Shown here one piece after another: positions 1 to 64,000 of a DNA stretch of 64,000 nucleotides. Under the pieces are notes generated by a model, which saw only the letters and a list, made by a program, of their open reading frames with translations, did not search any database and had not been told where the DNA came from. Positions within the stretch are counted from its first letter, which is position 1. The number at the start of each line of letters is the position of its first letter. This DNA is from Elusimicrobia bacterium GWA2_61_42. Its GTDB lineage: Bacteria; Elusimicrobiota; Elusimicrobia; Elusimicrobiales; UBA9959. Both the position numbers and the translations under genes were made by a program. The DNA lies in NCBI GenBank assembly GCA_001799615.1, contig MGTU01000009.1, positions 576 to 64,575 of the forward strand, given 5' to 3'.

Positions 1-3000
1 CGCGGGCGGCGTCCAGCCGGCGGGGGCCTTGCCGGGCGCGGGGGCCAGTTCCTCGGCTGTCAGCACCACGCCCTTGCCCTTGGCCAGTTCTTCCTGGGTG
101 AAGAAGCCGGCGCAGCCTTTTTTCATGCTGATGAACGGCTCGCCGTCCACGGTGCTTTCATAGTTGAAGAAGAAGAGCCAGATGTCGCCGTTCTGCGCGA
201 AACGCTCTATATTGATGTCGTAGTGGATCACCTGGCCCGGCAGCGGCAGGGCCCGGTGGACTGTTACCTCGGCGTCGAGCAGGCGGTACATGGCCTTGCC
301 CCTGGTGCGGTCGTCAATGCCCAGGTAGCCGCAGAGGAACAGGTCGGCCTGGCCGGCCTCCACCGCTATGCAGGTGGGAATGCGGCCGCAGTCCAGGTAC
401 CAGGCGCCGGGCAGGATATCGTGCTCGGTGACCACGCTGCCGGAGGTCATGGAGCCGGGCTCGCCCTTCACGCTCAGGATCCGGTCCACCAGCATCAGCG
501 GTTCGTCGGGCAGGCGCACCCGGGTAGGGTAGGCATCGGCGGCAGCGAATTTTTCTCCGAGTACCTTGGCGATGGACCCGACGGCGAATTCCATGCACTG
601 CTCGCGGTTCATGAAAACTTTTTCCGGGGCGGAGCTGCCGGAAACGATCGCCGAGGCCGCGGGAGTGACGGGGGAGTGGGCGACCGGCATAGGGAGCACC
701 GCGCCGGGCTGACCGCCAAGGGCGCGCGCCAGGGTGCCCTGGAAGGCTATGTTCCTGGACTGGAGCTCGGTGAAGTTTTTGGAAAGCCGCAGGAAAATTT
801 CGTGGGCGTTGGCTTTGGCCGCGTTAGCCGCGGCGAAATTCTGCAGATAGGCCGGGCCCCCCTGCGCGGAAAGGGTTGCATGCTGGGGCAGCGCCTGCGG
901 AGCGAAGGAGACCGGTGCGATGGCGGCCTGCGCCGGCGCTGCGGCTGCTTGCGCGGGCGCGGGGGCGGGCCTGGCCGGGGCCGCGGGGGAGGAGCTCATG
1001 GCAGGAGTCTGCGGGGCGGCCTCGACAGTCGCTGGCCGCCAGATCAGCGCGTCGGGGGCCGGAACGGAAAGTCCGGCTTTAATTCTTGTTTTTTTCTGCG
1101 GGACGTCCTGGTGCGCGGCGGCGCGGGATTCCAGGCCGTAGAGGGGCGCCAGGTCTACCGGGGCCCGTTCGGCCAGCAGCCGCGCCAGCAGGCGCAGTAT
1201 GGTGCCAATCTCATCCTGGTTCTTCACGCAGGCGGGCCGAGCCGCGTGGGGCCGGCCGGCCAGGATCTTGTCTATCATCCGGGTGCAGGACGCCTGCGGT
1301 CCCAGCTCCACGAAAACCCTGGCGCCGTCTTCGTAGGCGCGTTTTACCAGCGACGGGAAGTCCAGGATGTGCACGGCCTGCGCCACGATCGAGTCGGCCG
1401 CGCTGTCGCGGGTCACGTCGTAGGGCTTTTTCCAGGCGCCGCTGTAGAATTTGATGCCGGGCGGAGGGTCGGTGGGGAAAAGGTGCAGGTCCCGGTACTG
1501 CTTCTCCACCAGCTTTGCCGCGGCGAAATGTACCGTGGACACGCCTTGCAGCGGCAGGAACACGCAGCCCATGCCCTGGACCAGTGAATCTACCGCCTTG
1601 CGGTAGCCGCCTACCACGCATTCCAGCGGGGCGTTGACGATGAGCAGCGCGGCGCGTTCGGCGCCTTTCAGGGCCAGGCGCACCGTTTCGGCCGGGCGGT
1701 CTATCACGCCCAGCACCCAGTCGGCCTTCTCGTCCTTGGGCAGATTCCAGAAGCGGCGGGCGGCGTCGCAGGGGCCGGCCAGGTCGCTGACGAACAGGCT
1801 GGACTCGTTGATGCGGCGCAGCATCTCGTCGCGCGCGGTCCACGTGCGGGTGGCGAAAAGCCCGGCGGTCTCGCCCAGGCTGTAGCCTATAACGATAGCC
1901 GGTTGTATCCCCAGCGAACGCACCAGGTCGCTGACGGCCGTGCCGTGGGCCACGGAGCCGAAGATCATGGAATTGTAGTCATCCACTATGCGCAGTTCCG
2001 TCTCCGCCTGCCAGCCCGGTTCCCAGGTCAGGCGCCAGGGGGCGAAGAGTTCCGGCACCATCTGGGCGCGCAGGTAGCCGTTCTCGGCGTCGAGCCGGCG
2101 GATGATCTCGGGCCACTGGGTCCAGAGGCCGCGGCCCATGCCGATATACTGGTTGCCGGAGCCGGGGAAAACGAAGGCGAGATTTTCTTTACGGGCCAAA
2201 CCGGCGGGGGAATAATAGACGCGGTCCTTGAAAACCGGTTTTTCCGGATCGCCGCGCAGCGCGGCCGCGGCTTCCGCGTGAAGGGCGAGCAATTCCGCCG
2301 CGTTCCGGGCCAGCAATACGCAGGCCCGTTTTTTTGCCGACCTTGCGCCGGCGCGGGCGAACCAGCTCCGGGCCAGCCGCTCGATGTTGACTTCCTGGTC
2401 CTGCTTTGAAAGCCAGGCGCGCAGGTCTTCCAGCCCTTCCAGCAGCCCGCGGGCGTCGTCGTCCTCTACCGCGAAAAGAGCTTCGGCCCGCGCGCCGAGC
2501 GGCTGGCGGCGCTCTATAGCAGGACGATCACCGGCCGCCTGCTCCAGGCCTTCTAAAACCACGTGGCCGCAGTTGCCGTCGAGGCCGAGGGCGCTGACGC
2601 CGGCGCGGCGCGGGCCTTCGGCCCGGTTGCGCAGCCAGTACTGGGGCTCCGGGGGAATGTGGAATCTTTTTTTAGCGCGAGCCAGCGTGGCCAGAGGAAA
2701 AATTTCGGCCAGCGGCGGGAGTATCTCCTGGTAAAGGGCCAGGGCGGTCTTTACCACGCCGGCGAGGCCGCAGGCGGGGCCCGTGTGGCCTATTACCGGT
2801 TTCACCGAGCCCAGCGCGCAGGGCAGCGGGGAGGCGGAGACGCCGTAAAAATCAGTGAGGGCTTCCGCTTCGGCCGCGTCCTCCGCGGGAATGCCGCTGC
2901 CGTGAGTTTCCAGGTAGCCGATAGTGGACGGGTCCACCTGCGCTTCTGCGTAGGCCTCGCGCAGCGCCGAGGCGTAGGCCTGCGGGGTGGGGGCGGGCTT

Positions 3001-5253
3001 GTCCACGCCGCCGCCGGAGGCGAAGCCCAGGCCCTTTATAACGGCGTAGACGCGGTCTCCGTCGCGCACGGCGTCGTCCAGGCGTTTGAGCACCAGGGCG
3101 GCCGCGCCTTCGCCCTGCACGGTGCCTGAGGCGGCGGTGTCGAAAGGTTTGGGCTGCGGCGCGAAAGGCCGCAGGGCGTCCGCGGCGTTCAGGGCGCGGG
3201 GATCTCCGTCCAGGGAGACCGCGCCGACCAGGGCGGTATCGAGTTCGCCGGCGCGCAGGGCGCGCACGGCCGTCTCGAGCGCCCGCAGGCCGGAGGTCTC
3301 GCCGCTGGAAATAGTGAAGCTGGGGCCTCCGACGTGGAATTCGCGGGCTATGCGGCTGGCCACTATGCCGCCCAGCGCTCCCATGGTGCGGTTGGCCGAG
3401 AGCGCCGGCCCGGCTTTTTCGCGCAGGGCCGACAGCAGGTCGGTCTCTTCTTTTTTTGAAAGTTTCCAGCCCTTCTCAGCCGCGTACCGGTGGGCGGTGT
3501 CGGCCAGGGCCCAGCGGAAATGGAAATTAGTGGTGTTCAGGTCCAGCCCCAGGCCTATAAAGACCCCGGCGTTCTCCAGGCCTTTGCCGCCGGCATCGGC
3601 TATGGCGCGGGCCGCGGTGTCGAGCATCAGCAGCTGCTGCGGCAGCATCTCCTCCAGTTCCTTCGGGGGGATGCGGTAAGCGTCGGCCGCCACGCCGACC
3701 TCGCGCAGGTAAAAACCTTTCTTGCCGGGGGGCAGGCCGCGCAGGCGTTCTCCCGGCAGATCGCCGGTCGGCGCGGCCGAGGTGCCGAGCGCGGCCTCCT
3801 GGAACTGCCGCAGGCCGCCCAGGGCGCCGAAGCGGGCTTCCATGCCGATTATGGCCACCGGCGCCGGCGGCGCGGGCGGGGCCTGCCGCAGGGCGGGAGT
3901 GTAGGAACCTGAGTATTCCTCCACCAGTACGTGGGCGTTGATGCCGCCGAAGCCGAAGGCGCTGACTGCGGCGCGGCGCGGGGTGCGCCCGTCGCGCTGG
4001 GCCCAGTCGGCGGCCTCGCTGTTCACGCGGAAAGGCGAATCGGCCAGTTTTATTTTGGGCCCGGGCTTGGAGAAATTGGCGGTAGGGGGCAGGGTCTTGT
4101 TCTGGAAGGCCAGCAGCACCTTCATCAGGCCGGCCGAGCCGGCGGCGGTGAGCAGGTGGCCGATATTGGATTTTACCGAGCCCAGGGCGCACTGGCCCTC
4201 GCTCCAGCCGCGCTCGCCCCAGAGGGTCTTGAGGCTTTCCACCTCCACCGGGTCGCCGGTGGGAGTGCCGGTGGCGTGGCACTCTATGTAGTCCACCTGG
4301 GACGGGGAAAGCCCGGACTGGCGGTAGGCGGAGCGCATGGCGTAGAGCTGCCCGGCGGTGTTGGGGGCCAGCAGGCTGCCGCCGATGTCGTTGGAGAGGC
4401 CTATGCCGGTGATCAGGCCGTAGATCTTGTCGCCGCTGCGCACGGCGTCGGCCAGGCGTTTGAGCACGAACATGCCGGCGCCTTCGCCCACTACCAGGCC
4501 GTCGGCGGCGGCGTCGAAGGGGGAGGGGCGGCCGGAAGGCGACAGGGCGCGCAGCTGGGAGAAACCCATCTGCGTGTAGAGGCTGGCCGGGCGGGAAACG
4601 CCGCCGGTCAGCATGGCGTCGGCGCGGCCGGAGCGGAGGGCGTCGACGGCCAGTTTTATGGCGTAAAGCGAAGAGGCGCAGGCCGCGTCCAGAGTAAAGC
4701 TGCCGCCGGAGAGGCCGAGGGCGCGGGCTATGGCGGCGCCGGGCAGGCCGGCCGGGTAGCGGTTGAGCGGATCGGTCTTGGATTTCAGGCTGGTGAGCTG
4801 TTTGCCCAGCACCGCCCTTTCGAAATCGGGGAGCAGGGTTTCCAGCGACAGCGCGGAGACGGCGTCCGTGGGCAGTACTATGTTGCCTATGATCACGCCC
4901 GTGCGGGCACGGTTTATTCTTTTTTCTCCGGCGTCCAGAACGGCCTGCCGGGCGGCGTGCAGGGCCAGGTGGAAAACGGGGTCCAGTTTTTCGATGAAGG
5001 TTTCCCGCAGGTCCAGCCCGCCCGTGTCCAGCCGGAAATTCTCGACGAAGCAGGCCTTGAGGGAATAGACCTTGTCCGGCGCGCCTTTCTGCGGGTCGAA
5101 AGCTTCGCCGCCGGGCAGGATCCAGCGGCCGGCCGGCGCGTCTTTGGCCGAGCAGCTGCCTCCGGCTATGTTGGACCAGAAAGCCGGGAGGTCGGCCGCG
5201 CCGGGAAAAATGCCGCCGGCGCCGACTATCGCTATGGGCTGAATCTCTTTCAT
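1..5253 (-). CDS. pfaC: PUFA/secondary-lipid synthase subunit, PfaC/Pfa3-like (KS - chain-length-factor - AT - FabA-type DH ...); 3' end lies outside the window
   Basis: Absent from the ORF track because the frame never closes inside the window. Hand translation of the minus strand from the ATG at 5253..5251 gives MKEIQPIAIVGAGGIFPGAADLPAFW. Motifs found: KS active site FTLDAACASSLYA (Cys codon about 4680..4678); a second KS-like domain with the Cys lost (GPSFTISSGETSGL, about 3300..3260, CLF type); AT motif VIGYSLGETA (about 1893..1864); FabA-like DH HDILPGAWYLDCGRIP...YRLLDAEVTVHRALPLPGQVIHYDI (about 440..215). The start shares one base with the pfaA stop (TGATG). Confidence 0.85.
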   Translation of the reverse strand, partial: MKEIQPIAIVGAGGIFPGAADLPAFWSNIAGGSCSAKDAPAGRWILPGGEAFDPQKGAPDKVYSLKACFVENFRLDTGGLDLRETFIEKLDPVFHLALHAARQAVLDAGEKRINRARTGVIIGNIVLPTDAVSALSLETLLPDFERAVLGKQLTSLKSKTDPLNRYPAGLPGAAIARALGLSGGSFTLDAACASSLYAIKLAVDALRSGRADAMLTGGVSRPASLYTQMGFSQLRALSPSGRPSPFDAAADGLVVGEGAGMFVLKRLADAVRSGDKIYGLITGIGLSNDIGGSLLAPNTAGQLYAMRSAYRQSGLSPSQVDYIECHATGTPTGDPVEVESLKTLWGERGWSEGQCALGSVKSNIGHLLTAAGSAGLMKVLLAFQNKTLPPTANFSKPGPKIKLADSPFRVNSEAADWAQRDGRTPRRAAVSAFGFGGINAHVLVEEYSGSYTPALRQAPPAPPAPVAIIGMEARFGALGGLRQFQEAALGTSAAPTGDLPGERLRGLPPGKKGFYLREVGVAADAYRIPPKELEEMLPQQLLMLDTAARAIADAGGKGLENAGVFIGLGLDLNTTNFHFRWALADTAHRYAAEKGWKLSKKEETDLLSALREKAGPALSANRTMGALGGIVASRIAREFHVGGPSFTISSGETSGLRALETAVRALRAGELDTALVGAVSLDGDPRALNAADALRPFAPQPKPFDTAASGTVQGEGAAALVLKRLDDAVRDGDRVYAVIKGLGFASGGGVDKPAPTPQAYASALREAYAEAQVDPSTIGYLETHGSGIPAEDAAEAEALTDFYGVSASPLPCALGSVKPVIGHTGPACGLAGVVKTALALYQEILPPLAEIFPLATLARAKKRFHIPPEPQYWLRNRAEGPRRAGVSALGLDGNCGHVVLEGLEQAAGDRPAIERRQPLGARAEALFAVEDDDARGLLEGLEDLRAWLSKQDQEVNIERLARSWFARAGARSAKKRACVLLARNAAELLALHAEAAAALRGDPEKPVFKDRVYYSPAGLARKENLAFVFPGSGNQYIGMGRGLWTQWPEIIRRLDAENGYLRAQMVPELFAPWRLTWEPGWQAETELRIVDDYNSMIFGSVAHGTAVSDLVRSLGIQPAIVIGYSLGETAGLFATRTWTARDEMLRRINESSLFVSDLAGPCDAARRFWNLPKDEKADWVLGVIDRPAETVRLALKGAERAALLIVNAPLECVVGGYRKAVDSLVQGMGCVFLPLQGVSTVHFAAAKLVEKQYRDLHLFPTDPPPGIKFYSGAWKKPYDVTRDSAADSIVAQAVHILDFPSLVKRAYEDGARVFVELGPQASCTRMIDKILAGRPHAARPACVKNQDEIGTILRLLARLLAERAPVDLAPLYGLESRAAAHQDVPQKKTRIKAGLSVPAPDALIWRPATVEAAPQTPAMSSSPAAPARPAPAPAQAAAAPAQAAIAPVSFAPQALPQHATLSAQGGPAYLQNFAAANAAKANAHEIFLRLSKNFTELQSRNIAFQGTLARALGGQPGAVLPMPVAHSPVTPAASAIVSGSSAPEKVFMNREQCMEFAVGSIAKVLGEKFAAADAYPTRVRLPDEPLMLVDRILSVKGEPGSMTSGSVVTEHDILPGAWYLDCGRIPTCIAVEAGQADLFLCGYLGIDDRTRGKAMYRLLDAEVTVHRALPLPGQVIHYDINIERFAQNGDIWLFFFNYESTVDGEPFISMKKGCAGFFTQEELAKGKGVVLTAEELAPAPGKAPAGWTPPA

Positions 5254-8200
5254 CAGGCGGCGGTCGCGCTCAGCTCCTTCTTCTGAAAAGCGGCGTTAAG
5301 GGCCTTGTCCACGGTGGAGTCGTAGCCTTCCAGCCTGGCCACCAGTGCGCCCTTGTCGTCGGTAAAATCTATGTCGGCCGTGCAGGCGTGCTCGGCGCTG
5401 CGGGTCACGCGCGCGGAGATCCGCACCCCGCCGCCGGGGAACTGCGAGTATTGGCGGTAGGCGGCGGCCGAGTTGGGCAGCGAGCAGGCGCCGGAGTTCT
5501 CGAAGGTCCAGAGGATCATACCCTGGAAGGCGGCGTCGAGGGCGGCGGGGTCAGCCAGCCAGCGGTCGCGCAGCGGGCTGCGCATCCAGGAGGCCGGCGG
5601 CAGCGAGGCCGCGGCGTCCAGCACTATGCCCTTTTCAGAGACGCCCGCCACCGAGCGGATGAAGCGCATGTCCTCGCCGTGGAAAAGGATCTCGCCGTAG
5701 GCCTTGTCCGCGGTGCGCGGGTAAGGCTTGAGGGGGAAGTCGGGCGCCGGAGCGGCGGCTGCGGGCAGCGCGGCGGCCAGCACTATTTCGGCGCCGGCGT
5801 GCAGTTCCCCGTTGGGGCCGCGCAGTTCGACCGGCACGGCGAAGAGGCCGTTAAGCTTCGAGGTTTTTCCAGCCAGAGCGGAGACCCGGTAGGTCCCGCC
5901 CTCCAGCAGTATGCCCTTGTAGATCTTGAGGCCGTTGAAGCCGTGGAAGAGCAGGCCCGGGTTGCCGTGCAGCGCGGCGTGGGCCAGCCATTCGGTTATC
6001 ACGGCCGTCGGCACCACCGCTTTGCCGTTGATGACGTGCGAGCGCAGGAAAGGGCTGTCGGCCACGGAGACGGAAAAGTCGAAAGCGCGCGCGAGCGCCC
6101 GGCCGGAGACCGGCGGGGTCGCGGCCGGGGCTTTGGGCCTGGCCACCACTACCACCTCGGCCGGGCCGCCCTGCAGAGAGAGTTCGTTGACCAGGAACCT
6201 GCCGCCTTCCTCGAGGCCTATCACACCCACGCCCTCTTTGGCAAAGAGGGCCTTGAGCCCGTCGTTAACCATGCCGCCGTCCCACGGGCCCCAGTTGAAA
6301 GAGGCCACGCGGCAGTCGGGCAGGCGGCGCGCCAGCAGGCGGGCCGTCTTGTTGAGCACTTCGTTGGCCATCGCGTAATCGCACTGGCCGGCGCGGCCGA
6401 AGCGCGCGGTGGAGGAGGAATAAAGCGCCAGCGCTTTAAGTTTCGTCAGGTCCAGCGCTGTTAATATGTTGCGCAGTCCGACCACCTTGGTGTCGAACAC
6501 GGAGCTGAACTGCTCGTCGGTCTTGTCCAGCAGCAGCTTGTCGGCCAGTACGCCGGCGCCGTGCACCAGGCCGCGCACGGGGCCCAGCTCTTTCTTGACT
6601 TTGGCCAGGGCTTCTCCCACGGCTTTGGCGTCGCGTATGTCCGCGGAGTAATAGGAGGCGCGCGAGCCGGCGGCCTCGAAGCGGTTGAGCTGGGCGCGGA
6701 TCTCGCGGGCGGCCAGTATGCTGCGGCACTGCTCGCCGGCCGCCTTCGGGGCCATGCCCGGGTTGCGCGACAGCAGGGCTTTCTTTATATCGTTCTCGGA
6801 GCCGCAGGCGGCCAGCCAGCCTTCTTCGGCTGCAGGCAGGGGGCTGCGGCCCAGCACGGCCAGGGCAGCGCCGCAGGCGGCGGCCAGGGCGGCCGCGGCC
6901 TCGGCGGTGACGCCGCGCGCCCCGCCGGTGATGAGCACTACGTCGCCTTTGGCCAGGGGGAAATCCTCGCCCTTGACCTGTTCCGAGCGGCTCAGCAGCA
7001 CTACTTTGCTGCCGGTATCGGAAAGGCCCAGCTCGGCCGGGCCCTTGCAGAAGAGCTCGTCGGCCACGGCTTGCGCCACGGAGACGGTGTGGGTCCAGTC
7101 GGCGGCGGCGTCCAGCGCGCGGCAGGAAACTTCAGGCCACTCGTGCCCGGCCGTCTTGGCCAGGCCTGCCAGCCCGCCGAAAACAGGGTCCTGCTCGGAC
7201 TTGAGCCCCGAGATGCCGAAGGCGCCGTCCAGGCGGGAGACCGTCATCAGGACGGCTCCGGAGGCTTTGCCGGCGGCCTTAAGCGCGGGGCCGGCGGCGC
7301 GGGTCAGGCTGAAAGCTTTTTTCAGGAAAGCTTCCGAGGTCCCGTTCCAGAAATCCTTCTTGCCGAGCTTTACCGCGGGGGCGATTATCACCAGGCCCGC
7401 CAGGCCGGTGCCTGGCACGGCCGTTTCATCGAGTGAAACCGTCTTTGCCGCGTGGCCGCGTTCCACGAGATTTTTAACTATTGCCGCCGACAGGGCAGAG
7501 CCGTCCTCGGTAACCCAGATCGGAAGTTTTTTGTCGAGCGGTACCGCCTGCCGGGGAGCGGAGAGGTCCAGTTCCGCGGTCTTGAGCACTTCGCGGACTA
7601 TTTCGCTCTCGAAAGTTTTTGCGGCCGCCGCGGCGGGGGCCGGGACGGGCGCGGGGGCCGCGCCGGCCGTGAGATGGGCCGCCACCTGGCGCAGGGTGCG
7701 GATGGCGCCGAGCTGCTCCGGGGTAATGCGCGGGGCGGACGGCAGCCTTTCCTGCAGTTCGGAAAGAATGGCCACGCGCTTGATGGAGTCGATGCCGAGG
7801 TCGGACTCCATGTCCATGTCCTGGTTGAGCGACTCGGCCGGGTAGCCGGTCTGGGCCGAGACTATCTCGAGGAGTACGCTGGAAATTTCTGAACCCGCCG
7901 CTGCCGGGGCCTGCTGCGCGGGGGCCGCCGGCATTCCGGCGCTGAGGTGGGCGGCCACCTGGCGCAGCGTGCGTATGGAACCGAGCTGTTCAGGCGTAAT
8001 GCGGGGGGCGGAAGGCAACTTCTCCTGCAGCTCGGAGAGTATCGCCACGCGCTTTATGGAATCGATGCCGAGGTCGGACTCCATGTCCATGTCCTGGTTG
8101 AGCGACTCGGCCGGGTAGCCGGTCTGGGCCGAGACTATTTCGAGCAATACTTTGGAAACTTCGGAACCGGCCGCCACGGGGGCCGGCTGCGCGGGCGCGG

Positions 8201-11200
8201 CCTGGACCGCGGGCATTCCGGCGCTGAGGTGGGCGGCCACCTGGCGCAGGGTGCGGATGGAGCCGAGCTGCTCGGGCGTAATGCGGGGCGCGGTGGGGAG
8301 TTTCTCCTGGAGCTCGGAGAGAATGGCCACGCGCTTGATGGAATCGATGCCGAGGTCGGACTCCATGTCCATATCCTGGTTGAGCGATTCGGCCGGGTAA
8401 CCGGTCTGGGACGAAACGATATCCAGCAGCACTTTCGCGACGTCGGGCCCGGCCGCGGCCGGGGCGGGCAGGGCGGGGGCCGGTGCCGGCTGGTACGCCG
8501 GGACGGCAGCGCGGGGGGCGGGGGCGGGCTGGTACGCGGGCCACGGCTGGGCCGGCGCGCCGCCGAAGAACTGCTGCTGCTGGTCCAGCAGGGTCTGGAA
8601 GGAGCGCTGGGCGGCTTCCTGTCCCTCGAGGAAACGGGTATGCAGGATAGCGGTCTGCTCCTGCATCTTCTGCAGGGCGGCCATGCTTTCCTGCGTAATG
8701 CGCAGCGCGTCGGAGGCGTAGGCCTGCAGGGCAGGCTGCATGGCCGGCGCTCCGGTGAGTGCCTGCGCGGCCGCCGGGGCGGCGACTACCCTGCGGAGCG
8801 CGGGCTTTTGACCGGCGGGGCGGGGGGAGCGGTAATTGGCGCCGGTAAGTTTAACGGCAAGCTTGGAAACCTTGTTCTCCAGCACGTCCTTCACGCCGGC
8901 TTCCCCGTTCTCCCAGGCGGCGAGGTCCAGTTTATAACCCAGCGCAGCCAGGCGGGCCAGCGCGCGCGCGGCGTCGGCTATGCCGGAGCGTTTGCCGGCG
9001 GAGGCGTCCAGGGCGAAAGCGGTATGCGGCTTGCCGGCCAGGATGGCCGAGGCCAGGCCGGTCAGGCGCGAGCCGGGGCCCACCTCAAGGAATACGCGCG
9101 TTCCTGCGGCGTACATCTTCTCTATCATCGCAGTGAACTCCACAGGCGAGGCCAGCTGCGACGCCAGGATCTCGCGCGCCTTGCCGGGGTTCTCCGGGTA
9201 GGCTTCGGCGGTCTTGTTGGCGTAAACGGCGGCAACCGGCTTGTCGAATTTGACTTTCTCCAGCGCGGCGGCGAACTCTTTCTGCGCGCCGGCCACCAGC
9301 GGGCTGTGGAAAGCGGCCGAGACCTGCAGCTGCGTGCTCTTGAGGCCGCGGCTGGCGAAGGCTGCGGCGGCCCGCTTTATTTCTTCGGTGCGCCCTGACA
9401 GTACGAACTGCGCCGGGGCGTTCTTGTTGGCGATAATGAGGTCGAGCTTTTCTTCCTTAACGACTTTTTCCACGTCGGCGAGGCCGGCCTGCACGGCCAG
9501 CATTCCCCCGCGGTCGCCGGAGCCGGCGGCCATCAGGGAGCCGCGCAGTTTGGACAGGGAGAACAGTGAGGCAGCGTCAAAGGCGCCGGCCGCGCAGAGC
9601 GCCGCCAGTTCGCCGTAGCTGTGCCCGGCGAAAGCGTCGGGCTTGAGGCCGAAGCCGGCCAGCACGCGCCAGGCGCCCAGGGCGGCCGCGCCCAGCGCAG
9701 GCTGCGCCACCGAGGTGTCGCGCAGGGCGTCGGCCTGGGCCTGCCTGCCCTCCGGGGTGAAGGCGGACCTGGGATAGATGAAGTCGGAGAGCGGCTTATC
9801 GCCGCCGAAGGCCTTGTCGGCCGCGGCCAGCGTATCCAGCGCGGCGGGGAAACGGCAGACTATATCGCGCTGCATGCCTGGGTACTGCGCGCCCTGGCCG
9901 GGGAACAGCACGGCCAGCTTTTCGGGCGCGCCGGAGGCGTAGAACACGCCGTCGGGAGTGGTCCAGGAGGCGGCCTGCTGCGAAGAGAGATTGGAGAGAG
10001 CGGAAGCTATGACTTTATTATAGTCGGAGTCCCGCTCCAGCACGAAGGTAAGGCGCGCGGCGCCGTCGGCCTTGTAGGCAGCGCGGGAGCGCATGGCTTT
10101 AACGCGCAGGTCGTTCCACTGCAGCCCTGCCCAGCCGGCCAGCTCGGTCTTCAGCGTTCCTGCGTCGGGCCCGGAGAGGGCCGCGATCTGCACTTCGCCG
10201 TCCCAGTCGGGCTGGGCCTTAACGGGGGAGTATTCCTCCAGCACGGCGTGGAAATTGGCGCCGCCGAACCCCAGGGCGCTCACGGCCGCCCGGCGGGGGT
10301 GGCTCTTCGGCAGCCAGGGGCGCAGTTCGGTGTTGAGGTAGAAGGGGGTAGTTCCGGCCGCCAGCTGTTTTACCGGCGCGGTTACTTTAATGGTGGGCGG
10401 GAGGGTTTTGTTGTAGAGCGAGAGGGCGGCCTTGATGAGGCCGGCCGAACCGGCGGCGGCCTTGGTGTGGCCGATCATGGATTTCACCGAGCCGAGGGCG
10501 CACCAGGTGCCTTCCTTCCTGCTGTCGCGATAAACTTCGGTGAGGGCGTCCACTTCTACGCCGTCGCCGACGGTGGTGCCGGTGCCGTGCGCTTCCGCCA
10601 TCTCCACCGTGTCGGGGGAAACGCCGGTGACGGAGTAGGCGTTCCTGAGCGCGCGGGCCTGACCTTCGGCGCTGGGGGCGTAGATGGCCTTGCCTTTGCC
10701 GTCGGAGGAGGAGCCCACGCCCTTGAGCACGGCGTAGATCCTGTCGCCGTCCTTAACGGCGTCGTCGAGGCGCTTCATCACCATCATGCCCAGGCCTTCG
10801 CCCAGGGCCGTGCCGTCGGCGGAAGCGTCGAAAGGCTTGGCGTTGCCGTCGGCGGACAGCGCCGGGGTCTTGCTGAAGCACATGTACATGAAAATATCGT
10901 TGAAACAGTCCACGCCGCCGGTGACCACCATGGTGGAGCGCCTGGTGGCCAGCTCCATGGAGGCCATGTGCACCGCGCCCAGCGAGGAGCCGCAGGCGGC
11001 GTCCACCACGCAGTTGGTGCCGCCCAGGTTGAAGCGGTTGGCCACGCGGCCGGAGACCACGTTGCCGAGCAGGCCGGGGAAGGAACTTTCCTGCCACGGG
11101 ACGTAGTCCTCCTGCATGCGTGAGATGATGGCTTCGGCGTCCGCGCCGGTTATGCCGAACTCGGAGAGGGCCTTGCGCCACTTGGGGTGGCCCAGGCGGG

Positions 11201-11624
11201 CGCCGAGGGGGATCACCAGCTCCAGGGCGCCGGTGACGCCGAGGATAACGCTGACGCGGCCGCGGTCGAAATCCCGGCCGGGGCCGTAGCCCGCGTCCTG
11301 CAGGGCCATCTTGGCCGTCAGCAGGCCCAGCAGCTGGGCGCTGTCGGTGGCTTCCAGCGCGTTGGGCGCCAGGCCGAACTCCGACGGGTCGAAGTCCACG
11401 GGCAGGATGAAACCGCCCTTGCGGGCGTAGGTGCGGTCCGGGCTTTTGGGATTCTTGTCGTAATAATCTTCGGGGAGCCAGTGGGAGGCCGGCACGTCGG
11501 TGATGGCGTCCACGCCGTTCTTGATGTTGGCCCAGAACCGGCGGGCGTTCTCCGCTTTGGGGAACAGGCAGCCTATGCCGACTATCGCCACCGGTGACTG
11601 GACTGAGTTTTCTTTTACGCTCAT
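5253..11624 (-). CDS. pfaA: PUFA/polyketide synthase multidomain subunit, PfaA/Pfa2-like: KS - malonyl-CoA:ACP AT - 3 tandem ACP - KR - PKS-type DH
   Basis: 2123-aa ORF. Motifs found: KS VVDAACGSSL and HGTGT; AT GHSYGE; three near-identical ACPs each with DLGIDSIKRV; KR ITGGARGVTAEAA; DH LRSHVINGKAVVPTAV (HxxxGxxxxP). Confidence 0.93.
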   Translation of the reverse strand: MSVKENSVQSPVAIVGIGCLFPKAENARRFWANIKNGVDAITDVPASHWLPEDYYDKNPKSPDRTYARKGGFILPVDFDPSEFGLAPNALEATDSAQLLGLLTAKMALQDAGYGPGRDFDRGRVSVILGVTGALELVIPLGARLGHPKWRKALSEFGITGADAEAIISRMQEDYVPWQESSFPGLLGNVVSGRVANRFNLGGTNCVVDAACGSSLGAVHMASMELATRRSTMVVTGGVDCFNDIFMYMCFSKTPALSADGNAKPFDASADGTALGEGLGMMVMKRLDDAVKDGDRIYAVLKGVGSSSDGKGKAIYAPSAEGQARALRNAYSVTGVSPDTVEMAEAHGTGTTVGDGVEVDALTEVYRDSRKEGTWCALGSVKSMIGHTKAAAGSAGLIKAALSLYNKTLPPTIKVTAPVKQLAAGTTPFYLNTELRPWLPKSHPRRAAVSALGFGGANFHAVLEEYSPVKAQPDWDGEVQIAALSGPDAGTLKTELAGWAGLQWNDLRVKAMRSRAAYKADGAARLTFVLERDSDYNKVIASALSNLSSQQAASWTTPDGVFYASGAPEKLAVLFPGQGAQYPGMQRDIVCRFPAALDTLAAADKAFGGDKPLSDFIYPRSAFTPEGRQAQADALRDTSVAQPALGAAALGAWRVLAGFGLKPDAFAGHSYGELAALCAAGAFDAASLFSLSKLRGSLMAAGSGDRGGMLAVQAGLADVEKVVKEEKLDLIIANKNAPAQFVLSGRTEEIKRAAAAFASRGLKSTQLQVSAAFHSPLVAGAQKEFAAALEKVKFDKPVAAVYANKTAEAYPENPGKAREILASQLASPVEFTAMIEKMYAAGTRVFLEVGPGSRLTGLASAILAGKPHTAFALDASAGKRSGIADAARALARLAALGYKLDLAAWENGEAGVKDVLENKVSKLAVKLTGANYRSPRPAGQKPALRRVVAAPAAAQALTGAPAMQPALQAYASDALRITQESMAALQKMQEQTAILHTRFLEGQEAAQRSFQTLLDQQQQFFGGAPAQPWPAYQPAPAPRAAVPAYQPAPAPALPAPAAAGPDVAKVLLDIVSSQTGYPAESLNQDMDMESDLGIDSIKRVAILSELQEKLPTAPRITPEQLGSIRTLRQVAAHLSAGMPAVQAAPAQPAPVAAGSEVSKVLLEIVSAQTGYPAESLNQDMDMESDLGIDSIKRVAILSELQEKLPSAPRITPEQLGSIRTLRQVAAHLSAGMPAAPAQQAPAAAGSEISSVLLEIVSAQTGYPAESLNQDMDMESDLGIDSIKRVAILSELQERLPSAPRITPEQLGAIRTLRQVAAHLTAGAAPAPVPAPAAAAAKTFESEIVREVLKTAELDLSAPRQAVPLDKKLPIWVTEDGSALSAAIVKNLVERGHAAKTVSLDETAVPGTGLAGLVIIAPAVKLGKKDFWNGTSEAFLKKAFSLTRAAGPALKAAGKASGAVLMTVSRLDGAFGISGLKSEQDPVFGGLAGLAKTAGHEWPEVSCRALDAAADWTHTVSVAQAVADELFCKGPAELGLSDTGSKVVLLSRSEQVKGEDFPLAKGDVVLITGGARGVTAEAAAALAAACGAALAVLGRSPLPAAEEGWLAACGSENDIKKALLSRNPGMAPKAAGEQCRSILAAREIRAQLNRFEAAGSRASYYSADIRDAKAVGEALAKVKKELGPVRGLVHGAGVLADKLLLDKTDEQFSSVFDTKVVGLRNILTALDLTKLKALALYSSSTARFGRAGQCDYAMANEVLNKTARLLARRLPDCRVASFNWGPWDGGMVNDGLKALFAKEGVGVIGLEEGGRFLVNELSLQGGPAEVVVVARPKAPAATPPVSGRALARAFDFSVSVADSPFLRSHVINGKAVVPTAVITEWLAHAALHGNPGLLFHGFNGLKIYKGILLEGGTYRVSALAGKTSKLNGLFAVPVELRGPNGELHAGAEIVLAAALPAAAAPAPDFPLKPYPRTADKAYGEILFHGEDMRFIRSVAGVSEKGIVLDAAASLPPASWMRSPLRDRWLADPAALDAAFQGMILWTFENSGACSLPNSAAAYRQYSQFPGGGVRISARVTRSAEHACTADIDFTDDKGALVARLEGYDSTVDKALNAAFQKKELSATAA
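7665..8455 (-). repeat. Three tandem ACP-encoding repeats (period about 273-282 nt) inside pfaA, near-identical at nucleotide level over the cores
   Basis: The stretch ...gatgccgaggtcggactccatgtccatgtcctggttgagcgactcggccgggtagccggtctgggccgagactat... recurs at about 7790, 8065 and 8345. In protein it reads GYPAESLNQDMDMESDLGIDSIKRVAILSELQEKLP, three times. Confidence 0.9.
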
Positions 11625-11672
11625 AGTATCCTCGTTTCCCGGACCCTGTCCGGCGGCCGTTCGGCCTTGTTT

Positions 11673-13250
11673 CTAGTTGCGAAAGAACGCAGACAGCTGC
11701 TCCCTGGTGCGGGGGGCCTGGCGGGCCAGCCGGCTGTCGGCGGCCACGCCCTGGCAGCGCAGGGCGTGCAGGCGCGTAAGCGCGGCCGCCCCGGCGAGTA
11801 AATTATAGGCGACGGTAACGGCGTCGCGGGCTTCCGGTTTTTCAAGGAAGGAGCCCCTGGCCCATTCGTTGAAGGCGCCCATGGCGGGGCCGCACCAGAT
11901 CTGGTAGTCGAGCTTGCGGCTCTCGTCCCCGGCCAGCGGCCAGCGGGAGGACTGGCTGAGGTACCAGCGGAACACCAGGGCCAGCTTATGCTTCGGCTCC
12001 CGTTCGGCGCGCTCGGCCTGCGCGGGGTCTTTGCGCAGGAAGTAGTCCCGCGTGCCCTGCCAGACCTCGCCGAAGGAGGCGCGGAAATAATCCCGCTCGA
12101 TGACGGCCCTGGTCTCGGCGGGGATCTCCTCGAAGCTCCCGCAGGTGCGGTAAAGATCGTAAAGCTTGTTGGCGCGCATGGCGAACATGGTGCCGCGCTT
12201 GAGGATCTGCACCCGCACGCCCATCTCGAACATGTCGGCCGCGGCGGCCATGGCCACGTCGGCCTGCTCCGCCCCGGCGAGGAGTTTCCGCACCAGGTCC
12301 GTGGTGCCCGATTCCACGCAGGCCTGGTTGACCGAGCCGGTCACCACGTAGGCCGCGCCCATCATGAAGGCGGCGGCGGCCGCTTCGGGGGTGGCTATGC
12401 CGCCGCCGGCGCCCACGCGCGGGGCAACGGCGTAATTAAATTTCTCCTGCAGCCGGTCGCGCAGGGCGAGGATGGTGGGCAGCAGGTTGACCAGCGGCCG
12501 GTTGTCCGTATGCCCGCCGGAGTCGGCTTCGGCCGTCACGTCCTCCGCCACGGGGATCCTGGAGGCCAGCTCGGCCTGTTCGGGCGTGAGCTCGCCGCGG
12601 GAGACCAGCTCCTTCAGGAATTTTTCCTCCGGGGGCGAGAAGAAGCGCGTCGCCACTTCCGTGCGCGAGATCTTGCCTATCACGCGGTTAGGGGTCTCTA
12701 TCCCGCCGTCGGCGTTGCGGCGTATGCCCGCGGTGCGGTAGCGGATGAGCGGCAGGGTGAGGCCGATGAAAGCCGAAGCCTCCACCAGGCGCACGCCGCG
12801 TTTTAAGTACAGGTCCACCAGGGCCGCTTCCAGCGCGGGGTCTGAGGGGCTGTGTATCAGGTTGAAACCGAAATTGGGCACCGCGGCTGACTGCAGGCGG
12901 TCTATGGCCTTTTCAACTTCAGCGATGGGCTGGCCGGCGGCGCCGTAGAAGCCCAGCATGCCGGCCCGGCCGAACGCCTCGGCCAGTTCAGTGGAGCTTA
13001 TGCCGTTGGCCATGGAGCCGCCGACGTAGGCGTAACCCAGCCCGTGGGCCCGCAGGAAAGCGGGATCGCCCAGGTTTTCCGGGGCGCAGGCGGGCATTAC
13101 GGGGGTGCCGGGCTTGAGCCCGGGGGTTAAGGCCAGGCTTTCGGAGCCGGCAGCGGAGAAAGGCGCCGTCAGGTCCTGTATGGCGGCCAGGGTCTCCGGC
13201 GAATAAGGCAGAAAAGGCTGCGTTTTGGTCCCTGTCGTTGAAGCGGTCAA
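11673..13250 (-). CDS. pfaD: PfaD-family enoyl reductase (FMN-dependent, 2-nitropropane dioxygenase-like) of the PUFA/polyketide synthase
   Basis: 525 aa. It contains GGSMANGISSTELAEAFGRAGMLGFYGAAG and ADSGGHTD, typical of PfaD/Pfa1. It sits directly upstream of pfaA on the same strand. Confidence 0.9.
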   Translation of the reverse strand: MTASTTGTKTQPFLPYSPETLAAIQDLTAPFSAAGSESLALTPGLKPGTPVMPACAPENLGDPAFLRAHGLGYAYVGGSMANGISSTELAEAFGRAGMLGFYGAAGQPIAEVEKAIDRLQSAAVPNFGFNLIHSPSDPALEAALVDLYLKRGVRLVEASAFIGLTLPLIRYRTAGIRRNADGGIETPNRVIGKISRTEVATRFFSPPEEKFLKELVSRGELTPEQAELASRIPVAEDVTAEADSGGHTDNRPLVNLLPTILALRDRLQEKFNYAVAPRVGAGGGIATPEAAAAAFMMGAAYVVTGSVNQACVESGTTDLVRKLLAGAEQADVAMAAAADMFEMGVRVQILKRGTMFAMRANKLYDLYRTCGSFEEIPAETRAVIERDYFRASFGEVWQGTRDYFLRKDPAQAERAEREPKHKLALVFRWYLSQSSRWPLAGDESRKLDYQIWCGPAMGAFNEWARGSFLEKPEARDAVTVAYNLLAGAAALTRLHALRCQGVAADSRLARQAPRTREQLSAFFRN

Positions 13251-13333
13251 GCTGTTCTCCGTGCGCTGCGAATTTCGGGATTAGATCGGGATTTTTTTAA
13301 GGTGTCCTATATTATATATTTTTATAGGCGCCT

Positions 13334-14896
13334 ATGGTGACAGGTTGGCGGGGAAATATGCCAAAGTCCGGAAAAGGGACTCCCTCTGCCGTAAACATAT
13401 CCCGTAAGCGCGGTTTTTCCTACAATATAGGGGTGAAAAAAATACTGGTGCGCCGGTTCCGGTCAGCCGCGGCGCTGCTTTTGGCTTTCTTTGTCGCTTT
13501 TGCCGCGCTGGCCCTTCTGGCGGAAGGCCTGTATCGCTTAAGCCTGTTCGGTTCGGCCCGCTTCGCCGAAGGACAGGGCGACTTTGAACTGTACGCCATG
13601 GGCGAGTCCAGCATGGAGGGGTCCCCTTTCTACAGATCTCCGCCGGCCATCGTTTCCCTGCTGTTCTCGCACACGCTTGCCGGCCGGAATTTGCGCGTGA
13701 TAAACCTGGCTTACGGCGGGAATTCCGTGTACCCGCAGGCTATAAAAACCATCAGGGCCCTGAAGTACAGGAACCGCGCCGCCCCCGCCGCTCTGCTTAT
13801 CTACTCCGGCCACAATGAGAACATTCTCGGGTATGCCCGCGCCGCCCTGCCGCAGCGGGCGTATGAGCTTTTCAAGCGGCGCGTGCTGATACACTCGCTT
13901 CTTTTCAGCGAGGCGGCGCTGCGCCTGGAGCGGCGCTTTCTTTTTTACGGCGTCAGGGACCTGGCCCACTACGAGCATTACCTGCGCGCGGCCATCGAAG
14001 CCGCCCTGGACGCCGGCGCGGTGCCGATCGTTTCCACGCTCGCGAGCAATATCTCCGGCGTAGAGCCCGGGGAAGGCAGGCTGACCCCCGGGATAGAGCG
14101 GGCGCTGGGGCTGGAATTGGCGGGGAGATACGGAGAAGCGGCGCGGCAGTATTCGCGCCTGGCGGAAGACCCGGCTTCCGACGCCGGGGCCTCTTCGCTC
14201 CTGCCTTACCTGGAGTACCGGCTGGGCAGGTGCCTGCAGTCCATGGGAAAGCCGGCCGCGGCTAAAGAACATCTGCTTAAGGCGCTGGAGACCGACCCTT
14301 TGCCTTTTCGCGCAAAACCTTCCCAGAACGAAGTGATCCGCGGCCTGGCCGAAGAATACGGCATCCCTTTGCTGGACGCGGAAAAGCTGTTCGCCGGGCG
14401 TTCCGCTGACGGCCTTCCCGGCAGCGACCTTTTTGTGGACCATGTGCATCCTGACGCCGGGGGCTATATGCTTCTGTCCGGCGCCTTTGCCGGCCTGCTG
14501 GGGCGGGAATTCGGCGGGAAGGTCCGGCGCGATCTTCCCGGCCCTTCCGCCATGTCCGCCCTCGGCAGCGGCCGGCTTAGCGACAAGTCAACGCCGTATC
14601 TGCTGGCCGGGACGTACGTGCTCTGGTTCAGCTGGAGTTCCGTTCCCATCCCGGACCGCCTGGCGCTGGCCGAGAAAAATTTCAGGAGGGCCCTGAAGCT
14701 GCCCGGCGCCAATAATCTTGCGGCCGTCGGTTTGCGGGTCGTGGTCCTCTCCCGCAAAAACCGGAACATGATCCCCGAAGAGGTTTATGACTGGTTCAAG
14801 GGGAAGCGTTTTAATTTTGAGTATCTGCAGCCGCTGTCGGCGGAGGAACTGGCCGCGGCCGATAAATTCCTGCGCGGCTGGGAGAGCGGCGGATAA
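13334..14896 (+). CDS. Membrane-anchored SGNH/GDSL-like hydrolase with an inserted TPR-like segment (function unknown)
   Basis: Candidate SGNH blocks: AMGESS (block I), YGGNS (II), YSGHNE (III), DHVHP (V). There is an N-terminal TM helix (AALLLAFFVAFAALALLA). The start is uncertain; alternatives are ATG 13358 and GTG about 13433. Confidence 0.5.
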   Translation: MVTGWRGNMPKSGKGTPSAVNISRKRGFSYNIGVKKILVRRFRSAAALLLAFFVAFAALALLAEGLYRLSLFGSARFAEGQGDFELYAMGESSMEGSPFYRSPPAIVSLLFSHTLAGRNLRVINLAYGGNSVYPQAIKTIRALKYRNRAAPAALLIYSGHNENILGYARAALPQRAYELFKRRVLIHSLLFSEAALRLERRFLFYGVRDLAHYEHYLRAAIEAALDAGAVPIVSTLASNISGVEPGEGRLTPGIERALGLELAGRYGEAARQYSRLAEDPASDAGASSLLPYLEYRLGRCLQSMGKPAAAKEHLLKALETDPLPFRAKPSQNEVIRGLAEEYGIPLLDAEKLFAGRSADGLPGSDLFVDHVHPDAGGYMLLSGAFAGLLGREFGGKVRRDLPGPSAMSALGSGRLSDKSTPYLLAGTYVLWFSWSSVPIPDRLALAEKNFRRALKLPGANNLAAVGLRVVVLSRKNRNMIPEEVYDWFKGKRFNFEYLQPLSAEELAAADKFLRGWESGG

Positions 14897-14986
14897 AGCG
14901 GCCAGGCCGGCGAAAGCCCCGGCGCCGCATTTTGTGGAAAACATATTTATATTTTTCATAAATCAGTCCTTCCCGTATATATACCC

Positions 14987-16351
14987 GTGTTTTATTGTAA
15001 AATTTCAGACATGACGCGGCCCAACGCTTTTACCAAGGTTGCCGGCCCGGCGGCCATTGTCGGCGCCGTCGGCTGGACGCTTTGGCTATGGCCGGCGCAT
15101 TTCCTCTGGGTCTACCCCGCCAGCGGGGCGCTGTTCCTCTGGTTCTCCTGGTCCGGCGAGCGCGAAATAAAATACATCTTCCTTTTCCTGGTCACCGTGG
15201 CCGGGTTCCTGCTGCCTAATCTCTCGCCGGAGGGGGATTCGCTGTACCTTATGGCCGGGGCCATCGCCGAAACCCTGGGCCTGTGGCTGCTTTTCTACGC
15301 CTTGTCCCATTTTGAAACCTCGCGCGTAGCCGCCCGCGAGCGCCTGTACGCGCAGGAGGCGGCGGCGCTGGAAAAAGTGAAGAACCTGGAAGACGAGCTG
15401 GCCCGCTACCGCCTGCACCTCGACAGCACCCTGGCCCGCATAAGGGACAAGGGCGCCCTGGCCGCCGCCCTCCACGACATGGGCTCCGCCTCGGCCCCCG
15501 ACGAGGTGCGCGACCGGCTTGAAACCCTGCTGCGCGAATATTTCCCGGGCGCCTCGGTGGAACTGCGCACCGGCGCCCCGCGCGATTTCGCCGATAACTG
15601 GGTGGCGGAGCGCAAGATCCCGCTGCTGGTGCGCAACTCGGACGCCGACAGCCGCTTTAACCGGAGTCTTTTCGGGCCGCAGGAGCGCTCTTTCATGGCG
15701 CTGCCGCTTTACCTGTTCGGCCGGCTGGTCGGGTTCGTGCGCGCGTCGGCGGCGGCTCCGGACCGCTTCAAGTCGGAGGACCTCCGCGGGGCTGAGCTCG
15801 CCTGCACGCTGGCCGGGGTCAGCATGGAGAACATCTACCTTTTCGACAAGGTCAACGAACTGGCCATAAAGGACGGGCTTACCGGCCTTTACACGCACCG
15901 GGCTTTCCAGGACCGGGTGCAGGAAGAGGTGCTGCGCTCGGCGCGCACCAAGGTCCCGTTCTCCATAATCATGGCCGACATCGACCATTTTAAATCCTAC
16001 AACGACAATTTCGGCCACCAGGCCGGCGACACGGTCCTGAAGGCCGTGGCGGAAGTTTTCGCCGGAGGCGTGCGCGACATCGACTTCGTGTCGCGCTACG
16101 GCGGCGAGGAGTTCGCCCTGGTAATAACCGGCTCCGGCAAAGAGCAGGCGTCCGCCGTGGCCGAGGGGCTGCGCCGCTCGCTCGAGGCCAGGGCTTTTAA
16201 TTTCGGCGGCCGGCCGTCCCGCGTAACCGCCAGCTTCGGCGTGGCCGAATTTCCCTCCGAGGGCGCCGCCGCCAGCCAGCTGGTGCGGGCCTCGGACGAG
16301 CGCCTGTATAAAGCCAAAGAAGGCGGCCGCAACAGGGTGGTGTTCGAATGA
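14987..16351 (+). CDS. Diguanylate cyclase, membrane N-terminus + GAF-like + GGDEF (GGEEF) with an RxxD I-site
   Basis: Contains LTGLYTHRAF, DIDHFKSYND and RDIDFVSRYGGEEF. The ORF-track start is a GTG; the ATG at 15011 (MTRPNAF) is an equally plausible start. Confidence 0.85.
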   Translation: MFYCKISDMTRPNAFTKVAGPAAIVGAVGWTLWLWPAHFLWVYPASGALFLWFSWSGEREIKYIFLFLVTVAGFLLPNLSPEGDSLYLMAGAIAETLGLWLLFYALSHFETSRVAARERLYAQEAAALEKVKNLEDELARYRLHLDSTLARIRDKGALAAALHDMGSASAPDEVRDRLETLLREYFPGASVELRTGAPRDFADNWVAERKIPLLVRNSDADSRFNRSLFGPQERSFMALPLYLFGRLVGFVRASAAAPDRFKSEDLRGAELACTLAGVSMENIYLFDKVNELAIKDGLTGLYTHRAFQDRVQEEVLRSARTKVPFSIIMADIDHFKSYNDNFGHQAGDTVLKAVAEVFAGGVRDIDFVSRYGGEEFALVITGSGKEQASAVAEGLRRSLEARAFNFGGRPSRVTASFGVAEFPSEGAAASQLVRASDERLYKAKEGGRNRVVFE

Positions 16352-17595
16352 ACAGGCCTGAATTGTGGATAGCCGCCGCGGCCGCCGCCCCGGTGCTTTC
16401 CTATTTCCTGGGGCGCCTCAACCGCTGGGCCGGCCTGGCCGCCGGGCTGCTGCTTTTTATTTTCTGCTCTTTCATGCTGGCGGGAGAAATTTCCGCCGGG
16501 GCGCCGTTCGCGGCGCTGGCTTTATGGGTGGCGGCCGCGCTGGCCCACTCGGTGCTGCTCAACGGGCGCCATTCGGACGCGGCGGACAGGTCCGGCCTGG
16601 AGGCCGCCGTAAAAAAGGCGGCCGCGCTGGAAGCCGAGCTTGCCGCCATCAAGAGCGAAGCCAGCCTTAACGCGGCCGGCGAGAAAAAATCCCTGGCCAT
16701 TTATTCCGCCGTAAAATTGCTTTCCGAGACCGTGGAGCCGCAGACCGCCGCCAAACAGCTGGGCAAGTACCTGGCCGACTATTTCGGGACCGAGGAAGCC
16801 GCGCTCTACATGGCCGGCGGTTCAGGCGGCGTGGCGGAGATGGAGCTGTTCGCGCAGGCCGCCAAAGGCTCCGCCCTGCCCGCACTGGCGGAACTGACGG
16901 CCCTGGCCGGAGGCTTCCCTCAGGAGACTGCAGCGGCCGCCGGCCTGGTGCTGGCGCCCGTGGCCGCCGGCGGGGCGCCCCTGGGCCTGATCGTCGTGCG
17001 CGCGGACCCGGCCGCCGCCGATAGCGCGTCCAGGTTCGCGTCCGATATCTCGTTCGCGCTCAAGCGCGTGATCCTGTTCCGCCAGGTGGAATGGCTGTCG
17101 CTTACCGACGGCCTTACCGGCCTGTGGCGCCGCGGCGCCCTGGACGAAAAGATCCGCGAGGAGATCCGGCGCGCCTCGGCGTTCAAGACCACGCTGGGCT
17201 TCATGATAGCCGACATAGACCACTTTAAGCGCCTCAACGACACCTACGGCCACCAGTTCGGCGACGCCGTGCTCAAGCGGGTGGCGCAGCTGCTGAAGTC
17301 AGGGGTTTACGAAACGGACTTCGTCGGGCGTTACGGCGGCGAAGAATTCGGCATAGTGCTGCCCCGCGCCGATTCGGCCGGCCTGCTGCGCAAGGCCGAG
17401 GCCGTGAGGGCCCGCATAGAGGCCGAGGTGTTTTCACAGGGCCTTGAAAAGGTGCGGCTTACCGTTTCCATAGGCATAGCGCACTTTCCCAAGGACGGGC
17501 GCGGCCCCGAGGAACTGGTGGCCGCGGCCGACAAGGCGCTGTACGCCGCCAAGGAAAGCGGGCGAAACCGCGTGGCGGAAGCCGGCAAGAGCTAG
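16348..17595 (+). CDS. Diguanylate cyclase (GGDEF domain, GGEEF), membrane N-terminus; no RxxD I-site
   Basis: Contains LTGLWRRGAL, DIDHFKRLND and YETDFVGRYGGEEF. Its start overlaps the upstream stop (ATGA). Confidence 0.85.
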   Translation: MNRPELWIAAAAAAPVLSYFLGRLNRWAGLAAGLLLFIFCSFMLAGEISAGAPFAALALWVAAALAHSVLLNGRHSDAADRSGLEAAVKKAAALEAELAAIKSEASLNAAGEKKSLAIYSAVKLLSETVEPQTAAKQLGKYLADYFGTEEAALYMAGGSGGVAEMELFAQAAKGSALPALAELTALAGGFPQETAAAAGLVLAPVAAGGAPLGLIVVRADPAAADSASRFASDISFALKRVILFRQVEWLSLTDGLTGLWRRGALDEKIREEIRRASAFKTTLGFMIADIDHFKRLNDTYGHQFGDAVLKRVAQLLKSGVYETDFVGRYGGEEFGIVLPRADSAGLLRKAEAVRARIEAEVFSQGLEKVRLTVSIGIAHFPKDGRGPEELVAAADKALYAAKESGRNRVAEAGKS

Positions 17596-17629
17596 CCGGC
17601 CGGATTTTTATTTCGGTCTGGAGGACTAA

Positions 17630-18688
17630 ATGGAAGAACAAAACAACAGCGTGCCGGTCAATCCCGCGGCCCAGCCGGCTCCGGCTCCGGCGCAGGTTCC
17701 CGCGCCGCCCGCCGCGCCCGGGGGCACGGGTTTCTGGCTTAAGGTCGTGGCCGCGCTTTACGCGGTTTCCCTTATCGCGGCGTTTTCCCTTATCACAAAG
17801 GCCGACGCCGCTAAAAAGGCCGGCAGCAAGGACCTGAAGATGTCCAAGCTTTCCTCCAGCCTGCGGCAGTCTAAAAAAAGCGCCGTGGGCGTGGTGGAGA
17901 TCTACGGGGCCATTTCACAGGGCAGCTCCAGCCGTTCCTGGGACCGCGGCAGCCAGCAGATCTCCAAGCGCATCCGCTCTCTGTCCGCCGACAAGGACGT
18001 CAAGGCCATAGTCCTGGATATAAACACTCCCGGGGGATCCGTAGGCTCCGTGCAGGAGATCTACTCCGCCATAAAGCGCGCCAAAGCCGAGACCAAAAAA
18101 CCCTTCGTGGCCCGCTTCGGCGAGGTTTCCGCCAGCGGCGGCTACTACGTGGCTTCGGCCTGCGACCTGGTAGTGGCGCATCCCGGCACCATAACCGGCT
18201 CCATCGGCGTCATCTTCAGCGTGACTAATCTTGAGGGGCTGCTGAAGAAGGTCGGCGTCAGGAGCGAGGCCATCAAGTCCGGCAAGTTCAAGGACATCGG
18301 TTCGCCCATGCGCGAGATGACCACGGAAGAGCACAAGCTGCTGCAGGGGATGATCGACGATTCGTATGAGCAGTTCGTCGCGGCGGTGGCCGAAGGCCGC
18401 AAGATGACGGTGGAAAAGACCAAGGCGCTGGCCGACGGCCGCATCTACACCGGGCGGCAGGCCCTGGACCTCGGCCTGGTGGACAAACTGGGGGACCTGC
18501 AGGAGGCCCTGGACGCCGCCGGAGAGCTGGGCGGCATAGGCAAGAATCCGCGCGTGGTCAGGGAATCCGCCCCCTTCGAGCAGCTGATGTCGCTGGTGGA
18601 CAGCAGGCTGCAGCTGCTGGGGACCAAGGCCGTGGCGGACGCGCTGGAAACCGGGCCCAGCCTGGAATACCGCTGGTACGGGCGCTGA
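17630..18688 (+). CDS. sppA: Signal peptide peptidase SppA, 36K type
   Basis: Contains GAISQG, INTPGGSV, EVSASGGYY and GSIGV...KSGKFKD motifs of the S49 family. A GGAGG SD precedes the ATG. Confidence 0.88.
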   Translation: MEEQNNSVPVNPAAQPAPAPAQVPAPPAAPGGTGFWLKVVAALYAVSLIAAFSLITKADAAKKAGSKDLKMSKLSSSLRQSKKSAVGVVEIYGAISQGSSSRSWDRGSQQISKRIRSLSADKDVKAIVLDINTPGGSVGSVQEIYSAIKRAKAETKKPFVARFGEVSASGGYYVASACDLVVAHPGTITGSIGVIFSVTNLEGLLKKVGVRSEAIKSGKFKDIGSPMREMTTEEHKLLQGMIDDSYEQFVAAVAEGRKMTVEKTKALADGRIYTGRQALDLGLVDKLGDLQEALDAAGELGGIGKNPRVVRESAPFEQLMSLVDSRLQLLGTKAVADALETGPSLEYRWYGR

Positions 18689-18689
18689 C

Positions 18690-19256
18690 ATGAACCCGAT
18701 AAACACTCTTGAGGCGCTGATAGACCGGCCCGAAACGATCACGGGCCCTGAAAGGCCCGCGGGCCTGGGCCGCGCCGGACTCCTGGGTTATTTCTCCGGC
18801 ACGCTCGGGCTTTTCATGTTCCTGCGTATGCAGGGAGCCGTTCCGCCGGGAGTTTTCTCTTTCCTGTCGGCGTACCTGTTCGTGCTGGCCGCCAATTTCT
18901 TCTTCGCCGGCGTGATCCACCTGTTCATGGACCTGACCTGCGCGGCTCCGTCCGGAGCGAACGGGCGCGGCAGGGCGGCGAGGCTGTTCCTCGCCTTCGG
19001 CTGCACCGACTACCTGCTGGCGCTGCTGGTGCCGCTGGGCTTCCTTTCCGGCGTAAAGGTCCTGAACGGCTTCCTGTGGTTCGGCCTGTGTTTCCTGGCC
19101 GTCATCTACGCGCGCGTGCGGCTGATACGCCGGCTTTATACGGTCTCGGTCAACAAGGCCCTGCTGTCCGTCTGGCTGCCTTACGGCGGGATCTTCCTGC
19201 TGTTCTTCGCCGGGCTCGTCTACGGCATGATCTGGCTGTTCTGGCTGATAATGTAG
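18690..19256 (+). CDS. Polytopic membrane protein, unknown function (possibly Yip1-like)
   Basis: 188 aa with 4-5 hydrophobic helices. It starts 2 nt after the sppA stop. Confidence 0.5.
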   Translation: MNPINTLEALIDRPETITGPERPAGLGRAGLLGYFSGTLGLFMFLRMQGAVPPGVFSFLSAYLFVLAANFFFAGVIHLFMDLTCAAPSGANGRGRAARLFLAFGCTDYLLALLVPLGFLSGVKVLNGFLWFGLCFLAVIYARVRLIRRLYTVSVNKALLSVWLPYGGIFLLFFAGLVYGMIWLFWLIM

Positions 19257-19279
19257 GCGCCGGTTTTTCGCCCGCCCTT

Positions 19280-20011
19280 ATGTCAAAAATACCGCAAGTA
19301 AAAGAATTCGACGGCCTGCCCGTAGTTACGGCGGAGAAGATGAAGTATCTGGACAAAAAGGCTTCGCTGGAGCACGGCGTCGCCGCAGAGACCCTTATGG
19401 AGAACGCCGGGCGCGCCGTGGCCGAGGCGGCGCTCAAGTTCGCCGCGGAAGAACTGGGCAAGCAGCCGGCGGGGTTGTCGATCGCCGTCTGCTGCGGCAA
19501 AGGCAATAACGGCGGGGACGGCCTGGTGGCCGCCCGCTACCTGAAGCAGGCCGGGGCCGCGGTCAGGGTTTTTATCCTGCCGCCCAAGGAGACCGGCTAC
19601 GGCGAGCTGGTGGTTAAAAATCTGCAGGCCGCCAAAGAGGCGGGGGTGCCGGTGGAAATGACGCGTAAAGAGGACCTGGAAGCCCTGCCCGCGGCGTTCT
19701 CCGCGGCCGACCTCCTGCTGGACGCGCTGCTGGGCGTCAGCGGGGTGGGCAAGCCTACCGGCCCCGTTCACCGGGTCATACAATTGATGAACAAGAGCGG
19801 CCGGCCGATAATAGCGGTGGACCTGCCTTCGGGCCTGAGCCCCGACACCGGGCACCACAGCGGGGTTTTTATTATCGCCAGGCTCACGCTGACGCTGGGC
19901 TTCGCCAAGACCGGCCTGATGGCGGCGCACGCCCAGAAGAACACCGGGCTGATAAAAGTGCTGCCCATAGGCTACCCGCAGCCGCTCATCGAAGAGGCGC
20001 GCCGCGGATAG
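19280..20011 (+). CDS. nnrE: NAD(P)H-hydrate epimerase (YjeF N-terminal domain protein)
   Basis: From ATG 19280: MSKIPQVKEF...TAEKMKYLDKKA...LMENAGRAVAE...CCGKGNNGGDGLVAARYL. The ORF-track N-terminal extension (from 19076) overlaps the upstream gene and looks non-coding. Confidence 0.8.
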   Translation: MSKIPQVKEFDGLPVVTAEKMKYLDKKASLEHGVAAETLMENAGRAVAEAALKFAAEELGKQPAGLSIAVCCGKGNNGGDGLVAARYLKQAGAAVRVFILPPKETGYGELVVKNLQAAKEAGVPVEMTRKEDLEALPAAFSAADLLLDALLGVSGVGKPTGPVHRVIQLMNKSGRPIIAVDLPSGLSPDTGHHSGVFIIARLTLTLGFAKTGLMAAHAQKNTGLIKVLPIGYPQPLIEEARRG

Positions 20012-20030
20012 CATTCCAGGGGGAGGACAG

Positions 20031-20435
20031 ATGAACGTAGTTATAGCCGACGACGACCAGAATTTGCTCGCGATGCTGGTGCCGCACCTGGAACACGAGG
20101 GGCACCAGGTCATCCTGGCCGCCAACGGCCCCGAGCTCCTTAAAAAAATAAAGGAGCTGCGCGCCGACCTTATAATTTCCGACATAAATATGCCTGGTTT
20201 CGACGGCATAGAGCTTTACACGAAGACCCGCGCCATGCCCGAATACGCCTGCTCCCCTTTTATCCTGTGGAGCGGGCTCGAGACCGGGAAAGGGGCCGCG
20301 CTGGCTCAGGCCGATCCGAAACTGCGCTTCCTGAAGAAGCCGTTCAGCCTGGCCGCCCTGCACAAGGCCATCGACGAAGTGACCGATATGCCCATGTTCG
20401 GGGATTACGGAGCGAAAAGCGGCTTAAAACTATAA
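20031..20435 (+). CDS. Single-domain response regulator (CheY-like receiver)
   Basis: Contains IADDD, DLIISDINMPGFDG and LKKPF. A GGGAGG SD is present. Confidence 0.85.
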   Translation: MNVVIADDDQNLLAMLVPHLEHEGHQVILAANGPELLKKIKELRADLIISDINMPGFDGIELYTKTRAMPEYACSPFILWSGLETGKGAALAQADPKLRFLKKPFSLAALHKAIDEVTDMPMFGDYGAKSGLKL

Positions 20436-20465
20436 CCATAAAAAAACCAGCCGCGGGGGGGGACT

Positions 20466-22271
20466 ATGAGACCTTTTAGCGACAGCGTTATCTATTTCGC
20501 GGTGGTAGACCGTTTCTTTAACGGCAATTCCGACAACGACCGGGGCCGCAACCCGGCCACCTACGACGCCGCGCGCGGCGACTGGTTCAAGTACTGGGGC
20601 GGCGACCTGAACGGCGTCCTGCAGAAACTCGACTACATAAAGGAGCTGGGCTGTTCGGCCATCTGGCTGACGCCGCTGTTCGACCAGATAGACGGGCTGG
20701 TGGACGTGGAAGGGCGCGGCATGGCGGGCTACCACGGCTACTGGGCCAAGGATTTCAAGCGCCTCGACGAGCACCTGGCGGGTTCCCCCGAAGACGTGCG
20801 CGTCTTCGCCTCCGACAACACCATTTTCGACAAACTGGTGAAAAGCATGAAGGCCAAAGACATGCGGTTGGTGCTCGACATCGTCTGCAACCATTCCAGC
20901 CCCGCACAGCGCCCCGACATGGGCGGCTGCCCCGGCAAAGGCGCCATCTACGACGACGGAAAAATGCTGACCTCTTACGAGGACGACAAACTCGGCTGGT
21001 ACCACCGCAACGGCGGCGTGCACGACTGGGGCAACAAGGCCCAGGTGGAAGGCAGCGAGCTCTGCGGGCTGGCGGATTTCAACGAAGCGCATATCGGCTA
21101 CCGCACCTACATCAAAGAGGTCATGAAGCTCTGGCTGGACAAGGGCGTGGACGCGCTGCGCGTGGACACGGTCAAGCATATGCCGCTCTGGTTCTGGCAG
21201 GAATTCGTCTCCGACATGCTCTTCCACCGCCCCGGCCTTTTCATCTTCGGGGAATGGTTCCAGGGCGGCTGCTACGACGACCTGTCCGTGCATTTCGCCA
21301 ATAAGAGCGGCATGGGAATGCTGGACTTCGCCCTGCAGCGCGGGCTCGAGGACTGCCTGGCCCGCGGCGCCGACACCGGGTTCGACCTGGTTGACCGCGT
21401 CTTCGGCCGCGACACGCTGTTCGACGACTGCCGCCACCTGGTGACCTTCATAGACAACCACGATATGCCCAGGTTCATGTCTTCTGGCGCCACCCCGGCG
21501 CGGATGGAAATGGCGCTGGCGCTGATCCTTACCTGCCGCGGCACGCCGTGCGTCTATTATGGCACCGAGCAGTACCTGCATAACGACACTAACGGCGGTG
21601 CCGACCCGTATAACCGGCCTATGATGGAGAACTGGGGCACCCAAACGCCGGCTTTCCAGCTGGTGAGCAGGCTGGCCAAGGTGCGCCGCGAGAACCGGGC
21701 CGTGCAGAGCGGCAGCCACCGCCGCAAATACCTTTCGCAGGACGTTTACGCCTACACCCGCGTGTACCGCGGCAGCTGCTGCCTGGCGGTCTTCAACCGC
21801 GGCCCCGCTTCGACCTTAACGCTGGAGAACATAGAGCTGCCCGACGGCGTGCATAAGGACGCGCTATCGGACGCGGCGGTGACCGTGAAAGGCGGGCGCA
21901 TAGCGGGCCTGCGCGCCGGGCGCGACAGTTCCATGGTATTCTCCTGGTCCGAGCCGCCGCGCGCCAGGGCCGGGATGGAGATCAGTTTTATCCTCAACGG
22001 CTTCAGCACGGCGTACGGCCAGCGCGTGAAAGTGACCGGCAACTGCCCCGAGCTGGGCAATTGGGACCTGGCCAAGGCCTTCCCGCTGGAATATATAAAC
22101 GAGAATATGTGGCTGGGCAACCTGCCGGTCAAAGAAAGCGCCGGCAAGCTCATCTCTTATAAGTTTATTATTGAAAAACCTGAAGGCGGGGTTTTCTACG
22201 AGAACCGCCCCGCCCACTTCCGCCACCTGCCCGCAAACGGCTTCCTGGAACTGCAGCACCGCTGGGTCTGA
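20466..22271 (+). CDS. GH13 alpha-amylase family enzyme with C-terminal CBM20 starch-binding domain, no signal peptide
   Basis: GH13 regions are DIVCNH, GVDALRVDTVKHM, IFGEW and FIDNHD. The C-terminus (ISFILNG...GQRVKVTGNCPELGNWD...WLGNLPV) is CBM20-like. Confidence 0.85.
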   Translation: MRPFSDSVIYFAVVDRFFNGNSDNDRGRNPATYDAARGDWFKYWGGDLNGVLQKLDYIKELGCSAIWLTPLFDQIDGLVDVEGRGMAGYHGYWAKDFKRLDEHLAGSPEDVRVFASDNTIFDKLVKSMKAKDMRLVLDIVCNHSSPAQRPDMGGCPGKGAIYDDGKMLTSYEDDKLGWYHRNGGVHDWGNKAQVEGSELCGLADFNEAHIGYRTYIKEVMKLWLDKGVDALRVDTVKHMPLWFWQEFVSDMLFHRPGLFIFGEWFQGGCYDDLSVHFANKSGMGMLDFALQRGLEDCLARGADTGFDLVDRVFGRDTLFDDCRHLVTFIDNHDMPRFMSSGATPARMEMALALILTCRGTPCVYYGTEQYLHNDTNGGADPYNRPMMENWGTQTPAFQLVSRLAKVRRENRAVQSGSHRRKYLSQDVYAYTRVYRGSCCLAVFNRGPASTLTLENIELPDGVHKDALSDAAVTVKGGRIAGLRAGRDSSMVFSWSEPPRARAGMEISFILNGFSTAYGQRVKVTGNCPELGNWDLAKAFPLEYINENMWLGNLPVKESAGKLISYKFIIEKPEGGVFYENRPAHFRHLPANGFLELQHRWV

Positions 22272-22275
22272 GCGG

Positions 22276-24321
22276 TCAGGGTTTTTGGTCCCACGCCTCG
22301 GCGGCCGTCAGCACGGCGCCGAGGTGTTTTTTTATGGCGGACAGCGCCCGCGCCGGCCCGGAGGAAGCTCCCGACTCCAGCATGAAATGACCGCCGTGGA
22401 CGCGGCCCGGGGCCGGGTTAAGCAGGACGTTCTCGCTCCTGGCCTGCAGCGCGCAGCGCAGCGAGGCCCCGCCCTTCTTTAAATTGAATTCCACCGTTTC
22501 CCTGCCGGCGGGCCCTAATTCCATCTTCAGCCCCGTCCGCGCCAGCAGGGCGCGCAGCGCGGAACCCGGCGCCTCCAGGCCAAGCCGCAGTCCTTCGCGG
22601 GCGCGCTCCGCGTGCGGGTTTACCGTAAAGGCCGCCTCGTAAAGTTTCTCTATGAGCTTCTTGTTCTTGTGGCCCAGCGTCCGGTAAAGGTACATCAGCA
22701 GGTGCGAGTCGTCCATGCGCGCGCCGGTATATTTGGGCGTTCCCTTCAGGGCGTTGATCAGCTGCACTATGCGCCGGTTGGAATCCAGGTTCAGGCGCGA
22801 TTTCTCCTCCCAGCCCGGGCCGTTCTGCTCGTCGTAGGAGTCCTGGCAGTAAAGCGACAGCGGCTGTCCCAGTTTGAAGCCGAACTTCTCCGGTTGTTTC
22901 TGGAAGGGCGAGCCTAGCGCCATGTGAAAAGACCCCACGGTGTAGGAATTGACCATGTCTTTGGTGGCCCTGATCCAGTCCTCCATTTCCGCCACGTCCG
23001 TTTCGGTTTCCGTAGGCAGGCCCGTGATCAGGAGCACGTGGTTCCAGATGCCGGCCTTGTGCAGCTCTTCCAGGTTCCGGTAGATGGTCTCGACCGAAAG
23101 CCCTTTGTTTATGTATTTGAGCATGCGCCTGGTGGGGTATTCCACGCCGGCGATGATCTTTATCACGCCGGCTTCGCGCATCATGGCCGCCATTTCCCGG
23201 TCCAGGCTGCGCAGGTTGAAGCAGTCGCTCCAGCGGATGTCCAGTTTGGCTTTTATGATCTCCGCCAGGAAGCGTTTGGCGTAGCCCGGGGTGGGGTTGA
23301 AGTTAGGGTCGTAGAAAAGGAAATGGCGGCAGCCCAGTTCCTCTTTCATGCGCTTGAGCATCCTTACGGATTCTTTTATCCCCAGGGAGAAGAACTTCGT
23401 ATTCGCTCCGGCGCAGAAATAGCAGCCGAAGGGACAGCCCTCGTTGAAGCTGGCCTGCAGCAGCAGGAAAGTGTCCTTGTCGGCGGGCGCCAGAAGTTTC
23501 GCGCAGCCGGCCGGCAGGTGGTAGAACTTGCGCAGTTCCTCGCCGGTATAGGCGTAGGCTCGGCTATTGGCCTTGTCGTAAGCCGGCAGGCCGAAAGGCA
23601 CGCTTTTATTCCTGGTCTCCCCGGGCGGCAGCGGCTCGAAATAATGGCCGGTCACCTCCGCGCGGGCCTCGCCTTTTATCTCGTTTATCAGCAGGGACTT
23701 TCCCACCTGTACGGTCCTGAAATTCCCGGGGGCCGCGGAGGCGAAAGTCTTTTTCTTCTCCAGCGCCCTGCAGATATAAAGCATGGCCAGGTGGGCCTCG
23801 CCGCAGACGGCGTAATCGAAGGCAGGGCACTCCTCGAGTATCCTGCTGTAGGCCTCCCGCTGGAAAGGCAAGGACATGTTCTGCAGGCCGCCCAGGGCTA
23901 TGACGCAGCCAGGGAAGCGCTGCTTGAGCGCCTTGGCCAGGCATTGCGCCAGGTTTATCCCCAGCGCTATCTCGCCTTCGTCGCCGAGAAAATGATTTAT
24001 GGAGATCCCGAAGAAGTCTTGGCGCTCTATCCCCAGGGTGTCCAGCAGGAACGCCGTCTGCTTCTCCAGCGCGGAGTCTCCGCGTTCTAAAAAACGCCGC
24101 ACGTTCTCCCGGTCCGAGTAGCTGATAAGTTTTACCAGGCCGGGGCTTTCTTTGTAGACCTTGAGCACCTGGTTGTTGAAGTCGTACTGCGTTATTTCGG
24201 GGAAGCCGGCCCTCTTCAGGAAACCGGCCAGGTTCGGCACGCCGACTTTCTGGTAGAGGGGGTCGCGGTACCAGTCGTGTTTGAGGGTTGCCGGCGAGGT
24301 TATGATGAAAGCCAGTTTCAT
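22276..24321 (-). CDS. B12-binding-domain radical SAM protein, unknown substrate
   Basis: From ATG 24321: MKLAFIITSP... It carries the CxxxCxxC cluster motif CPFGCYFCAG. The first 106 aa of the ORF-track call overlap tilS and are low-complexity, so they were trimmed. Confidence 0.8.
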   Translation of the reverse strand: MKLAFIITSPATLKHDWYRDPLYQKVGVPNLAGFLKRAGFPEITQYDFNNQVLKVYKESPGLVKLISYSDRENVRRFLERGDSALEKQTAFLLDTLGIERQDFFGISINHFLGDEGEIALGINLAQCLAKALKQRFPGCVIALGGLQNMSLPFQREAYSRILEECPAFDYAVCGEAHLAMLYICRALEKKKTFASAAPGNFRTVQVGKSLLINEIKGEARAEVTGHYFEPLPPGETRNKSVPFGLPAYDKANSRAYAYTGEELRKFYHLPAGCAKLLAPADKDTFLLLQASFNEGCPFGCYFCAGANTKFFSLGIKESVRMLKRMKEELGCRHFLFYDPNFNPTPGYAKRFLAEIIKAKLDIRWSDCFNLRSLDREMAAMMREAGVIKIIAGVEYPTRRMLKYINKGLSVETIYRNLEELHKAGIWNHVLLITGLPTETETDVAEMEDWIRATKDMVNSYTVGSFHMALGSPFQKQPEKFGFKLGQPLSLYCQDSYDEQNGPGWEEKSRLNLDSNRRIVQLINALKGTPKYTGARMDDSHLLMYLYRTLGHKNKKLIEKLYEAAFTVNPHAERAREGLRLGLEAPGSALRALLARTGLKMELGPAGRETVEFNLKKGGASLRCALQARSENVLLNPAPGRVHGGHFMLESGASSGPARALSAIKKHLGAVLTAAEAWDQKP

Positions 24322-24392
24322 TGTCTTGGCGCCTGGGGAGAACAGCTGCTCTTCCCGCTTTTTGTCCCCGGACTTACCGTTCGCGAAGCGGG

Positions 24393-25142
24393 TCACTTTA
24401 AAAGGGCGACGGCGAGCTTGCGGGACAGTTCGGCCAGGTGCTCGCGCAGGCGGGGCTGTTTCCTGAGCATCAGCGGCAGCAGGGTTTTGCGGATCCAGTT
24501 GCGGGTGTAATATTCGTCGTCGTTGGTGTGATCTTGTTTCGACGGCAGGGCGTGGGCTTTCAGGTACGCCTCTATGTCGCGGCGGGAAACCGCCAGCATG
24601 GGCCGCACCAGGTCGACCCGGATCTTTCCCTTGCGGCAAAGTTCGCGCTTTACCGGTATGCCCAGCAGGCCTTTGGGTTCAGTGCCGCGCAGGAGGTTGA
24701 GCAGGATGGTCTCGGCCTGGTCGTCGGAATGGTGCGCCGTGGCCACCAGGGAGCATTTTTGTTTTAAAGCGGTCTCTGACAGCAGCCGGTAGCGGGCGTT
24801 GCGGGCGGCGTGCTCCAGGCTGGTGCCGTGTTTTTTTGCCAGCTTCCTGACGTCGGCGGAAAGGACCGAGGTCTCTATGCCGTACCGCGCGCCCAGTTTC
24901 TTTACGAAAGCGGCGTCCGCGTCGGCCAGCTTGCCGCGCAGCTTATGGTTGATGTGGCAGATATGCAGCCGCAGCCGGTGGCCGCGCGCCTGGGCGGCGA
25001 AGAAATCCAGCATCACCACCGAATCCGGCCCGCCGGAGACGGCCAGCAGGATGGCGTCGCGGTCGGCGAACAGGCGGTGCGCCCGCGCGTGCGCCATCAC
25101 CTTGTTCCACAAGCTCATCGTTGCCGACCTTTTTGAAACCAT
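24393..25142 (-). CDS. tilS: tRNA(Ile)-lysidine synthase (short form)
   Basis: PP-loop LLAVSGGPDSVVML, plus HHSDDQAETILLNLLRG. The start is either ATG 25142 or ATG 25118; the ORF-track start at 25262 would run into the divergent phoB-like gene. Confidence 0.85.
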   Translation of the reverse strand: MVSKRSATMSLWNKVMAHARAHRLFADRDAILLAVSGGPDSVVMLDFFAAQARGHRLRLHICHINHKLRGKLADADAAFVKKLGARYGIETSVLSADVRKLAKKHGTSLEHAARNARYRLLSETALKQKCSLVATAHHSDDQAETILLNLLRGTEPKGLLGIPVKRELCRKGKIRVDLVRPMLAVSRRDIEAYLKAHALPSKQDHTNDDEYYTRNWIRKTLLPLMLRKQPRLREHLAELSRKLAVALLK

Positions 25143-25221
25143 ATAAGGAATTATAATAAAAAACAGCCGCCTGCCCGTGCCTGTTCCGCGGCGCTCCCAA
25201 GTATTGCTATCATATTCACAA

Positions 25222-25911
25222 ATGGACGCGAAGATACTTATCGTAGAGGACGAAAAGGACATAGCCCGCCTGCTGGACTATAACCTTAAAAAAGAGGGCT
25301 TCCGCACCGTGCTGGCCCACGAGGGTTCCTCCGCCGCCCTGCTGGCCGCCAAGGAGCGTCCCCACCTGATAATATTGGACCTGATGCTGCCGGGCCTCGA
25401 CGGCCTGGAAGTCTGCCGCCGGGTAAGAATGGACGCCAAGACCGCCTCCATCCCCATAATAATGCTGACCGCCAAGGGCGAAGAGTCCGACAAGGTGGTA
25501 GGCCTGGAAATGGGGGCCGACGATTACGTGACCAAGCCTTTCAGCATCAAAGAGCTCATCTCCCGCGTGAAAGCCGTGCTGCGGCGCGCGGCCCTGCTGG
25601 GCGAGGCCCTGCAGGTTTACCGCGCCGGCGACCTGGAACTGGACTGCTCCCGCGTACTGGCCCTGGTGAAGGGGCGGCCGGCCGACCTTACCGCCCGCGA
25701 ATTCGAACTGCTGAAGGCCCTGATGACCGCCGGGGGGAAAATGCTGTCGCGCGAGGACCTGCTGGCCAAAGCCTGGGGGATGGACGCGTCGCTCGAGGTG
25801 GAGACCCGTACCGTGGACGTGCATATAGGCACGCTGCGTAAAAAACTCGGGATCGAGGGCCGCCGCATAGTGACGGTAAAGAATTACGGCTACAGGTTCG
25901 AGAGCAAATGA
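25222..25911 (+). CDS. phoB: OmpR/PhoB-family response regulator
   Basis: From ATG 25222: MDAKILIVEDEKDIARLL...ILDLMLPGLDG...TAKGEE...VDVHIGTLRKKL (winged helix). Confidence 0.85.
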   Translation: MDAKILIVEDEKDIARLLDYNLKKEGFRTVLAHEGSSAALLAAKERPHLIILDLMLPGLDGLEVCRRVRMDAKTASIPIIMLTAKGEESDKVVGLEMGADDYVTKPFSIKELISRVKAVLRRAALLGEALQVYRAGDLELDCSRVLALVKGRPADLTAREFELLKALMTAGGKMLSREDLLAKAWGMDASLEVETRTVDVHIGTLRKKLGIEGRRIVTVKNYGYRFESK

Positions 25912-27293
25912 GATCTTTTTCCACGCTGAAATTCAGGATGCTGTTTTCCTATGTGCTGGGAGCGCTGCTCGCCCTGGCCGCCGCCGCCTTCCTGCTGCGC
26001 CGTTTCTTCGAGCGGCAGGCTGCCGGGGAACTTGGCGGCAGTGTCGCGCTGGTCCTCGCCCTTTCCGCGGTTCTCGTCCTGGCCCTGGGCTGGCTGGTGG
26101 TTCTGCTCATCGGCAGGCAGTTCGGGGAGATAGTGACGGGGTCCAAGCGTTTCGCCTCGGGGGATTTCGGCTACCGCATCCCGGTAGGGTCCTCCGGCGA
26201 GCTGAAAAAACTTTCCGAAACCCTCAACTACATGGCCGAAGAGATCGGCCTGAAGATGCGGGAGGCCGAACTGCGGCGGCTGGAACTGGAAGCGGCTTTC
26301 CGCGACATGTCGGAAGCCATCCTGGTCACCGACGGGTCCGGCATCATAACGCGCATAAACCCGCGCGCGCGCCAGCTTATGGGCGTTAAAGGCTTTGACC
26401 CGGAAGGGGTGCGCCTGTCCGGCATGCCCGGCGGGCCGGAGCTGTCCTCGGCGGCCATCAAGGCCCTGTCCAGCGGCAAGCCTGTTTCTTTCGAGATAGA
26501 GCCTTCGGCCGCTCCCGGGACCGTGCTGGCCGTCAGCGCCTCGCCTATAATAGAGGAAGGCGCCGTGCGCGGCTGCGTCCTGGTGGCCCGTGACATCACC
26601 GGGCCGCGCAAACTGGAGGCCATGCGCCGGGACTTTGTGGCTAATGTTTCCCACGAGCTTAAGACCCCGCTTACCGCCATCCGCGGCTGCGCCGAAACCC
26701 TGCTTAACGGGGCCATGGAAGACAAAGAGCACGGCCCCGGCTTCGCGCGCAGCATCTGCGAGCAGGCGGTGCGGCTGGACAGCCTGGTAGACGACCTGCT
26801 GAAGATCTCTTACGCCGAATCGGGCCGGGCCGTTCTTGAAAGGGCCCCGGTAGATCTGAAGGCGCTGGCGGACGAGACCGCGGGCGGGCTGGCGCCCATC
26901 CTGGCTAAAAAGAAAATTTCCTTCCTGAACCTCGTCCCCGCCGGGCTTACGGTCAGCGCGGATAAGGATAAGCTATCCCAGGTGCTGATAAACCTGCTGG
27001 ATAACGCCGCCAAATACAACAGGGAGGGCGGGGAGATAAAACTCTCGGCCGCTTCAGAAGGCGGCCGCGTGAAGGTTTCGGTGGAAGATACCGGCTCCGG
27101 CATCCCGGCCGCTCACCTGCCCCGGATCTTCGAGCGGTTTTACCGCGCGGACAAGGCCCGCTCGCGGGAGCTGGGCGGCACCGGCCTCGGCCTTTCCATA
27201 GTGAAGCACCTGGTGGAAATGCACGGTGGTTCCACGGGCGTGGAAAGCGCCGAGGGCCGCGGTTCCTCCTTCTGGTTCACCCTGCCGGAATAG
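25908..27293 (+). CDS. phoR: Sensor histidine kinase, PhoR-like (TM - HAMP - PAS - HisKA - HATPase)
   Basis: H-box SHELKTPLTAI, N-box LLDNAAKYN, G-boxes DTGSGI and GGTGLGLSIV. Its start overlaps the phoB stop. Confidence 0.85.
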   Translation: MRSFSTLKFRMLFSYVLGALLALAAAAFLLRRFFERQAAGELGGSVALVLALSAVLVLALGWLVVLLIGRQFGEIVTGSKRFASGDFGYRIPVGSSGELKKLSETLNYMAEEIGLKMREAELRRLELEAAFRDMSEAILVTDGSGIITRINPRARQLMGVKGFDPEGVRLSGMPGGPELSSAAIKALSSGKPVSFEIEPSAAPGTVLAVSASPIIEEGAVRGCVLVARDITGPRKLEAMRRDFVANVSHELKTPLTAIRGCAETLLNGAMEDKEHGPGFARSICEQAVRLDSLVDDLLKISYAESGRAVLERAPVDLKALADETAGGLAPILAKKKISFLNLVPAGLTVSADKDKLSQVLINLLDNAAKYNREGGEIKLSAASEGGRVKVSVEDTGSGIPAAHLPRIFERFYRADKARSRELGGTGLGLSIVKHLVEMHGGSTGVESAEGRGSSFWFTLPE

Positions 27294-27305
27294 TCCAAAA
27301 ACTTC

Positions 27306-27364
27306 TTTACACATATTTTACACGGGCTTTAAACGGCCTTCACGCGCTTTTTTTAAAGTATAAG
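27306..27364 (+). promoter_or_regulatory. Pho-box-like operator: four direct heptamers at exact 11-bp phase, followed by a -10-like TATAAG
   Basis: Heptamers are TTTACAC (27306), TTTACAC (27317), TTTAAAC (27328) and TTCACGC (27339), then TATAAG at about 27359. It lies between phoR and the DUF47-pit genes, replacing a -35. Confidence 0.6.
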
Positions 27365-27393
27365 GGCAGTCAAATCCGCGGCAGGAGAAAAAC

Positions 27394-28020
27394 ATGGCCA
27401 TTAATTTCTTACCCAAAGAAGTAAAGTTCTTCGACTACCTCAACCTGCAGGCCGAGAACCTGGTGAAGGCCTCGGGGTATTTCAAATCCATCCTTAAGAA
27501 CGGCGTACTGGACGAAGACTCCGCCCGCAAGATCCACGACCTCGAGCACGAAGGCGACACGCTCTCGCACGAGATCACCGACATGCTGAACCGCACTTTC
27601 ATCACGCCCATAGACCGCGAGGATATTTACGCGCTGGCCAACCAGATAGACGACGTGATGGACATGCTCAACGCCATGGCCGGCCGCATGAGGCTTTACA
27701 AGCTGGACCCCGCCGACGAATACTTCGCCCAGTTCATCGATCTTATCGACCAGTCCTCGGTCGCCCTTTCCAACGCCGTCAAGCACATGCACGACACCAA
27801 GCGCGCCCGCCGCGTGCTGGACCACTGCATAGAGATCAACCGGCTGGAGAACCTGGGCGACGCCGTCCGGGAAAAGGCCATCAGCAACCTGTTCGAGACC
27901 GAGAAGGACCCCATCATGGTGATAAAGTGGAAAGAGATCTACGAAGTGGCCGAAGGCACTCTGGATAAATGCGAACACGTGGCCAAGGTTATCGAGTCCA
28001 TCCTGGTGAAACATGGATAG
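27394..28020 (+). CDS. DUF47 / PhoU-like phosphate transport regulator (Pit accessory protein)
   Basis: 208 aa, with FFDYL...HDLEHEGD...IDREDIYALANQIDDVMD. It overlaps the downstream pit gene by 8 nt. Confidence 0.85.
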   Translation: MAINFLPKEVKFFDYLNLQAENLVKASGYFKSILKNGVLDEDSARKIHDLEHEGDTLSHEITDMLNRTFITPIDREDIYALANQIDDVMDMLNAMAGRMRLYKLDPADEYFAQFIDLIDQSSVALSNAVKHMHDTKRARRVLDHCIEINRLENLGDAVREKAISNLFETEKDPIMVIKWKEIYEVAEGTLDKCEHVAKVIESILVKHG

Positions 28021-29017
28021 CACGCTGATCGCTATAATCTTACTGGTGGGGCTGGCGCTGTTCTTCGACTTCCTGAACGGCTTCCACGACGCCGCCAACT
28101 CCATAGCTACCATCGTCGCCACCCGCGTGCTTACCCCCAAGTACGCGGTCATGTGGGCGGCTTTCTTCAACTTCATCGCCTTCGCCTTCTTCGGTCTGCA
28201 CGTGGCCGGAACTATAGGCAAAGGCATAGTGGATATCGCCCAGGTGGACAGTTACGTCATCTTCGGCACGCTCATGGGCGCCTGTTCGTGGAACCTCATA
28301 ACCTGGTATTTCGGCATACCGTCCAGCTCCTCGCACGCGCTGGTGGGCGGGCTTATCGGCGCCGCCCTCGTAAAGTCCGGCCCGACCGCGCTGGTTATGA
28401 AGGGCATAATAAAGACCGTCGCCTTCATCGTCATCTCGCCGGTGGTGGGCATGCTGCTGGGGCTGCTGCTGGGTGTTATCGTTTACCGGTTGTTCGCGCG
28501 GTCTACGCCGACCAAGGTGGACCACCTGTTCCGCAAGGGGCAGCTGCTTTCCGCCGCGGCCTACAGCCTGGGCCATGGCGGCAACGACGCGCAGAAGACC
28601 ATGGGTATCATCGGCGGCCTGCTGTTCAGCGCCGGCTACCTGGGCACGGAATTCCACATACCTCTGTGGATAGTGCTGTCCTGCCACGCGGCGATAGCGC
28701 TGGGCACCATGTCCGGCGGCTGGCGCATAGTTAAGACCATGGGCAACAAGCTTTCCAAGCTGCGCCCCGTGGACGGTTTCTGCGCCGAGTTCGGCGCTTC
28801 CCTGGTGCTGTTCGGCGCTTCCGCCATAGGCGTGCCCATAAGCACCACGCATACCATAACCGGCGCCATAGTGGGCGTGGGTACGCTGAAGGGAATACGC
28901 GCGGTGAAGTGGGGAGTGGCCGGCAATATAGTCTGGGCCTGGATCATAACCATCCCGGCCGCGGCGGCTATCTCGGCCGCCTGCTATCAGCTGGGCATAA
29001 TGGCGTTCAAAGGCTGA
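28013..29017 (+). CDS. pit: Inorganic phosphate transporter, PiT family
   Basis: Contains GFHDAANSIAT and GHGGNDAQKTMGI signature repeats. The protein is polytopic. Confidence 0.9.
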   Translation: MDSTLIAIILLVGLALFFDFLNGFHDAANSIATIVATRVLTPKYAVMWAAFFNFIAFAFFGLHVAGTIGKGIVDIAQVDSYVIFGTLMGACSWNLITWYFGIPSSSSHALVGGLIGAALVKSGPTALVMKGIIKTVAFIVISPVVGMLLGLLLGVIVYRLFARSTPTKVDHLFRKGQLLSAAAYSLGHGGNDAQKTMGIIGGLLFSAGYLGTEFHIPLWIVLSCHAAIALGTMSGGWRIVKTMGNKLSKLRPVDGFCAEFGASLVLFGASAIGVPISTTHTITGAIVGVGTLKGIRAVKWGVAGNIVWAWIITIPAAAAISAACYQLGIMAFKG

Positions 29018-29038
29018 GGAGAGTTTAACGGTGTGAAA

Positions 29039-29068
29039 GCCCGGAAGGAGAGCCTTCCGGGCTTTTTT
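29039..29068. terminator. Bidirectional intrinsic terminator shared by pit (+) and the convergent histidine kinase (-)
   Basis: The stem gcccggaagg-agag-ccttccgggc is followed by TTTTTT on the plus strand. The kinase stop codon lies in the T-tract. Confidence 0.8.
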
Positions 29069-30395
29069 ATGTCCGGAGGGCGCGGCCGTCTTCCGCTTTC
29101 AGCGCCGGCCCGCTTTCTATGGGGAGGGAGAAGTAAAAACAAGAATTCTTGCCGGCTTCGCTTTTAACTTCCAGCGCGCTGCCGTGCAGCAGCAGCATGT
29201 CGCTGCAGACCTTGAGCCCGAGCCCGAAGCCTTCGGCCGCTTCCCGGCCTTCGCCTGTCCTGAAAAATTCGGTCTTGATCTTCTCGATGTCGGCGGCGCT
29301 GATGCCGCGGCCGGAATTTTCTATGTAAAAAGTTACATAGCCCGCTTTTTCTGCGTGCGGCGCCAGCCTGATCTTGATGCTGCCGTCCGCCCGGGTATAT
29401 TTAACGGCGTTGCCGACCAGGTTGGAGATAACGAGCGCGAGCGCCTCGTGGTCGGCGCTCACTATGGCCGGTTCCGGAGGCATGTCCAGGGAAAAGGAGA
29501 TATTCTTCTTTTTCATCAGCTCTTCCATGGCCGCCGCGGAGGAACGGACCAGGTCGCGCAGCGCCAGCGGCCTCTTGTCCACGGTGAACTTTCCCGCTTC
29601 CATCCGGGCTTCGTTCAGAACGTTCTTTACAAAGCGCCTCAGGGAGCCCCGCTCGTAGTCGAGGGCTTTATACAGTCCCGCCCTCGCGGCGTTGCTCTTT
29701 TCAGGCTCGGATTCCTCCAGCATGAAAACCGCCGCGTCTATAACGGTAAGCGCGTTATTGAACTCGTGGCTGACGGCGTGCACCATCGCTGATTTCAGCG
29801 CGGCGGCCTTCTGCTCCTGCCGTATCAGCGCCCTCATCTCGAACAGCAGCGCTATGGTGAGCAGCGCCGCCAGGAAGATCAGCAGCAGCTTGTGCCGGGC
29901 GGGGGCCAGGCGGTATTCTATGGTCTCGCTGTTGGCCGCTACGGCCACGGTGCCGACCCGGCTGGTCCCGACCAGTATGGGCTCCGAAAAATACATATAG
30001 TCCTGTCCGTCGCCGCCTTTGAAGATCTGCGTCAAAGGGGTTTTGGCGTTCCTGGCCGCCGTTCCTTCGGGGCTGTCGTCCTTGTCTCCTATGCTTTCAG
30101 GGTCGGAATGGGATCGTATCTTTCCGGATTTGTCGGAAACCGCGGCGTACTTTATGACAGGCTCCAGCATCATGGTGTTCACAAGCAGGTGCAGCACGAA
30201 CAGGTCCTCCCTGGGAAACATGGCCGCCCCGGCCCTTTTGGATAAGACCCCGGCGCGCACGCGCATATCCTCGTAGACGGAATTGCGCGCGTCTTCAAGA
30301 ATGAGGCTGGCGGTCCCCAGGATCAGCAGCACGACCAACGAGGTGATGATGAGCGAGACATTTATGGCCGTCTCGCGGAGCTTGCCCGGTTTCAT
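29067..30395 (-). CDS. Sensor histidine kinase with about 150-aa periplasmic domain; no adjacent response regulator
   Basis: Two TM helices. H-box VSHEFNNALT, N-box NLVGNAVKYT, G-boxes ENSGRGI and GFGLGLKV. Confidence 0.85.
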   Translation of the reverse strand: MKPGKLRETAINVSLIITSLVVLLILGTASLILEDARNSVYEDMRVRAGVLSKRAGAAMFPREDLFVLHLLVNTMMLEPVIKYAAVSDKSGKIRSHSDPESIGDKDDSPEGTAARNAKTPLTQIFKGGDGQDYMYFSEPILVGTSRVGTVAVAANSETIEYRLAPARHKLLLIFLAALLTIALLFEMRALIRQEQKAAALKSAMVHAVSHEFNNALTVIDAAVFMLEESEPEKSNAARAGLYKALDYERGSLRRFVKNVLNEARMEAGKFTVDKRPLALRDLVRSSAAAMEELMKKKNISFSLDMPPEPAIVSADHEALALVISNLVGNAVKYTRADGSIKIRLAPHAEKAGYVTFYIENSGRGISAADIEKIKTEFFRTGEGREAAEGFGLGLKVCSDMLLLHGSALEVKSEAGKNSCFYFSLPIESGPALKAEDGRALRT

Positions 30396-30682
30396 GGCTT
30401 AGTGACGGAGATCCTTCTGATCTTTTCCCGTAGCTCCAGGGCTGGCGGATAGGAGGGGTGGATAGCGGAGATCTCGTTCAGGTTTTTCAGGGACAGGGCC
30501 AGTTCATTATTAGTGTAAGCGCCTACGGCCTTATAATACAGCTGTTCCACTTTCCTGGTGTTCTCTTCGGAAAGCCTTACCGGAGCCTCTTTTTTAGCCG
30601 GCGCGGTCTTCCAGGCCGCCGGAAAGCAGCCGCACAGGAGGAGGGGGAGGAGAAGGTGAAAAAGATGTTTGTTGTGCCGCAT
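30392..30682 (-). CDS. Small lipoprotein, unknown function
   Basis: Lipobox LLLCGC in MRHNKHLFHLLLPLLLCGC. Its stop overlaps the kinase start (ATGA). Confidence 0.6.
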   Translation of the reverse strand: MRHNKHLFHLLLPLLLCGCFPAAWKTAPAKKEAPVRLSEENTRKVEQLYYKAVGAYTNNELALSLKNLNEISAIHPSYPPALELREKIRRISVTKP

Positions 30683-30759
30683 ATTGGACTAAAAGCCGCG
30701 CCGCAGGTCCCTTGCTTGGTGTTTGACCCGGGTTTTTTTGCCTCACTCGTTTTTCAAGC

Positions 30760-31545
30760 TCAAAACCGGCGGCTCACGCCGGCGCTCAGCCCCGCGTCCG
30801 GGCTGCCGTCGGAAAGTCCCAGCAGCAGGCCGCCGGAATAGCGGTTGCCGTCGGCGGCCTTGTAGTCCAGGGAGAAACTGAGGTCCCTGGGGTCCGAGTT
30901 CCCGTCCAGCAGCGCGCTGCGGGTCTCATAAAGGACGGTCAGGGTCAGGTCGGCGGCCACCGGCCGGGAAAAACCTATGTCGAAGGACAGCTGGTTGCTG
31001 TAATCTATGCCGGCGGGGTCGCCGATGATCGTGTAATACCCGTCGGCCAGCAGTGTAAAGCGCGGCGAGATCTTCTTGGCTAATTCCAGCCCCAGGCCTT
31101 CGTCCAGTTCGCCGGTCCCCAGGCCCTTATGCTCGTTGGCTGTGGGCAGTTTCAGCAGCCCGGCCAGGGACAGGTCGAAAGAGCGCGGCCCTTCCTCCTT
31201 GACCACGTAGCCGCCGCGCACCAGTATGTCCCCGGGGCCGGACTCGCAGGAACCCGCCGGCGCCTGGGTTTTTCCCGCGGCGCGCGCCGGCCTGCCTCCC
31301 ACCCGGGTGACCCGGCCGGTAGAACTCTGGCGCAGCCAGGGCACGGTCACCGACAGGTCCGCGTAGCCGTAATAGCGCTTGAGGGTGAAAGGGATGTAGA
31401 CGGAATCGGTCCTGTCGCTGGTCCCGTACTTGCCCGTGTCATAATTTACGGAAGAGCTGACTTTCCAGTCCTCCGCCGCGGAGGCGGCGGGCAGCAGCGC
31501 GCAGGCGGCCGCCAGGCAGGCCTTCGCCGTTAACAAATATTTCAT
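30760..31545 (-). CDS. Outer-membrane beta-barrel protein (MetA/phenol-degradation-like transporter family)
   Basis: Signal peptide ...LLPAASA-AE, alternating beta-strand pattern, and a C-terminal ...GVSRRF aromatic terminus. Confidence 0.65.
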   Translation of the reverse strand: MKYLLTAKACLAAACALLPAASAAEDWKVSSSVNYDTGKYGTSDRTDSVYIPFTLKRYYGYADLSVTVPWLRQSSTGRVTRVGGRPARAAGKTQAPAGSCESGPGDILVRGGYVVKEEGPRSFDLSLAGLLKLPTANEHKGLGTGELDEGLGLELAKKISPRFTLLADGYYTIIGDPAGIDYSNQLSFDIGFSRPVAADLTLTVLYETRSALLDGNSDPRDLSFSLDYKAADGNRYSGGLLLGLSDGSPDAGLSAGVSRRF

Positions 31546-31739
31546 GAAACCTCCGCGCCGTGCAGTTTTATTCTTACCGGGACCGGAAAAAGCCGGCTTT
31601 CAGCCGGACAGAGCCCTTAAACATACAAATTAAAAAAAATCGACTTGCCAAGTCAACTCGTTTTCGGCTTCTCACTGAATTGTAATAGTATCAGTTTAGG
31701 GGTCGGCGTGCGGAAAACGCTCCCTTCGCCTGCGCGCTT

Positions 31740-31768
31740 CTGACCTTTTGGCCTTGATATTGTATAAT
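31740..31768 (+). promoter_or_regulatory. Candidate promoter of the giant-protein operon
   Basis: CTGACC, then 17 nt, then TATAAT (31763..31768, preceded by TG). A GAGGTG SD lies at about 31798, ahead of the ATG at 31809. Confidence 0.35.
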
Positions 31769-31808
31769 AGGTCATCTTATTAAGGCAGAATTCCCAACGA
31801 GGTGCTAA

Positions 31809-34800
31809 ATGCGCAATTTTCTGGCAATCTCCGTCTCTTTCCTTTTTTTATTGTTGCCTTTCCCCCAGGACGTTTCAGCCCAGACAGACAGCCCGGATCC
31901 TTTCTCCAAATTTAAAAACCGCGTAAAAGCCGACCGGCAAATGACCGGGGGCGCCGACCAGTGGAAAGCGCTGAGCGCGAAACTGGCGGCGGACCCGCTC
32001 TTCGCGGCGCTGGGCCTGGACAAGCTCGTCTACGACAAAGGCAACCAGCTGACCTACGACTTCGACCTGTCCCTCGGCGGCGAAGAGCTGGACCTGAAAG
32101 GCACGCTGACCTTCGACCCGCAGGCGGCCGACGGCGCCCCGGCGGCCAGCCTGACCTCCAAGGCCGAATCCCGCACCTCCGACGACCTGGTGGACATCGG
32201 CGCGCTGCACGCCACCTCGGCCAGCCTGGACGTAGTGGTCTACAAGGAAGCCGGCGCCTACAAGGTCTACGCCCGCGTCATCCCCTACTTCACCAACTAT
32301 AACAAGCCCCCGCTGCCGGGCCTCATGCTCACCAAAACCAAAGCCGGCCTGGATTTCCTGGTCATAGGCGGCAACCTGGCGTTGCGGGACATCCTGCCTT
32401 ACGCCGGGCAGCTGCCGCTCTACAAGCAGTTCGCCTTCGAAAGCCTGGCCAAGAACGGCACGGAGCTCAAGATCAAGGGCTTTGTGAACGGCCGCGAGAT
32501 CTCCGTGACCGCCGATACCGCCCAGAATACCCTGCGCCTCACCGGCCAGGGCCTGGTGCTGGCTGATTTCTACCCCGAAGCCTCCGCCTTCACCTATCTC
32601 TCCAACTTCGCCTTCGAAAGCTACTACCAGTCCCCCGCGGCCGGCATGGCCGTCGGCGGCACGGTGAACGGCAGGAAGGTCACCGTGGCCCGCGGTGGAG
32701 ACAAGACTTCTTTCGTGGTGACAGCCGCCGGCCTTAAACTGGCCGACTTCGTGCCCGCGGCGGCGCAGGTGCCCGTGCTCGCCAACTTCTCCTTCACCGG
32801 CCTTATCTGGGCGCCCGGTTCCCTTACCGTCAACGGCACCATCGGCGGCAAGAGCGCCGCGGTGGTCTCCGACAGCGCGGGGCAGACCCTCACCGTAACC
32901 GGCGACGCCCTTAAGCTGCAGGACTTCCTCCCCGAAGCCGCCGCTCTGCCCGTACTCGCCGCTTTCGACTTCCTGCGCCTGGAGCAGGCCCCGGCCGGTT
33001 TCTCCGTGCTGGGCCACATCAACGGCGGAGAAGTTACCGTTACAAAGGGCGCGGCGCCCAAAACCTACACCGTAACCTCTACCGGCCTTAAGCTGGCCGA
33101 CTTCATCCCTACAGCGTCCAAAGTGCGGTTCCTCGACGCTTTCGAATTCGTCAGCGCCGGCCGCTCGCCGACGGCTACCCAGGTGACCGGGCGCGTCAGC
33201 GGCAAGAACGTTACCGTCGAAAGCGGCCCGGCGGGGGCTTTCACCCTCACCGGCGAAGGGCTTACGCTCAGCGACCTCGTCCCCGAAGCGTCCAGCCTGG
33301 CCTCGCTCAATAATTTCGTGTTCGAAAAATATGATTACGCCGCCGGCAACACCACGGTGTCCGGCAAGGTGCGGGGCAAAGCCCTGCTGGTGAAGAAAAG
33401 CGCCGGCGACAAGGCGCTGCTCATCAGCGGCGAAGACCTGAAGCTCGCCGACTTCGTAGCCGAAGCTTCGCAGCTTACCTACCTCGATACTTTCGCCCTG
33501 GACACGGTCAAGTGTTCTCCCGACGAATTCATCGTCAACGGCAAGGTGAACGCCAAAGCCGTGACCATAGACGACCACACTACCAGCAATATCTTCACGG
33601 TTACCGGCGAAGCGCTGAAGCTGGCCGATTTTATACCGGACGCGAAGAACCTGACCTACCTCAACACCTTCGCCTTCGACAGCCTTACCCATACGGCCGA
33701 CGGCATCGCCGTGGCGGGCCGCGTGAACGGCAAAGGCGTAACGGTCAGCCATACCCTGGCGGACAAGACCTTCACGGTGAAGGGCGACAATCTCAAGCTG
33801 GCGGATTTCATCCCGGCGGCGGTCAAGATCTCTTACCTGAACGGCTTCACCTTCCTGGAGCTGGATTACTCCGAGACCGAAATTAAAGTAGCCGGCACGG
33901 TGAACGCCAAGAACATCGCGGTGGTGCAGGACCTGGCCACCAAGATGTTCACGCTGACCGGTTCCGCGCTGCAGCTGACGGACTTTGTGCCGGCGGCCAG
34001 GAATCTCCCCTACCTGCAGAAGTTCGACCTGAACCGCGTGCAGCAGCGCCCCAACGGCGCGCTGGTGAACGGCGACATAGACGGCAAAGCGCTGAGCGTG
34101 GACGCCGACCTGGACGCCAATACCTTCAAGATCACGGGCGCCGACCTGCTCCTTAAGGACTTCGTCCCGCAGGTTTCCGGGTGGTCTTACCTGAATAACT
34201 TCAAGTTCGACAGCCTGCTCTCGACGCTTACCGACGTCACCGTGACCGGCAAGGTGGGCGACAAGGCGGTCTACGTCAAGAAGACGCTGAATTCCCCGAA
34301 TTTCATGGTGACCGGCGACGACCTGACGCTGGTGGACTTCATCCCCGAGGCGGCCGAGGTGCCCTGCGTGAGCGCCTTCGCGCTGGACAGCGTGCAGCGC
34401 TCGGACACCGACGCTTCCATCGCCGGCAAAGTCGACGGCAAGCCCGTCGGTATAACCACTACTTTCGCCGACAACTCGATCAAGATGACCGGGCTGGGCC
34501 TGAGCCTGCCCGCGTGCGTGCCGTTCTCTCTGAACCTGCCCGCCCTGAAGTGGTTCACCTTCGGCAGCCTGTTCCATTGGCCGGACAGGATCGAAGTGAA
34601 CGGGACCATCGACGGCAAGGCGGTGAAACTTGTGTGGGTCTTCTCCCCCAAGGTCATAACCGCCACCGGCGACAGCCTTAAGCTGGCCGACTTCATCCCG
34701 GAGACCGCCAGGATCCCGCTCTTAAACTCGTTCGCTTTCCTGAGCATGGAGTATACGGATACTACGTTGACCGTGAGCGGCACGGTGAGAAGCAAGAACG

Positions 34801-37800
34801 TGGCCGCCGTGCGTGACAACGCTGCCAAGAGCATTAAAGTGACCGGCGACGACCTGAAGCTGGCGGACTTCGTGCCCGAGGCGGCTGACGTCCCCTTCCT
34901 GAAAGCTTTCGCTTTCGACAGCCTGGCCTATACCCCGGACTCCATCGTGGTGGAGGGCAAGCTGAGCGCCAAGAAGGTTTCCGTGACGCGGGCTTTCGGC
35001 CCGGCGACCGCTTTCACCGCCACCGGCGAGGGACTTACGCTCAAGGACATCGTCCCCGAGGCGGGCGGCATTAAGGCTTTCGACGCGCTGGCTCTTAATC
35101 TGGTCAGCGTGAGCCCGGAGGCCGTGCAGGTAGCCGGCACGCTGAACGGCAAAGCGGTGAAGTTCGTGCGCACCCGGAACGACAAACCCGTGACCACCGT
35201 TACGGCGGACGGCATGGTGCTGGCGGATATTTACGCCCCGCTGGCCGGCCTGCCCGCCGTGAACGCGGTGGCCGTGGACAAGATCAGCCTGGACGGCACC
35301 AGCGTGGAAGCCGAGGCTAAACTGAACGGCGTGAAGGTGGACGTTATCGCCCACGCCAACCAGAATAACGACGGCGGCTACGTCTCCGTCTTCTTCGACA
35401 CGCTCTCGGCCGCCACCTTCATCCCGGCGGCGCAGGGACATTTGGTCAACGACCTCTTCCTGGAGAAGGCGCTGTTCCTCGTGCAGCCCGCGGGCTCGCC
35501 CGCGCGTGCGGTTACGGCCGCGGACCTGCCCGGCGACCTGCCCAAACTGGTAGCGTGGCCGGCTAACACGTCGATGAACCTGTCGGAAGGCGTGAATTTC
35601 GCCGCCACCATCGCCACGGCCAAGTCCGGCAAGCTCGCCGACGCTTTCAAGACCGTCGGCCTGCCGCCGGTCAGCGTGTTCGTCAAAGGCACGGTTTCCC
35701 AGAATACCTTTAAAGGCATGACCCCGGGCGGAGCGCTGGCCGAAGCCGACAAGCAGGTTATGCTGGCCGGCCTGGACCTGAGCATAGATCTCCCGCTGCC
35801 TACCCTCCCCGCCATCGCGGGCATGGTCACCGTCAAAGGACCGGTCACACTTAACATCGGCGGCGACGCCAGGAACAAGAGCAGCCTGTGGGCGCGCGTG
35901 CCCGCGGCCATAGCCGCTTCCAAGCCTAAGGGCGACCTGGACGTGTCCGTGCAGTTCCAAGTGGACATAGTCGGCGCGGGCATCGGCGAGAAGTTGGACG
36001 CCCTGGTGAGCCTGGACAAAGGCGCGAGCGGCGGTTTAACCCTGCTGGCGCTTTACGAGGGCGCCTGGAAGCAGCCTTTCGGCATCCAGGGCCTGACCCT
36101 GGCCGACGGCGGCTTCGAGTTCGCGCTGGACGGCAAGGACGCGCAGGCCAAGAGCAGCCTGGGCTTCTTCGCCACGGCGCTGATAGGCGGCAAGAACGTG
36201 GCCGTCACCGCCGAACTGAAGCGCGCGGACGGCAAGATCTCGCTGGATTACTTCGAGCTGGACGGCAAGTTCCGCCTGGCCGATTTCCCCGGCGGCAAGA
36301 ACATTCCCTCCGGCGAGAAGTTCGAGCTGGACCAGCTGAAACTTTCGGTCAACGGCATAGAGGCCAAGACCGTGATAGGCGGGAACAAGGTGAACGCCTA
36401 CATGTTCAACGCCGGCGCGGCCGCGACGCCCAACTGGGTCTTCGCCATCAACCAGAAGAACTTCAAGATCACCGAGCTGCTGCCCGCTGCCAAGGCTATC
36501 AAGCCGCTGGCCGCCATGACCATCCCCAACGCGGCGCTGATCCTTTCCGAGAAAGGGCTGAAGAACGCCGACCGCAACAGCCTGGGCGTGATCGCCAGGG
36601 ACATGTTCGACGGCATCCTCGGTAAATCCAACGCGCCGGTCACCCTGCCCGACGGCATAGGCCTGCTGGCGGAGTTCGACCCCAACGCGATGGGCATTGT
36701 GGGTAAAGGGCTTAACGCCATAGGCGTGCATGACGACGCCATTATAATGGGCGCCGTCACCGGAGTATTCCAGGGCCAGGCCGGCGTAATGCTGTCGCTG
36801 AGCATGGAGAGCGCGGGCGCGGCCAAGGGCCTGCCCGGCAAGATCATGACCTTCAAGCCCGGAGTGCCGCCGGCTTACTTCATCCAGTGGGCGGGCGCGG
36901 ACCTGTACGCGGGCCTGAGCACCGCGATGCAGGTGAAAGCCGGCAAGGAGACCATCGACTTCGCCACCAAACTGGAGCTGCAGTTCGGCGAGGCCGGCGC
37001 CGGGGTAAAGATCCTGGGCGAGAAGACCGGGCCCTGGAAGCAGCCTTTCGGCATCAAGGGCCTGACCCTCAATAACCTGAAGATGGACGTGGCCATAACG
37101 CCCGTGGGCGAGGTGCAGTTCGGCCTGGCCGGCGCCGGGGTAAAGATCCTGGGCGAGAAGACCGGGCCCTGGAAGCAGCCTTTCGGCATCAAGGGCCTGA
37201 CCCTCAATAACCTGAAGATGGACGTGGCCATAACGCCCGTGGGCGAGGTGCAGTTCGGCCTGGCCGGCGATCAGCTGTACGGCAACTGCCACGACCTGAA
37301 GTCCAAGGACTGCGTGGACGTGGACCTGGCGATGAGCGTGAAAGTCCCGCTGGAGGCCGGCCTGCCCGACGGCGTGGCCTTCGCCGGCAAGGTGAATCCG
37401 CTGAGCATCCCGGCCCTGATGGAGATAACGGAAACGCTGATGGGCGTGCCCGCGGGCAGCATCGCCAAGCTGCCGGTGCCTTACTTCGAGATCGACAACG
37501 CCCAGCTGGCCTTCGCCACGCCAGGCGCCAGCGACCCGCAGCTGGGGCTGGTAAGCGAGGGCTTCGCCTTCGCCGGCAACTTCTTCTTCATGAACAAGAA
37601 TCTGGGGAAGGTAACGGGCGCCGGCGGGCCCGGCGGCCTCAGGATCAAGGGCGCTATCGGCGACATCGACCTGGAAGTTCTGAAGTTCACGGATAATACC
37701 ATCGACATTTCCGTCAACCAGGTCCCCAAATACGTCATCAACGCCAACGTGACCCTGCTGGGCGCGCCCCAGAAGGTGGCCATCGACATCGAGCCGCCGC

Positions 37801-39824
37801 ATTTCTCCTTCGACATAACGGAAAAGCTGGGCGCCTTCGGCAACGCGCTGCTGACCATCACCATGGACGGCTTCGACCTGAAGAAAGGCACCTTCGACAA
37901 GAACGCCGGGATCAGCGTGGTGGGCGAGTTCCAGTCCACGCTGGTGCCGTGGATGAAGGCCGAAGTGAAGCGCGGCGTGGAAGAACTGCGGGATTCCGCC
38001 AAGGCCAAGTTCGAGGCCGACGGTAAAGCTTTGAACGAGGCGATGGACAAGGTCAACCAGCTCACCGCCAAGATCCAGAAACTCAAAGAAGAGGACCAGA
38101 AAGCCAAAGACCGGGCCAACGACGCCCTGGATTCCGCCAAGCGCCGCGTGGATTCTTTGTCCGACCAGCACGACCACGAGAACCACCAGGCCCACCATTG
38201 CGGTTCGCGCTGGACGCATTGGGCCTGTTCGCCCGGCTGGCGCATAGCCGCGGCTTCGACCTGGGTCATTTACGAAGTGGCCGAGAAATCCCTGGACGCC
38301 GCCAAGAAAGTGGTGGCGGCCGCCACCAACCTGGACCCCCGCGTAGCGGCCCTGATCGCCGAGCGCGACATCGAGCGCGCCGGGCTTTCCGTGGCACAGG
38401 CCGTGGTGAAGGTGGCCGAGGACGTGGAAGACTTCGTGATGAAAGAACTCGAGACCGTCCTGGAGAAAGCGATCTCCAGCATGCCGCTGGAAATAGACAA
38501 GACCTATATCGTGGGCGACCTGAAGGACATGGTCACCCACAACGACCCGCTGGTGCTGGATATGCAGTTCAAGCTGGCCGGCGCCCCGATGCACGAGTTC
38601 TTCGCGGTAAAGATCCCGATCAACGAGGAGAACGCCCAGTTCGACGCGGGCTCCTTCGCGCTGCTGCCGGCGCTGGCCATGGACAAGCTGACCGAGGACG
38701 CGCTGAGCAAGCTCTCGCCGTCGGCGGCCAAGTGGGTGCACTCCCACATCGCCACGCAGATCGCCGACTCCGAGGAGAAGGTGCGCGAGGCCGTGGAAGC
38801 CCAGGAGGAGAAGTACAAAGCCGTGCTGGCTTCCCTGGAGAACGGCACCGCGAAGTACAAGAAGGCCTTCGCGGAGCAGGCCGACGACCACCTGAAGCTG
38901 GTGGAGGGCATGGACGTCAGCGACCTGATGCCCAACAGCCTGCAGTACCAGAACACCTACCTCGCCATCGGGCACAGCAGTCTCTGCCTGGCCGTCTCCA
39001 AGGACGGCCTGAGCGTGGTGCAGCTGCCCTGCAAGGACGCGGACGTGCAGCAGTGGAGCACGGTGGCGCTGAAGGACGACGCCGCGGGCTACGTGGAGCT
39101 CAAGAACAAGGGGCTCTGCCTGAAGGCCCGCCAGGGCGACGAACGGGACGGCTTCGAGCCGCTGATCCTGGCCCAGTGCGACTCGGACGACCTGCATGAG
39201 CAGTGGAAGATAATCTCGGCGGACGGGTTCTACGAGGAGATCGTCAACCGCGCTTCGCAGAAATGCCTGCACTTCGACAAAGAGGACGCCAACCCGGAGT
39301 CGGCTTTCGCCAAGTGGACCAGCTGCCTGGGCACCGACTCCCAGACCTTCCGGGACATCTCCGACGCGGAGAAGCCCACCTGGCACAAGGTGGAGTCCAT
39401 GGTGAGGGCGGCCAACGGCCTGTGCCTGGACGTGGTGGAACAGGCGGAGAACGCGCTGCAGATCACGCCGGACAAAAAAGAGATAAAACTCTACGCGCAT
39501 AAATGCGGCGAAGGCAGCGAGAAGTTCAACTACATCGAAGAGGTGGACGGCGACATCCGGCTGGTGCATACCGAGACCGGCGCCTGCGTCTACCCGCAGG
39601 AAAAGAGCACCACCCTGGCGCTCAGGGCCTGCGACCGCGGCGAAGACATGTTCTGGCGGATCAACGCCAAGTCGGCCAACGCCGACCAGTTCTTCATCGA
39701 GCCCAGGAACGCCTGCATGACGCTGCCCGCGCCGCCCAAGGGATCCACGCAGGACCTGGAAGCGGGCATCGCGGACTGCAACATCGTACCCAACGACAGC
39801 ACCTTACTGGAACTTACAAAATGA
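31809..39824 (+). CDS. Giant secreted repeat protein (2,671 aa): signal peptide, about 17 novel ~59-aa repeats, central beta-rich region, coiled coil, C-terminal ricin-type beta-trefoil lectin domains
   Basis: The signal peptide is MRNFLAISVSFLFLLLPFPQDVSA-Q. The repeat consensus is L-K-L-A-D-F-I-P-E-A..L..F.F.S......V.G.VNGK.V.V. The coiled coil is KALNEAMDKVNQLTAKIQKLKEEDQKAKDRANDALDSAKRRV. The C-terminus (about 38950..39821) has CL...QQW / CL...EQW / ...KW and a second CLDV...FW module, as in (QxW)3 lectins. Confidence 0.9.
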   Translation: MRNFLAISVSFLFLLLPFPQDVSAQTDSPDPFSKFKNRVKADRQMTGGADQWKALSAKLAADPLFAALGLDKLVYDKGNQLTYDFDLSLGGEELDLKGTLTFDPQAADGAPAASLTSKAESRTSDDLVDIGALHATSASLDVVVYKEAGAYKVYARVIPYFTNYNKPPLPGLMLTKTKAGLDFLVIGGNLALRDILPYAGQLPLYKQFAFESLAKNGTELKIKGFVNGREISVTADTAQNTLRLTGQGLVLADFYPEASAFTYLSNFAFESYYQSPAAGMAVGGTVNGRKVTVARGGDKTSFVVTAAGLKLADFVPAAAQVPVLANFSFTGLIWAPGSLTVNGTIGGKSAAVVSDSAGQTLTVTGDALKLQDFLPEAAALPVLAAFDFLRLEQAPAGFSVLGHINGGEVTVTKGAAPKTYTVTSTGLKLADFIPTASKVRFLDAFEFVSAGRSPTATQVTGRVSGKNVTVESGPAGAFTLTGEGLTLSDLVPEASSLASLNNFVFEKYDYAAGNTTVSGKVRGKALLVKKSAGDKALLISGEDLKLADFVAEASQLTYLDTFALDTVKCSPDEFIVNGKVNAKAVTIDDHTTSNIFTVTGEALKLADFIPDAKNLTYLNTFAFDSLTHTADGIAVAGRVNGKGVTVSHTLADKTFTVKGDNLKLADFIPAAVKISYLNGFTFLELDYSETEIKVAGTVNAKNIAVVQDLATKMFTLTGSALQLTDFVPAARNLPYLQKFDLNRVQQRPNGALVNGDIDGKALSVDADLDANTFKITGADLLLKDFVPQVSGWSYLNNFKFDSLLSTLTDVTVTGKVGDKAVYVKKTLNSPNFMVTGDDLTLVDFIPEAAEVPCVSAFALDSVQRSDTDASIAGKVDGKPVGITTTFADNSIKMTGLGLSLPACVPFSLNLPALKWFTFGSLFHWPDRIEVNGTIDGKAVKLVWVFSPKVITATGDSLKLADFIPETARIPLLNSFAFLSMEYTDTTLTVSGTVRSKNVAAVRDNAAKSIKVTGDDLKLADFVPEAADVPFLKAFAFDSLAYTPDSIVVEGKLSAKKVSVTRAFGPATAFTATGEGLTLKDIVPEAGGIKAFDALALNLVSVSPEAVQVAGTLNGKAVKFVRTRNDKPVTTVTADGMVLADIYAPLAGLPAVNAVAVDKISLDGTSVEAEAKLNGVKVDVIAHANQNNDGGYVSVFFDTLSAATFIPAAQGHLVNDLFLEKALFLVQPAGSPARAVTAADLPGDLPKLVAWPANTSMNLSEGVNFAATIATAKSGKLADAFKTVGLPPVSVFVKGTVSQNTFKGMTPGGALAEADKQVMLAGLDLSIDLPLPTLPAIAGMVTVKGPVTLNIGGDARNKSSLWARVPAAIAASKPKGDLDVSVQFQVDIVGAGIGEKLDALVSLDKGASGGLTLLALYEGAWKQPFGIQGLTLADGGFEFALDGKDAQAKSSLGFFATALIGGKNVAVTAELKRADGKISLDYFELDGKFRLADFPGGKNIPSGEKFELDQLKLSVNGIEAKTVIGGNKVNAYMFNAGAAATPNWVFAINQKNFKITELLPAAKAIKPLAAMTIPNAALILSEKGLKNADRNSLGVIARDMFDGILGKSNAPVTLPDGIGLLAEFDPNAMGIVGKGLNAIGVHDDAIIMGAVTGVFQGQAGVMLSLSMESAGAAKGLPGKIMTFKPGVPPAYFIQWAGADLYAGLSTAMQVKAGKETIDFATKLELQFGEAGAGVKILGEKTGPWKQPFGIKGLTLNNLKMDVAITPVGEVQFGLAGAGVKILGEKTGPWKQPFGIKGLTLNNLKMDVAITPVGEVQFGLAGDQLYGNCHDLKSKDCVDVDLAMSVKVPLEAGLPDGVAFAGKVNPLSIPALMEITETLMGVPAGSIAKLPVPYFEIDNAQLAFATPGASDPQLGLVSEGFAFAGNFFFMNKNLGKVTGAGGPGGLRIKGAIGDIDLEVLKFTDNTIDISVNQVPKYVINANVTLLGAPQKVAIDIEPPHFSFDITEKLGAFGNALLTITMDGFDLKKGTFDKNAGISVVGEFQSTLVPWMKAEVKRGVEELRDSAKAKFEADGKALNEAMDKVNQLTAKIQKLKEEDQKAKDRANDALDSAKRRVDSLSDQHDHENHQAHHCGSRWTHWACSPGWRIAAASTWVIYEVAEKSLDAAKKVVAAATNLDPRVAALIAERDIERAGLSVAQAVVKVAEDVEDFVMKELETVLEKAISSMPLEIDKTYIVGDLKDMVTHNDPLVLDMQFKLAGAPMHEFFAVKIPINEENAQFDAGSFALLPALAMDKLTEDALSKLSPSAAKWVHSHIATQIADSEEKVREAVEAQEEKYKAVLASLENGTAKYKKAFAEQADDHLKLVEGMDVSDLMPNSLQYQNTYLAIGHSSLCLAVSKDGLSVVQLPCKDADVQQWSTVALKDDAAGYVELKNKGLCLKARQGDERDGFEPLILAQCDSDDLHEQWKIISADGFYEEIVNRASQKCLHFDKEDANPESAFAKWTSCLGTDSQTFRDISDAEKPTWHKVESMVRAANGLCLDVVEQAENALQITPDKKEIKLYAHKCGEGSEKFNYIEEVDGDIRLVHTETGACVYPQEKSTTLALRACDRGEDMFWRINAKSANADQFFIEPRNACMTLPAPPKGSTQDLEAGIADCNIVPNDSTLLELTK
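32376..35360 (+). repeat. Array of about 17 degenerate tandem coding repeats (~177 nt / ~59 aa each) in the giant gene
   Basis: Each unit starts with L[KTQLV]L[AKSTQ]D[FIL][VIY]P and ends ...T[VLA]TG. Seventeen units were counted by eye, from LALRDILPYAG to MVLADIYAPLA. Confidence 0.8.
36993..37262 (+). repeat. Perfect 2 x 135-bp in-frame tandem duplication (45 aa: AGAGVKILGEKTGPWKQPFGIKGLTLNNLKMDVAITPVGEVQFGL)
   Basis: The sequence gccggcgccggggtaaagatcctgggcgag...gaggtgcagttcggcctg occurs twice back to back, with no mismatch that I can see. Confidence 0.85.
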
Positions 39825-41752
39825 AAAAAATAACCACCTCGCTCCTCAGCCTGCTGCTTCTCGCCCCCGCGTTCAGCGGCTGCGCGTCCACGGCTCAAAC
39901 GGCCCGGCGCGTGCCCCTGAACCCCTCGGTAGACCGGATGCTGGACGACGTCGCCCGCAGCCCCTCGAGCAGCAAGATCAGCGCGTCCATCCGGGACGGG
40001 ATCAAGCAGCTCCGCAAGGGCCGCTACGCGGAGGCCGGCAAGAGCTTCGCGGCCGGTCTGAGGGTAGACCCGGTGAGCGGGAATTTGCACTTCCTGAACG
40101 CCCTGGCCTATCACCTCAGCTCGCTGTCGGGCGACCAGGCTATGCTGGACCTGGCCGAGTCGGGCTACGCTACGGCGCTGCGCTTCGACCCGGATAATTA
40201 CTGGGCCTCCTATTTCCTGGGCCACGTCTACTTCACCCAGAAGCGCTACAAGGACGCGCAGAACCAGTTCTCCTACGCGCTGCTCTATGTCCCCGAGGAC
40301 GCGGAATTCCTGAGAGCGCTGGCCACGGCTTCCTATTACGAACAGAGCCTGGACACGGCGAGCTGGGCCGCGGAGAAAGCGGCGGCCCGCGAGCCGCTGA
40401 ACCCTTCGGGCTGGCGCCTGGTAACGCTGACCAGGGCCGCCAAAGGGGACTTTAAAGGGGCAGAAGAGGGGTTCCTGAAGTACCAGGCGCTTACCGGGAT
40501 GAAGGCCGACAAAAAGAATAGCGGCGCGGTCCAGGAATGGACCACCTCCTACCTGAGGAACCGTGTCGACGACTGGAAGGCTTTTCACCGGCAGCACCCC
40601 GCCCTGGTCCAGGCGGCCGGCCCCGGCGTCTTCAAGGCCCCGGTCCAGGCGGAAGGCAAGCCGCTGGACGTGGCCGGCCAGGACGACAACTACGACGACA
40701 GCAACGACGCCTCAATGCAGGGGGTCCCGCCCGGGCCCGCGCCCGCGCCTTTCAGCCCCGCCACCAAGCTGGACGAAGCCGAGCCCAAGATGACCCTGGT
40801 GGACGTGGTGCTGCTCAGCACCGAAGAGAGCCGCACCCAGTCCAAAGGCGTCAACCTGCTGGCCGGCCTGAAGGCCACGCTGACCGGAACTTTGTACGCG
40901 TACAAATATATCAACGCGCGCGGCTCGGGCGGCACGTCGGGCCGTTCCACCACGGTGGCGCCGACCTTCGCCCTGAGCAACATGACGTACAACCTGAACA
41001 TCTGGAACGACGGCGTGAACAAGGCCGAAGTGCTGGCCCGGCCTTCGCTGCTGGCCGTGGAGAACCAGACATCCCAGTTCTACTCGGGCGCCGTGCTGCA
41101 CGTGCAGCTCAACAGCAACAATTCCGACGGGTCGCTGGTGGACGTGCCGGTGGGCATCAACCTGTCGGTCACGCCCACCTTCGTGGACAATGAGACCATC
41201 AAGCTCAAGGTGCATGCCGACCGCAGCTTTATCGAATCCAAGAGCGAGAAGCTGGGCTTCGACACTTTCTCCCAGACTTCCAAGACTTCCGTGGACGCCA
41301 CGGCCATCATGAAGTTCGGCGAGACGCTGATCCTGAGCGGCCTGTCCGAGAACGAGACGACCAAGTCCAAGAGCGGCGTGCCGTTCCTGCAGAGCATCCC
41401 CATCATCCAGTCGCTCTTCTCCAACAAGACCGAGCACGAGATGAAGAAGTCGGTGATGATCCTGATCTGCCCGCAGAAAGCCCACCGCGCCGCCGAGCAT
41501 ATGACGCCCGCCGAGGCGAAAGAGATGCGTAAGGCGCTGCTCAAGGGGCCGGCGGCGGTGGCGCACCTGAAGGCGCTGAAGGCCAAGGAAGGCCTGGACA
41601 CCAAGGACAACCTGGACGCGGTTTACGAGGAGATCTACAAGGGCAAATATTACAAGGAATTCCAGAGCGGCGACCTGCGCCTGGACGAATGGCATAACTC
41701 CGACAGCATGATCGGCTCGATCAAGCGCGTGCTCGGTTTCCTCTGGTATTAA
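39821..41752 (+). CDS. Outer-membrane lipoprotein with N-terminal TPR region and C-terminal secretin domain (liposecretin)
   Basis: ATG 39821 overlaps the giant-gene stop (ATGA). The lipobox is MKKITTSLLSLLLLAPAFSGC. TPR-like helices span about aa 60-230. The secretin core is GINLSVTPTFVDNETIKLKVHAD...GETLILSGLSENETTKSKSGVPFLQSIPIIQSLFSNKTEHEMKKSVMILICPQ. The ORF-track N-terminal extension (from 39503) lies inside the giant gene and was rejected. Confidence 0.8.
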   Translation: MKKITTSLLSLLLLAPAFSGCASTAQTARRVPLNPSVDRMLDDVARSPSSSKISASIRDGIKQLRKGRYAEAGKSFAAGLRVDPVSGNLHFLNALAYHLSSLSGDQAMLDLAESGYATALRFDPDNYWASYFLGHVYFTQKRYKDAQNQFSYALLYVPEDAEFLRALATASYYEQSLDTASWAAEKAAAREPLNPSGWRLVTLTRAAKGDFKGAEEGFLKYQALTGMKADKKNSGAVQEWTTSYLRNRVDDWKAFHRQHPALVQAAGPGVFKAPVQAEGKPLDVAGQDDNYDDSNDASMQGVPPGPAPAPFSPATKLDEAEPKMTLVDVVLLSTEESRTQSKGVNLLAGLKATLTGTLYAYKYINARGSGGTSGRSTTVAPTFALSNMTYNLNIWNDGVNKAEVLARPSLLAVENQTSQFYSGAVLHVQLNSNNSDGSLVDVPVGINLSVTPTFVDNETIKLKVHADRSFIESKSEKLGFDTFSQTSKTSVDATAIMKFGETLILSGLSENETTKSKSGVPFLQSIPIIQSLFSNKTEHEMKKSVMILICPQKAHRAAEHMTPAEAKEMRKALLKGPAAVAHLKALKAKEGLDTKDNLDAVYEEIYKGKYYKEFQSGDLRLDEWHNSDSMIGSIKRVLGFLWY

Positions 41753-41753
41753 G

Positions 41754-42554
41754 ATGAAAGACCACGCTCTCCTTCTACTGCTGGCGGCGGGGCTCGCCCT
41801 GCCCGCGCGGGCCGTAGCGGCCGACGCGCCGACCTTGCAGGAGGCTTTTGTGCGGGCGGCTGCCGGGGTGAAGCCCGCGGTGGCGGCGATCACCGCCGGC
41901 CGCGGGGCGGACGCCGGTTCCCCGCTGGAACGCGAGCCCGAAGAGATGGTGGAACAGTACTTTTTCCCGACGGCGCCGCACCGGGCCGGCAGGCCCGAAC
42001 TGCATACCGGGCGGCAAGTGCCCAACACCGGCTCGGGCGTGGTGGTGGATCCGGCCGGCTATCTCCTGACCAGCGCGCACGTGGTGAGCGGGGCGGAGGT
42101 CATCACCGTGACCTTCGCGGGCGAGACGGGGAAAAGCTACAGCGGCAGCGTGATAAGCGAGGACGCCGCCGCCGACCTGGCCCTGGTCAAGATCGAGGGG
42201 AAGAAGGGGCTGGTGGCAGCGAAGCTCGGCGACTCCAACGGGCTGCGCGCCGGGGAATGGGCCATAGCGGTGGGCAGCCCGGCCGGGTTGGCCCAATCCG
42301 TAAGCGTGGGCGTGATCTCGGCCCCCGGCCAGAAGCTCCCGGTAAGCAAGGACACCTGGCTGGAGGTGATCCAGACGGACGCGGCCATCAACCCGGGCAA
42401 TTCCGGCGGCCCGCTGCTGAATCTCCGCGGCGAGGTCATAGGGATAAATACGGCCAGCTATTCCCCGGCCGGGGAATTCGCCGGCATAGGCTTCGCCATC
42501 CCCATAAACCGCGCCAAGGGACTGCTTTCAGTCCTCCGCAAGGCCTCTCGCTGA
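41754..42554 (+). CDS. Secreted trypsin-like serine protease (S1C/HtrA-like catalytic domain, no PDZ)
   Basis: The signal peptide is MKDHALLLLLAAGLALPARAVA. The catalytic triad context is LLTSAHVV, DLALVKI and NPGNSGGPLLN. It starts 1 nt after the secretin stop. Confidence 0.85.
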   Translation: MKDHALLLLLAAGLALPARAVAADAPTLQEAFVRAAAGVKPAVAAITAGRGADAGSPLEREPEEMVEQYFFPTAPHRAGRPELHTGRQVPNTGSGVVVDPAGYLLTSAHVVSGAEVITVTFAGETGKSYSGSVISEDAAADLALVKIEGKKGLVAAKLGDSNGLRAGEWAIAVGSPAGLAQSVSVGVISAPGQKLPVSKDTWLEVIQTDAAINPGNSGGPLLNLRGEVIGINTASYSPAGEFAGIGFAIPINRAKGLLSVLRKASR

Positions 42555-42578
42555 CCGCGCGCTTTTGCGGTTTATTAA

Positions 42579-42614
42579 GGCCCGGCAGGCTGAAACCTGC
42601 CGGGCCTTTTCTTT
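42579..42614 (+). terminator. Intrinsic terminator of the giant-protein/secretin/protease operon
   Basis: The stem ggcccggcagg-ctgaaa-cctgccgggcc is followed by TTTTCTTT. Confidence 0.8.
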
Positions 42615-42686
42615 GCCGGCTTGCCGGCGGGGCAAAATTGTATAATTATTAACTGATTTAAGGTAAGGATCAAGGACGTTTTAGCC

Positions 42687-45335
42687 ATGAAAAGCCACCA
42701 GATACGCAAAAGTTTTTTGGATTTTTTCGCCAAACAGGGCCACCCCGTGGTCAAATCCAGCCCGCTGATCCCCGAAGGCGACCCCACGCTGCTGTTCACC
42801 TCGGCCGGCATGGTGCAATTCAAACCCTACTACCTCGGCCTCAAGACCGACATGAAGCGCGCGGTCTCCTGCCAGAAAAGTTTCCGCACCACGGATATAG
42901 ATAACGTCGGCAAGACCATCCGCCACATGACCTTCTTCGAGATGCTGGGGAACTTCTCCTTCGGCGACTATTTCAAGAAAGAATCCATAGCCTGGGGCTG
43001 GGAATTCCTGACCAAGGACATGGGGCTGGACCCCAAGCGCCTGTACCCGTCCATCTACAAAGGCGGCGTGGCCCCGCGCGACGCCGAGGCCCGCGAGATC
43101 TGGGAAAAGATCCTGCCCGCGGAGCTGCATTCCCATATCCTGGAGCTGGGGGACAAGGATAATTTCTGGGCCATGGGCGACACCGGCCCTTCCGGCCCCT
43201 GCTCGGAGATCTACTGGGACCGTGGCCCGCAATATGACCACAAGGGCTGCGAGGGTCCGGGCTTCTGCTCCTGCGACCGCTATATCGAGATCTGGAACCA
43301 CGTCTTCACCCAGTTCGACAAGCAGCCCGGCGGCGTTTACGCCCCGCTGCCCAAGAAGAACATAGACACCGGCATGGGGCTGGAGCGCCTGACCTTCATC
43401 GTCGAGGGCAAAGAGTCCCCGTTCGAGACCTCGCTGTTCTACCCGATAATAGAAAGCGCCCAGGGCCTGTTCAAGGCGGAGTACCAGGCTTCTCCAGAGA
43501 ACGTTTCGGCCTACCGCATCATAGCCGAACATCTGCGCGCCTCGTCGTTCCTGATTTCCGAGGGCATCATTCCCTCCAACGAAGGCCGCGGCTACGTACT
43601 GCGCCGCCTTATCCGCCGCGCCAGCCGCTACGGCCGCATGCTGGGCGCCAGGGACCCCTTCCTGCACAAGCTTACCCCGGCCGTGTTCTCTATATTCAAG
43701 GGCGTCTACCCCGAAGTGGAAGCCGCCGCCAAGCAGATAGGCGAGGCGCTGCGCTTCGAGGAGCAGGGGTTCATAGAGACCCTGGAGACCGGAGAGAAGT
43801 TCCTGTCCGACCTGCTGGTGAAACATCCCAAGGGGATACCCGGCGCCGAGATCTTCAGCCTTTACGAGACCTACGGCTTCCCGTTCGAGCTGACCCGCGA
43901 GCTGGCCGAGAAGAAAGGCGTGCCGGTGGACGAGCAGGGCTTCCACGAAGCCCGCAAGGCCGCGCAGAGCGTGGCCAAGGCCGGCTGGAAGGATTCCGGA
44001 GAGAAGAACGCTTTCATTTTCCAGACCGCCGAGGAGAAACTGCCCGCCACCGTGTTCAGGGGCTACGAAGTTACCGAGACCGAGGCCTCAGTGATCGCCC
44101 TGCTCGACGAGAAAGGGCACATGGCGGAGAAACTGCCCGCCGGCGCCGAGGGGTACGCCGTGCTGGACGTTACCCCTTTCTACGCCCAGTCGGGCGGCCA
44201 GGCCGGCGACACCGGCTCCCTGGTCTTCGAAGGCGCCGAACTCGCCTCCGTGACCGACACGCAGAAGCCGGTGGAGAAGGTCTATTTCCACGCTATCCGC
44301 GCCCACGCCGGGCTTAAGACCGGCATGAAGGTCTCGGCCCGCGTTTCCGGGGACAGGTACCGCACGGCCTGCAACCATACCGCCACCCACGTGATCAACG
44401 CCGCGCTCAAGCAGGTGTTCGGCGACACCACCCGCCAGGCCGGCTCCGAAGTGGACCCGGTCCGGTTCCGCTTCGACTATACGGTCTCCAAAACTCCCAC
44501 CAAGGAAGAGCTCGCCCGCATAGAGGACATCGCCAACGCCGCCGTGCGCGAGGATTACCTCGTCTCCAAGGCCGAGCGCCCGCTGGCCGACGCCGCCAAG
44601 TTCGGCGCCACCACGCTGCTGGGCGAGAAGTACCGGGACCCGGCGCGCTTCATCCTGATAAACCGCGGCGGTTTCGAGACGGCCAGGGACCGCTACAGCC
44701 TGGAACTCTGCGGCGGCACGCACATAGACCGCACCGGAGAACTGCTGGTGATAAAAATACTCAAGGATTCCTCCGTCTCGCGCGGCGTGCGCCGCATAGA
44801 GGGCGTGGCCGGCCCGGCCGCGGTTTTCTACCTCTCCGGCCTGGCCCGGGTGGCGGAGACGCTGGCTGCCCGCCTGTCGGTACCGCCGTCCGAACTGCCG
44901 GCGCGCGTGGACCAGTTGCTGCAGAACCTGAAAGAACTCAAAGCCGGCAAAGGCAAAGCGGCGCCCGCCGCGGCGTCCAAAGAAGGCCGCAAAATGCTGG
45001 CGGAGGGCATCGACGGTTCCGGCTCGAGCTTCATGGTCTATGACGCCGGCGCCCTGGAGATGAAAGAGCTGCGCGGCATCTCCGACGAGATAAAGAAGGA
45101 CCTGAAATCCACGCTGCTTTTCATCTATTCCCGCGCCGCCGGCAAATTCTCTTTTATCATCACCCACACCGGCGACGTCAAGGCCGACGCCTCCGCCATA
45201 GCCAAAGTCGTGGCGGACGTCATAAGCGGCTCCGGCGGCGGCCGCAAAGACTTCGCGCAGGGCGGCGGGGAGATCCCTGCCGACCTCGCTGCTTTTGAAG
45301 CCCAGCTGCTGGAAATAGCCAAAAAGCACGTGTAG
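42687..45335 (+). CDS. alaS: Alanine--tRNA ligase
   Basis: 882 aa. Contains FTSAGMVQFKPYYLG, FEMLGNFSFGDYFK, GMGLERL and HTATHVINAALK. Confidence 0.95.
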   Translation: MKSHQIRKSFLDFFAKQGHPVVKSSPLIPEGDPTLLFTSAGMVQFKPYYLGLKTDMKRAVSCQKSFRTTDIDNVGKTIRHMTFFEMLGNFSFGDYFKKESIAWGWEFLTKDMGLDPKRLYPSIYKGGVAPRDAEAREIWEKILPAELHSHILELGDKDNFWAMGDTGPSGPCSEIYWDRGPQYDHKGCEGPGFCSCDRYIEIWNHVFTQFDKQPGGVYAPLPKKNIDTGMGLERLTFIVEGKESPFETSLFYPIIESAQGLFKAEYQASPENVSAYRIIAEHLRASSFLISEGIIPSNEGRGYVLRRLIRRASRYGRMLGARDPFLHKLTPAVFSIFKGVYPEVEAAAKQIGEALRFEEQGFIETLETGEKFLSDLLVKHPKGIPGAEIFSLYETYGFPFELTRELAEKKGVPVDEQGFHEARKAAQSVAKAGWKDSGEKNAFIFQTAEEKLPATVFRGYEVTETEASVIALLDEKGHMAEKLPAGAEGYAVLDVTPFYAQSGGQAGDTGSLVFEGAELASVTDTQKPVEKVYFHAIRAHAGLKTGMKVSARVSGDRYRTACNHTATHVINAALKQVFGDTTRQAGSEVDPVRFRFDYTVSKTPTKEELARIEDIANAAVREDYLVSKAERPLADAAKFGATTLLGEKYRDPARFILINRGGFETARDRYSLELCGGTHIDRTGELLVIKILKDSSVSRGVRRIEGVAGPAAVFYLSGLARVAETLAARLSVPPSELPARVDQLLQNLKELKAGKGKAAPAAASKEGRKMLAEGIDGSGSSFMVYDAGALEMKELRGISDEIKKDLKSTLLFIYSRAAGKFSFIITHTGDVKADASAIAKVVADVISGSGGGRKDFAQGGGEIPADLAAFEAQLLEIAKKHV

Positions 45336-45395
45336 CCCTTTTATCTAAAGGGTATAATGTATTTCGCGGTGTAAAAGCGGTCTTGTTCTCTTAAC

Positions 45396-45467
45396 GCGCC
45401 CGTGGTGAAATGGATATCACAGGAGCCTCCGAAGCTTCTAGTGCAGGTTCGATTCCTGCCGGGCGCA
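45396..45467 (+). tRNA. tRNA-Arg (anticodon CCG)
   Basis: Hand-folded cloverleaf: acceptor GCGCCCG/CGGGCGC, D-stem GTGA/TCAC, anticodon stem GGAGC/GCTTC with loop CT-CCG-AA, T-arm GCAGG-TTCGATT-CCTGC, discriminator A. No encoded CCA. Confidence 0.85.
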
Positions 45468-45705
45468 TATAATTTCGGGCAATGCGCCCGGAGCACGCCA
45501 TAATCATGGCGTGCGTCAGGAATCGAAAGCCGGAGCCGCGAGGCCACCAGGCCGCAGCGGCGAGGCGGGGTCGCAAGCTGAGGGCCGCGACGGCGGCCCG
45601 AAGACTTGTGACCGTCTGCCGGACTAAGCGCAGTGTTCCTTATCCGGCGGATGAAGCGCAGCGACCTAATCCGCCGGCTATGTTTCCCCGCTCATCTCTC
45701 TCTAA

Positions 45706-47184
45706 ATGAATTTCGAAGAAGAAATCTCCCTCCTGATCAAATCCCGCTACCCGCTGGTGCTGGTGGATACCATCGACGAGAGTTACGTCCTCAACCAGCT
45801 CAACGGCGTGGCCCGGGACCAGTCCCTGGCGTTCTATACCTGGTCTTTCACCAAAGGGCTGCGCATAGGCAATAATGAGAATTCCTTCTATAAATCCGGC
45901 GACCCCGCGGCCATGCTGCGCCTGGCCGGCGACCTGGTAAAAGAGCCCCACAGCGCCCTCTTCGCTTTCTCCGACCTGGACCGGTTTCTCGGCGACGCCG
46001 CCGCGGCCAGGCTTTTTAAGGACCTGCTGAACCATATCAAAGGCACGCCCACCACGGTGGCGCTGCTGGGCGCCGAGGTGAAGCTGCCGCCGGACATAGC
46101 CCCGCTCGCCGCCCGCATCTCCGGCGGGTATCCCGACGAAAAACAGATAATGGCGGAGCTGAACCGGGTGGTCGGGGATTTTAAGCGGACCTCCGCGCGC
46201 CTGGACGTGGACATGCCTCCCGAAGCCCTGCGGCGCGTGATCAAAACGCTGAAAGGCCTTTCGCTGCAGCAGGTCCGCAACGCCCTCAATCTCTGCCTGC
46301 TCAACGACAACTGTTTTGACGCCGGCGATATCTCGGTGGTCGAGAAATTCAAGAAAGAGGCTTTCGACCGGGACGGGATCCTGGAATATTTCGGCGCCGA
46401 GCAGTCAGCCGCCATCGCCGGCTTCGGCAGCCTCAAGCGCTGGGTGGGCGACCGGAAACATTCCTTCTTCACGGACGGCCCGCTGCCGCCCCCGAAAGGC
46501 CTGCTGCTGCTGGGCGTGCAGGGCTGCGGCAAGAGCCTGGCGGCCAAGGTCATCGCGGGGGAACTGGGCATACCGCTTTACCGCCTGGACCTGAACCGGC
46601 TTTATTCCAAGTACATCGGCGAGACCGAGGAGAATCTGCGCAAGGCTCTGGCCACCGTAGAGCGCCTGGCCCCGGTCTGCCTTTGGATAGACGAGATAGA
46701 AAAGATCTTCGCCTCCTCCTCGGGCGAGATAGACGGCGGCGTGTCAAAAAGGGTGCTGGGCACCATGCTGACCTGGATGCAGGAGCGCAAAGACCGCTCC
46801 TTTATAGCCGCCACTTCCAACGATATCAACGGCCTGCCGCCCGAGCTGCTGCGCAAGGGCCGGTTCGACGAGATCTTCTTCGCCGATCTGCCCGAGGCTC
46901 CCGCGCGCGAGGGGATACTGAAGATACACCTGGAAAAACGCGGCCTGGACCCCGCGCTGTTCGAGGTGCCGGCGCTGGCGCAGGGCTGCGCCGGGTTCAG
47001 CGGCGCGGAAATAGAGCAGGCCGTCATCTCCGCCCTCTACAGCGCCGCGGGCTCGAACGAGAAAATTTCCGCCAGGCACGTGCTGGAACAGCTCAGGCTG
47101 ACGCGCCCGCTTTCGGTGATAAAAGCCGAAGCCGTGGATTTCCTGCGCAACTGGGCCAAAGAACGCAATATCCTGCCGGTTTAA
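45706..47184 (+). CDS. AAA+ family ATPase (classic AAA module at the C-terminus, unknown N-terminal domain)
   Basis: Walker A is GVQGCGKSL and Walker B is LWIDEIEK. Also has SRH-like ATSNDINGLPPELLRKGRFDE. Confidence 0.8.
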   Translation: MNFEEEISLLIKSRYPLVLVDTIDESYVLNQLNGVARDQSLAFYTWSFTKGLRIGNNENSFYKSGDPAAMLRLAGDLVKEPHSALFAFSDLDRFLGDAAAARLFKDLLNHIKGTPTTVALLGAEVKLPPDIAPLAARISGGYPDEKQIMAELNRVVGDFKRTSARLDVDMPPEALRRVIKTLKGLSLQQVRNALNLCLLNDNCFDAGDISVVEKFKKEAFDRDGILEYFGAEQSAAIAGFGSLKRWVGDRKHSFFTDGPLPPPKGLLLLGVQGCGKSLAAKVIAGELGIPLYRLDLNRLYSKYIGETEENLRKALATVERLAPVCLWIDEIEKIFASSSGEIDGGVSKRVLGTMLTWMQERKDRSFIAATSNDINGLPPELLRKGRFDEIFFADLPEAPAREGILKIHLEKRGLDPALFEVPALAQGCAGFSGAEIEQAVISALYSAAGSNEKISARHVLEQLRLTRPLSVIKAEAVDFLRNWAKERNILPV

Positions 47185-48633
47185 ATGAAAACCATTCTTG
47201 TCACGGGCCCCACGGGCTATATCGGCGGCCGCCTTATCCCCAGGCTGCTGGCCAAGGGGCTGCGCGTGCGGGCCCTGGCCCGGCACCCGGAAGATCTGGC
47301 GGGCCGGCCCTGGTCGGGCAGCGTGGACATTTTCAAGGGCGACGTCTTCTGCGGCCAGGGGCTTAAAGAGTCCCTGCAGGGCGCGGACGCGGCCTATTAC
47401 CTTATCCATTCCATGGCGGACACCGCGGATTTCGAGGCTTTCGAGGAAACCTCCGCCCGCAACTTCGCGGCCGCCGCCAAAGAGGCGGGCGTAAAAAAAA
47501 TAATCTACCTCGGCGGGCTGGGGGGGGACGCGGCAAGCCTGTCCCACCACCTGCATTCCCGCCACCGCATGGGCGAGATCATGCGCGCGGCGGGGCTGAA
47601 CGTCACGGAGTTCCGCGCGGCCATCATAGTGGGCTCGGGCAGCATCTCCTTCGAGATGATCCGCTACCTGGTGGAGCGCCTGCCGCTTATTCCCTGCGCC
47701 CGCTGTTTGCGCGGCACGCGCTGCCAGCCGGTGGCCATAAGGGACGTGCTGGCCTACCTGGCGGAGGCGCTGGAGAACCCGCTTTCCGACGGGAAGATAG
47801 TGGAGATAGGCGGCGCGAGCGTGCATACCTACCGCGAGCTCATGGATATCTACGCGGAAACCCGCGGCCTTAAACGCTTCTTTTTTTCCTGCGCTTTCTG
47901 GTCGCCGGCGTTCTGCGCGCGGCTTATAGACCTGATCACCCCGGTGCCGGGCGTGCTGGCCAAGCCCCTGCTGGAGAGCCTGCGCAACGACGTGGTCTGT
48001 TCTTCGGACGAGGCTTTGCGGCTCTTCCCGGGGATCAAACCGCTGGATTACCGCACCGCCGTGCAGTACGCGCTGATGCGCATAACCGAGAACAATGTGG
48101 AAACCTCCTGGACTACCGCCTACGAACCGCATTACGCCAAGCCCTGTTCCTTTATAGACACGGAGGGACTGATACTCCAGGACCATTATATAGCGGTGGA
48201 CGCTCCCGCGGACAAAGTTTTCAGGGTGTTCTCCGGTATAGGCGGGCAGCGCGGCTGGCTGTACGGGCAGTGGCTGTGGAGCCTTAAGGCTTTGCAGGAC
48301 CGCCTGATAGGCGGGGTAGGTATACGCCGCGGGCGCCGCCACCCGGATATCATCCACCAGGGCGAGGCGCTGGATTTCTGGCGGGTGGAGCGCGTGATCG
48401 AAGACCGCATGCTGCTGCTGCGCGCGGAAATGAAGCTGCCCGGCAAGGGCTGGCTGCAGTTCGAAGCCAAGCCGCGCAGCGAAACCTCCTCTATCCTGCG
48501 CATGACGGCCTACTTCGAGCCGCGCGGCTTTCTCGGCAGCCTCTACTGGTACTCCCTGTACCCGGTGCACACTTACATCTTCCGCGGCCTCACCCGCGAA
48601 ATACGCCGCCGCGCGGAATCAGTTAAGGCCTGA
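47185..48633 (+). CDS. NAD(P)-binding SDR/NmrA-like protein fused to a DUF2867-like C-terminal domain
   Basis: Rossmann motif MKTILVTGPTGYIGGRL. It starts immediately after the AAA gene stop. Confidence 0.7.
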   Translation: MKTILVTGPTGYIGGRLIPRLLAKGLRVRALARHPEDLAGRPWSGSVDIFKGDVFCGQGLKESLQGADAAYYLIHSMADTADFEAFEETSARNFAAAAKEAGVKKIIYLGGLGGDAASLSHHLHSRHRMGEIMRAAGLNVTEFRAAIIVGSGSISFEMIRYLVERLPLIPCARCLRGTRCQPVAIRDVLAYLAEALENPLSDGKIVEIGGASVHTYRELMDIYAETRGLKRFFFSCAFWSPAFCARLIDLITPVPGVLAKPLLESLRNDVVCSSDEALRLFPGIKPLDYRTAVQYALMRITENNVETSWTTAYEPHYAKPCSFIDTEGLILQDHYIAVDAPADKVFRVFSGIGGQRGWLYGQWLWSLKALQDRLIGGVGIRRGRRHPDIIHQGEALDFWRVERVIEDRMLLLRAEMKLPGKGWLQFEAKPRSETSSILRMTAYFEPRGFLGSLYWYSLYPVHTYIFRGLTREIRRRAESVKA

Positions 48634-49014
48634 ACAGGCGCCCCTCAGTTTGCTTACCCACAGCGCTATTTCCACCAGGTCCAGGTCGTTTATCTCCGGG
48701 AAGCGGGCCGCCGCCTCCAGGGACTTTACCGTGGCGCCCTTGCCCTCGAAGCGTATCAGCGCTATGGTGGCCCCGCCATATTTAACTTCGTAAGCCGGAG
48801 CGCCGCTGGTGTAAAAGTCCGGCCATTTCAGCGCCCGGTAAATATAGGCGGTCAGGGCGCCTACCTTGCGGGCCCTGTAGCTTTCGGCAACCCACTCGTT
48901 AACGGTCCATTTCATAAAACCCCCGTGTTCCTCGAATATACCCGGAAACTTCTTCATCCCTTCCATAGCATAGCAGGCCGACACGACACCGTGCTGTCGC
49001 GTTAATGCCGCCAT
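48619..49014 (-). CDS. Hypothetical protein (start uncertain)
   Basis: 131-aa ORF convergent with the SDR gene, with no recognisable motif. Internal starts MEGMKKF or MKWTVNEW are more likely than 49014. Confidence 0.35.
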   Translation of the reverse strand: MAALTRQHGVVSACYAMEGMKKFPGIFEEHGGFMKWTVNEWVAESYRARKVGALTAYIYRALKWPDFYTSGAPAYEVKYGGATIALIRFEGKGATVKSLEAAARFPEINDLDLVEIALWVSKLRGACSGLN

Positions 49015-49033
49015 AATTTTCTAGAATAGAAGC

Positions 49034-49876
49034 ATGCTTCTTCGTCTCTGCATCGTGACCGCGCTTGCCGCTCTGTGCCTGACGGCCCAGGCGTCCGCCG
49101 CCAGGCGCCCGCGGGGCGACGAGCGCAACGTCTTCAAATCCTACTATACGGCCGAATATAACTCCTTCAAGAAACGCATCATGGCGGAATTCCGGGACGT
49201 CAAGGCCGGGCGCTTCAGCGAATTCCTAAAGCGCGGCACCCCCGGCGGAAAAGGTCCCGACCAGAAGGTCATCGCGCTTACCTTCGACGCCTGCGGCGGC
49301 CGCCACAGCGGCTACGACGCCGCCCTCATAGCCTACCTGCGCCGCGAGCAGATCCCGGCCACGCTGTTCGTCACCGGGATCTGGATAGAGAAGAACAAGG
49401 AGATCTTCGCCGGGCTGGCCAAGGACCCGCTGTTCGAGATAGAGAACCACGGCCTTATGCACCGGCTCTGCTCCACCGAGGGCAAGACCAAGTACGGCGT
49501 GCACGGCACCAGGGACCTGGGCGACGTTATAGACGAGATGGAACTGGGCGCCAGGAAAATAAGCGGGCTTACCGGCCGCCGCCCTTTGTTCTTCCGTTCC
49601 GCCACCGCTTATACCGACGAGCTTTCCATGAAGGTGGCCGGCCGCCTGGGCATGGAGGTGGTCAGCTACGACGTGCTCTCCGGCGACGCCATGCGCCAGT
49701 CCGCTAAAAAGATGCAGCGCAATATCCTGGCCGGCGCGCGCCACGGCGCCGTGGTCATAATGCATTTCAATCATCCCGAATGGCCCGGCCTCGCGGCCCT
49801 TGAGCTGACCGTCCCCGAGCTGCGCCGGAGGGGCTACAGCTTCGGCAAGCTGGAAGATTTTACCGTAAAGCCGTAA
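49034..49876 (+). CDS. Secreted polysaccharide deacetylase (CE4/NodB-homology family)
   Basis: The signal peptide is MLLRLCIVTALAALCLTAQASA. Contains LTFDACGG, ENHGLMH, FFRSATAY and MHFNHPE. Confidence 0.75.
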   Translation: MLLRLCIVTALAALCLTAQASAARRPRGDERNVFKSYYTAEYNSFKKRIMAEFRDVKAGRFSEFLKRGTPGGKGPDQKVIALTFDACGGRHSGYDAALIAYLRREQIPATLFVTGIWIEKNKEIFAGLAKDPLFEIENHGLMHRLCSTEGKTKYGVHGTRDLGDVIDEMELGARKISGLTGRRPLFFRSATAYTDELSMKVAGRLGMEVVSYDVLSGDAMRQSAKKMQRNILAGARHGAVVIMHFNHPEWPGLAALELTVPELRRRGYSFGKLEDFTVKP

Positions 49877-49901
49877 TTGGATCTGCCGGCATAAAAAGAA
49901 A

Positions 49902-49930
49902 GGCCCCTCGTTACCGGGGGGCTTTTCTTC
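49902..49930 (+). terminator. Intrinsic terminator after the deacetylase gene
   Basis: The stem ggcccc-tcgttacc-gggggc is followed by TTTTCTTC. Confidence 0.6.
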
Positions 49931-50003
49931 TGCTGGAACACCTGTTGGCGGCGCCCGGAATAAACGCGCGCGGAAGTTTTTTTAAGCTATTTTGGCCTGG
50001 GCC

Positions 50004-50032
50004 TTGACAAGTCAAGAGGCGTCTGTTATACT
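50004..50032 (+). promoter_or_regulatory. Near-consensus sigma70 promoter of structured RNA copy A
   Basis: TTGACA, then 17 nt, then TATACT, with an A/T-rich UP-like tract upstream. The -35 sits inside the palindrome CTTGAC-AA-GTCAAG. Confidence 0.75.
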
Positions 50033-50038
50033 TCAAAT

Positions 50039-50436
50039 GTAGCCTTGGTCTTTATACAGCGCGTCGGCAGTGTGAGCGGTTCGGTTGGGTTGGTTTCGGG
50101 GATCTGCCCCGGCCCCGGCGCGGTTTCCCCCGGTTCGCGGCCATGTTCCCGGCTCGGCGTTCTTGCGGCGTCGGCGCAGTTTCGGTGTTTGCGGCTCGCG
50201 TTCTACGGGGTGTTCCCCGGTCCGTCTCCCGCCCTTAGGGCGGCGCGGTTGCCGGGGTCCCGGTTCGGCGGTCCGCCCACAGCGGCGGCAACAGCTCCCG
50301 GGCGGGTGTTCCGGTCCCGGCGCTTTTCGGCGCTCTCGGTACTCCGGTTCGCTCCTCAGGCGGTGCGGTCTGCGGTCTATGCGGTCCGGCCTGTGTGCCA
50401 ATGAAGAGCCCCCGTTTCCCGGGGGCTCTCATTTTT
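50039..50436 (+). ncRNA. Unclassified ~400-nt A-depleted G/C/U-rich structured RNA, copy A (own promoter and terminator)
   Basis: The predicted TSS is about 7 nt after TATACT. Blocks conserved with copies B and C include gcgcggtttcccccggttcgcggcc and ggtccgtctccc...gcgcggttgccggggtcc.ggttcggcg. It ends in the terminator agagcccccg-tttcc-cgggggctct + ATTTTT (50405..50436). Confidence 0.7.
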
Positions 50437-50455
50437 ATAGGGGAATAGCGATGTT

Positions 50456-50833
50456 TTACTTTCTTTTGCGCTCAGGAGCCAGGGCGGCGCGTATTGTAAG
50501 GTAGGTGCGCTTCTGTATGCCTGACGATTTATTGCGGATTATCCCTATGATCCTGGTTTCCCAGGTGGTGGTTCGTACTTTCGGCGCCTTCTCTTCCAGC
50601 AGGTCCGCGGCTTTCACCATCAGGGCCGCTGACACCTTGGCCAGCGTGGCCAGGCTTATCTTTTTAGTGCCCCGCTCTATCTGGCCTATATAGCTGGGGT
50701 GCAGCCCGGCCCGGTCCCCCAATTCCTCCTGGGACCAGTTCAGGCGCTTGCGGTGACCCCGTACGGAGGTCCCAAGCGCCGCGTAGATGTTTATTTTCAT
50801 GATGGCGCTTATATTTTTGCAATGAACCGGCAC
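50456..50833 (-). CDS. XRE-family helix-turn-helix transcriptional regulator
   Basis: HTH region: LNWSQEELGDRAGLHPSYIGQIERGTKKISLATLAKVSAAL. The start is uncertain (GTG 50833 or ATG 50800). Confidence 0.8.
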   Translation of the reverse strand: MPVHCKNISAIMKINIYAALGTSVRGHRKRLNWSQEELGDRAGLHPSYIGQIERGTKKISLATLAKVSAALMVKAADLLEEKAPKVRTTTWETRIIGIIRNKSSGIQKRTYLTIRAALAPERKRK

Positions 50834-50878
50834 CTCTTTCTAGAGTCCACAAGGTTTAATATGACAAACCCTGTGGTG

Positions 50879-51066
50879 TTGACACCGCCAGGGATTATCT
50901 TATATGTTTAACCGAGGGAACGGGAGAATGCTTTTTTTTGCGCCCGCCCTGCCGGCCTTAACCGGCCATTTTTTTTCGAGAGTCCCCGCGGACCCCCCTG
51001 ACACATCCGCGGGGACTCTCCAATTTGCCGCGGTACCGGTAATAGGCCTTAGGGCCTATTTTTTTC
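50879..51066 (+). promoter_or_regulatory. Candidate promoter plus structured leader or small RNA upstream of the GH104 gene
   Basis: TTGACA (50879), then 16 nt, then TATATG. Next is a perfect 14-bp hairpin gagagtccccgcgg/ccgcggggactctc (50979..51021), then the terminator-like hairpin ataggcc-ttag-ggcctat + TTTTTT (51043..51066). This lies 45 nt before the ATG. Confidence 0.4.
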
Positions 51067-51110
51067 AGGGCCCAAGGGCACTTAAAGGCCGCGCCGCCGC
51101 CTGCCATAAT

Positions 51111-52037
51111 ATGGGAATGGAAAGGATGAACCGGGCCGCTTTAATTACCCTGCTTGCGATAGCGGCGCCCGTCTGCGCTTCGGCGCAGGCCTTTGACGAA
51201 CTGCTGGCGGCTTACGCCGGCGATAAAAATTTATCCCTGCCTTCCGTCCCCGCCGCCCCTGCCCTGGCGGAAGCAGAGCAGTACCTGCCCCCCGACAATA
51301 AAGAACCCGGTTTTGAATGGCCCTCGGAAAGGAAGGACAGGGCCGCCGAGGATTTTTTCTATATAGGCAATAACACCGCTTTCCTCAAGGCTTCCACCGA
51401 CCTTGCGGCCGATCTGGCCGAAGGCAGCGGCCGGTGCGCCCTCGCCCCTAATGCCCTTTATAAAACCCAGGCCAAACCCGGCTTCCAGGGCGAGCATATG
51501 ACCGTGACCCTGGCCGCGCCGCTGCCCGGCTGCGCCATCACCCGCGGCTATCTCTACATGACCGACGTTTCCTCCAGCTCGGCCGGCGGGGCCTGGGAGC
51601 TGCCCAGGACGGTGAGGGCCTTCATGGATACCCTGGCTTTCGCCGAGGGCACCAAGGCCCGTTATAATTATATTTTCACCTTCGTCACCTTCAACAGCTA
51701 CGCGGACCATCCCCGCAAAGCCATCTGCGCCGGCAAACTGTGCTCTACGGCCGCCGGGCGCTACCAGTTCCTTTCTAAAACCTGGGACGGCCTGGCCCCC
51801 GGCCTGGGCCTTACGGAGTTCACCCCGCCCAGCCAGGAAAAAGCGGCGCTTGAGATCATCCGCCGCGCCGGCGCCTACAACAGGGTGCTCAAATCCAACG
51901 TCTATGAGAATTTCACTTCCGCCCTCGCCAAACTGAACACCACCTGGGCCTCGCTGCCCGGCAGCCCTTACGGTCAGCCCACCCACCCTACCTCGGAACT
52001 GTGGAAAGTCTATAAAGCCGCCCTCGCCAAATATTGA
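51111..52037 (+). CDS. Secreted GH104-like (phage lambda R-type) lytic transglycosylase/muramidase with unknown N-terminal domain
   Basis: The signal peptide MNRAALITLLAIAAPVCASAQA follows the ATG cluster at 51111/51117/51126. The C-terminus is FAEGT...YADHP...STAAGRYQFLSKTWD. The ORF-track N-terminal 69 aa are treated as leader. Confidence 0.7.
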   Translation: MGMERMNRAALITLLAIAAPVCASAQAFDELLAAYAGDKNLSLPSVPAAPALAEAEQYLPPDNKEPGFEWPSERKDRAAEDFFYIGNNTAFLKASTDLAADLAEGSGRCALAPNALYKTQAKPGFQGEHMTVTLAAPLPGCAITRGYLYMTDVSSSSAGGAWELPRTVRAFMDTLAFAEGTKARYNYIFTFVTFNSYADHPRKAICAGKLCSTAAGRYQFLSKTWDGLAPGLGLTEFTPPSQEKAALEIIRRAGAYNRVLKSNVYENFTSALAKLNTTWASLPGSPYGQPTHPTSELWKVYKAALAKY

Positions 52038-52137
52038 TCCGCTCCGCCCTGTTGCCCGGCCCGCCCGCGCGGGCCTTCGCTGTTTAAGGGCCGCGGCCCG
52101 TCAATACGGCGTCGCCTTAATATCTTATAATTGACTT

Positions 52138-55100
52138 ATGGGAAAGCCCGCGGCAACCGCAGCGCAGGTGTTGGAGGGGGATAAAACCCTTAAATTCCCG
52201 CACGCCATCCTGATCAGCGCCTCCGCCGGCTCCGGCAAAACCTATACCCTTACCCAGCGCTATGTGCAGTTCCTGCTTTCGGAGAAAGTTCCCAATAACG
52301 ACCTTTCCGGCATCCTCGCCGTCACTTTCACCAATAACGCCGCCAAGGAAATGAAAGCCCGCATCCTGGCGTGGCTGAAGGACCTGGCGCTGAATAAGAA
52401 CTGCGAAAAAATGGACGAGACCCTGGCGCTGGTCTCCCTTTCCCGGGAAGAGGTCCATAAGCGCGCCGGGGACCTGGTGGAGCGCGTCATCGGCAACTAC
52501 TCGGATTTTCACATCCAGACCATAGACAGCTTCCTGGCCAGGGTGATGGCGGCCTCGGTGGACGAGCTGAAACTGCCGCTGAAGGCGGAGATCACCATGG
52601 CCTACGACGTACTCATAGACCTGGCGCTGTACGCCATGTTCGCCCGCATAGGCAAGGCGGACCTGCCCGCCGAGGTCGTGGATAAATTCCTGGCCGTGCT
52701 GCCCAAGACCGGCTCCTACCCGTGGAACCCCGCCCAGCGCGTAAAGGACAATTTCAACAGCTTCCTGACGCAGGAGGGCAAGACCGCGGGCGTGCTGGCG
52801 GCGGTGGCCGGGGACCACGAGGCTTTGCTCAAGGCCAAATTCGGCGAGACGCTGAAGTTCTGCGCCGGCCTGGTAAAACATTACGGCGACAAAGGGCTGT
52901 TCAAAGAGAAGTGCCTGGCCGCGCTGGAAGCGAAGAACCTCACCGACTTCCTGGCGGCCTATAAGTTCGACTACGGCATTTTCAGCGGCGTTAAAAAGAA
53001 AAGCCTGCCGGCCGGCTGGGAAAAAGACCTCGCAAGCCTGAACGAACTGGTGATAGCCCTGACCGAGCTGAACGCCGCGGCTTATTACCACCCTTACGTG
53101 GGCATCTATGACCGCTTCAAGGCCGAGCTGGAGCGCGTCAAGCGCGGCAAGACCGACGTCATTCACATCAACGACATCGCCAAGAAGCTTTCCGCCTATA
53201 TCAACGCCGAGAACGTGCCCGAGGTCTACCTGAAGCTGGGCGAACGCATCTCCCACTTCCTCATCGACGAGTTCCAGGACACCAACCGCCTGCAGTGGGA
53301 CGTCCTCCGCCCGCTGGTGGAGGAAGCCGTCTCCAAGAACGGCTCGCTGTTCGTGGTGGGGGACATCAAGCAGGCCATCTACATGTTCCGCAACGCGGAC
53401 TACAAGATCATGCGCGACCTGCTGGACAAGGCCGAGGGCAAAAAGGCCGAGGCGGCCAACCTTTCGCTGGACTCCCTGGGCGGCGAATTGAAGTACGTGA
53501 ACCTGCCCGTCAACTACCGCTCCGACGGCGAGGTGCTGAACTACGTGAACGCCCTCTTTAAAGAAAAGCTCAAGCGCGTGCCCGAGCTGATAGGCCAGGA
53601 CCTGACCGAGCTTACCGCTTATTCCCAGGCCGCGCGGCCCGACAGGCTGAAGCTCGGCTATGTGAAGACCGGCGTGCTGGAGCTTGAGGACCTCTCCGAG
53701 GCCGAGCCGCAGAAAGACTGGCTGCTGAAAGCCGTGAATTCCGCGCGCGAGCGCTACCCGCTGGGCGAGATCGCCATCCTGGTAGCCAAGAACAAGCGTA
53801 TTGAGCCGGTGGTGGAGTGGCTGACCGGCGCCGGCATCCCCGTGGCCTCGCTGAGCTCCCTGGACATACGCAAGCGCAAGGTAGTGGCCGAGCTTATCGC
53901 CTGCCTGAAGTTCCTGGAAACCCCGTCGGATGACCTTTCCTTCTCCGCCTTCATAACGGGGGATATCTTCACCAGGCTTACCGGCCTGCCGCGCGAAGAA
54001 CTGACGGAGTTCGTCTTTAATTCCCGCTTAACGGCCCCGGGCGCCCTTCTTTACGCCGCGTTCCGCAACCACGCCAGGTACAAAGAATACTGGGACAAAT
54101 ACCTCGACGAAGCCTTCCGCAAGGTCGGCTACCTGCCGCTGTACGAGCTGGTCTCGGTGGTCTGCGACGATTTCAGGCTGTTCGCCAATTTCCCTTCAGA
54201 GCAGGCCTTCCTGGCCCGGTTCCTGGACGCGGTCAGCGCGCTGGAAGCCGGCGGCGTGACCAGCCCCCGCTCTTTCATAGAGTACGCCTCCGGGGCCGAC
54301 GAGGACAAGGCCGCGCTGTTCTCCATCGCCCTGCCGGAATACCTGGACGCCGTGCGCGTGATGACCTTTCATAAATCCAAGGGCCTGGGCTTCTCGGTGG
54401 TGATCAACCTGATGTACGACGAGCGCGGCCAGAGCGACCCGATGTATTTCGAGGAGAAGGACGGCGAGATCCACGTCTACCACATCACCAAGGCGGCGGC
54501 CGAGCAGTCGGTGAAGCTCCGGCCGGTGTACGAGGGCCGCAGGACGGACGCCAACGTGCAGGACCTGAACGTGCTCTACGTGATCTCCACCCGCGCCCGC
54601 CACGAACTTTATAACCTGGTGATAAAAAAAGCCCGCAAGACCGCGGCGCCGGAGCCCAGGCTGCAGGACCTCTTCGCGCCGTTCGAGGCCGGCACCCCCG
54701 CGGAGCGCAAGCCGGAGGCCCGCCAGGCCTCCGAACCGGTGGAGGTGCCCGGCGCGGCCGCCCGTCCCGAGCAGCGCTTCGACGCGCTGAAGCCCACTTA
54801 CGGCAGCTCCTTCGACACCGCCGAGGGCGAGCTGGCGCACGCTATCCTGGCCCGCGTCACCGGGCCGTCCGACCCGGAGCGGGAACTGCCCGCCCTTTTC
54901 GACGAGCTGAGCCCCGGCTATCCTTTCAAGTTCGACAAGGTCCGGCTGGTAAAGACGCTCCTGGCTTTCCTCAGCAACTCCGAGGCCGCGAATTTCTTCG
55001 CCGACGGCCCCGGCCGGCAGGTCCTGGCCGAGGCCGAATTTATAGACAGGAACGGCGCGCTGTTCCGCATGGACCGCGTGATAATAGAAAAAGACGCCGT

Positions 55101-55263
55101 GACCGTGGTGGACTTCAAGACCGGGCGCGAGAACATGAAAAAATACGCGCCCCAGATGAAGAATTACCTGGCGATAATTTCCGAAGTGTACGGCAGGCCC
55201 GCCAAGGGCGCGCTGGCCTACGTGGACCTGCAAAAGATAGTAGAGGTTAAACCGGGAGACTGA
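52138..55263 (+). CDS. UvrD/Rep-type superfamily-1 helicase fused to a C-terminal PD-(D/E)XK (RecB-family) nuclease, AddA-like
   Basis: Walker A SASAGSGKTYTL. Also LIDEFQDTN, VGDIKQAIYMFRNAD and TFHKSKGLGF. The nuclease motif is RMDRVII...VVDFKTG...QMKNY. Confidence 0.8.
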   Translation: MGKPAATAAQVLEGDKTLKFPHAILISASAGSGKTYTLTQRYVQFLLSEKVPNNDLSGILAVTFTNNAAKEMKARILAWLKDLALNKNCEKMDETLALVSLSREEVHKRAGDLVERVIGNYSDFHIQTIDSFLARVMAASVDELKLPLKAEITMAYDVLIDLALYAMFARIGKADLPAEVVDKFLAVLPKTGSYPWNPAQRVKDNFNSFLTQEGKTAGVLAAVAGDHEALLKAKFGETLKFCAGLVKHYGDKGLFKEKCLAALEAKNLTDFLAAYKFDYGIFSGVKKKSLPAGWEKDLASLNELVIALTELNAAAYYHPYVGIYDRFKAELERVKRGKTDVIHINDIAKKLSAYINAENVPEVYLKLGERISHFLIDEFQDTNRLQWDVLRPLVEEAVSKNGSLFVVGDIKQAIYMFRNADYKIMRDLLDKAEGKKAEAANLSLDSLGGELKYVNLPVNYRSDGEVLNYVNALFKEKLKRVPELIGQDLTELTAYSQAARPDRLKLGYVKTGVLELEDLSEAEPQKDWLLKAVNSARERYPLGEIAILVAKNKRIEPVVEWLTGAGIPVASLSSLDIRKRKVVAELIACLKFLETPSDDLSFSAFITGDIFTRLTGLPREELTEFVFNSRLTAPGALLYAAFRNHARYKEYWDKYLDEAFRKVGYLPLYELVSVVCDDFRLFANFPSEQAFLARFLDAVSALEAGGVTSPRSFIEYASGADEDKAALFSIALPEYLDAVRVMTFHKSKGLGFSVVINLMYDERGQSDPMYFEEKDGEIHVYHITKAAAEQSVKLRPVYEGRRTDANVQDLNVLYVISTRARHELYNLVIKKARKTAAPEPRLQDLFAPFEAGTPAERKPEARQASEPVEVPGAAARPEQRFDALKPTYGSSFDTAEGELAHAILARVTGPSDPERELPALFDELSPGYPFKFDKVRLVKTLLAFLSNSEAANFFADGPGRQVLAEAEFIDRNGALFRMDRVIIEKDAVTVVDFKTGRENMKKYAPQMKNYLAIISEVYGRPAKGALAYVDLQKIVEVKPGD

Positions 55264-55265
55264 GA

Positions 55266-56642
55266 ATGAAAAAAGACCTTAAAGAATACGCGGCCCTGCT
55301 GGGCGGCTACAGCGAGCTGCGCCTGCAGGAGAACCGGAACGCCAATATCTCCCTGATGAACGGGAACCTGGTCGCTAACGGCCAAACGGCCGCCGGCGGC
55401 CTGTCGGCCAGGGTTTACAGGAACGGGGCCTGGGGCTTCGCCTCCGCCCCCGGGGCCGACGTCGAAACAGTTAAAAAAGTGCTGGCCGCCGCCGCCCGCA
55501 ACGCCGAGTTCCTGGATTCACGCCTTAAAAAAGGCCTGCCGCCGCTGCCTTCCCTGCCCGGCAGCGCCGTGCACGACCTCTCGACCAGGAAAAACCGCAA
55601 AAGCCAGAAGGAACTGGTGGACTTCGCCACCGAGATCGACGGCTACATAGCCGGGAAATATAAAGCCCTTAAAGGCCGGCGCGTAAGCATACAGGGCCTG
55701 GACATGGAGAAGGCCTATGTTAATTCCTACGGCTCTTCTTCTTACTCTATGACGCCGCGCTCCACTTTAAGGGTGGTCATGTTCACCGAAAAGGACGGCG
55801 TCCCGGTGCAGGCTTCGGACTATGTCTGCAGCGTGGGCCATTTCGAGGACGTTTTCAGCGAGCCGGCCGCGCTGTTCTCCTTCGTGGACGGGATCTACGA
55901 GAAGCTCAGGCGCAGCGCCGAAGGCGTTTACCCCGAAGCCGGCCTGAAGGAATGCATCCTGGACGCCGACCTGGCCGGCATACTGGCGCACGAGGCCGTG
56001 GGCCACACTACCGAGGCGGACCTGGTGCTGGGCGGTTCCGTTTCCGCCGGCCTGATGGGCAAGGTGGTCGCCAGCCCCATGGTGAACCTGACGGACTTCG
56101 CGCATACCTGCCTGGGCAGGCCCTGCCATATCCCGGTCTACGTGGACGACGAAGGCGTAACGGCCAAAGACGCCGTGATCATAAAGGACGGCGTGCTGAC
56201 TTCCTACATGCACAACCGCGAGTCGGCCGCGCATTTCGGCGCGGCGCCTACCGGCAACGCCCGGGCCTCGGAATTCTCGGACGAGCCCCTTATCCGCATG
56301 CGCAATACGGCTATACTGCCGGGCAAGGACAAGCTGGCGGACATGGTAAGTTCCGTCAAGGACGGTTATTACCTGGCCGGCTGGACCAACGGCCAGGCCG
56401 ACTCCACCAGCGAATTTACTTTCGGGGTGATGGGCGGCTACGAAATAAAGAACGGCAAGTTCGCCAGGTCCCTGCGGGGAGCCACGGTTTCCGGCGTGGC
56501 CTTCGAACTGCTCAAGACCGTCACCATGCTTTCTTCCGACATGAGCTGGTCCGCCATCGGCATGTGCGGCAAGAAGCAGAGCATCCCGGCCGCCATGGGC
56601 GGCCCGGCCGTAAAATGCCTTATCAACATAGGGGGGCGCTGA
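55266..56642 (+). CDS. tldD: TldD-family metalloprotease
   Basis: Has the HEAVGH zinc motif. It is 458 aa and adjacent to its PmbA partner. Confidence 0.85.
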   Translation: MKKDLKEYAALLGGYSELRLQENRNANISLMNGNLVANGQTAAGGLSARVYRNGAWGFASAPGADVETVKKVLAAAARNAEFLDSRLKKGLPPLPSLPGSAVHDLSTRKNRKSQKELVDFATEIDGYIAGKYKALKGRRVSIQGLDMEKAYVNSYGSSSYSMTPRSTLRVVMFTEKDGVPVQASDYVCSVGHFEDVFSEPAALFSFVDGIYEKLRRSAEGVYPEAGLKECILDADLAGILAHEAVGHTTEADLVLGGSVSAGLMGKVVASPMVNLTDFAHTCLGRPCHIPVYVDDEGVTAKDAVIIKDGVLTSYMHNRESAAHFGAAPTGNARASEFSDEPLIRMRNTAILPGKDKLADMVSSVKDGYYLAGWTNGQADSTSEFTFGVMGGYEIKNGKFARSLRGATVSGVAFELLKTVTMLSSDMSWSAIGMCGKKQSIPAAMGGPAVKCLINIGGR

Positions 56643-56643
56643 C

Positions 56644-57939
56644 ATGTCCGACAAGAACACCGCTTTATTCTGCCTGGAAAGCCTTAAGCAGGCCGGCGCC
56701 GACAAGGCGCAGTGCGTGCTCACCAACACCGAGAAGCACGAGTTCAACGTGGACTGCGACAAACTCTCGCTGCTGCGCACGGGGTACGACACTTCCATAA
56801 AGTTCACGGCCATCAAGGACGGCCGCAGGGGCACCGCCTCGCTTAACGGCTGCGCCAGGCCGGAGATCGAGAAAGCGGCGGCTTCGGCGGTGGAATTCTC
56901 CAAAGCCTCGCCTTCGGACCCGGCTTACGATATCGCCCCCGCGCAGCCCGCCAAAGTTTTTGAGAGCGGCCTGGCCGCGCCGGACCTGGGCGCCATGTAC
57001 GACAGGCTCTCCGCTCTGCTGGCGCAGGCCCGCGCGAAGTACCCCCGCCTTAAACTGGTGCAGGCTATCGTGAACTTCAACCGCAAGACCGAGTATTTCC
57101 TGAACTCCAACGGCGTGGACTTCACTTCTTCCACCGGGTATTACGACGGCTCCGTTTTTTTCCTGTCGCAGGACGGCAAAAAAACCTCCTCGTTCAATTA
57201 TTCCGGGTTCACTTCCCGCGAGATGGAAAAAGAACTGATCGGGCGGGTTTCCATCGACACGCTGTTCCGCCAGTCGGCCGAGCAGCTGGACACGAAACCC
57301 CTGAACGGCAAGTTCGAGGGGGAGATCATAGTCACCCCCGACTGCCTGATAAACTTCCTGCAGTTCATAACGGCCATGGCGCTGCGCGACGCTTCGCTGA
57401 TCTCCGGCAGCAGCGTCTACAAGGACAAGCTGGGCAGGCAGATAGCTTCCCCGGGCTTCACCCTGCATTCCCGGCCCGTCTCCTACGAGATCGTGGACGG
57501 CTACTTCGTAACCCCGGACGGCTTTGAGGCCGAGAACACGACCATAATAGAGAACGGCGTGCTGAAGACCTTCCTGCTGAGCCTTTACGGCGCCAACAAG
57601 ACCGGCCTGCCGCGGGTTTCCTGCTCCGCCGGCTGCGACGTGATAGAGCCGGGCGATAAAACGCTGGAAGAGCTGGCGGCCCCCATAAAGAAAGGCCTGC
57701 TGGTCACGCGCGTGTCCGGCAACAACCCCAACGAAAGCGGCGATTTCTCCGGCGTGGCCAAGAACAGCTACTATATCGAGAACGGCAAGATCCTCTATCC
57801 CGTCAGCGAGACCATGATCTCCTGCAATATTCCCAAGATGTTCATGGATATCAGGGGTATCTCCAAAGAACGGGTGGATTTCGGCAGCGCCGTCTACCCG
57901 TGGCTCTCCTTCGGGGGAGTGACGGTCTCCGGCAAATAG
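56644..57939 (+). CDS. pmbA: PmbA/TldE-family protease subunit
   Basis: 431-aa TldD/PmbA fold lacking the HExxH motif. It starts 1 nt after the tldD stop. Confidence 0.8.
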   Translation: MSDKNTALFCLESLKQAGADKAQCVLTNTEKHEFNVDCDKLSLLRTGYDTSIKFTAIKDGRRGTASLNGCARPEIEKAAASAVEFSKASPSDPAYDIAPAQPAKVFESGLAAPDLGAMYDRLSALLAQARAKYPRLKLVQAIVNFNRKTEYFLNSNGVDFTSSTGYYDGSVFFLSQDGKKTSSFNYSGFTSREMEKELIGRVSIDTLFRQSAEQLDTKPLNGKFEGEIIVTPDCLINFLQFITAMALRDASLISGSSVYKDKLGRQIASPGFTLHSRPVSYEIVDGYFVTPDGFEAENTTIIENGVLKTFLLSLYGANKTGLPRVSCSAGCDVIEPGDKTLEELAAPIKKGLLVTRVSGNNPNESGDFSGVAKNSYYIENGKILYPVSETMISCNIPKMFMDIRGISKERVDFGSAVYPWLSFGGVTVSGK

Positions 57940-57949
57940 GAACGCGGGA

Positions 57950-59008
57950 ATGGACATGAACGTAGTTAAATTCGATTTCCTGGCGGCTTCGGACGCGGAC
58001 TGGGAGGCCTATTTCCGGCACAAGGACGAGATCCTGCGCGAGGCCGACCCGGAAGAACCCCTGCTGCCCCGCGAAAAAAGAAAGGCGGTCTTCATTTCTT
58101 CCGCGGCCAGCCCGTACCGCCAGGCCCGCATGTTCCTTATGTTCTCCCCCGGGGACGCCGCCGCCGCGGGGTTCGCTTTCCTTTCCGTGGAAACCCCCCG
58201 AAGTCCCACGTATGAGACCAATAAGCATTTCGCCCACCTTACGCTCTCCGTCTCGAAAAAATACAGGGGCAAGGGCGCTGGCCGCCTATTGCTGAAGCGC
58301 GTGATAGAAGAGGCCGCCGCGCTGGAGCCGGCCATCAGCGAACTGCTCACCCCCGTGGTGCTGGAATCCGGCGGGCGGTTCCTGGCGGGCCTGGGCGCCA
58401 CCGTAGCGCTTGAGAACGCGGAGAACCGGCTGAATTTCAAGGACGTCGACTGGAAGATGGCGCAGGCCTGGGCCGAAGAGGGCGCCCGCAGGAACCCGGC
58501 CACCGCGCTTGTAACCGTGCAAACCATCCCCCGGGAGGACCTGGAGGATTACAGCGCGGCCTATACGGAAACCAGCGCCCAGGCCCCCCAGGGCGACATA
58601 GAGGGGAAGTTCGTCTATACCCCGGAGATGATCCGTTTCTCGGAACAGAAAATAATAGCCCAGGGCTATACGCCGATAACGATGTTCACCAGGGAAAGCG
58701 ACGGAAAAATAAGCGGCTTGACCGAGATGATGTACCTGCCGGAAGCGGGGCACAAGGCGACGCAGATGCTTACCGGCGTGCGCGAGCAGTACAGAGGCCG
58801 GGGGCTGGGGAAACTCCTGAAGGCCAGCATGCTGCTGCATATAAGGAAAGAATTTCCCGGAGTAAAACATGTGGCGACAGGCAACGCCGACTCCAACGCG
58901 CCCATGCTGGCCATAAACAACAGGCTGGGTTTTAAAAAACACCTGGCGATAAAACTTTACAAACTGAAGCTCGGCCCGAAGCTGCCGGAAAAGGCGGGGC
59001 CGCCGTGA
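57950..59008 (+). CDS. Tandem GNAT-family N-acetyltransferase
   Basis: There are two acetyl-CoA-binding motifs: KKYRGKGAGRLLL and EQYRGRGLGKLLK. Confidence 0.7.
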   Translation: MDMNVVKFDFLAASDADWEAYFRHKDEILREADPEEPLLPREKRKAVFISSAASPYRQARMFLMFSPGDAAAAGFAFLSVETPRSPTYETNKHFAHLTLSVSKKYRGKGAGRLLLKRVIEEAAALEPAISELLTPVVLESGGRFLAGLGATVALENAENRLNFKDVDWKMAQAWAEEGARRNPATALVTVQTIPREDLEDYSAAYTETSAQAPQGDIEGKFVYTPEMIRFSEQKIIAQGYTPITMFTRESDGKISGLTEMMYLPEAGHKATQMLTGVREQYRGRGLGKLLKASMLLHIRKEFPGVKHVATGNADSNAPMLAINNRLGFKKHLAIKLYKLKLGPKLPEKAGPP

Positions 59009-59691
59009 GATCCAGGTTCTCTATCTGGGCTATCGTCGCCGCCAACCTGCTGCCGCTGGTCCTGGTCGCGCTCGGCTACTGGGGCGTAACCGAGATCCTG
59101 GCGCTTTACTGGATCGAGACCGCCATCGTCGGATTTTTTACCGTCCTGAAGGTCTTTTTCGCCTCGGCGCCGGTGCCGTATCACAAAACCGTCACTTTTG
59201 AAATGCTCAAGTCGGCTCCGCATCTGAAAACGCTGCCGCTGCTGGCCGGGGACCTGGGTTTTATCGGGAAGATCCTGATCTCCCTCTTTTTCGCTTTTCC
59301 TTTCATTATGTTCATGGCGCTGAACGGACTTATTCTTTACCTGGCGCTGGTCCTTGTTTATCCCGGCGCCAGCGTGCCGCCGCTCTTAAGCCTGAAATGG
59401 GGGCTGCTGTCGCTGTTCCTGGGTCACGGCGCCGCTTTCGCGGCGGATTATCTCGCCAGCGGTGAATTTCGCAGGACCAGGCCCGGCGACTGCGTGAACG
59501 AGCCTTTTCACAGGCTGGCTATAATGCAGCTTACCCTGGCCGCCGGGGCCGGCCTCTCCGGCTCGTTCGGCGGCATGCTGTATATAATGAGCGTTTTCGT
59601 CGTGGCCAAGCTCGCCATCGAACTGCGCCCGCCGGGCGGCTACATCGGCGCCGCGGCAGAAACGCCAAAAACCGACGCGTCAGCACGTTGA
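59005..59691 (+). CDS. Polytopic membrane protein, unknown function
   Basis: 228 aa with about 6 hydrophobic helices. It overlaps the GNAT stop by 4 nt. Confidence 0.55.
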   Translation: MRSRFSIWAIVAANLLPLVLVALGYWGVTEILALYWIETAIVGFFTVLKVFFASAPVPYHKTVTFEMLKSAPHLKTLPLLAGDLGFIGKILISLFFAFPFIMFMALNGLILYLALVLVYPGASVPPLLSLKWGLLSLFLGHGAAFAADYLASGEFRRTRPGDCVNEPFHRLAIMQLTLAAGAGLSGSFGGMLYIMSVFVVAKLAIELRPPGGYIGAAAETPKTDASAR

Positions 59692-59717
59692 CGCTTTCTC
59701 CTGCTATACTATATAAG

Positions 59718-61592
59718 ATGACTCCCGAGGAAATCCTTAAAAAACGCTGGGGCTACGGCGCCTTCAAACCTCTGCAGAAAGAGGCTATAGAGGCCGCGCT
59801 GGCCGGGAGGGACTGTTTGGTGGTGCTGCCTACGGGCGGCGGCAAAAGCCTTTGCTACCAGCTGCCGGCGGCCATGGGAAAGGGCCTGGTGCTGGTGGTG
59901 TCCCCGTTGATAGCCCTGATGGACGACCAGGTGGCCGCCGCGCGCGAAGCCGGCCTGGCCGCCGACGCGCTGCATTCCAATTTGAAGGCCGGCCCCAAGC
60001 GCGAGGCTTACCAGAACCTCTCCAGCGGCGTTACTGAACTGCTTTATGTCAGCCCGGAGCGCCTGCTCTCCGGCGACCTTTACCAGCTGATAGCTCCCCG
60101 GCTTATACTGGCCGCGGTAGACGAGGCGCACTGCGTGTCCCATTGGGGCCACGAGTTCCGCCCGGAGTACCGCCGCCTGACGGAGGCGCTGGACCTTTTT
60201 CCCAGGGCGGCCCGCATGGCGCTTACGGCCACGGCTACGCCCGTGGTGCAGGAGGATATCCGCGCGCAGCTGGCGCTGCGCTCGCCCGAGATCCTGATCG
60301 GCCACCCTGACCGCCCCAACCTTGTTTACCGCGCTTTCCCGCGCCGGGACCAGTCCAGGCAGGTGCTGGAGGTGGTGAAGCGCCACCCCGGCGAGGGCGG
60401 CATAGTTTACGCCCAGACCCGCAAGGACGTCACGCGCCTGGCCGCGAACCTTAAGAAGGAAGGGGTTTCCTGCGCGCCTTACCACGCGGGGCTCAACGCC
60501 GAGGAGCGCCGCCAGGCGCAGGACGATTTCGTGAACGAGCGGCTGGACGTGATAGTGGCCACCATCGCCTTCGGCATGGGCATAGACCGCTCCAACGTGC
60601 GCTACGTGGTGCACGCCAACACGCCGCGCTCGGTGGAGCATTACCAGCAGGAGAGCGGCCGCGCCGGGCGCGACGGCGAGCCCGCCGACTGCACGCTGCT
60701 GTTCTCGGCGGCGGACCTGGCCATGCACCGCTGGATGGCCAAGAAAGACGTCACGCTTTCCGCTGAGCGCGAGCGCGCGCTGGAGAAGCAGCTGCGCGAC
60801 ATCGGGCGCTTCGCGGTGGCGCCGGTGTGCCGGCACGGGCAACTGGCCGAGCATTTCAGCGCGCCTTACCCGGTGGCGCCGCGCGGGGAAGGGGGCTGCG
60901 GGGCCTGCGACGTCTGCCTGGGGGAGACCAAGGGGCTGTCGGACGCGGAGGCGCTGCTGACGGCTAAAAAAGTTTTGAGCGCGGCGTGGCGGGCCGAGGG
61001 GCGCTACGGCACGGGCTACGTGGTGAATCTGCTGCTGGGGCGGCCTAACGACCGCATGACGGGCAACGGCCACGACAAGCTTCAGGTGTTCGGCCTGCTG
61101 AAAGAGGCGGGCGAGCCGGCGGTGAGGTCTTGGATAGACCAGCTTATCGTGCAGGATTTCCTGGAGGTGACGGAGGAGAGCGAATACCCGCTGCTGCGGA
61201 TCACGGCGGCGGGCCGCGCGCTGTGCCAGGACAAAGGCGCGGTGCGGCTGGGGCTGCCGGTGCCGCCCAAGGCGGGCAAGAAGAAGTCCAAGGCGCTGAA
61301 GAAGGCGGGCGCTGATTTCTCCGCTTCGGACGAAGCGCTCTTCGAGCGGCTGCGCGCTATCCGGCGGGCGCTGGCGGACAAGGCGGGCATCCCGCCGTAC
61401 GTTATCTGCCAGGACGCGACGCTGCTGGAAATTTCTTCGGTGAAGCCGCGGACCCCGGAGGCGCTGCTGGAGATCAAGGGGATGGGGGAGAAGCGGGTGC
61501 AGAAATACGGCAGGATCTTCCTGGACGCCGTCGCCGGGCGCGCGCCGGAAATCCCTGCGCCGTCCGCGGTATCGGATGAGGCGGAGTTCTGA
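59718..61592 (+). CDS. recQ: ATP-dependent DNA helicase RecQ (helicase + RQC + HRDC)
   Basis: From ATG 59718: MTPEEILKKRWGYGAFKPLQ. Also has LPTGGGKSLCYQLPA, VDEAHCVSHWGHEFRPEY, and the HRDC region LFERLRAIRRALADKAGIPPYVI...IKGMGEKRVQKYG. The ORF-track start at 59688 is a TTG overlapping the upstream gene. Confidence 0.9.
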   Translation: MTPEEILKKRWGYGAFKPLQKEAIEAALAGRDCLVVLPTGGGKSLCYQLPAAMGKGLVLVVSPLIALMDDQVAAAREAGLAADALHSNLKAGPKREAYQNLSSGVTELLYVSPERLLSGDLYQLIAPRLILAAVDEAHCVSHWGHEFRPEYRRLTEALDLFPRAARMALTATATPVVQEDIRAQLALRSPEILIGHPDRPNLVYRAFPRRDQSRQVLEVVKRHPGEGGIVYAQTRKDVTRLAANLKKEGVSCAPYHAGLNAEERRQAQDDFVNERLDVIVATIAFGMGIDRSNVRYVVHANTPRSVEHYQQESGRAGRDGEPADCTLLFSAADLAMHRWMAKKDVTLSAERERALEKQLRDIGRFAVAPVCRHGQLAEHFSAPYPVAPRGEGGCGACDVCLGETKGLSDAEALLTAKKVLSAAWRAEGRYGTGYVVNLLLGRPNDRMTGNGHDKLQVFGLLKEAGEPAVRSWIDQLIVQDFLEVTEESEYPLLRITAAGRALCQDKGAVRLGLPVPPKAGKKKSKALKKAGADFSASDEALFERLRAIRRALADKAGIPPYVICQDATLLEISSVKPRTPEALLEIKGMGEKRVQKYGRIFLDAVAGRAPEIPAPSAVSDEAEF

Positions 61593-61617
61593 GCTTATTC
61601 AGCCACCGAGGTTATAA

Positions 61618-62661
61618 ATGACGAACGACAAGAAAGATCCGGGTACTACGCTGCTGGTGCTGCTGGCCGTTTTCCTTTTCCTGTTCCTGGGCATGATCTG
61701 GCCTTACCTGATAGCGCTGGTGATGGGCCTGCTGCTGGCCATCCTCAGCCGGCCGCTTTATAACGCGCTGGTAAAGAGACGCCTGGGGCCGCAGCTGGCG
61801 GCGGGCTTGTCCATGGCGGTGATCCTGCTGGCTATCATAGGGCCGCTGGCGGTTTTTGCGGTCACGGCGGTCAAGCAGGCCGTGGCCCTGGCGGCTTACC
61901 TGGCCGACGAGCGCGGCGCGGAATTCGTGAGGGCGGCGGTGGCCGCGGTTACGGCGCTGAAGCCGGTGCAATGGGTTATAGACAGCCCGGCTGACCTGCA
62001 GGCCAAGGGGCTGGAGTTCGCCCAGAGCGCGGGCGGCGCGCTGAGCCGCATGATCCTGGTGCAGGCTGCCGCCCTGCCGGACCTGCTGCTTAAGGTGGTT
62101 ATTTCCCTGCTTACCTGGTTCTTCCTGCTTTTCGAGGGGGAAACTTTTCTTAACTGGTTTATGCGCAGGGTGCCTATGGAGGCCGGCCTGCGCGGCCGCC
62201 TGATCTCTTCTTTCAGGGCTACGGCCGCTTCCACGGTGTGGGCGACTTCGGCGGCCGCGGCGGCGCAGGCGCTGGTGGTGATGGCGGGTTTCTGGGCGCT
62301 GGGGGTGCCGGCTATTTTCCTGGCCGGCGGGGCTACGTTCATCTTCGCCTGGATACCCATCCTGGGCAGCCTGCCGGTCTGCCTGGCGGGGGCGGTTTAT
62401 CTGTATTTCAACGGCGCGCTTTTTATGCTGGCGCTGATGGGCCTGGTGGCGGTGGTGGCGGGGCTTATGGATAACGTGGTGCGGCCTATCGTGATGAAGG
62501 GGCACGGGGATATGCACCCGCTGCTGGCGCTCATTTCAATTTTCGCCGGGATACGGATGTTCGGGGTGCTGGGCGTGATCTTCGGGCCGATCGTGGCCGC
62601 CATGCTGCTGGCTTTGCTGAACTCCTGGCAGCTGCCGGCGGCCGGAGCCGGGAATAATTGA
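61618..62661 (+). CDS. AI-2E family transporter (PerM/YhhT-like permease)
   Basis: 347 aa, polytopic, with the C-terminal motif ...VRPIVMKGHGDMHPLLALISIFAGIRMFGVLGVIFGP. Confidence 0.8.
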   Translation: MTNDKKDPGTTLLVLLAVFLFLFLGMIWPYLIALVMGLLLAILSRPLYNALVKRRLGPQLAAGLSMAVILLAIIGPLAVFAVTAVKQAVALAAYLADERGAEFVRAAVAAVTALKPVQWVIDSPADLQAKGLEFAQSAGGALSRMILVQAAALPDLLLKVVISLLTWFFLLFEGETFLNWFMRRVPMEAGLRGRLISSFRATAASTVWATSAAAAAQALVVMAGFWALGVPAIFLAGGATFIFAWIPILGSLPVCLAGAVYLYFNGALFMLALMGLVAVVAGLMDNVVRPIVMKGHGDMHPLLALISIFAGIRMFGVLGVIFGPIVAAMLLALLNSWQLPAAGAGNN

Positions 62662-62734
62662 TCCCGGCGGGCCGCGCCGCCCGACGTGGAAAGGCGCCGG
62701 GGATATTAATTTTAAATTTATTTTTATTTACCCC

Positions 62735-62763
62735 TTGACAAGTCAAGGGGTTGCTGTTATACT
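62735..62763 (+). promoter_or_regulatory. Near-consensus sigma70 promoter of structured RNA copy B
   Basis: TTGACA, then 17 nt, then TATACT. It is preceded by the A/T-rich tract attaattttaaatttatttttattta. Confidence 0.75.
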
Positions 62764-62769
62764 CGGTAT

Positions 62770-63200
62770 GTAGTCCTGATCTTTTAAATGCGTCGGCGGT
62801 GTAGTCGAGGTGCTCTCGGTGGTGTGCGGTCGAGCTGATCTCGGCGTTGAGGTTTTCCGGTCCGCGGGTCCTGCCCGCCCCGACGCGGTTTTTCCCGGTT
62901 CGCGGCCTGTGTTCTCCGGTCTGGCGCTTTAGCGGCGCCGCTTGGTCCGCTGTTCGAGGCTTGCGTTCTCCGGGTTTTCCCTGGTCCGTCTCCCGCCCTT
63001 TCGGGCGGCGCGGTTGCCGGGGTCCTGGTTCGGCGCTCCGTCTTCTGGCGGTCTGCCTCCGGGTGGGTGTTCCGGCCCTCGGTCTCCGGCGCTAATGCGC
63101 CTCCTGGTTCCCGGTTCGCTCCTTACGTGGTCCGTAGTTCCCAAGTACCCTGGCCTGTGCGCCAATTGAAGAGCCCCCGTTCCCGGGGGCTCTCAATTTT
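62770..63200 (+). ncRNA. Unclassified ~430-nt A-depleted structured RNA, copy B
   Basis: The 5' end (atgtagtcctgatcttttaaatgcgtcggcgg) is identical to copy C. It shares internal conserved blocks and the 3' motif cctggcctgtgcgccaattgaagagcccccg with the other copies. The terminator is agagcccccg-ttcc-cgggggctct + AATTTT. Confidence 0.7.
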
Positions 63201-63258
63201 ATATAGTGCGCGTTTAGCTTTGGGTGGTGGGCCGCGAGAAGCCCAGTCGGAGCCTGCC

Positions 63259-63372
63259 GAGGGTATGGGCCCGGCGGGCACCGGGTCGGCCACACCGTGG
63301 CCGCCCTCCTCACTCGGCCTCGTCGCTATGCAAGCCTCGGCCTCCGTGAGGGCCCGCCGAACCCATACCCTC
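63259..63372. other. About 114-nt imperfect palindrome predicted to fold as a multi-stem junction, in the spacer between RNA copies B and C
   Basis: The outer 12-bp stem is cgagggtatggg/cccataccctcg. After a 2x2 internal loop comes the 8-bp stem cggcgggc/gcccgccg. Inner hairpins are cggccac-acc-gtggccg and cctcac...gtgagg. Confidence 0.4.
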
Positions 63373-63562
63373 GTCAGTCCCCTCCGTGATGGTGGCGTAA
63401 TAACAGTTTTGCCGGGTGATTGCCGGAGATCTTCGGGAGGGTGAAAGGGAGGAATTTTGAAAATAAAAAAATGCGGGGGAAGGGCTGCCGGAAAAAAATA
63501 GGCGGCGAACGGGATTTAGCTCGACGTGAAAATAAGAAAATAAAATATTTTAAGATTACCCC

Positions 63563-63591
63563 TTGACAAGTCAAGGAGTTGCTGTTATACT
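63563..63591 (+). promoter_or_regulatory. Near-consensus sigma70 promoter of structured RNA copy C
   Basis: TTGACA, then 17 nt, then TATACT. It is preceded by aaaataagaaaataaaatattttaagatta. Confidence 0.75.
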
Positions 63592-63597
63592 CGGTAT

Positions 63598-64000
63598 GTA
63601 GTCCTGATCTTTTAAATGCGTCGGCGGTCTCGGTGTGCGGTCGAGCTGATCTCGGTGGTTGCGGGTTTCGGGCTTTGCCCCGGCCCCCGGCGCGGTTTCC
63701 CCCGGTTCGCGGCCAGTGTTTTTTGGCTTGGCGTCTTGCGGCGTCGGCGTTCGAGGTTGGTTGCTGGCGCGCGTTCTACGGGGTGTTCCCTGGTCCGTCT
63801 CCCCCACCTAAGTGGGGCGCGGTTGCCGGGGTCCTGGTTCGGCGGCCCGCCTTTCGCGGCGGCAACCTGCTCCCGGGTGGGTGTTCCGGTTCTCGGTTCG
63901 GCGCTAACGCGCTGCCTGGTTCCCCGGTCTGCCCCTTACGCGGTCTCAGTCGCGGTTTACAAGTACCCTGGCCTGTGCGCCAATTGAAGAGCCCCCGTCC
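63598..64000 (+). ncRNA. Unclassified A-depleted structured RNA, copy C (3' terminator cut by the window edge)
   Basis: It is collinear with copies A and B. The window ends inside the terminator 5' arm (gaagagcccccg). Confidence 0.65.

Follow-up and report, generated by a model that had tools for sequence, protein, structure and literature searches.

What is encoded by three loci of the same architecture in the genome of Elusimicrobia bacterium GWA2_61_42? The window, i.e. the whole stretch of 64,000 nucleotides from contig MGTU01000009.1 that was analysed, holds three paralogous RNA genes of approximately 400–430 nt on the forward strand: copy A (50004–50436), copy B (62735–63200) and copy C (63563 to beyond the window end). 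A common build had been proposed for them in the preliminary description, and direct reading together with the promoter and terminator scan found all its features in place, bar the corrections given below. The three copies align over their full length with a mean column identity of 79% (pairwise: A/B 72%, A/C 73%, B/C 78%), and their adenine content is 6.3–6.9%, vs 18% for the whole window; across all homologues it is 5–12%. Copy A, which matches the family profile with an nhmmer E-value of 2.4e-83, is predicted to give a transcript of about 399 nt (50038–50436), its start being placed by the spacing from the –10 element and its end by the T-run of the terminator. By the same spacing, the start sites of the three copies probably lie near 50038–50040, 62769–62771 and 63597–63599. 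Copy B comprises the promoter (62735–62763), the boxA-like motif (62777–62787), the core hairpin (62979–63022), two extra P1a hairpins and the terminator (63170–63200). Copy C occupies 63563–64000 of the window, with the promoter at 63563–63591 and the boxA-like motif at 63605–63615; the window end cuts it just inside its terminator, and the complete copy can be read in a longer contig (L001, 11946–12410). In our view the three loci very probably represent a family of genes for structured non-coding RNAs, each gene being transcribed on its own.

The boundaries of the genes are set by a promoter and a terminator. The composite pattern TTGACAAGTCAAG-N6-CTGTTATACT has exactly three matches in the window (at 50004, 62735 and 63563, all on the forward strand) vs 0 expected, as shuffled sequences give none, and in the promoter scan the only 11/12 sigma-70 matches with the TG extension within 49–64 kb were the promoters of the three RNAs, in agreement with the consensus promoters reported previously. 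In copy A, the extended –10 element TG-T-TATACT (50024–50032) is separated by 17 bp from the –35 hexamer, and TATANT is kept in all homologues. Most homologues possess tracts of the AAATATTTT type at about –40 to –60 in the upstream alignment; the A/T-rich UP-like tract that had been claimed for every locus is clear there for copies B and C, but weaker for copy A, in which direct reading places it at 49977–49996. The –35 hexamer TTGACA is itself embedded in a 14-bp palindrome, CTTGACAAGTCAAG (CTTGAC-AA-GTCAAG, 50003–50016 on the forward strand), whose first 13 bp (CCTTGACAAGTCAA) are unchanged in 20/20 promoters, while the neighbouring spacer varies. The palindrome occurs once per RNA copy (allowing for up to one mismatch) and is absent elsewhere among 133 loci. 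Since the hexamer alone does not account for such invariance, the palindrome would appear to be a binding site, probably the operator of a dimeric regulator. At the opposite end, a 10-bp GC-rich stem with a T-run sits 400–430 nt downstream of the A and B promoters (AGAGCCCCCG / CGGGGGCTCT followed by the T-run, at 50405–50436 in A and 63170–63200 in B); the intrinsic terminator of copy A as a whole (50400–50436, forward strand) also includes a conserved AAUGAAG lead-in. The terminators had been regarded as identical and as present at every locus. Their stems are indeed identical but the loops differ, and the window contains those of A and B, whereas that of copy C falls just past the window end (approximately 63997–64021 by projection, seen at approximately 12380–12404 of L001). 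Every homologue has a promoter of the sigma-70 type and, on that strand, an intrinsic terminator. To judge from these elements the three genes are most probably transcribed, and the presence of three copies may mean a high dosage of the RNA.

Could the loci encode a protein? Long ORFs are found in all six frames, and one assembly annotates an antisense ORF across the short form of the RNA (described below); both could be read as signs of an oddly composed small protein gene. The open stretches are explained by the poverty of the forward strand in A, the open frame differs among homologues, and no frame was found to be open in all of them. Between close homologues, the frame is disrupted by 117 of 143 indels, whose lengths are not divisible by 3, no period-3 pattern was found in substitutions or in variable columns, and the antisense ORF of copy A has just two weak relatives among 5.8 billion proteins. 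The loci are non-coding, and the earlier statement that they contain no plausible protein holds. Nor do they belong to a catalogued RNA, as had been supposed by eye in the preliminary description, which proposed an Rfam search as a check. Rfam 15 (4227 families) was searched with the window, the three loci and 12 homologous loci. For the three window copies no family was identified at the gathering score or at E≤10, the strongest E≤10 scores at these loci amounting to 11–20 bits vs thresholds of 41–72 bits, and the sole feature of the window that passes a gathering threshold is tRNA-Arg; the 12 homologous loci returned nothing besides a tRNA. The models of OLE, GOLLD, ROOL, HEARO, raiA, RNase P, tmRNA and SRP gave no match in the window and the 12 loci, and no similarity to the SSU, LSU or 5S models was detected in the three loci. 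No description of such an RNA from Elusimicrobia turned up in our literature search.

About 20 distinct homologues with 61–85% identity were collected from Elusimicrobia MAGs and from groundwater and sediment metagenomes. A scan of the genome collection with the 18-mer GCGCGGTTGCCGGGGTCC returned at least 119 loci, mostly chance matches in GC-rich genomes; filtering with a 26-mer combined with blastn identified copies in 6 Elusimicrobia-type genomes among the matches listed, a stricter pattern added 12 contigs from metagenomes, and the divergent members (L138, L140, L143 and L135) were retrieved via orthologues of the neighbouring polysaccharide deacetylase. The resulting family profile matches only family loci in 1.23 Mb, which includes 115 unrelated GC-rich control loci with 0 matches. 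The RNA is about 390–450 nt long, apart from one lineage (L135/L136), whose short form measures about 265 nt. Each sampled locus or region carries 1–3 copies; other multi-copy loci are L126, with three, and L138, with two in tandem. The A-type copies come directly after the gene of the polysaccharide deacetylase in at least 8 loci and the B-type copies are located after recQ, and since these positions are conserved across genomes, A and B are old paralogues, each of them maintained. This retention of orthologous positions also argues against a mobile or REP-like repeated DNA element, an explanation that the presence of three copies inside 14 kb might otherwise bring to mind; terminal repeats and transposase genes were not seen either. 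A plasmid or phage origin was rejected, as blastn against plasmid and phage collections returned no match. The RNA is absent after the deacetylase gene in L134, L137 and L146, whose deacetylases are at most 68% identical, and in L134 and L146 it is absent after recQ too. Since the deacetylase is at least 73% identical in every RNA-bearing locus, this pattern suggests that the RNA is confined to one clade with 56–65% GC; it has been found only within one group of uncultivated groundwater Elusimicrobia. No conserved partner gene emerged from the neighborhood analysis, the neighbours not being conserved beyond the synteny: the XRE gene adjoining copy A recurs at one other locus only, and the ORF of 178 aa found after copy C has no relationship to the ORF of equal length found after the L138 copies.

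The fold of the RNA was modelled with RNAalifold from an alignment of 19 sequences (A4), which yielded 97 pairs in 16 helices. Covariation, which the preliminary description had put forward as a further check, supports this model: 91.6% of the cells form a pair, vs 46–50% if the 3' partners are slid by 1–3 columns, 19 pairs exhibit compensatory changes on both sides (7–11 after sliding), the covariation score is 0.151 (0.044–0.068 after sliding), and none of 500 column shuffles attains any of the observed measures, all of these controls being unaware of phylogeny. Such compensatory changes are at odds with both the repeated DNA element and the protein gene considered above, and these two explanations can be regarded as essentially excluded. 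A brute-force pairwise covariation scan was discarded in favor of these structure-based counts; it gave hundreds of chance pairs, because four near-identical sequences dominate the alignment. The pairs 3–7/427–429, which RNAalifold proposed as a helix closing the 5' and 3' ends, were dropped as unsupported, and inspection by eye did not reveal any consistent base-pairing of the 5' leader with the A-containing 3' tail. The folding energies of single sequences are unexceptional (MFE z-score of –0.23, unremarkable, for copy A and of –2.94, moderate, for copy B), as expected of GC-rich sequence, and speak neither for nor against structure.

In the model, the free 5' leader is followed by P1, P2, P3, P4, P5, an unpaired repeat tract, P6 and the terminator, all given here for copy A on the forward strand. 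The first 24 nt or so are conserved and unpaired. The P1 domain (50060–50122) is closed by a long-range helix (50060–50066 with 50116–50122) that encloses hairpin P1b (50098–50109), and exhibits four independent compensatory versions by lineage, each fully complementary (GCGUCGG/CCGGCGC, GCGCCGU/ACGGCGC, GCACCGG/CCGGUGC and GAGCCUG/CAGGCUC); inside it, 0–2 GUCGAG..CUCGG hairpins are found, with two extra ones in copy B and one in copy C. The branched P2 domain (50128–50210, helices 4–7) is wholly missing from the short form. The P3 core hairpin (50215–50257, helices 8 and 9; CCGGUCCGUCUCCC..GGCGCGGUUGCCGG) is conserved more strongly than any other element, with invariant bases in its internal loops, 94–96% of the cells paired and three compensatory pairs at the tip. 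It is followed by P4, composed of three stacked helices (50259–50302, helices 10–12, 89–100% of the cells paired), P5, the apical hairpin of which is variable (50304–50354, helices 13 and 14), the unpaired 3' tract (50358–50386), the short hairpin P6 (50387–50399, helix 15), whose closing pair alternates between U-A and C-G, and the terminator stem (helix 16).

The unpaired 5' leader carries a motif that resembles boxA of rRNA leaders (TGGTCTTTATA, 50046–50056 on the forward strand of copy A). Its core UG.UCU.U is invariant and unpaired in 19 homologues at about +9 to +19, the fuller form being UGNUCUYU(N)AA, and variants such as UGCUCUUUGAU, UGUUCUUUUUAA and UGAUCUUUGAAG resemble rRNA-leader boxA. 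The motif matches approximately 8 of the 10 specified positions of the boxA consensus GYTCTTTAANA, with a variable 3' half, this consensus being that of gamma-proteobacteria (PMC5725501). The 11-nt pattern has six matches in the window vs 1.15 expected, and one of the three matches outside the RNA genes sits 2 nt upstream of the window's sole tRNA gene (tRNA-Arg); the motif is absent from the leaders of four orthologous tRNA-Arg genes, so the support from the tRNA leader may be a coincidence. Taken together, the strength of the promoter, the upstream tract and the boxA-like leader point to an rRNA-style, Nus-assisted and Rho-resistant synthesis of an abundant stable RNA, to which we would give an even chance. 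Could the RNA, then, be a ribosomal derivative, either driven by a promoter, boxA and leader that arose from an rrn operon by duplication or representing a stable ribosome-associated RNA peculiar to the lineage, and serve ribosome biogenesis? The UP-like tract, the consensus promoter and the boxA-like motif are arranged as in rrn leaders, in which the role of boxA has been reviewed (PMC8632103), and the copy number is low (1–3 per sampled region). Against this, the RNA bears no likeness to the SSU, LSU and 5S models and its paralogues differ by whole hairpin modules, which would be unusual for a ribosomal component, so that we consider such a derivation very improbable.

The same 5' end admits two further explanations. 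The RNA might act on the transcription machinery, either by binding RNA polymerase in the manner of 6S or Ms1, which are stable RNAs of 200–400 nt known to do so, or as a boxA decoy that titrates NusB-NusE and tunes rRNA synthesis. Its promoter, strong and rRNA-like, and the boxA-like motif at its 5' end would suit such a role, and regulation of Nus factors through boxA elements outside rRNA is known (PMC5725501). The polymerase binder is disfavored by the fold, which is multi-domain with a free 5' end and lacks the extended rod with a large central bubble that 5'-3' pairing would close, as well as by the failure of Rfam to report a 6S match even at E≤10, and a decoy would have no use for some 350 nt of conserved structure. 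We therefore regard a role of this type as quite improbable, and membership in the 6S family was rejected (the 5' 24 nt are unpaired, the 3' end is the terminator, RF00013 does not match). According to the other explanation, the 5' sequence GUAGUCYUGWUCUYUU is the seed of a base-pairing regulatory RNA directed against mRNAs, e.g. at ribosome-binding sites of the AGGA type, with the structured body providing stability or binding a chaperone and the paralogues being sibling sRNAs. The leader of about 24 nt is the most conserved unpaired segment and relatively A/U-rich, an invariant terminator hairpin with a U-tail is typical of chaperone-dependent sRNAs, and multi-copy sibling sRNAs are a recognised pattern. 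With its 400 nt and some 100 conserved base pairs, the RNA far exceeds the typical seed-type sRNA in size, the putative seed coincides with the boxA-like motif, and no complementary site was found in the window besides the RNA genes themselves; all this makes a seed-type regulator an unlikely candidate.

A different kind of function is suggested by short repeats in the body of the RNA. GCGGU occurs 7.6 times per RNA vs 1.8 in dinucleotide shuffles (for G(C/U)GGU, the enrichment is about 4-fold). Some of the sites are fixed, in P1 and P3, and the copies cluster in predicted unpaired tracts, above all the 3' tract of copy A (50358–50386, forward strand), with four tandem GCGGU repeats. The other long-form homologues have 1–4 GCGGU in this tract and the short form L135 has none, i.e. 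the number shifts between orthologues. Unpaired GYGGU repeats of variable number, the P3 loops, modular hairpins, low adenine and multiple paralogues would fit a protein-binding sponge or scaffold. So little adenine is uncommon in a compact tertiary fold; the composition favors an RNA that is extended or bound to protein, and identifies no ligand. In the short form (L135/L136), GYGGU is present just three times and is missing from the 3' tail, which weakens the idea of a repeat-based sponge and speaks against the repeats as the essential feature.

Based on these features, a tentative scenario can be outlined. Each gene would be a self-contained unit for the production of a stable, highly base-paired non-coding RNA, with transcription starting from the near-consensus sigma-70 promoter (UP-like tract, TTGACA, 17-bp spacer and TG-n-TATACT) under the control of a dimeric regulator that would bind the palindrome around the –35 element. 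The boxA-like leader could recruit NusB-NusE and other Nus factors, as on rRNA operons, which would make a long untranslated RNA resistant to Rho and help it to fold co-transcriptionally. The RNA is predicted to fold into the six conserved helical domains P1–P6 and to end at the sequence-invariant terminator stem. The mature molecule might then bind proteins in trans, as a sponge or scaffold, the candidate protein contacts being the reiterated G(C/U)GGU repeats, whose number varies between copies, and the invariant internal loops of the P3 hairpin, while the paralogues would supply dosage or differential regulation. That the product is a stable, trans-acting, protein-binding RNA made by an rRNA-like transcription unit is a plausible reading of the sequence, to which we assign slightly less than an even chance. 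Its narrower version, a sponge or scaffold under a dedicated regulator, formally similar to CsrB/RsmZ with another motif, remains tentative, at or somewhat below that level. Whether the RNA could represent a hitherto unknown class of stable RNA that, across a whole clade of uncultivated Elusimicrobia, forms an abundant RNP of housekeeping type rather than one more small regulator, made with the aid of boxA and Nus factors, controlled by an operator, built on GYGGU and the core hairpin, and having a global regulatory role or one linked to the ribosome or RNA polymerase, is in our opinion rather doubtful.

To our knowledge, structured bacterial RNAs longer than 300 nt without an assigned function are rare, and several earlier orphans of this kind (OLE, GOLLD/ROOL and the HEARO/omega RNAs, for instance) have since been a source of new biochemistry. 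The family described here exhibits an unusual combination of multiple copies, a near-perfect promoter with an invariant palindrome, a boxA-like leader, adenine depletion and GYGGU reiteration. If the boxA-like motif does function as boxA, antitermination by Nus factors would reach an RNA, regulatory or structural, that stands alone; non-coding RNAs were, by its authors' own statement, not examined in the study of the Nus regulon (PMC5725501). In Elusimicrobia, a phylum whose RNA biology has hardly been studied by experiment, the family also offers a concrete and testable entry point to regulation by RNA, and the alignment and structure are adequate to seed an Rfam family.

How does this RNA compare with known systems? 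With the leaders of rRNA operons (nut-like, boxB-boxA-boxC) it shares a strong promoter with an A/T-rich upstream tract and a linear UGNUCUUU motif within about 10–20 nt of the point where a long, structured and untranslated transcript begins. The likeness is limited to the first 20 nt or so of the RNA: the family transcript is only about 400 nt long and has its own terminator with no rRNA downstream, the 3' half of its motif departs from GYTCTTTAANA, and it contains no confident boxB or boxC. The sponge RNAs CsrB, RsmY and RsmZ are similar in being stand-alone genes of several hundred nucleotides with their own promoter and intrinsic terminator, often present as at least two paralogues in a genome, with a palindrome for a regulator at the promoter and a short motif that is much repeated in hairpin loops or linkers and varies in number among homologues. 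They differ in the motif, which is A(N)GGA in the sponge RNAs and G(C/U)GGU in the family, in the lack of any sequence or Rfam similarity between the two, and in usually missing the long-range helices and the conserved core hairpin that the family possesses. Csr/Rsm sponge RNAs contain approximately 5–22 GGA or ANGGA motifs, mostly in hairpin loops, vs 0–3 GGA and 0 ANGGA per RNA in the family, and membership was rejected on these counts.

The 6S RNA and the mycobacterial Ms1 are of the same general type, i.e. stable stand-alone RNAs of 200–400 nt that have a strong promoter and in some cases two copies, but the family shows neither their rod with a central bubble nor an Rfam match to them, and leaves its 5' end free. 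OLE, GOLLD, ROOL, HEARO and raiA are likewise large RNAs with many covarying helices and a narrow phylogenetic range, the biochemical role of which was obscure at the time of discovery. GOLLD, ROOL and OLE are larger than the family RNA, and all five differ from it in that the family is extremely poor in A, is multi-copy, and has a putative-operator promoter and a boxA-like leader. The RNA described here is a new family within a known kind, that of the orphan large structured bacterial RNAs and stable RNA genes.

The surroundings of the structured RNA copies (window 52138-62661; 16393-17692 in the longer contig L001) abound in genes for DNA repair and nucleases, which encode a UvrD/PD-(D/E)XK helicase-nuclease, RecQ, and RNase H together with an RNase T-like exonuclease. 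A TldD/PmbA pair lies in this neighbourhood as well. Relatives devoid of the RNA carry this gene set too, and its association with the RNA therefore looks incidental. Closer to copy A, a gene for an XRE-family helix-turn-helix protein (50456-50833, minus strand) is convergent with the terminator of the RNA, a layout that recurs elsewhere only in locus L131. Binding of the XRE-family protein to the 14-bp palindrome that spans the -35 element of the RNA promoter is conceivable but unsupported.

Upstream of the promoter, the B-type copies (those following recQ) and C-type copies share a conserved CCGACGTGAAAA-like element at about -75, located at 62687-62698 for copy B and 63522-63533 for copy C in the window, and seen also in L106, L021, L126b/c and L138b. 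It is missing from the A-type copies, which follow a polysaccharide deacetylase gene and in which the end of that gene occupies the corresponding position. The element may serve as a further site of regulation, or may just belong to the duplicated unit. The spacer between copies B and C contains a GC-rich segment (63205-63400) predicted to form a long imperfect hairpin (-109.9 kcal/mol, z = -4.44 relative to shuffled sequences), for which the Rfam search returned only a chance miRNA-like match; this segment may represent a repeat element or a further RNA.

The RNA itself also occurs in a short form of about 265 nt (L135 and L136, 6930-7197) in a lineage with 56% GC, which retains the promoter, the boxA-like leader, helical domains P1, P4 and P6, the core hairpin and the terminator, and lacks the P2 domain and the GYGGU array of the unpaired 3' tract. 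A 104-aa antisense ORF annotated over it in one assembly is spurious. At three other loci, L066 (6021-6190), L009 (~7600-7700) and L138 (~7930-7970), the terminator is directly followed by a 52-nt unit in 1-3 tandem copies (in L066, 3.3 copies with 97% matches according to TRF), each of which includes the terminator stem's 3' half (GGGGGCTCTCTC...). This arrangement points to slippage or recombination there, or to the use of alternative 3' ends.

The leader of tRNA-Arg(CCG) (45396-45467) carries GTCTTGTTCTCTTAA at 45381-45394, about 25 nt downstream of a TATAAT box, and this sequence exactly matches the boxA-like segment at the 5' end of the L021 copy of the RNA, from another genome. It was not found in the orthologous tRNA-Arg leaders of L132, L148, L149 and L151. 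Between this tRNA gene and the AAA-ATPase gene lies a stretch of about 230 nt (window 45468-45700), without a match in Rfam and absent from L148, which is conserved in L151 (12961-13150), with CAGGAATCGAAAG... and GTGACCG.CTGCCGG in common. Its first hairpin exhibits compensatory changes (CACGCCAT/ATGGCGTG versus CGGGACAT/ATGTCCCG), and the stretch is perhaps a further structured RNA that has escaped annotation, or a leader.

Follow-up and report, generated by a model that had tools for sequence, protein, structure and literature searches.

The window, i.e. the whole stretch of 64,000 nucleotides of contig MGTU01000009.1 of Elusimicrobia bacterium GWA2_61_42 that was analysed, contains three independent genes (copies A, B and C) of ~400 nt each, for which transcripts are predicted. 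With high confidence, the copies are regarded as an independent family of structured non-coding RNA (ncRNA) genes. This family is very probably absent from Rfam 15 and is regarded as undescribed; so far it has been seen in a narrow clade of the Elusimicrobia. Taken as a whole, the data are best explained, at slightly better than an even chance, by paralogous structured ncRNA genes whose product acts in trans and binds protein.

Each copy possesses a near-consensus sigma-70 promoter (11/12 with TG, i.e. an extended -10) and, on the same strand, a terminator consisting of 10 bp and a T run. Hence, a promoter and a terminator bound a non-coding stretch, as is characteristic of a stand-alone ncRNA gene. 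A 19-mer (GGCGCGGTTGCCGGGGTCC) and a 15-mer (CCTTGACAAGTCAAG) occur exactly three times each in the window, compared to ~0.1-0.2 expected occurrences. The units and their parts are located as follows:

50004-50436, + strand: copy A, whole unit with its own promoter and its own intrinsic terminator
50004-50032, + strand: copy A promoter (TTGACA, 17-nt spacer, TATACT with TG extension; 11/12 consensus matches)
50038-50436, + strand: copy A RNA, ~398 nt (start placed by the -10 hexamer; 117.5 bits with model R1)
50211-50358, + strand: copy A core
~50360-50392, + strand: four GCGGU motifs of copy A
50405-50429, + strand: copy A terminator stem, then a U run
62735-63200, + strand: copy B, whole unit with its own promoter and its own intrinsic terminator
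62735-62763, + strand: copy B promoter, same sequence type as that of copy A (L001 11118-11146)
63563 to beyond the window end, + strand: copy C, whole unit with its own promoter and its own intrinsic terminator
63563-63591, + strand: copy C promoter (L001 11946-11974)
63597-64000, + strand: copy C RNA, truncated at the window end (model score 124.5 bits)
63784-63938, + strand: copy C core

In copy A, a palindrome (CTTGACAAGTCAAG) overlies the -35 hexamer, while an AT-rich stretch similar to an UP element is located upstream of the copy B -35 (62703-62730). On the parent contig, the copy C RNA ends ~16 nt beyond the window end.

Pattern scans using exact words yielded ~50 homologues; those with names are Elusimicrobia MAGs. 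Members are 250-450 nt long. The promoter was identical in all eight sequences found via the body pattern. Promoter, 20-nt 5' tail and terminator stem are nearly invariant, whereas the body evolves fast, with compensatory substitutions accumulating and entire hairpins being gained or lost. According to the alignments, the predicted transcript consists of consecutive G+C-rich hairpins (P1 to P6) that are backed by covariation. In copy B it is composed of:

62769-62789, + strand: 5' tail UGUAGUCCUGAUCUUUUAAAU, unpaired in the consensus fold and conserved throughout the family
62790-62886, + strand: 5' domain, with helix P1 as its closing stem (GCGUCGG 62790-62796 with CCGACGC 62880-62886)
62893-62975, + strand: helix P2 (UCCCG-GUU-CGCG ... 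UGCG-UUCUC-CGGGU) with a variable hairpin inside
62979-63022, + strand: helix P3, a long hairpin (CCCUGGUCCGU-CUC-[CCGCCC-UUUC-GGGCGG]-C-GCGG-UU-GCCGGGG)
63024-63063, + strand: helix P4 (CCUGG-UUC-GGC ... GCC-UCCGGG)
63065-63122, + strand: helix P5 (GGGUG-UU-CCGG ... CCGG-UUCG-CUCC)
63151-63164, + strand: small hairpin P6 (UGGC-CUGUGC-GCCA)
63164-63200, + strand: terminator (AAUUG-A-AGAGCCCCCG-UUCC-CGGGGGCUCU-CAAUU), then a U run

The 5' domain, which contains two small CGAG-loop-CUCG hairpins, is the part with the greatest length variation among the homologues, and its P1 helix was also seen as GCGCCGG/CCGGCGC, GAGCCUG/CAGGCUC and GCUCCGG/CCGGAGC. The P6 pairs are invariant in a set of 17 sequences; GGCC/GGCC and CUGGC/GCCAG are among the forms in an alignment of 44 sequences. 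In nearly all of these 44 sequences the AGAGCCCCCG/CGGGGGCUCU terminator stem is present. It reaches into the 3' tail, where one homologue (L118) swaps G-C for A-U. The hairpin loops vary among members (UUUC, CUAA, UAAU and similar) and are therefore not recognition elements.

Two of these hairpins had drawn attention in a sequence-only reading, which overlooked the complete transcription units, the scarcity of adenine and the continuation of both hairpins into longer helices, whose tips they form. Hairpin 1, the tip of P3, follows the conserved block GGTCCGTCTCC. Read directly from the sequence, it lies at 50229-50243 in copy A (ccgccc-tta-gggcgg) and at 63802-63817 in copy C (ccccac-ctaa-gtgggg), as described. 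The copy B form (ccgccc-tttc-gggcgg) was given correctly in sequence but 10 nt too far to the right, at 63003-63018 instead of 62993-63008. Between B and C, pair 3 indeed changes from G-C to C-G and pair 5 from C-G to A-U with pairing kept, although two compensatory changes between two copies alone are weak evidence for structure. Hairpin 2, the tip of P5 (ggcgc-taat-gcgcc at 63088-63101 in B, ggcgc-taac-gcgcu at 63900-63913 in C), is conserved, but the alleged B-to-C compensation does not exist, as the two copies differ only in the loop and in one partner of the outer pair (G-C to G-U).

Stronger evidence came from the homologues. When 40 distinct sequences were aligned by fitting to a model, 95% of the pair cells were paired, compared to 42-51% with the partners slid; 25 of the 43 pairs changed on both sides, and none of 500 shuffles was as high. 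A MAFFT alignment fitted to no structure gave a similar picture (97% vs 41-55%, ~47%, when slid). The secondary structure is thus conserved with compensatory changes above those of the controls, and the covariation was retained upon addition of more homologues. Hairpin 1 covaries at 5/6 pairs (CCGCCC/GGGCGG, CCCCAC/GUGGGG, CCGCCU/AGGCGG and others) and hairpin 2 (helix 9) at 4/4, confirming the proposed selection on RNA structure. A scan for additional long-range or pseudoknot pairs gave no convincing signal, because Y/G-rich columns yield many spurious compatible pairs.

Adenine accounts for only 4-10% of all member RNAs vs 18.4% in the remainder of the window and is almost missing from loops as well as helices. 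Long ORFs traverse the copies on both strands, which might suggest a protein-coding gene or, at the DNA level, a REP/MITE element, a Chi-like cluster near recQ/addA or an assembly duplication. However, the ORFs are a by-product of the scarcity of A, because every stop codon requires A on the RNA strand or T on the other. A protein-coding gene was rejected since the reading frame is not preserved among the homologues: in the core alignment, the length of 468 out of 549 gap runs is not divisible by three (remainders 1/2/0: 377/91/81), and the full alignment shows the same tendency (1089/584/270). A DNA element is contradicted by the compensatory changes, which keep pairing on one strand and include G-U, a pair meaningless in DNA, and every unit has its own one-strand promoter and terminator. 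As to Chi, recQ and an addA-like gene are located nearby and GCGGT is presumably similar to the core of Gram-positive Chi sites. Yet GCGGT shows neither enrichment nor strand skew in the rest of the window (124 vs 120, 118 expected), for which reason Chi-like sites tied to these genes were discarded. Finally, the same B-C tandem exists in an independent assembly, on contig L002 from a second sample, which excludes an assembly duplication. By the present results, the coding and DNA-element explanations are already refuted and retain practically no probability.

The copies had also been thought to be old paralogues with shared ends. Copies B and C share identical sequence over the promoter and the initial ~32 nt of the transcript, and again over the ~39 nt that precede the terminator loop. 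Copy A is 76% identical to a homologue from another genome (L014) vs 62-64% to B and C, and copy C is 81% identical to L039 vs 72% to B. Every paralogue is closer to a gene of another genome than to its siblings in the same genome; therefore, the duplications are old. Three old paralogues have been retained inside 14 kb. A phage- or mobile-element-borne RNA was ruled out by two pattern scans of viral contigs: the terminator pattern gave no match, and the core pattern hit coding DNA by chance only, with 17 bits as the best model score.

Copy A on the one hand and copies B and C on the other reside in different conserved gene contexts, which likewise fits an old origin of the paralogues. RecQ, deacetylase and 377-aa protein genes adjoin the RNA in seven loci each. 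A functional tie to one of them was not accepted, since the genomes are close relatives (RecQ 77-86% identical) and the gene order may be merely inherited; the RNA itself drifts faster than the neighbour proteins (55-80% identity vs 77-86% for the RecQ orthologues). The 377-aa neighbour has a signal peptide and a C-terminus read as lysozyme-like, gave no Pfam or NCBIfam match and does not look like a partner of the RNA. Among the neighbours, which vary between the paralogues, no candidate with the appearance of an RNA-binding protein was found. The surroundings also bear on the possibility of a cis-acting leader, i.e. a riboswitch or attenuator that would regulate the gene behind it through its terminator. 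This might be assumed from the intrinsic terminator at the end of every unit and from homologues with a same-strand gene 20-120 nt away. However, a convergent gene lies beyond copy A, the next element after copy B is the copy C promoter, the downstream genes of the homologues belong to different families and are oriented in both directions (22 same strand, 17 opposite), and the terminator stem is long and invariant, without an evident competing antiterminator. A cis-acting leader is thus largely refuted and highly improbable.

Within the RNAs, two short motifs are reiterated. GCGGU was counted 306 times vs 72 expected, an excess that arises partly from conserved helix strands counted across related sequences, and UGNUCUY 76 times vs 15 expected, with two to four per RNA. 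The enriched k-mers lack GGA. Partition-function folding did not reveal GCGGU as exposed single strands, predicting pairing about equal to that of the rest of the body; therefore, this motif is not clearly displayed as single-stranded binding sites.

By contrast, thermodynamic partition-function folding predicts the 5' tail to be less paired than the body (unpaired 0.61 vs 0.32). Its segment GAUCUUUUAAA matches 9-10 of the 11 positions of the gamma-proteobacterial boxA consensus GYUCUUUAANA (PMC5725501), which may not be that of the host phylum. With two mismatches allowed, this consensus matches 75 times in the window, so that a single match is weak; the boxA-like match, on the other hand, occupies the same position shortly behind the start in nearly all members. 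As in boxA rRNA leaders, a strong promoter is followed within ~10-20 nt by a U-rich G-N-U-C-U-Y-U-U-A-A-A motif and, as in boxA-led transcripts, by a long untranslated structured transcript. Differences are that no rRNA follows the family RNA and that position 2 of its motif is mostly A instead of a pyrimidine and position 8 mostly U. Judged from these sequence features, a boxA-like role of the tail is plausible, if slightly short of an even chance.

A further possibility is that the RNA is a derivative or mimic of an rRNA operon leader, acting on Nus factors, nucleases of rRNA processing or ribosome assembly, either as a decoy or as a helper. The elements invoked are an rRNA-type strong promoter, boxA, G/U-rich boxC-like tracts and A/U-rich ends resembling the pre-16S rRNA 5' junction; the boxA-like tail, the AT-rich stretch upstream of the -35 and the two to four UGNUCUY per RNA would fit. 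In addition, AAUUGAAGAG in front of the terminator is identical to what we take to be the start of E. coli 16S rRNA. However, this segment is explained in a simpler way by its pairing with the terminator tail CUCUCAAUU, supported by covariation of the two, and Rfam SSU and LSU models gave no match even at an E value of 10 or less. No rRNA genes were detected in the window or in the homologue loci examined. We regard such a leader as improbable. Pairing of the 5' tail with AAUUGAAGAG was dismissed, as the change in L118 is compensated in the 3' strand of the terminator and not in the tail.

It is also conceivable that the unpaired 5' tail (UGUAGUCCUGAUCUUUU) is the seed of a base-pairing regulatory RNA directed against mRNA ribosome-binding regions, with the body providing stability. 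A 5' seed together with a terminator hairpin and a U tail is typical of trans-acting sRNAs, the complement of UGUAGUCCUGAUCUUUU includes AGGA, and no other single-stranded segment is as conserved as the tail. But a covarying body of 350 nt far exceeds the needs of a seed carrier, three copies with presumably high expression suit titration better than catalytic pairing, and no site complementary to the tail exists in the 64-kb window outside the genes themselves. This function appears rather unlikely.

For the preferred explanation, a trans-acting protein-binding RNA, the following scenario can be envisaged. Promoter strength and three gene copies suggest that large amounts of the RNA are made, and the base-paired 3' end of the predicted fold together with the absence of A/U-rich single strands suggests that it is long-lived. 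The 5' tail may serve as a boxA-like site recruiting NusB/NusE which, by analogy with rRNA operons, would allow RNA polymerase to complete the untranslated transcript without Rho termination. The mature RNA might then act in trans as a protein scaffold or decoy, a mode of action that can be proposed only tentatively. Protein contacts would probably involve the reiterated CCGG-UUC-G bulged helices, the GCGGU runs and the UGNUCUY motifs; pairing with mRNA is rated less likely than protein binding. A bolder suggestion, to which a rather low probability is assigned, is that an abundant adenine-depleted RNA made by rRNA-style transcription tunes antitermination or ribosome biogenesis, or alternatively forms an adenine-poor RNA-only particle. 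In the antitermination variant, Nus factors, S1/S10 or rRNA-processing enzymes might be titrated via the conserved ends and the boxA-like and GCGGU repeats.

If such tuning occurred, it would be a kind of regulatory RNA not described before, and with a working boxA tail, a stand-alone ncRNA would join the targets of Nus-factor antitermination. An RNA-only particle would challenge the need for A-minor contacts in large RNA architectures. In any case, asking what the RNA must bind, or must keep away from, can start from the adenine depletion, a clear and testable clue. The family hails from a poorly studied phylum and, to our knowledge, few large structured RNA classes are left to be found in bacteria; of those already found, OLE, GOLLD, ROOL and raiA each opened new biology.

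Comparisons with known RNAs were made at several levels. At the gathering threshold, Rfam 15 identified only a single tRNA in the whole window. At an E value of 10 or less, copies A, B and C gave scattered weak matches, all outside or marginal to the RNA, and no family recurred on the RNA in 17 homologue loci. The literature searched on Elusimicrobia ncRNAs and adenine-poor RNAs contained nothing relevant, though a name may exist outside these libraries.

With OLE, GOLLD, ROOL and the raiA motif, the family shares the properties of a long ncRNA with covariation-backed structure, a narrow phylogenetic range and the status of a function orphan; Rfam searches gave no sequence or structure match to them. 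In those RNAs, many unpaired nucleotides are conserved and A-rich tertiary motifs occur, whereas the family is adenine-depleted, has variable loops and concentrates its conserved sequence at the two ends. Multimeric RNA assemblies of GOLLD, ROOL and OLE are reported in PMC12286853. A self-assembling multimeric particle might likewise arise here via self-complementary CCGG, GGCC, GCGC or GGGCCC tracts, since nearly all helices consist of CCCGG/CCGGG-type strands able to pair within or between molecules. However, scarce adenine leaves A-minor and GNRA loop-receptor contacts largely unavailable, the loops are variable and convincing long-range or pseudoknot covariation is lacking, making this idea improbable, too.

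6S RNA and Ms1 resemble the family in the gene design of an abundant RNA, in fast sequence drift over a conserved structure and sometimes in several copies; the actinobacterial Ms1 is also similar in length (~300 nt) and G+C richness. On the other hand, the family has local hairpins in a row instead of an end-joining terminal stem or an open-promoter-like central bubble, and its RNA is twice as long as 6S. 6S RNA (~180 nt, closed ends) was rejected because of the unpaired 5' tail, the serial hairpins, the length of 250-450 nt and the missing RF00013 match.

CsrB/RsmZ, which bind CsrA, and CrcZ, acting on Hfq/Crc, differ from the family in that the motifs GCGGU, CCGGUUCG and UGNUCUY contain neither GGA nor an A-rich element and are not shown in hairpin loops, and their Rfam models did not match. 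A CsrB/RsmZ-type sponge was rejected as well, as the required exposed GGA motifs are missing from RNAs with 4-10% A and loops of the UUUC, CUAA or UAAU type. What these RNAs have in common with the family is a stand-alone gene of ~350-450 nt with a strong promoter and an intrinsic terminator, frequently several paralogues, and a string of hairpins with short repeated motifs whose number varies between relatives. The novelty of the family consists in the fact that no described family matches it; its general kind is that of a stand-alone structured bacterial ncRNA.

Direct reading of positions 62400-64000 and 49700-50900 revealed three related units of approximately 430 nt, copies A (50004-50436), B (62735-63200) and C (63563 to beyond the window end). 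Each unit starts with CCTTGACAAGTCAAG, six variable bases and CTGTTATACT, and ends with GAAGAGCCCCCG-loop-CGGGGGCTCTC and a T run. A consensus scan detected a sigma-70 promoter at each copy (11 of 12 matches, 17-nt spacer, TG extension) and the following features:

50004-50032, promoter of copy A
62735-62763, promoter of copy B
63563-63591, promoter of copy C
50405-50429, terminator of copy A, 10 bp, G+C-rich
63170-63193, terminator of copy B, 10 bp, G+C-rich

On the parent contig (ENA ERZ28564302 scaffold_81, 233 kb), the same terminator closes copy C approximately 16 nt beyond the window, and there is no fourth copy after it. With a promoter and a terminator each, copies A, B and C are three independent genes. 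Exactly three occurrences each of a signature 15-mer and a signature 19-mer were counted in the 64 kb, and the covariance model R1, used to find copies of the RNA, likewise recovered exactly three. The -35 hexamer lies within a perfect palindrome, CTTGAC-AA-GTCAAG (50002-50016, 62733-62748 and 63561-63576), which is invariant in every homologue found via the RNA body. Contacts with sigma-70 are not enough to account for this invariance, so the palindrome is possibly an operator for a dimeric regulator. One metagenome homologue (L117:448-1042, 595 nt) apparently consists of two RNA bodies joined in head-to-tail order, with a single promoter and no terminator between them.

At the gathering threshold, Rfam 15 reported only a tRNA-Arg for the whole window; this tRNA-Arg (CCG, 45396-45467) is also the sole window RNA recognised by either Rfam or ARAGORN. 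At E of 10 or less, copies A, B and C gave nothing meaningful, none of the Rfam families recurred on the RNA across 17 homologue loci, and no description of it was found in the literature. It is a stand-alone structured bacterial non-coding RNA and new as a family, as no described family matches. A genome scan with an exact body 20-mer (one genome per species) yielded 20 loci, six of which carry the RNA (five MAGs of Elusimicrobia and a sixth whose label is just 'bacterium') while the remaining 14 are chance matches. The promoter word was identical in all six, though absent from the query. When it was used to scan metagenomes, at least 119 loci were obtained, about 50 with the RNA and the others unrelated AT-rich matches. 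Removal of duplicates left 44 full-length RNAs of 248-451 nt, a sample biased to close relatives because both searches required exact words; neighbouring RecQ proteins share 77-86% identity with that of the window. At one locus, the new RNA has a DUF3800-V RNA (RF02964, 56 bits, above the gathering score; L118:1505-1601) about 1 kb away.

A consensus fold was calculated with RNAalifold from a MAFFT alignment of 17 full-length sequences that was not fitted to any structure. An unpaired 5' tail is followed by helix P1 (GCGYCGG with CCGRCGC), which closes a length-variable 5' domain, by P2, by P3, a long three-part hairpin, and by P4 and P5; hairpins 1 and 2, two stems pointed out in the sequence-only reading, form the tips of P3 and P5. 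A linker, often with tandem GCGGU motifs, the small hairpin P6 and the terminator complete the RNA, and the terminator stem reaches into the 3' tail (AAUUG with CAAUU). Standard pairs occupied 97% of the pair cells, compared to 41-55% with slid partners, and 13 pairs were altered on both sides; none of 500 shuffles reached the observed values. A covariance model of P3-P5 aligned 43 matches (40 distinct), with 95% of the pair cells paired (42-51% slid) and both-side changes in 25 of 43 pairs, including five of six in hairpin 1 and all four in hairpin 2. As this second alignment leans to the model's structure, the unfitted one is important as a separate check. P1 occurs as GCGCCGG/CCGGCGC, GCGUCGG/CCGACGC, GAGCCUG/CAGGCUC, GCUCCGG/CCGGAGC and GCGCCGU/ACGGCGC, and in L118 one G-C pair of the terminator stem extension is replaced by A-U. 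The multi-hairpin fold is conserved, and these pairing statistics bear out the proposal of the sequence-only reading that selection acts on RNA structure. Its positions for hairpin 1 were correct for copies A (50229-50243) and C (63802-63817) but 10 nt off for B (62993-63008). Between B and C, two stem pairs of this hairpin are indeed altered with pairing kept (G-C to C-G and C-G to A-U). By contrast, compensation in hairpin 2 (63088-63101 in B, 63900-63913 in C) did not hold for these copies, which differ only in the loop and at the outer pair (G-C to G-U).

Other readings of the units were rejected. Most gap runs in comparisons of homologues have lengths not divisible by three, contrary to a protein-coding function; long open reading frames across the copies arise since stop codons need A on the RNA strand or T on the other. 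A cis-acting leader is contradicted by copy A, which faces a convergent HTH gene, by copy B, after which comes the copy C promoter, and by downstream genes of varied families on the same strand in 22 cases and on the opposite strand in 17. A phage-borne RNA was dismissed after pattern scans of viral contigs.

Copies B and C are identical, as had been noticed, over their first ~32 nt and last ~39 nt. The B-C tandem recurs on a contig from a second sample and is therefore no assembly artefact. The closest relatives of the three copies reside in other genomes (L014 and L035 for A, L081 and L012 for B, L039 for C), and the copies are, to judge from these relationships, old paralogues. Both the original observation and its interpretation were upheld and considerably extended. 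The A type lies after a polysaccharide deacetylase gene and the B/C type after recQ, with an AI-2E transporter gene intervening in the window. A 377-aa protein (50904-52037) with a signal peptide and no Pfam or NCBIfam match has a C-terminus (AAGRYQF...TW) that, in our reading, resembles a lysozyme or lytic transglycosylase; six other loci have an orthologue immediately upstream of the RNA short form. A 12-kb block enclosed by the three RNA genes contains an AddA/RecB-like helicase-nuclease (52138-55263) and recQ (59688-61592), and 7 kb downstream a PD-(D/E)XK protein (L001 19114-21044) may, from its Pfam match, be AddB-like. Relatives keep this clustering with recombination genes, but it may reflect inherited gene order. 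The B-C spacer (63243-63390) contains a long imperfect inverted repeat, CGAGGGTATGGGCCCGGCGGGC ... GCCCGCCGAACCCATACCCTCG, forming a branched hairpin (-105 kcal/mol over 186 nt, z = -4.5 versus shuffles). Of all the loci retrieved, only this genome has the repeat, which may be a REP-like element or a further small RNA.

All 44 RNAs contain 4-10% A and 20-30% U, compared to 18.4% A and 18.1% T in the rest of the window. U outnumbers A by far more than G outnumbers C, which implies that unpaired positions are pyrimidine-rich, the reverse of what most structured RNAs show. Hardly any variation is seen in the promoter and its palindrome, in the tail UGYAGUCYUGNUCUYUU or in the terminator stem AGAGCCCCCG/CGGGGGCUCU, while the other helices of the body covary freely and whole hairpins are gained or lost; the recQ-downstream RNA measures 315 nt in L030 versus 431 and 420 nt in the window, despite 85% identical RecQ. 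A stem serving termination only would be free to covary, so its invariance suggests sequence-specific recognition. GCGGU (306 observed, 72 expected), often in tandem runs whose number differs between relatives, and UGNUCUY (76 observed, 15 expected) are reiterated, and CCGG-UUC-G modules occur in P2, P4 and P5. A Chi-like DNA site cluster was rejected, as GCGGT is at background frequency and unskewed in the rest of the window. Five short-form homologues (L101, L096, L076, L134 and L064) carry G/U-only expansions (GCGGU and GUGU runs, 60-80 nt) in their 5' domains, bracketed by GGGCCC ... GGGCCC and very different in length among close relatives.

Promoter quality, an AT-rich upstream stretch and three gene copies point to high expression, and the paired 3' end and few A/U-rich single strands to a probably stable RNA. 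Tentatively, we prefer that it acts in trans as a protein-binding scaffold or decoy, because the body is large and covaries, because it carries many reiterated modules of drifting copy number, and because target logic of the mRNA type cannot be seen. This proposal, less likely than not, is weakened in that no partner protein was identified and thermodynamic folding does not predict the GCGGU motifs to be exposed. An sRNA acting by seed pairing and a self-assembling RNA particle are both unlikely. As a long structured RNA of extreme composition, it represents a new class, from a phylum that has been little studied.

The segment before the terminator, AAUUGAAGAG (63164-63198 and homologues), is the same as the very 5' end of E. 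coli 16S rRNA; placed next to the 5' tail CUUUUAAAU, it would recreate the 5' junction of the E. coli pre-16S RNA. The likeness is probably coincidental, since the segment pairs with the terminator tail. A mimic of rRNA leaders acting on Nus factors or rRNA processing is unlikely. The boxA consensus GYUCUUUAANA was derived for gamma-proteobacteria (PMC5725501) and may not be that of this phylum; the core of the tail, G-N-U-C-U-Y-U-U-A-A-A, agrees with it at 9-10 of 11 positions. The resemblance was noticed after the fact, and a match alone is weak, as 75 two-mismatch matches occur in the window (~1% chance for a given 25-nt stretch); that the tail works as a boxA-like site has somewhat less than an even chance. 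BoxA recruits NusB-NusE, nucleating a Rho-resistant complex that aids folding of the nascent RNA (PMC8632103), and transcription of the new RNA would likewise be Nus-assisted. With boxA of rRNA leaders, the 5' tail shares its place shortly after a strong promoter.

Follow-up and report, generated by a model that had tools for sequence, protein, structure and literature searches.

Several described RNA systems provide reference points for the locus studied here. The CsrB/CsrC and RsmX/Y/Z RNAs, like the Elusimicrobia RNA, are encoded by stand-alone genes of a few hundred nucleotides with their own promoter and intrinsic terminator, and exist as several paralogs. CrcZ/CrcY of Pseudomonas, which titrate Hfq/Crc, share with it a length of about 400 nt, the presence of paralogs, repeated short motifs (predicted to be single-stranded) and a dedicated regulated promoter, the latter being a prediction in our case. 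The TRAP sites of the Bacillus trp leader are triplets repeated with a 5–7-nt period, as is the GGU of the GCGGU words described below. Finally, OLE, ROOL, GOLLD and raiA are, like this RNA, lineage-restricted, several hundred nucleotides long, composed of multiple domains and supported by covariation, with a function that cannot be deduced from the sequence.

Elusimicrobia are almost entirely uncultivated. The literature searched held nothing relevant on Elusimicrobia ncRNAs or on the promoter palindrome reported here, and no lineage-specific regulatory RNA of this group was found described in it. The window analysed is a 64,000-nt stretch of contig MGTU01000009.1 of Elusimicrobia bacterium GWA2_61_42, and all positions refer to this whole window. 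It contains three paralogous ncRNA copies of about 400 nt (A, B and C), all on the + strand.

Gene copies, promoters and distribution

Copy A is a stand-alone ncRNA gene, one of the three paralogs. Its RNA spans positions 62770–63200 (about 431 nt, counted from the inferred start to the U-tract of the terminator), as delimited by the promoter, the terminator and the paralog alignment (nhmmer E = 1.8e-101). Copy B extends over 63563–64000, with a promoter at 63563–63591 and the RNA from about 63598, its terminator being cut by the window end (E = 3.6e-109). Copy C lies at 50004–50436, with a promoter at 50004–50032 and the RNA at about 50039–50436 (E = 5.2e-112). The copies are about 75–77% identical to each other. 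The view of an earlier note, which took copy A for a terminator-ended non-coding RNA present in several paralogs, is borne out by the promoter and terminator scans and the paralog alignment.

The promoter of copy A (62731–62763) comprises the palindrome CCCCTTGACAAGTCAAGGGG at 62731–62750, the -35 hexamer TTGACA at 62735–62740, a 17-nt spacer and the extended -10 element TGTTATACT, with its hexamer at 62758–62763. The promoter scan gives the copies 11 of 12 matches to the sigma-70 consensus, plus the TG extension. The element CCTTGACAAGTCAAG + N6 + CTGTTATACT is invariant in all seven full copies of alignment A2, which joins the three window copies to four others found by an RNA-core pattern, and in family genes the -35 hexamer is embedded in a palindrome of 16–20 bp. 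The region upstream of copy A (62682–62730) carries CGACGT at 62682–62687 and an AT-rich, UP-element-like stretch at 62704–62730. Across the family, 16 of 43 distinct promoters have CGACGT or ACGTCG 35–45 nt 5´ of the -35 hexamer (the background is 0.05 per 90 nt), and the AT fraction upstream of the promoters is 0.64 versus 0.39 for the loci. The promoter is thus predicted to be very strong, implying a high abundance of the RNA. Moreover, the conserved palindrome and the upstream hexamer (CCTTGACAAGTCAAGG + CGACGT) suggest a candidate site for a DNA-binding transcription regulator.

Pattern scans of Elusimicrobia genomes and metagenomes yield 35 distinct full-length relatives of 257–596 nt, and a search with a 24-mer of the core finds five Elusimicrobia MAGs. 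With the promoter pattern alone, 46 metagenome loci are obtained, and the RNA follows in all except five (L008, L015, L020, L050 and L016). Three of these (L008, L015 and L020) are AT-rich and bear no relation to the RNA beyond matching the promoter pattern, and the match in L016 lies at a contig end and aligns only in part. Two actinomycetotal loci (L003 and L005) match the core pattern over 28 nt by chance. In the data searched, the family is confined to Elusimicrobia.

Three conserved chromosomal neighbourhoods surround the RNA with housekeeping genes; the adjoining genes encode a polysaccharide deacetylase, a secreted lysozyme-like protein, an XRE regulator, RecQ, an AI-2E transporter and AddA. 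Between copies C and A, further ORFs correspond to TldD/PmbA, GNAT, DUF6498, RecQ and AI-2E. Viral contigs, phage records and plasmid records contain no homologs, and these neighbourhoods likewise argue against a mobile-element or phage-borne RNA. The genes downstream vary by locus (another RNA copy, an oppositely oriented XRE gene or a secreted 200-aa protein) and often lie on the opposite strand, which indicates that the RNA acts on its own and not as a leader. A riboswitch or cis-regulatory leader is also rejected on the invariance of the terminator stem.

Searches against known RNA classes are negative. Rfam cmscan detects no family at the RNA loci, either over the whole window at the gathering threshold or over 62600–64000 at E ≤ 10; its sole match in the window at the gathering threshold is a tRNA (45396–45467), and four weak matches at E ≤ 10 are due to chance. 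ARAGORN finds no tRNA or tmRNA in 49900–64000, and both are rejected. A highly diverged member of a known housekeeping RNA class missed by the Rfam models, such as a 6S/Ms1-like RNA polymerase-binding RNA, would agree with the predicted rRNA-like promoter strength, the paralogs and the conserved genomic positions, and 6S-type RNAs diverge strongly across phyla. However, not even a match at E ≤ 10 is obtained, the RNA is a chain of local hairpins and lacks the paired ends and central bubble of the roughly 180-nt 6S rod, and its 257–596 nt far exceed the 6S size; this reading is highly improbable. Neither Rfam nor phages, plasmids or the literature searched yield a match; the RNA family is apparently new, and we consider it very probable that it is a real, structured ncRNA family not described before.

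Adenine depletion and the fold

The RNA is extremely poor in adenine. Copy A contains 27 A in 431 nt (6.3%), or 20 in 381 nt (5.2%) without the terminator, and only 11 (3.2%) over RNA positions 21–360, which confirms the depletion that the earlier note had put at about 15 A in some 340 nt (4–5%). Copies B and C had been described as similar, and the same properties are measured in both, with A contents of 5–7% for the three copies against a window mean of about 18%. Among 380-nt windows across the 64 kb (mean 18.2% A, sd 3.6), the deepest minima are the three RNA loci (4.5–5.8%), and the value never drops below 8.7% elsewhere. Each of the 35 distinct relatives has 2.8–10.1% A. In the family alignment, A occupies 2.7% of the helix columns versus 10.6% of the other columns, the few adenines being located in loops and linkers.

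The scarcity of A explains the open frames of the locus, both strands of which are largely open. The earlier statement that all three plus-strand frames are stop-free is valid for the central part of copy A, but each frame has three stops over RNA positions 1–396, and the longest stop-free stretches reach 78–116 codons. The paralogs differ by indels of 1, 2, 4, 5, 16, 17 and 20 nt, and these frame-breaking changes exclude a coding function. The "protein clusters" that run through the RNA in ORF clustering are artefacts of nucleotide similarity. Gene callers leave the locus empty, or may call its stop-poor frames as ORFs, and recognising the family corrects the annotation of such loci.

Adenine poverty could in principle be a functionless by-product of transcription-associated mutation bias and repeat slippage, acting on a transcribed spacer, on a leader that regulates in cis or on sequence wrongly called as coding. 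Where transcription is very high, the non-template strand can become skewed to G and T, and the pentamer and decamer arrays of the RNA resemble slippage products. However, GC skew is close to zero and it is AT skew that is extreme; helices show compensatory changes; every frame is broken by indels; and neither the identity nor the orientation of the downstream gene is conserved. Furthermore, the A-poor state is retained in 35 distinct members across about 25–30% sequence divergence, and also in lineage-specific insertions. This makes a by-product the least probable of the readings considered.

Comparison of the member sequences shows that the RNA begins with a conserved single-stranded leader, after which the hairpin domains P1 to P6 follow one another as a chain. 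Pairing was scored on half alignments; variable inserts spoil RNAalifold on full-length MAFFT alignments. The 5´ leader GUAGUCCUGAUCUUUUAAAU (62770–62789) is single-stranded, conserved in nearly all members and includes the boxA-like GAUCUUUUAAA. The boxA consensus is GYUCUUUAANA (PMC5725501), with which GAUCUUUUAAA agrees at 9 of 11 positions, a lead only; most members retain the GNUCU core, with variation in the AA part. Pairing of the leader with the 3´ A-rich linker is inconsistent between members on inspection by eye and is rejected.

P1 (62790–62886) is closed by GCGUCGG at 62790–62796 with CCGACGC at 62880–62886 (in copy C, 50061–50067 with 50115–50121) and encloses a variable insert of small GAG-NUGNU-CUC hairpins and GCGGU words. 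It is 93% paired, with compensatory changes in three of six pairs (e.g., GAGCCUG/CAGGCUC and GCUCCGG/CCGGAGC). P2 (62894–62974) is closed by CCCGG at 62894–62898 with CCGGG at 62970–62974 and has the inner helix CGCGGCC/GGCUUGCG; its helices are 82–84% paired, and the closing pairs change to CCCAGG/CCUGGG in L006 and L023 and to CCAGGG/CCCUGG in L002/L028. P3 (62979–63022), a three-part hairpin (CCCUGGU / CCGU / CCGCCC-loop-GGGCGG / GCGG-UU / GCCGGGG), holds the most conserved block of the family; helices 1–3 are 87.5–97% paired, with compensatory changes in five of six inner pairs. P4 (63024–63063) has a closing helix of CCUGG with CCGGG (92% paired) and an inner part of variable length. A nested alternative pairing the 5´ strand of P3 with the 3´ strand of P4, returned by RNAalifold on the half alignments, receives no compensatory support; the preference for local hairpins rests on L023, with its perfect local CCCGGCGC/GCGCCGGG stem.

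P5 (63065–63121) pairs GGGUG at 63065–63069 with CGCUC at 63117–63121 and CCGG with CCGG, and ends in the apical hairpin GGCGC-UAAU-GCGCC. Pairing reaches 83% in helix 5, where six sequences show a change from G-C to C-G, and 72% in helix 6. The 3´ tail (63122–63150) is formed by degenerate G-Y-R-G-U pentamers (GUGGU, GUAGU) and then an A-containing linker; in copy C (50360–50387) it reads GCGGUGCGGUCUGCGGUCUAUGCGGU. P6 (63151–63164; UGGC-CUGUGC-GCCA) is 93% paired, its closing U-A pair becoming C-G in seven sequences. Finally, the intrinsic terminator detected by the terminator scan (63169–63200) is AAGAGCCCCCG-UUCC-CGGGGGCUCUC followed by a U-tract, the stem of copy C lying at 50405–50429. 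Each copy has a 10-bp G+C-rich terminator stem, which across the family is 97% paired, shows covariation at the apical pair only and is near-invariant among members with a complete 3´ end.

Overall, the 3´ half is 89.6% paired versus 38–55% when the partners are slid, and its 15 compensatory pairs, a number reached in none of 500 shuffles, compare with 8.1±1.7 in those shuffles. The 5´ half is 87.5% paired versus 37–63% when slid. Single-sequence folding is uninformative for sequences of G, C and U only, the MFE z-score being -3.0 for copy A and -0.4 for copy C. The comparative data show that the helices consist almost exclusively of G-C and G•U pairs: the covariation-backed core helices contain 120 G•U versus 29 A-U pair cells (about fourfold). 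This gives direct support to the G:U-rich scaffold that the earlier note had raised as an alternative.

The fold also bears on an architectural or self-assembling RNA, which would form homo-oligomers or a stable RNP and perform a structural job as OLE, ROOL and GOLLD do, titrating no regulator. Such an RNA could use the palindromic CCGG/GGCC/GCGC words (CCGG is enriched in the family, 234 versus 155 expected), and GCGGU arrays can self-pair around G•G mismatches. The hairpin modules recur, opened by UUCCYGGUYCG and, in P2–P4, closed by CCGGG; the core is strongly conserved, unpaired positions included; and the near-invariant terminator stem and the abundance implied by the strong UP-element-like promoter point the same way. 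However, the near absence of A removes the A-minor and tetraloop-receptor contacts used by known large folded RNAs, length and domain content vary (P2 and P4/P5 are absent from some members), and the RNA is not accompanied by genes for membrane or partner proteins. A purely structural job is rather unlikely.

The (U)GCGGU words and their placement

CGGT is found 11 times in copy A, 12 in B and 16 in C. The earlier note had counted 16 in copy A, which is the number of copy C, and had expected about two; mononucleotide shuffles give 4.1 and dinucleotide shuffles 5.3–5.7, the window background being 2.1 per 380 nt. At least nine are reached only at the three RNA loci. The context [GC]CGGT[TC]C, thought to account for most occurrences, applies to three of the 11 in copy A, where GGT[TC]C occurs 10 times against 2.4–3.5 expected. 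The enrichment itself, for which exact k-mer statistics had been proposed, persists when judged against dinucleotide shuffles and the genome background, and also in an analysis of words across the family.

Among the 35 distinct relatives, each RNA holds 7–22 CGGT and 0–2 of the complement ACCG. In 26 non-redundant members, the most over-represented words are CGGT (351 versus 121 expected), GCGGT (190 versus 44) and TGCGGT (80 versus 8.2, about tenfold), these statistics being inflated by the shared ancestry of homologs. Complements of GCGGT are scarce in the same members, with no ACCGC and 11 GCCGC. The lineage-specific insertions are also A-poor and CGGT-rich, with 4.4 CGGT per 100 nt versus 3.6 in conserved columns. 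No (GGG)x4 motifs indicative of a G-quadruplex were found, although two-tetrad GG motifs may exist.

About half of the motifs lie at conserved helix ends (e.g., GCGG|UU and CCGG|U), and the rest form tandem arrays. The (U)GCGGU arrays are located in the 5´ domain and the 3´ tail, with units 5–7 nt apart and a variable copy number; GCGGT spacing peaks at 5–7 nt, and positions peak at 80–85% of the RNA length. Array length differs between lineages, with (TGCGGTC)x2.1 in copy C and a maximum of 14 copies of the 10-nt unit GCAGUGCGGU (RNA strand) in L018. When the motifs are mapped onto the structure, as had been proposed, the tandem arrays have no fixed pairing partner, but the core copies sit at helix ends and not in hairpin loops. 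The predicted unpaired probability is 0.26 for motifs versus 0.33 for the rest, a comparison from single-sequence folding and hence weak for G/C/U-only sequences; MFE folding pairs the arrays, although they lack a fixed partner and complements are scarce. The array population would fit a multivalent single-stranded binding platform. The enrichment as a whole could be largely architectural, given the conserved structured core and the many motifs at conserved helix ends.

The repeats might instead act by base pairing, as a sponge or regulator in which (U)GCGGU pairs with ACCGC(A)-type sequences of an sRNA, mRNAs or tRNA/rRNA segments. The motif is strand-asymmetric, the lack of ACCGC in the 26 members leaving the repeats free to pair in trans, and the arrays are multivalent. 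However, no target with repeated ACCGC has been identified and nothing in the window suggests one, a 5-nt seed is short, and G/U-rich repeats can be satisfied by wobble pairs inside the RNA. We judge pairing of this kind improbable.

Proposed role and relation to known systems

The RNA has the architecture of a sequestering sRNA: a stand-alone unit in three paralogs with a multivalent, over-represented motif in 5–7-nt tandem spacing. The many GGA motifs expected of a CsrB/RsmZ-type RNA that sequesters CsrA are lacking: GGA is present once in copy C and not at all in A and B (0–5 per RNA in the 26 non-redundant members), and ANGGA is absent from the three copies. The CsrB, CsrC, RsmX, RsmY and RsmZ models give no match (window at the gathering threshold; 62600–64000 at E ≤ 10), and the genes around the RNA include neither csrA nor a TRAP-like gene. 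The earlier note had proposed a search for co-occurring RNA-binding protein genes; none accompanies the RNA in any of its three conserved neighbourhoods. Two neighbours were rejected as partners: a recurrent 308/377-aa protein with a signal peptide and a lysozyme-like C-terminus, and the 200-aa protein, which looks secreted; neither is an RNA-binding candidate.

Sequestering or scaffolding of a factor, as suggested by the sequence features, is possible, with a likelihood that we place somewhat below an even chance. The RNA would be abundant and resistant to nucleases and would form an extended scaffold, not the compact fold of a ribozyme or riboswitch, since it has essentially no means of making A-minor contacts. 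A trans-acting RNA-binding factor would be offered many GGU-containing (U)GCGGU words, partly as repeated helix-end modules and partly as tandem arrays 5–7 nt apart. The likeliest factor would be an oligomeric or multidomain protein, titrated or organised by the RNA with the logic of CsrB/RsmZ or CrcZ and a different motif and partner. Transcription may be controlled by a DNA-binding regulator acting via the palindrome and CGACGT.

A wider proposal, which we advance tentatively and by analogy, is that the family could be the RNA arm of an Elusimicrobia-specific global post-transcriptional control, Csr/Rsm-like in another code. Its elements would be an A-free, G•U-stitched scaffold, GGU-containing pentamers in 5–7-nt register, an oligomeric RNA-binding protein and a palindrome-binding regulator. 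Among natural structured RNA classes, the family might also be the first to work essentially without adenine and, hence, without A-minor contacts.

A multi-copy ncRNA with a conserved promoter (predicted to be very strong) and terminator and a unique composition offers a handle on regulation in Elusimicrobia. Moreover, a conserved structured RNA of 260–600 nt with 3–10% A, and less than 3% in helices, is an outlier for RNA biology, and it illustrates the extent to which a natural fold can rest on G-C and G•U pairs alone. Possible reasons for avoiding A include resistance to nucleases or toxins, evasion of Hfq-, CsrA- or ribosome-type binders, and strand-specific folding.

Finally, the comparison with known systems can be extended. 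The start of the gene recalls an rrn leader, a predicted strong UP-element-type promoter being followed within about 10 nt by the boxA-like UGAUCUUUUAAA (relative to the consensus in PMC5725501). Unlike in an rrn leader, no rRNA follows, 9 of 11 boxA positions agree and the AA part is variable; by analogy, this leader could shield the untranslated RNA from Rho. OLE, ROOL, GOLLD and raiA have ordinary A contents and A-dependent tertiary motifs, in contrast to the 3–10% A found here, and the present RNA has no Rfam match. The 5–7-nt repeat geometry would suit an oligomeric ring or multidomain binder, but TRAP recognises (G/U)AG triplets of a leader that acts in cis, whereas this RNA is terminator-ended, proposed to act in trans and built on a repeat without A. 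The CrcZ motifs are A-rich (AANAANAA), of opposite composition, and there is no sequence or model match to CrcZ. A further parallel is with CsrB/RsmZ RNAs, which also carry many copies of a short word in numbers that vary by lineage, and whose GacA/UvrY box is comparable to the palindromic promoter element. However, the motif is (U)GCGGU instead of A(N)GGA, it is placed at helix ends and in linear arrays instead of in hairpin loops, and, unlike CsrB/RsmZ, the Elusimicrobia RNA has a strongly conserved structured core.

A multi-copy family of adenine-poor RNA genes

The window carries three members of a family of structured ncRNAs that have stand-alone genes in several copies, helices of G-C and G•U pairs and an extreme shortage of adenine. 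These plus-strand paralogs are copy C (50039-50436), copy A (62770-63200) and copy B (from 63598, truncated by the window end). They belong to a 233-kb metagenome scaffold in which the RNA locus was left without annotation by gene callers. A sigma-70 promoter stands a few bases 5´ of each copy (TTGACA, 17-nt spacer, TATACT and a TG extension; 11/12 consensus), with the palindrome CCTTGACAAGTCAAGG enclosing its -35 hexamer, and at the 3´ end of the complete copies a G+C-rich hairpin of 10 bp, AAGAGCCCCCG...CGGGGGCUCUC, precedes a T-run. The paralogs are ~75-77% identical and differ by indels of 1, 2, 4, 5, 16, 17 and 20 nt, so that no reading frame is kept among them; a coding gene was rejected, since indels of 1-20 nt break every frame. 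The absence of stops in three frames reported in the earlier note holds for the central part (open stretches of 78-116 codons) and fails elsewhere.

Adenine makes up 6.3%, 6.9% and 6.3% of copies A, B and C, compared with a window mean of 18.2%, in agreement with the depletion first noticed in copy A and with the likeness claimed for the other two. Copy A without its terminator has 5.2% A, and RNA positions 21-360 only 3.2%. Across 380-nt windows of the 64 kb (mean 18.2%, sd 3.6), the deepest minima are the three RNA loci (4.5-5.8%), every other region having at least 8.7%. This poverty is no general trait of the organism's structured RNAs, since the tRNA in the window has 19% A.

The excess of CGGT also persists in comparison with shuffled and background sequence, with numbers that differ from those of the earlier note: copies A, B and C contain 11, 12 and 16 occurrences, so that the count of 16 attributed to copy A fits copy C, and the expectation of about 2 becomes ~4.1 in mononucleotide and 5.3-5.7 in dinucleotide shuffles. 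Over the window as a whole the background amounts to 2.1 per 380 nt; values of at least 9 are found at the three RNA loci only. The extended form [GC]CGGT[TC]C, thought to be predominant, accounts for 3 of the 11 occurrences in copy A, where GGT[TC]C is found 10 times (2.4-3.5 expected).

A 24-nt core pattern, scanned against one genome per species, revealed full homologs in five Elusimicrobia metagenome-assembled genomes; two Actinomycetota matches were chance hits. The promoter, CCTTGACAAGTCAAG, 6 nt and CTGTTATACT, was identical in 7/7 full copies then known, an unselected identity given that no search criterion had included the promoter. In metagenome contigs, a promoter-only pattern retrieved 46 loci, with the RNA directly downstream in all but five. 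The exceptions are L050, L016 (an RNA match at the contig end, only partially aligned) and three AT-rich pattern matches without RNA homolog, unrelated to the family (L008, L015 and L020); L015 and L020 share the same downstream ORF, which we take, by eye, to be a phage-like repressor.

The 35 distinct full-length members (26 in the non-redundant set, at <85% identity) span 257-596 nt. All are A-poor (2.8-10.1%), and each contains 7-22 CGGT vs 0-2 of the complement ACCG (35/35). One of them, L033 (449-1044, 596 nt), is a fused tandem duplication whose unit 1 has no terminator and whose unit 2 restarts at the region of the first hairpin domain. Viral contigs, phage genomes and plasmids gave no match to the family, and a mobile element was rejected. 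Rfam 15 returned no match at gathering thresholds, nor at E<=10, and ARAGORN found nothing at the RNA loci, ruling out tRNA and tmRNA; no description of such an RNA was found in literature searches. The family is a real and apparently new ncRNA family, unusual in composition and motif.

Other repeats are present in the window. Between copies A and B, at 63248-63375, the long and imperfect inverted repeat CGAGGGTATGGGCCCGGCGGG...CCCGCCGAACCCATACCCTCG surrounds a TCGGCCACACCGTGGCC hairpin (predicted RNA fold -109.9 kcal/mol, z=-4.4). This repeat may be another structured RNA or an element of the REP/MITE type; a 17-mer from it recurs just 3´ of the RNA in L013 (4754-4770) and in L050 (3650-3666, minus strand). 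A very large gene region at 32176-35292 contains ~17 tandem 177-nt (59-codon) repeats of families D1, D2 and D4 and probably encodes a giant repetitive surface protein, and at 7649-8480 a unit of ~277 nt occurs in three tandem copies, 84-86% identical (family D3).

Hairpin domains and the (U)GCGGU motif

Comparative analysis supports a predicted chain of hairpin domains, P1 to P6 from 5´ to 3´, followed by the terminator. In the 3´ half (31 sequences), a model in which P3, made of three stacked helices, is followed by P4, P5, P6 and the terminator has 89.6% of cells paired vs 38-55% with partner columns slid, and 15 pairs are changed on both sides vs 8.1±1.7 in shuffles; whichever measure is taken, 0/500 shuffles reach the value observed. 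For the 5´ half (17 sequences), P1, P2 and the accompanying helices P1a and P2a are 87.5% paired vs 37-63% slid. Compensatory variants occur in P1 (GCGYCG/CGRCGC, GAGCCUG/CAGGCUC and GCUCCGG/CCGGAGC) and P2 (CCCGG/CCGGG vs CCCAGG/CCUGGG), G-C becomes C-G in six sequences in P5, and U-A becomes C-G in seven in P6. Beside these covarying helices, a by-product without function is very improbable.

Core helices comprise 904 G-C, 120 G•U and 29 A-U pair cells. The A share is 2.7% in helix columns and 10.6% in the remaining columns; in copy A, adenines concentrate in the 5´ leader, the loops and the 3´ linker. The plus strand is the functional one, because G•U pairs would become C•A mismatches on the opposite strand, and in view of the promoter and terminator. 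Tandem and nested pairings are not fully separable, because CCYGG and CCGGG strands recur several times; the nested variant of RNAalifold lacks compensatory support, and L023, which forms a perfect local stem, speaks for the tandem model. Single-sequence thermodynamic folding leaves almost nothing unpaired and does not distinguish the GCGGU motifs from the rest; we regard such folding of a G/C/U-only RNA as uninformative.

(U)GCGGU is strongly over-represented, strand-asymmetric and partly tandem. An unbiased word analysis of the 26 non-redundant members, with leader and terminator left out and dinucleotide shuffles as reference, ranked CGGT first among 4-mers (351 observed, 121 expected), GCGGT among 5-mers (190 and 44) and TGCGGT among 6-mers (80 and 8.2), with z-scores inflated through common ancestry. 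The motif falls into two populations. The first consists of conserved copies at core helix ends: GCGG with UU beyond the end (3´ side of P3), CGGCGCGG with UUU beyond it (after P1), and CCGG with U beyond it at the repeated module UUCCYGGUYCG, which opens P2, P3, P4 and part of P5 (8 modules in copy A, 6 in copy C, 0-6 elsewhere). The second consists of tandem arrays, within the variable P1 insert and in the P5-P6 interval, which contains two to four units in most members (copy C, GCGGUGCGGUCUGCGGUCUAUGCGGU); successive GCGGT words are most commonly spaced by 5-7 nt. In the sub-lineage of L018 and L043, P4 is missing and the 3´ tail has expanded into an array, which in L018 (2408-2556) is 149 nt long with ~14 copies of the 10-nt unit GCAGUGCGGU (RNA strand). 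Lineage-specific insertions hold both traits (4.4 CGGT per 100 nt, 8% A).

Potential partners of the 190 GCGGU words are scarce (ACCGC 0, GCCGC 11, GCCGU 11), and the motif is therefore not merely one strand of ordinary helices. If these repeated words are exposed, the RNA could be a base-pairing sponge for ACCGC-type sequences, which we consider quite improbable.

Chromosomal context and promoter

The RNA recurs in three chromosomal positions: 17 loci, copy C among them, follow a polysaccharide deacetylase gene, 12 loci follow the gene for a secreted lysozyme-like protein, and 9 loci follow recQ, which in the window is separated from copy A by an AI-2E transporter gene. None of these three contexts offers a gene for an RNA-binding partner. 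Downstream genes vary and frequently lie on the opposite strand, which argues against a cis-regulatory leader; riboswitches and leaders were rejected accordingly. The commonest non-deacetylase neighbour is a secreted protein of 308-377 aa (window 50904-52037; homologs e.g. L021 3477-4400) without Pfam hit and with a C-terminal lysozyme-like signature, AGRYQF...W. Its gene precedes the RNA in 12 loci and follows it in the window and L051, a linkage that looks like conserved synteny, not function.

DNA upstream of the -35 has an AT fraction of 0.64, vs 0.39 for the loci, and the AT-rich block adjoining the -35 often includes AAATATTT. CGACGT/ACGTCG occurs ~40 nt upstream of the -35 in 16/43 distinct promoters (background 0.05 per 90 nt), in the window at 62682-62687 and ~63516-63521. 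The word and the block may represent a candidate activator site plus UP element and, together with the invariant palindrome, suggest a very strong promoter, probably bound by a regulator. In L050 (contig Ga0116170_10033321, 2411, minus strand), the palindromic promoter precedes a different terminator-ended RNA of ~90 nt, AUCUUUGGUCGUCCGCUAUAGGCGGACCACC...AAAACCCGGCACAGCCGGGUUUUCU, so that this promoter may mark out a small regulon. The conserved leader UGAUCUUUUAAA matches boxA (consensus GYUCUUUAANA, PMC5725501) at 9/11 positions, a lead towards possible Nus-dependent protection of the untranslated transcript.

Possible role and comparison with known RNAs

Compact RNAs depend on A-minor and tetraloop-receptor contacts. 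With so little A these are largely unavailable, so a ribozyme or a fold that binds a ligand is less likely than an extended hairpin scaffold. A self-assembling or architectural RNA could also be built on such hairpins, an unlikely reading in our estimate. As speculation, A avoidance could also provide escape from A-dependent binders and nucleases, such as Hfq (ARN sites), CsrA (GGA sites), Shine-Dalgarno-like sites and A-specific toxins. A diverged housekeeping RNA is very unlikely; 6S RNA, the example considered, was rejected because its rod structure, its length and its Rfam model all fail to match.

We tentatively prefer, at somewhat less than even odds, a decoy or scaffold for a putative RNA-binding factor, because the architecture matches protein-titrating RNAs, the A shortage suits a scaffold, and the 5-7-nt register of GCGGU resembles the TRAP-type reading of repeated triplets. 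Like CsrB/RsmZ and CrcZ, this RNA is ~400 nt long, has paralogs and a multivalent short motif, and its gene runs from its own promoter, which carries a conserved palindrome, to a terminator. However, GGA motifs number 0, 0 and 1 in copies A, B and C, and the Rfam models of that class do not match. Thus, the RNA would work most like the CsrB/RsmZ/CrcZ class, yet it is not a member, differing from it in a conserved structured core and in motifs that lie outside loops.
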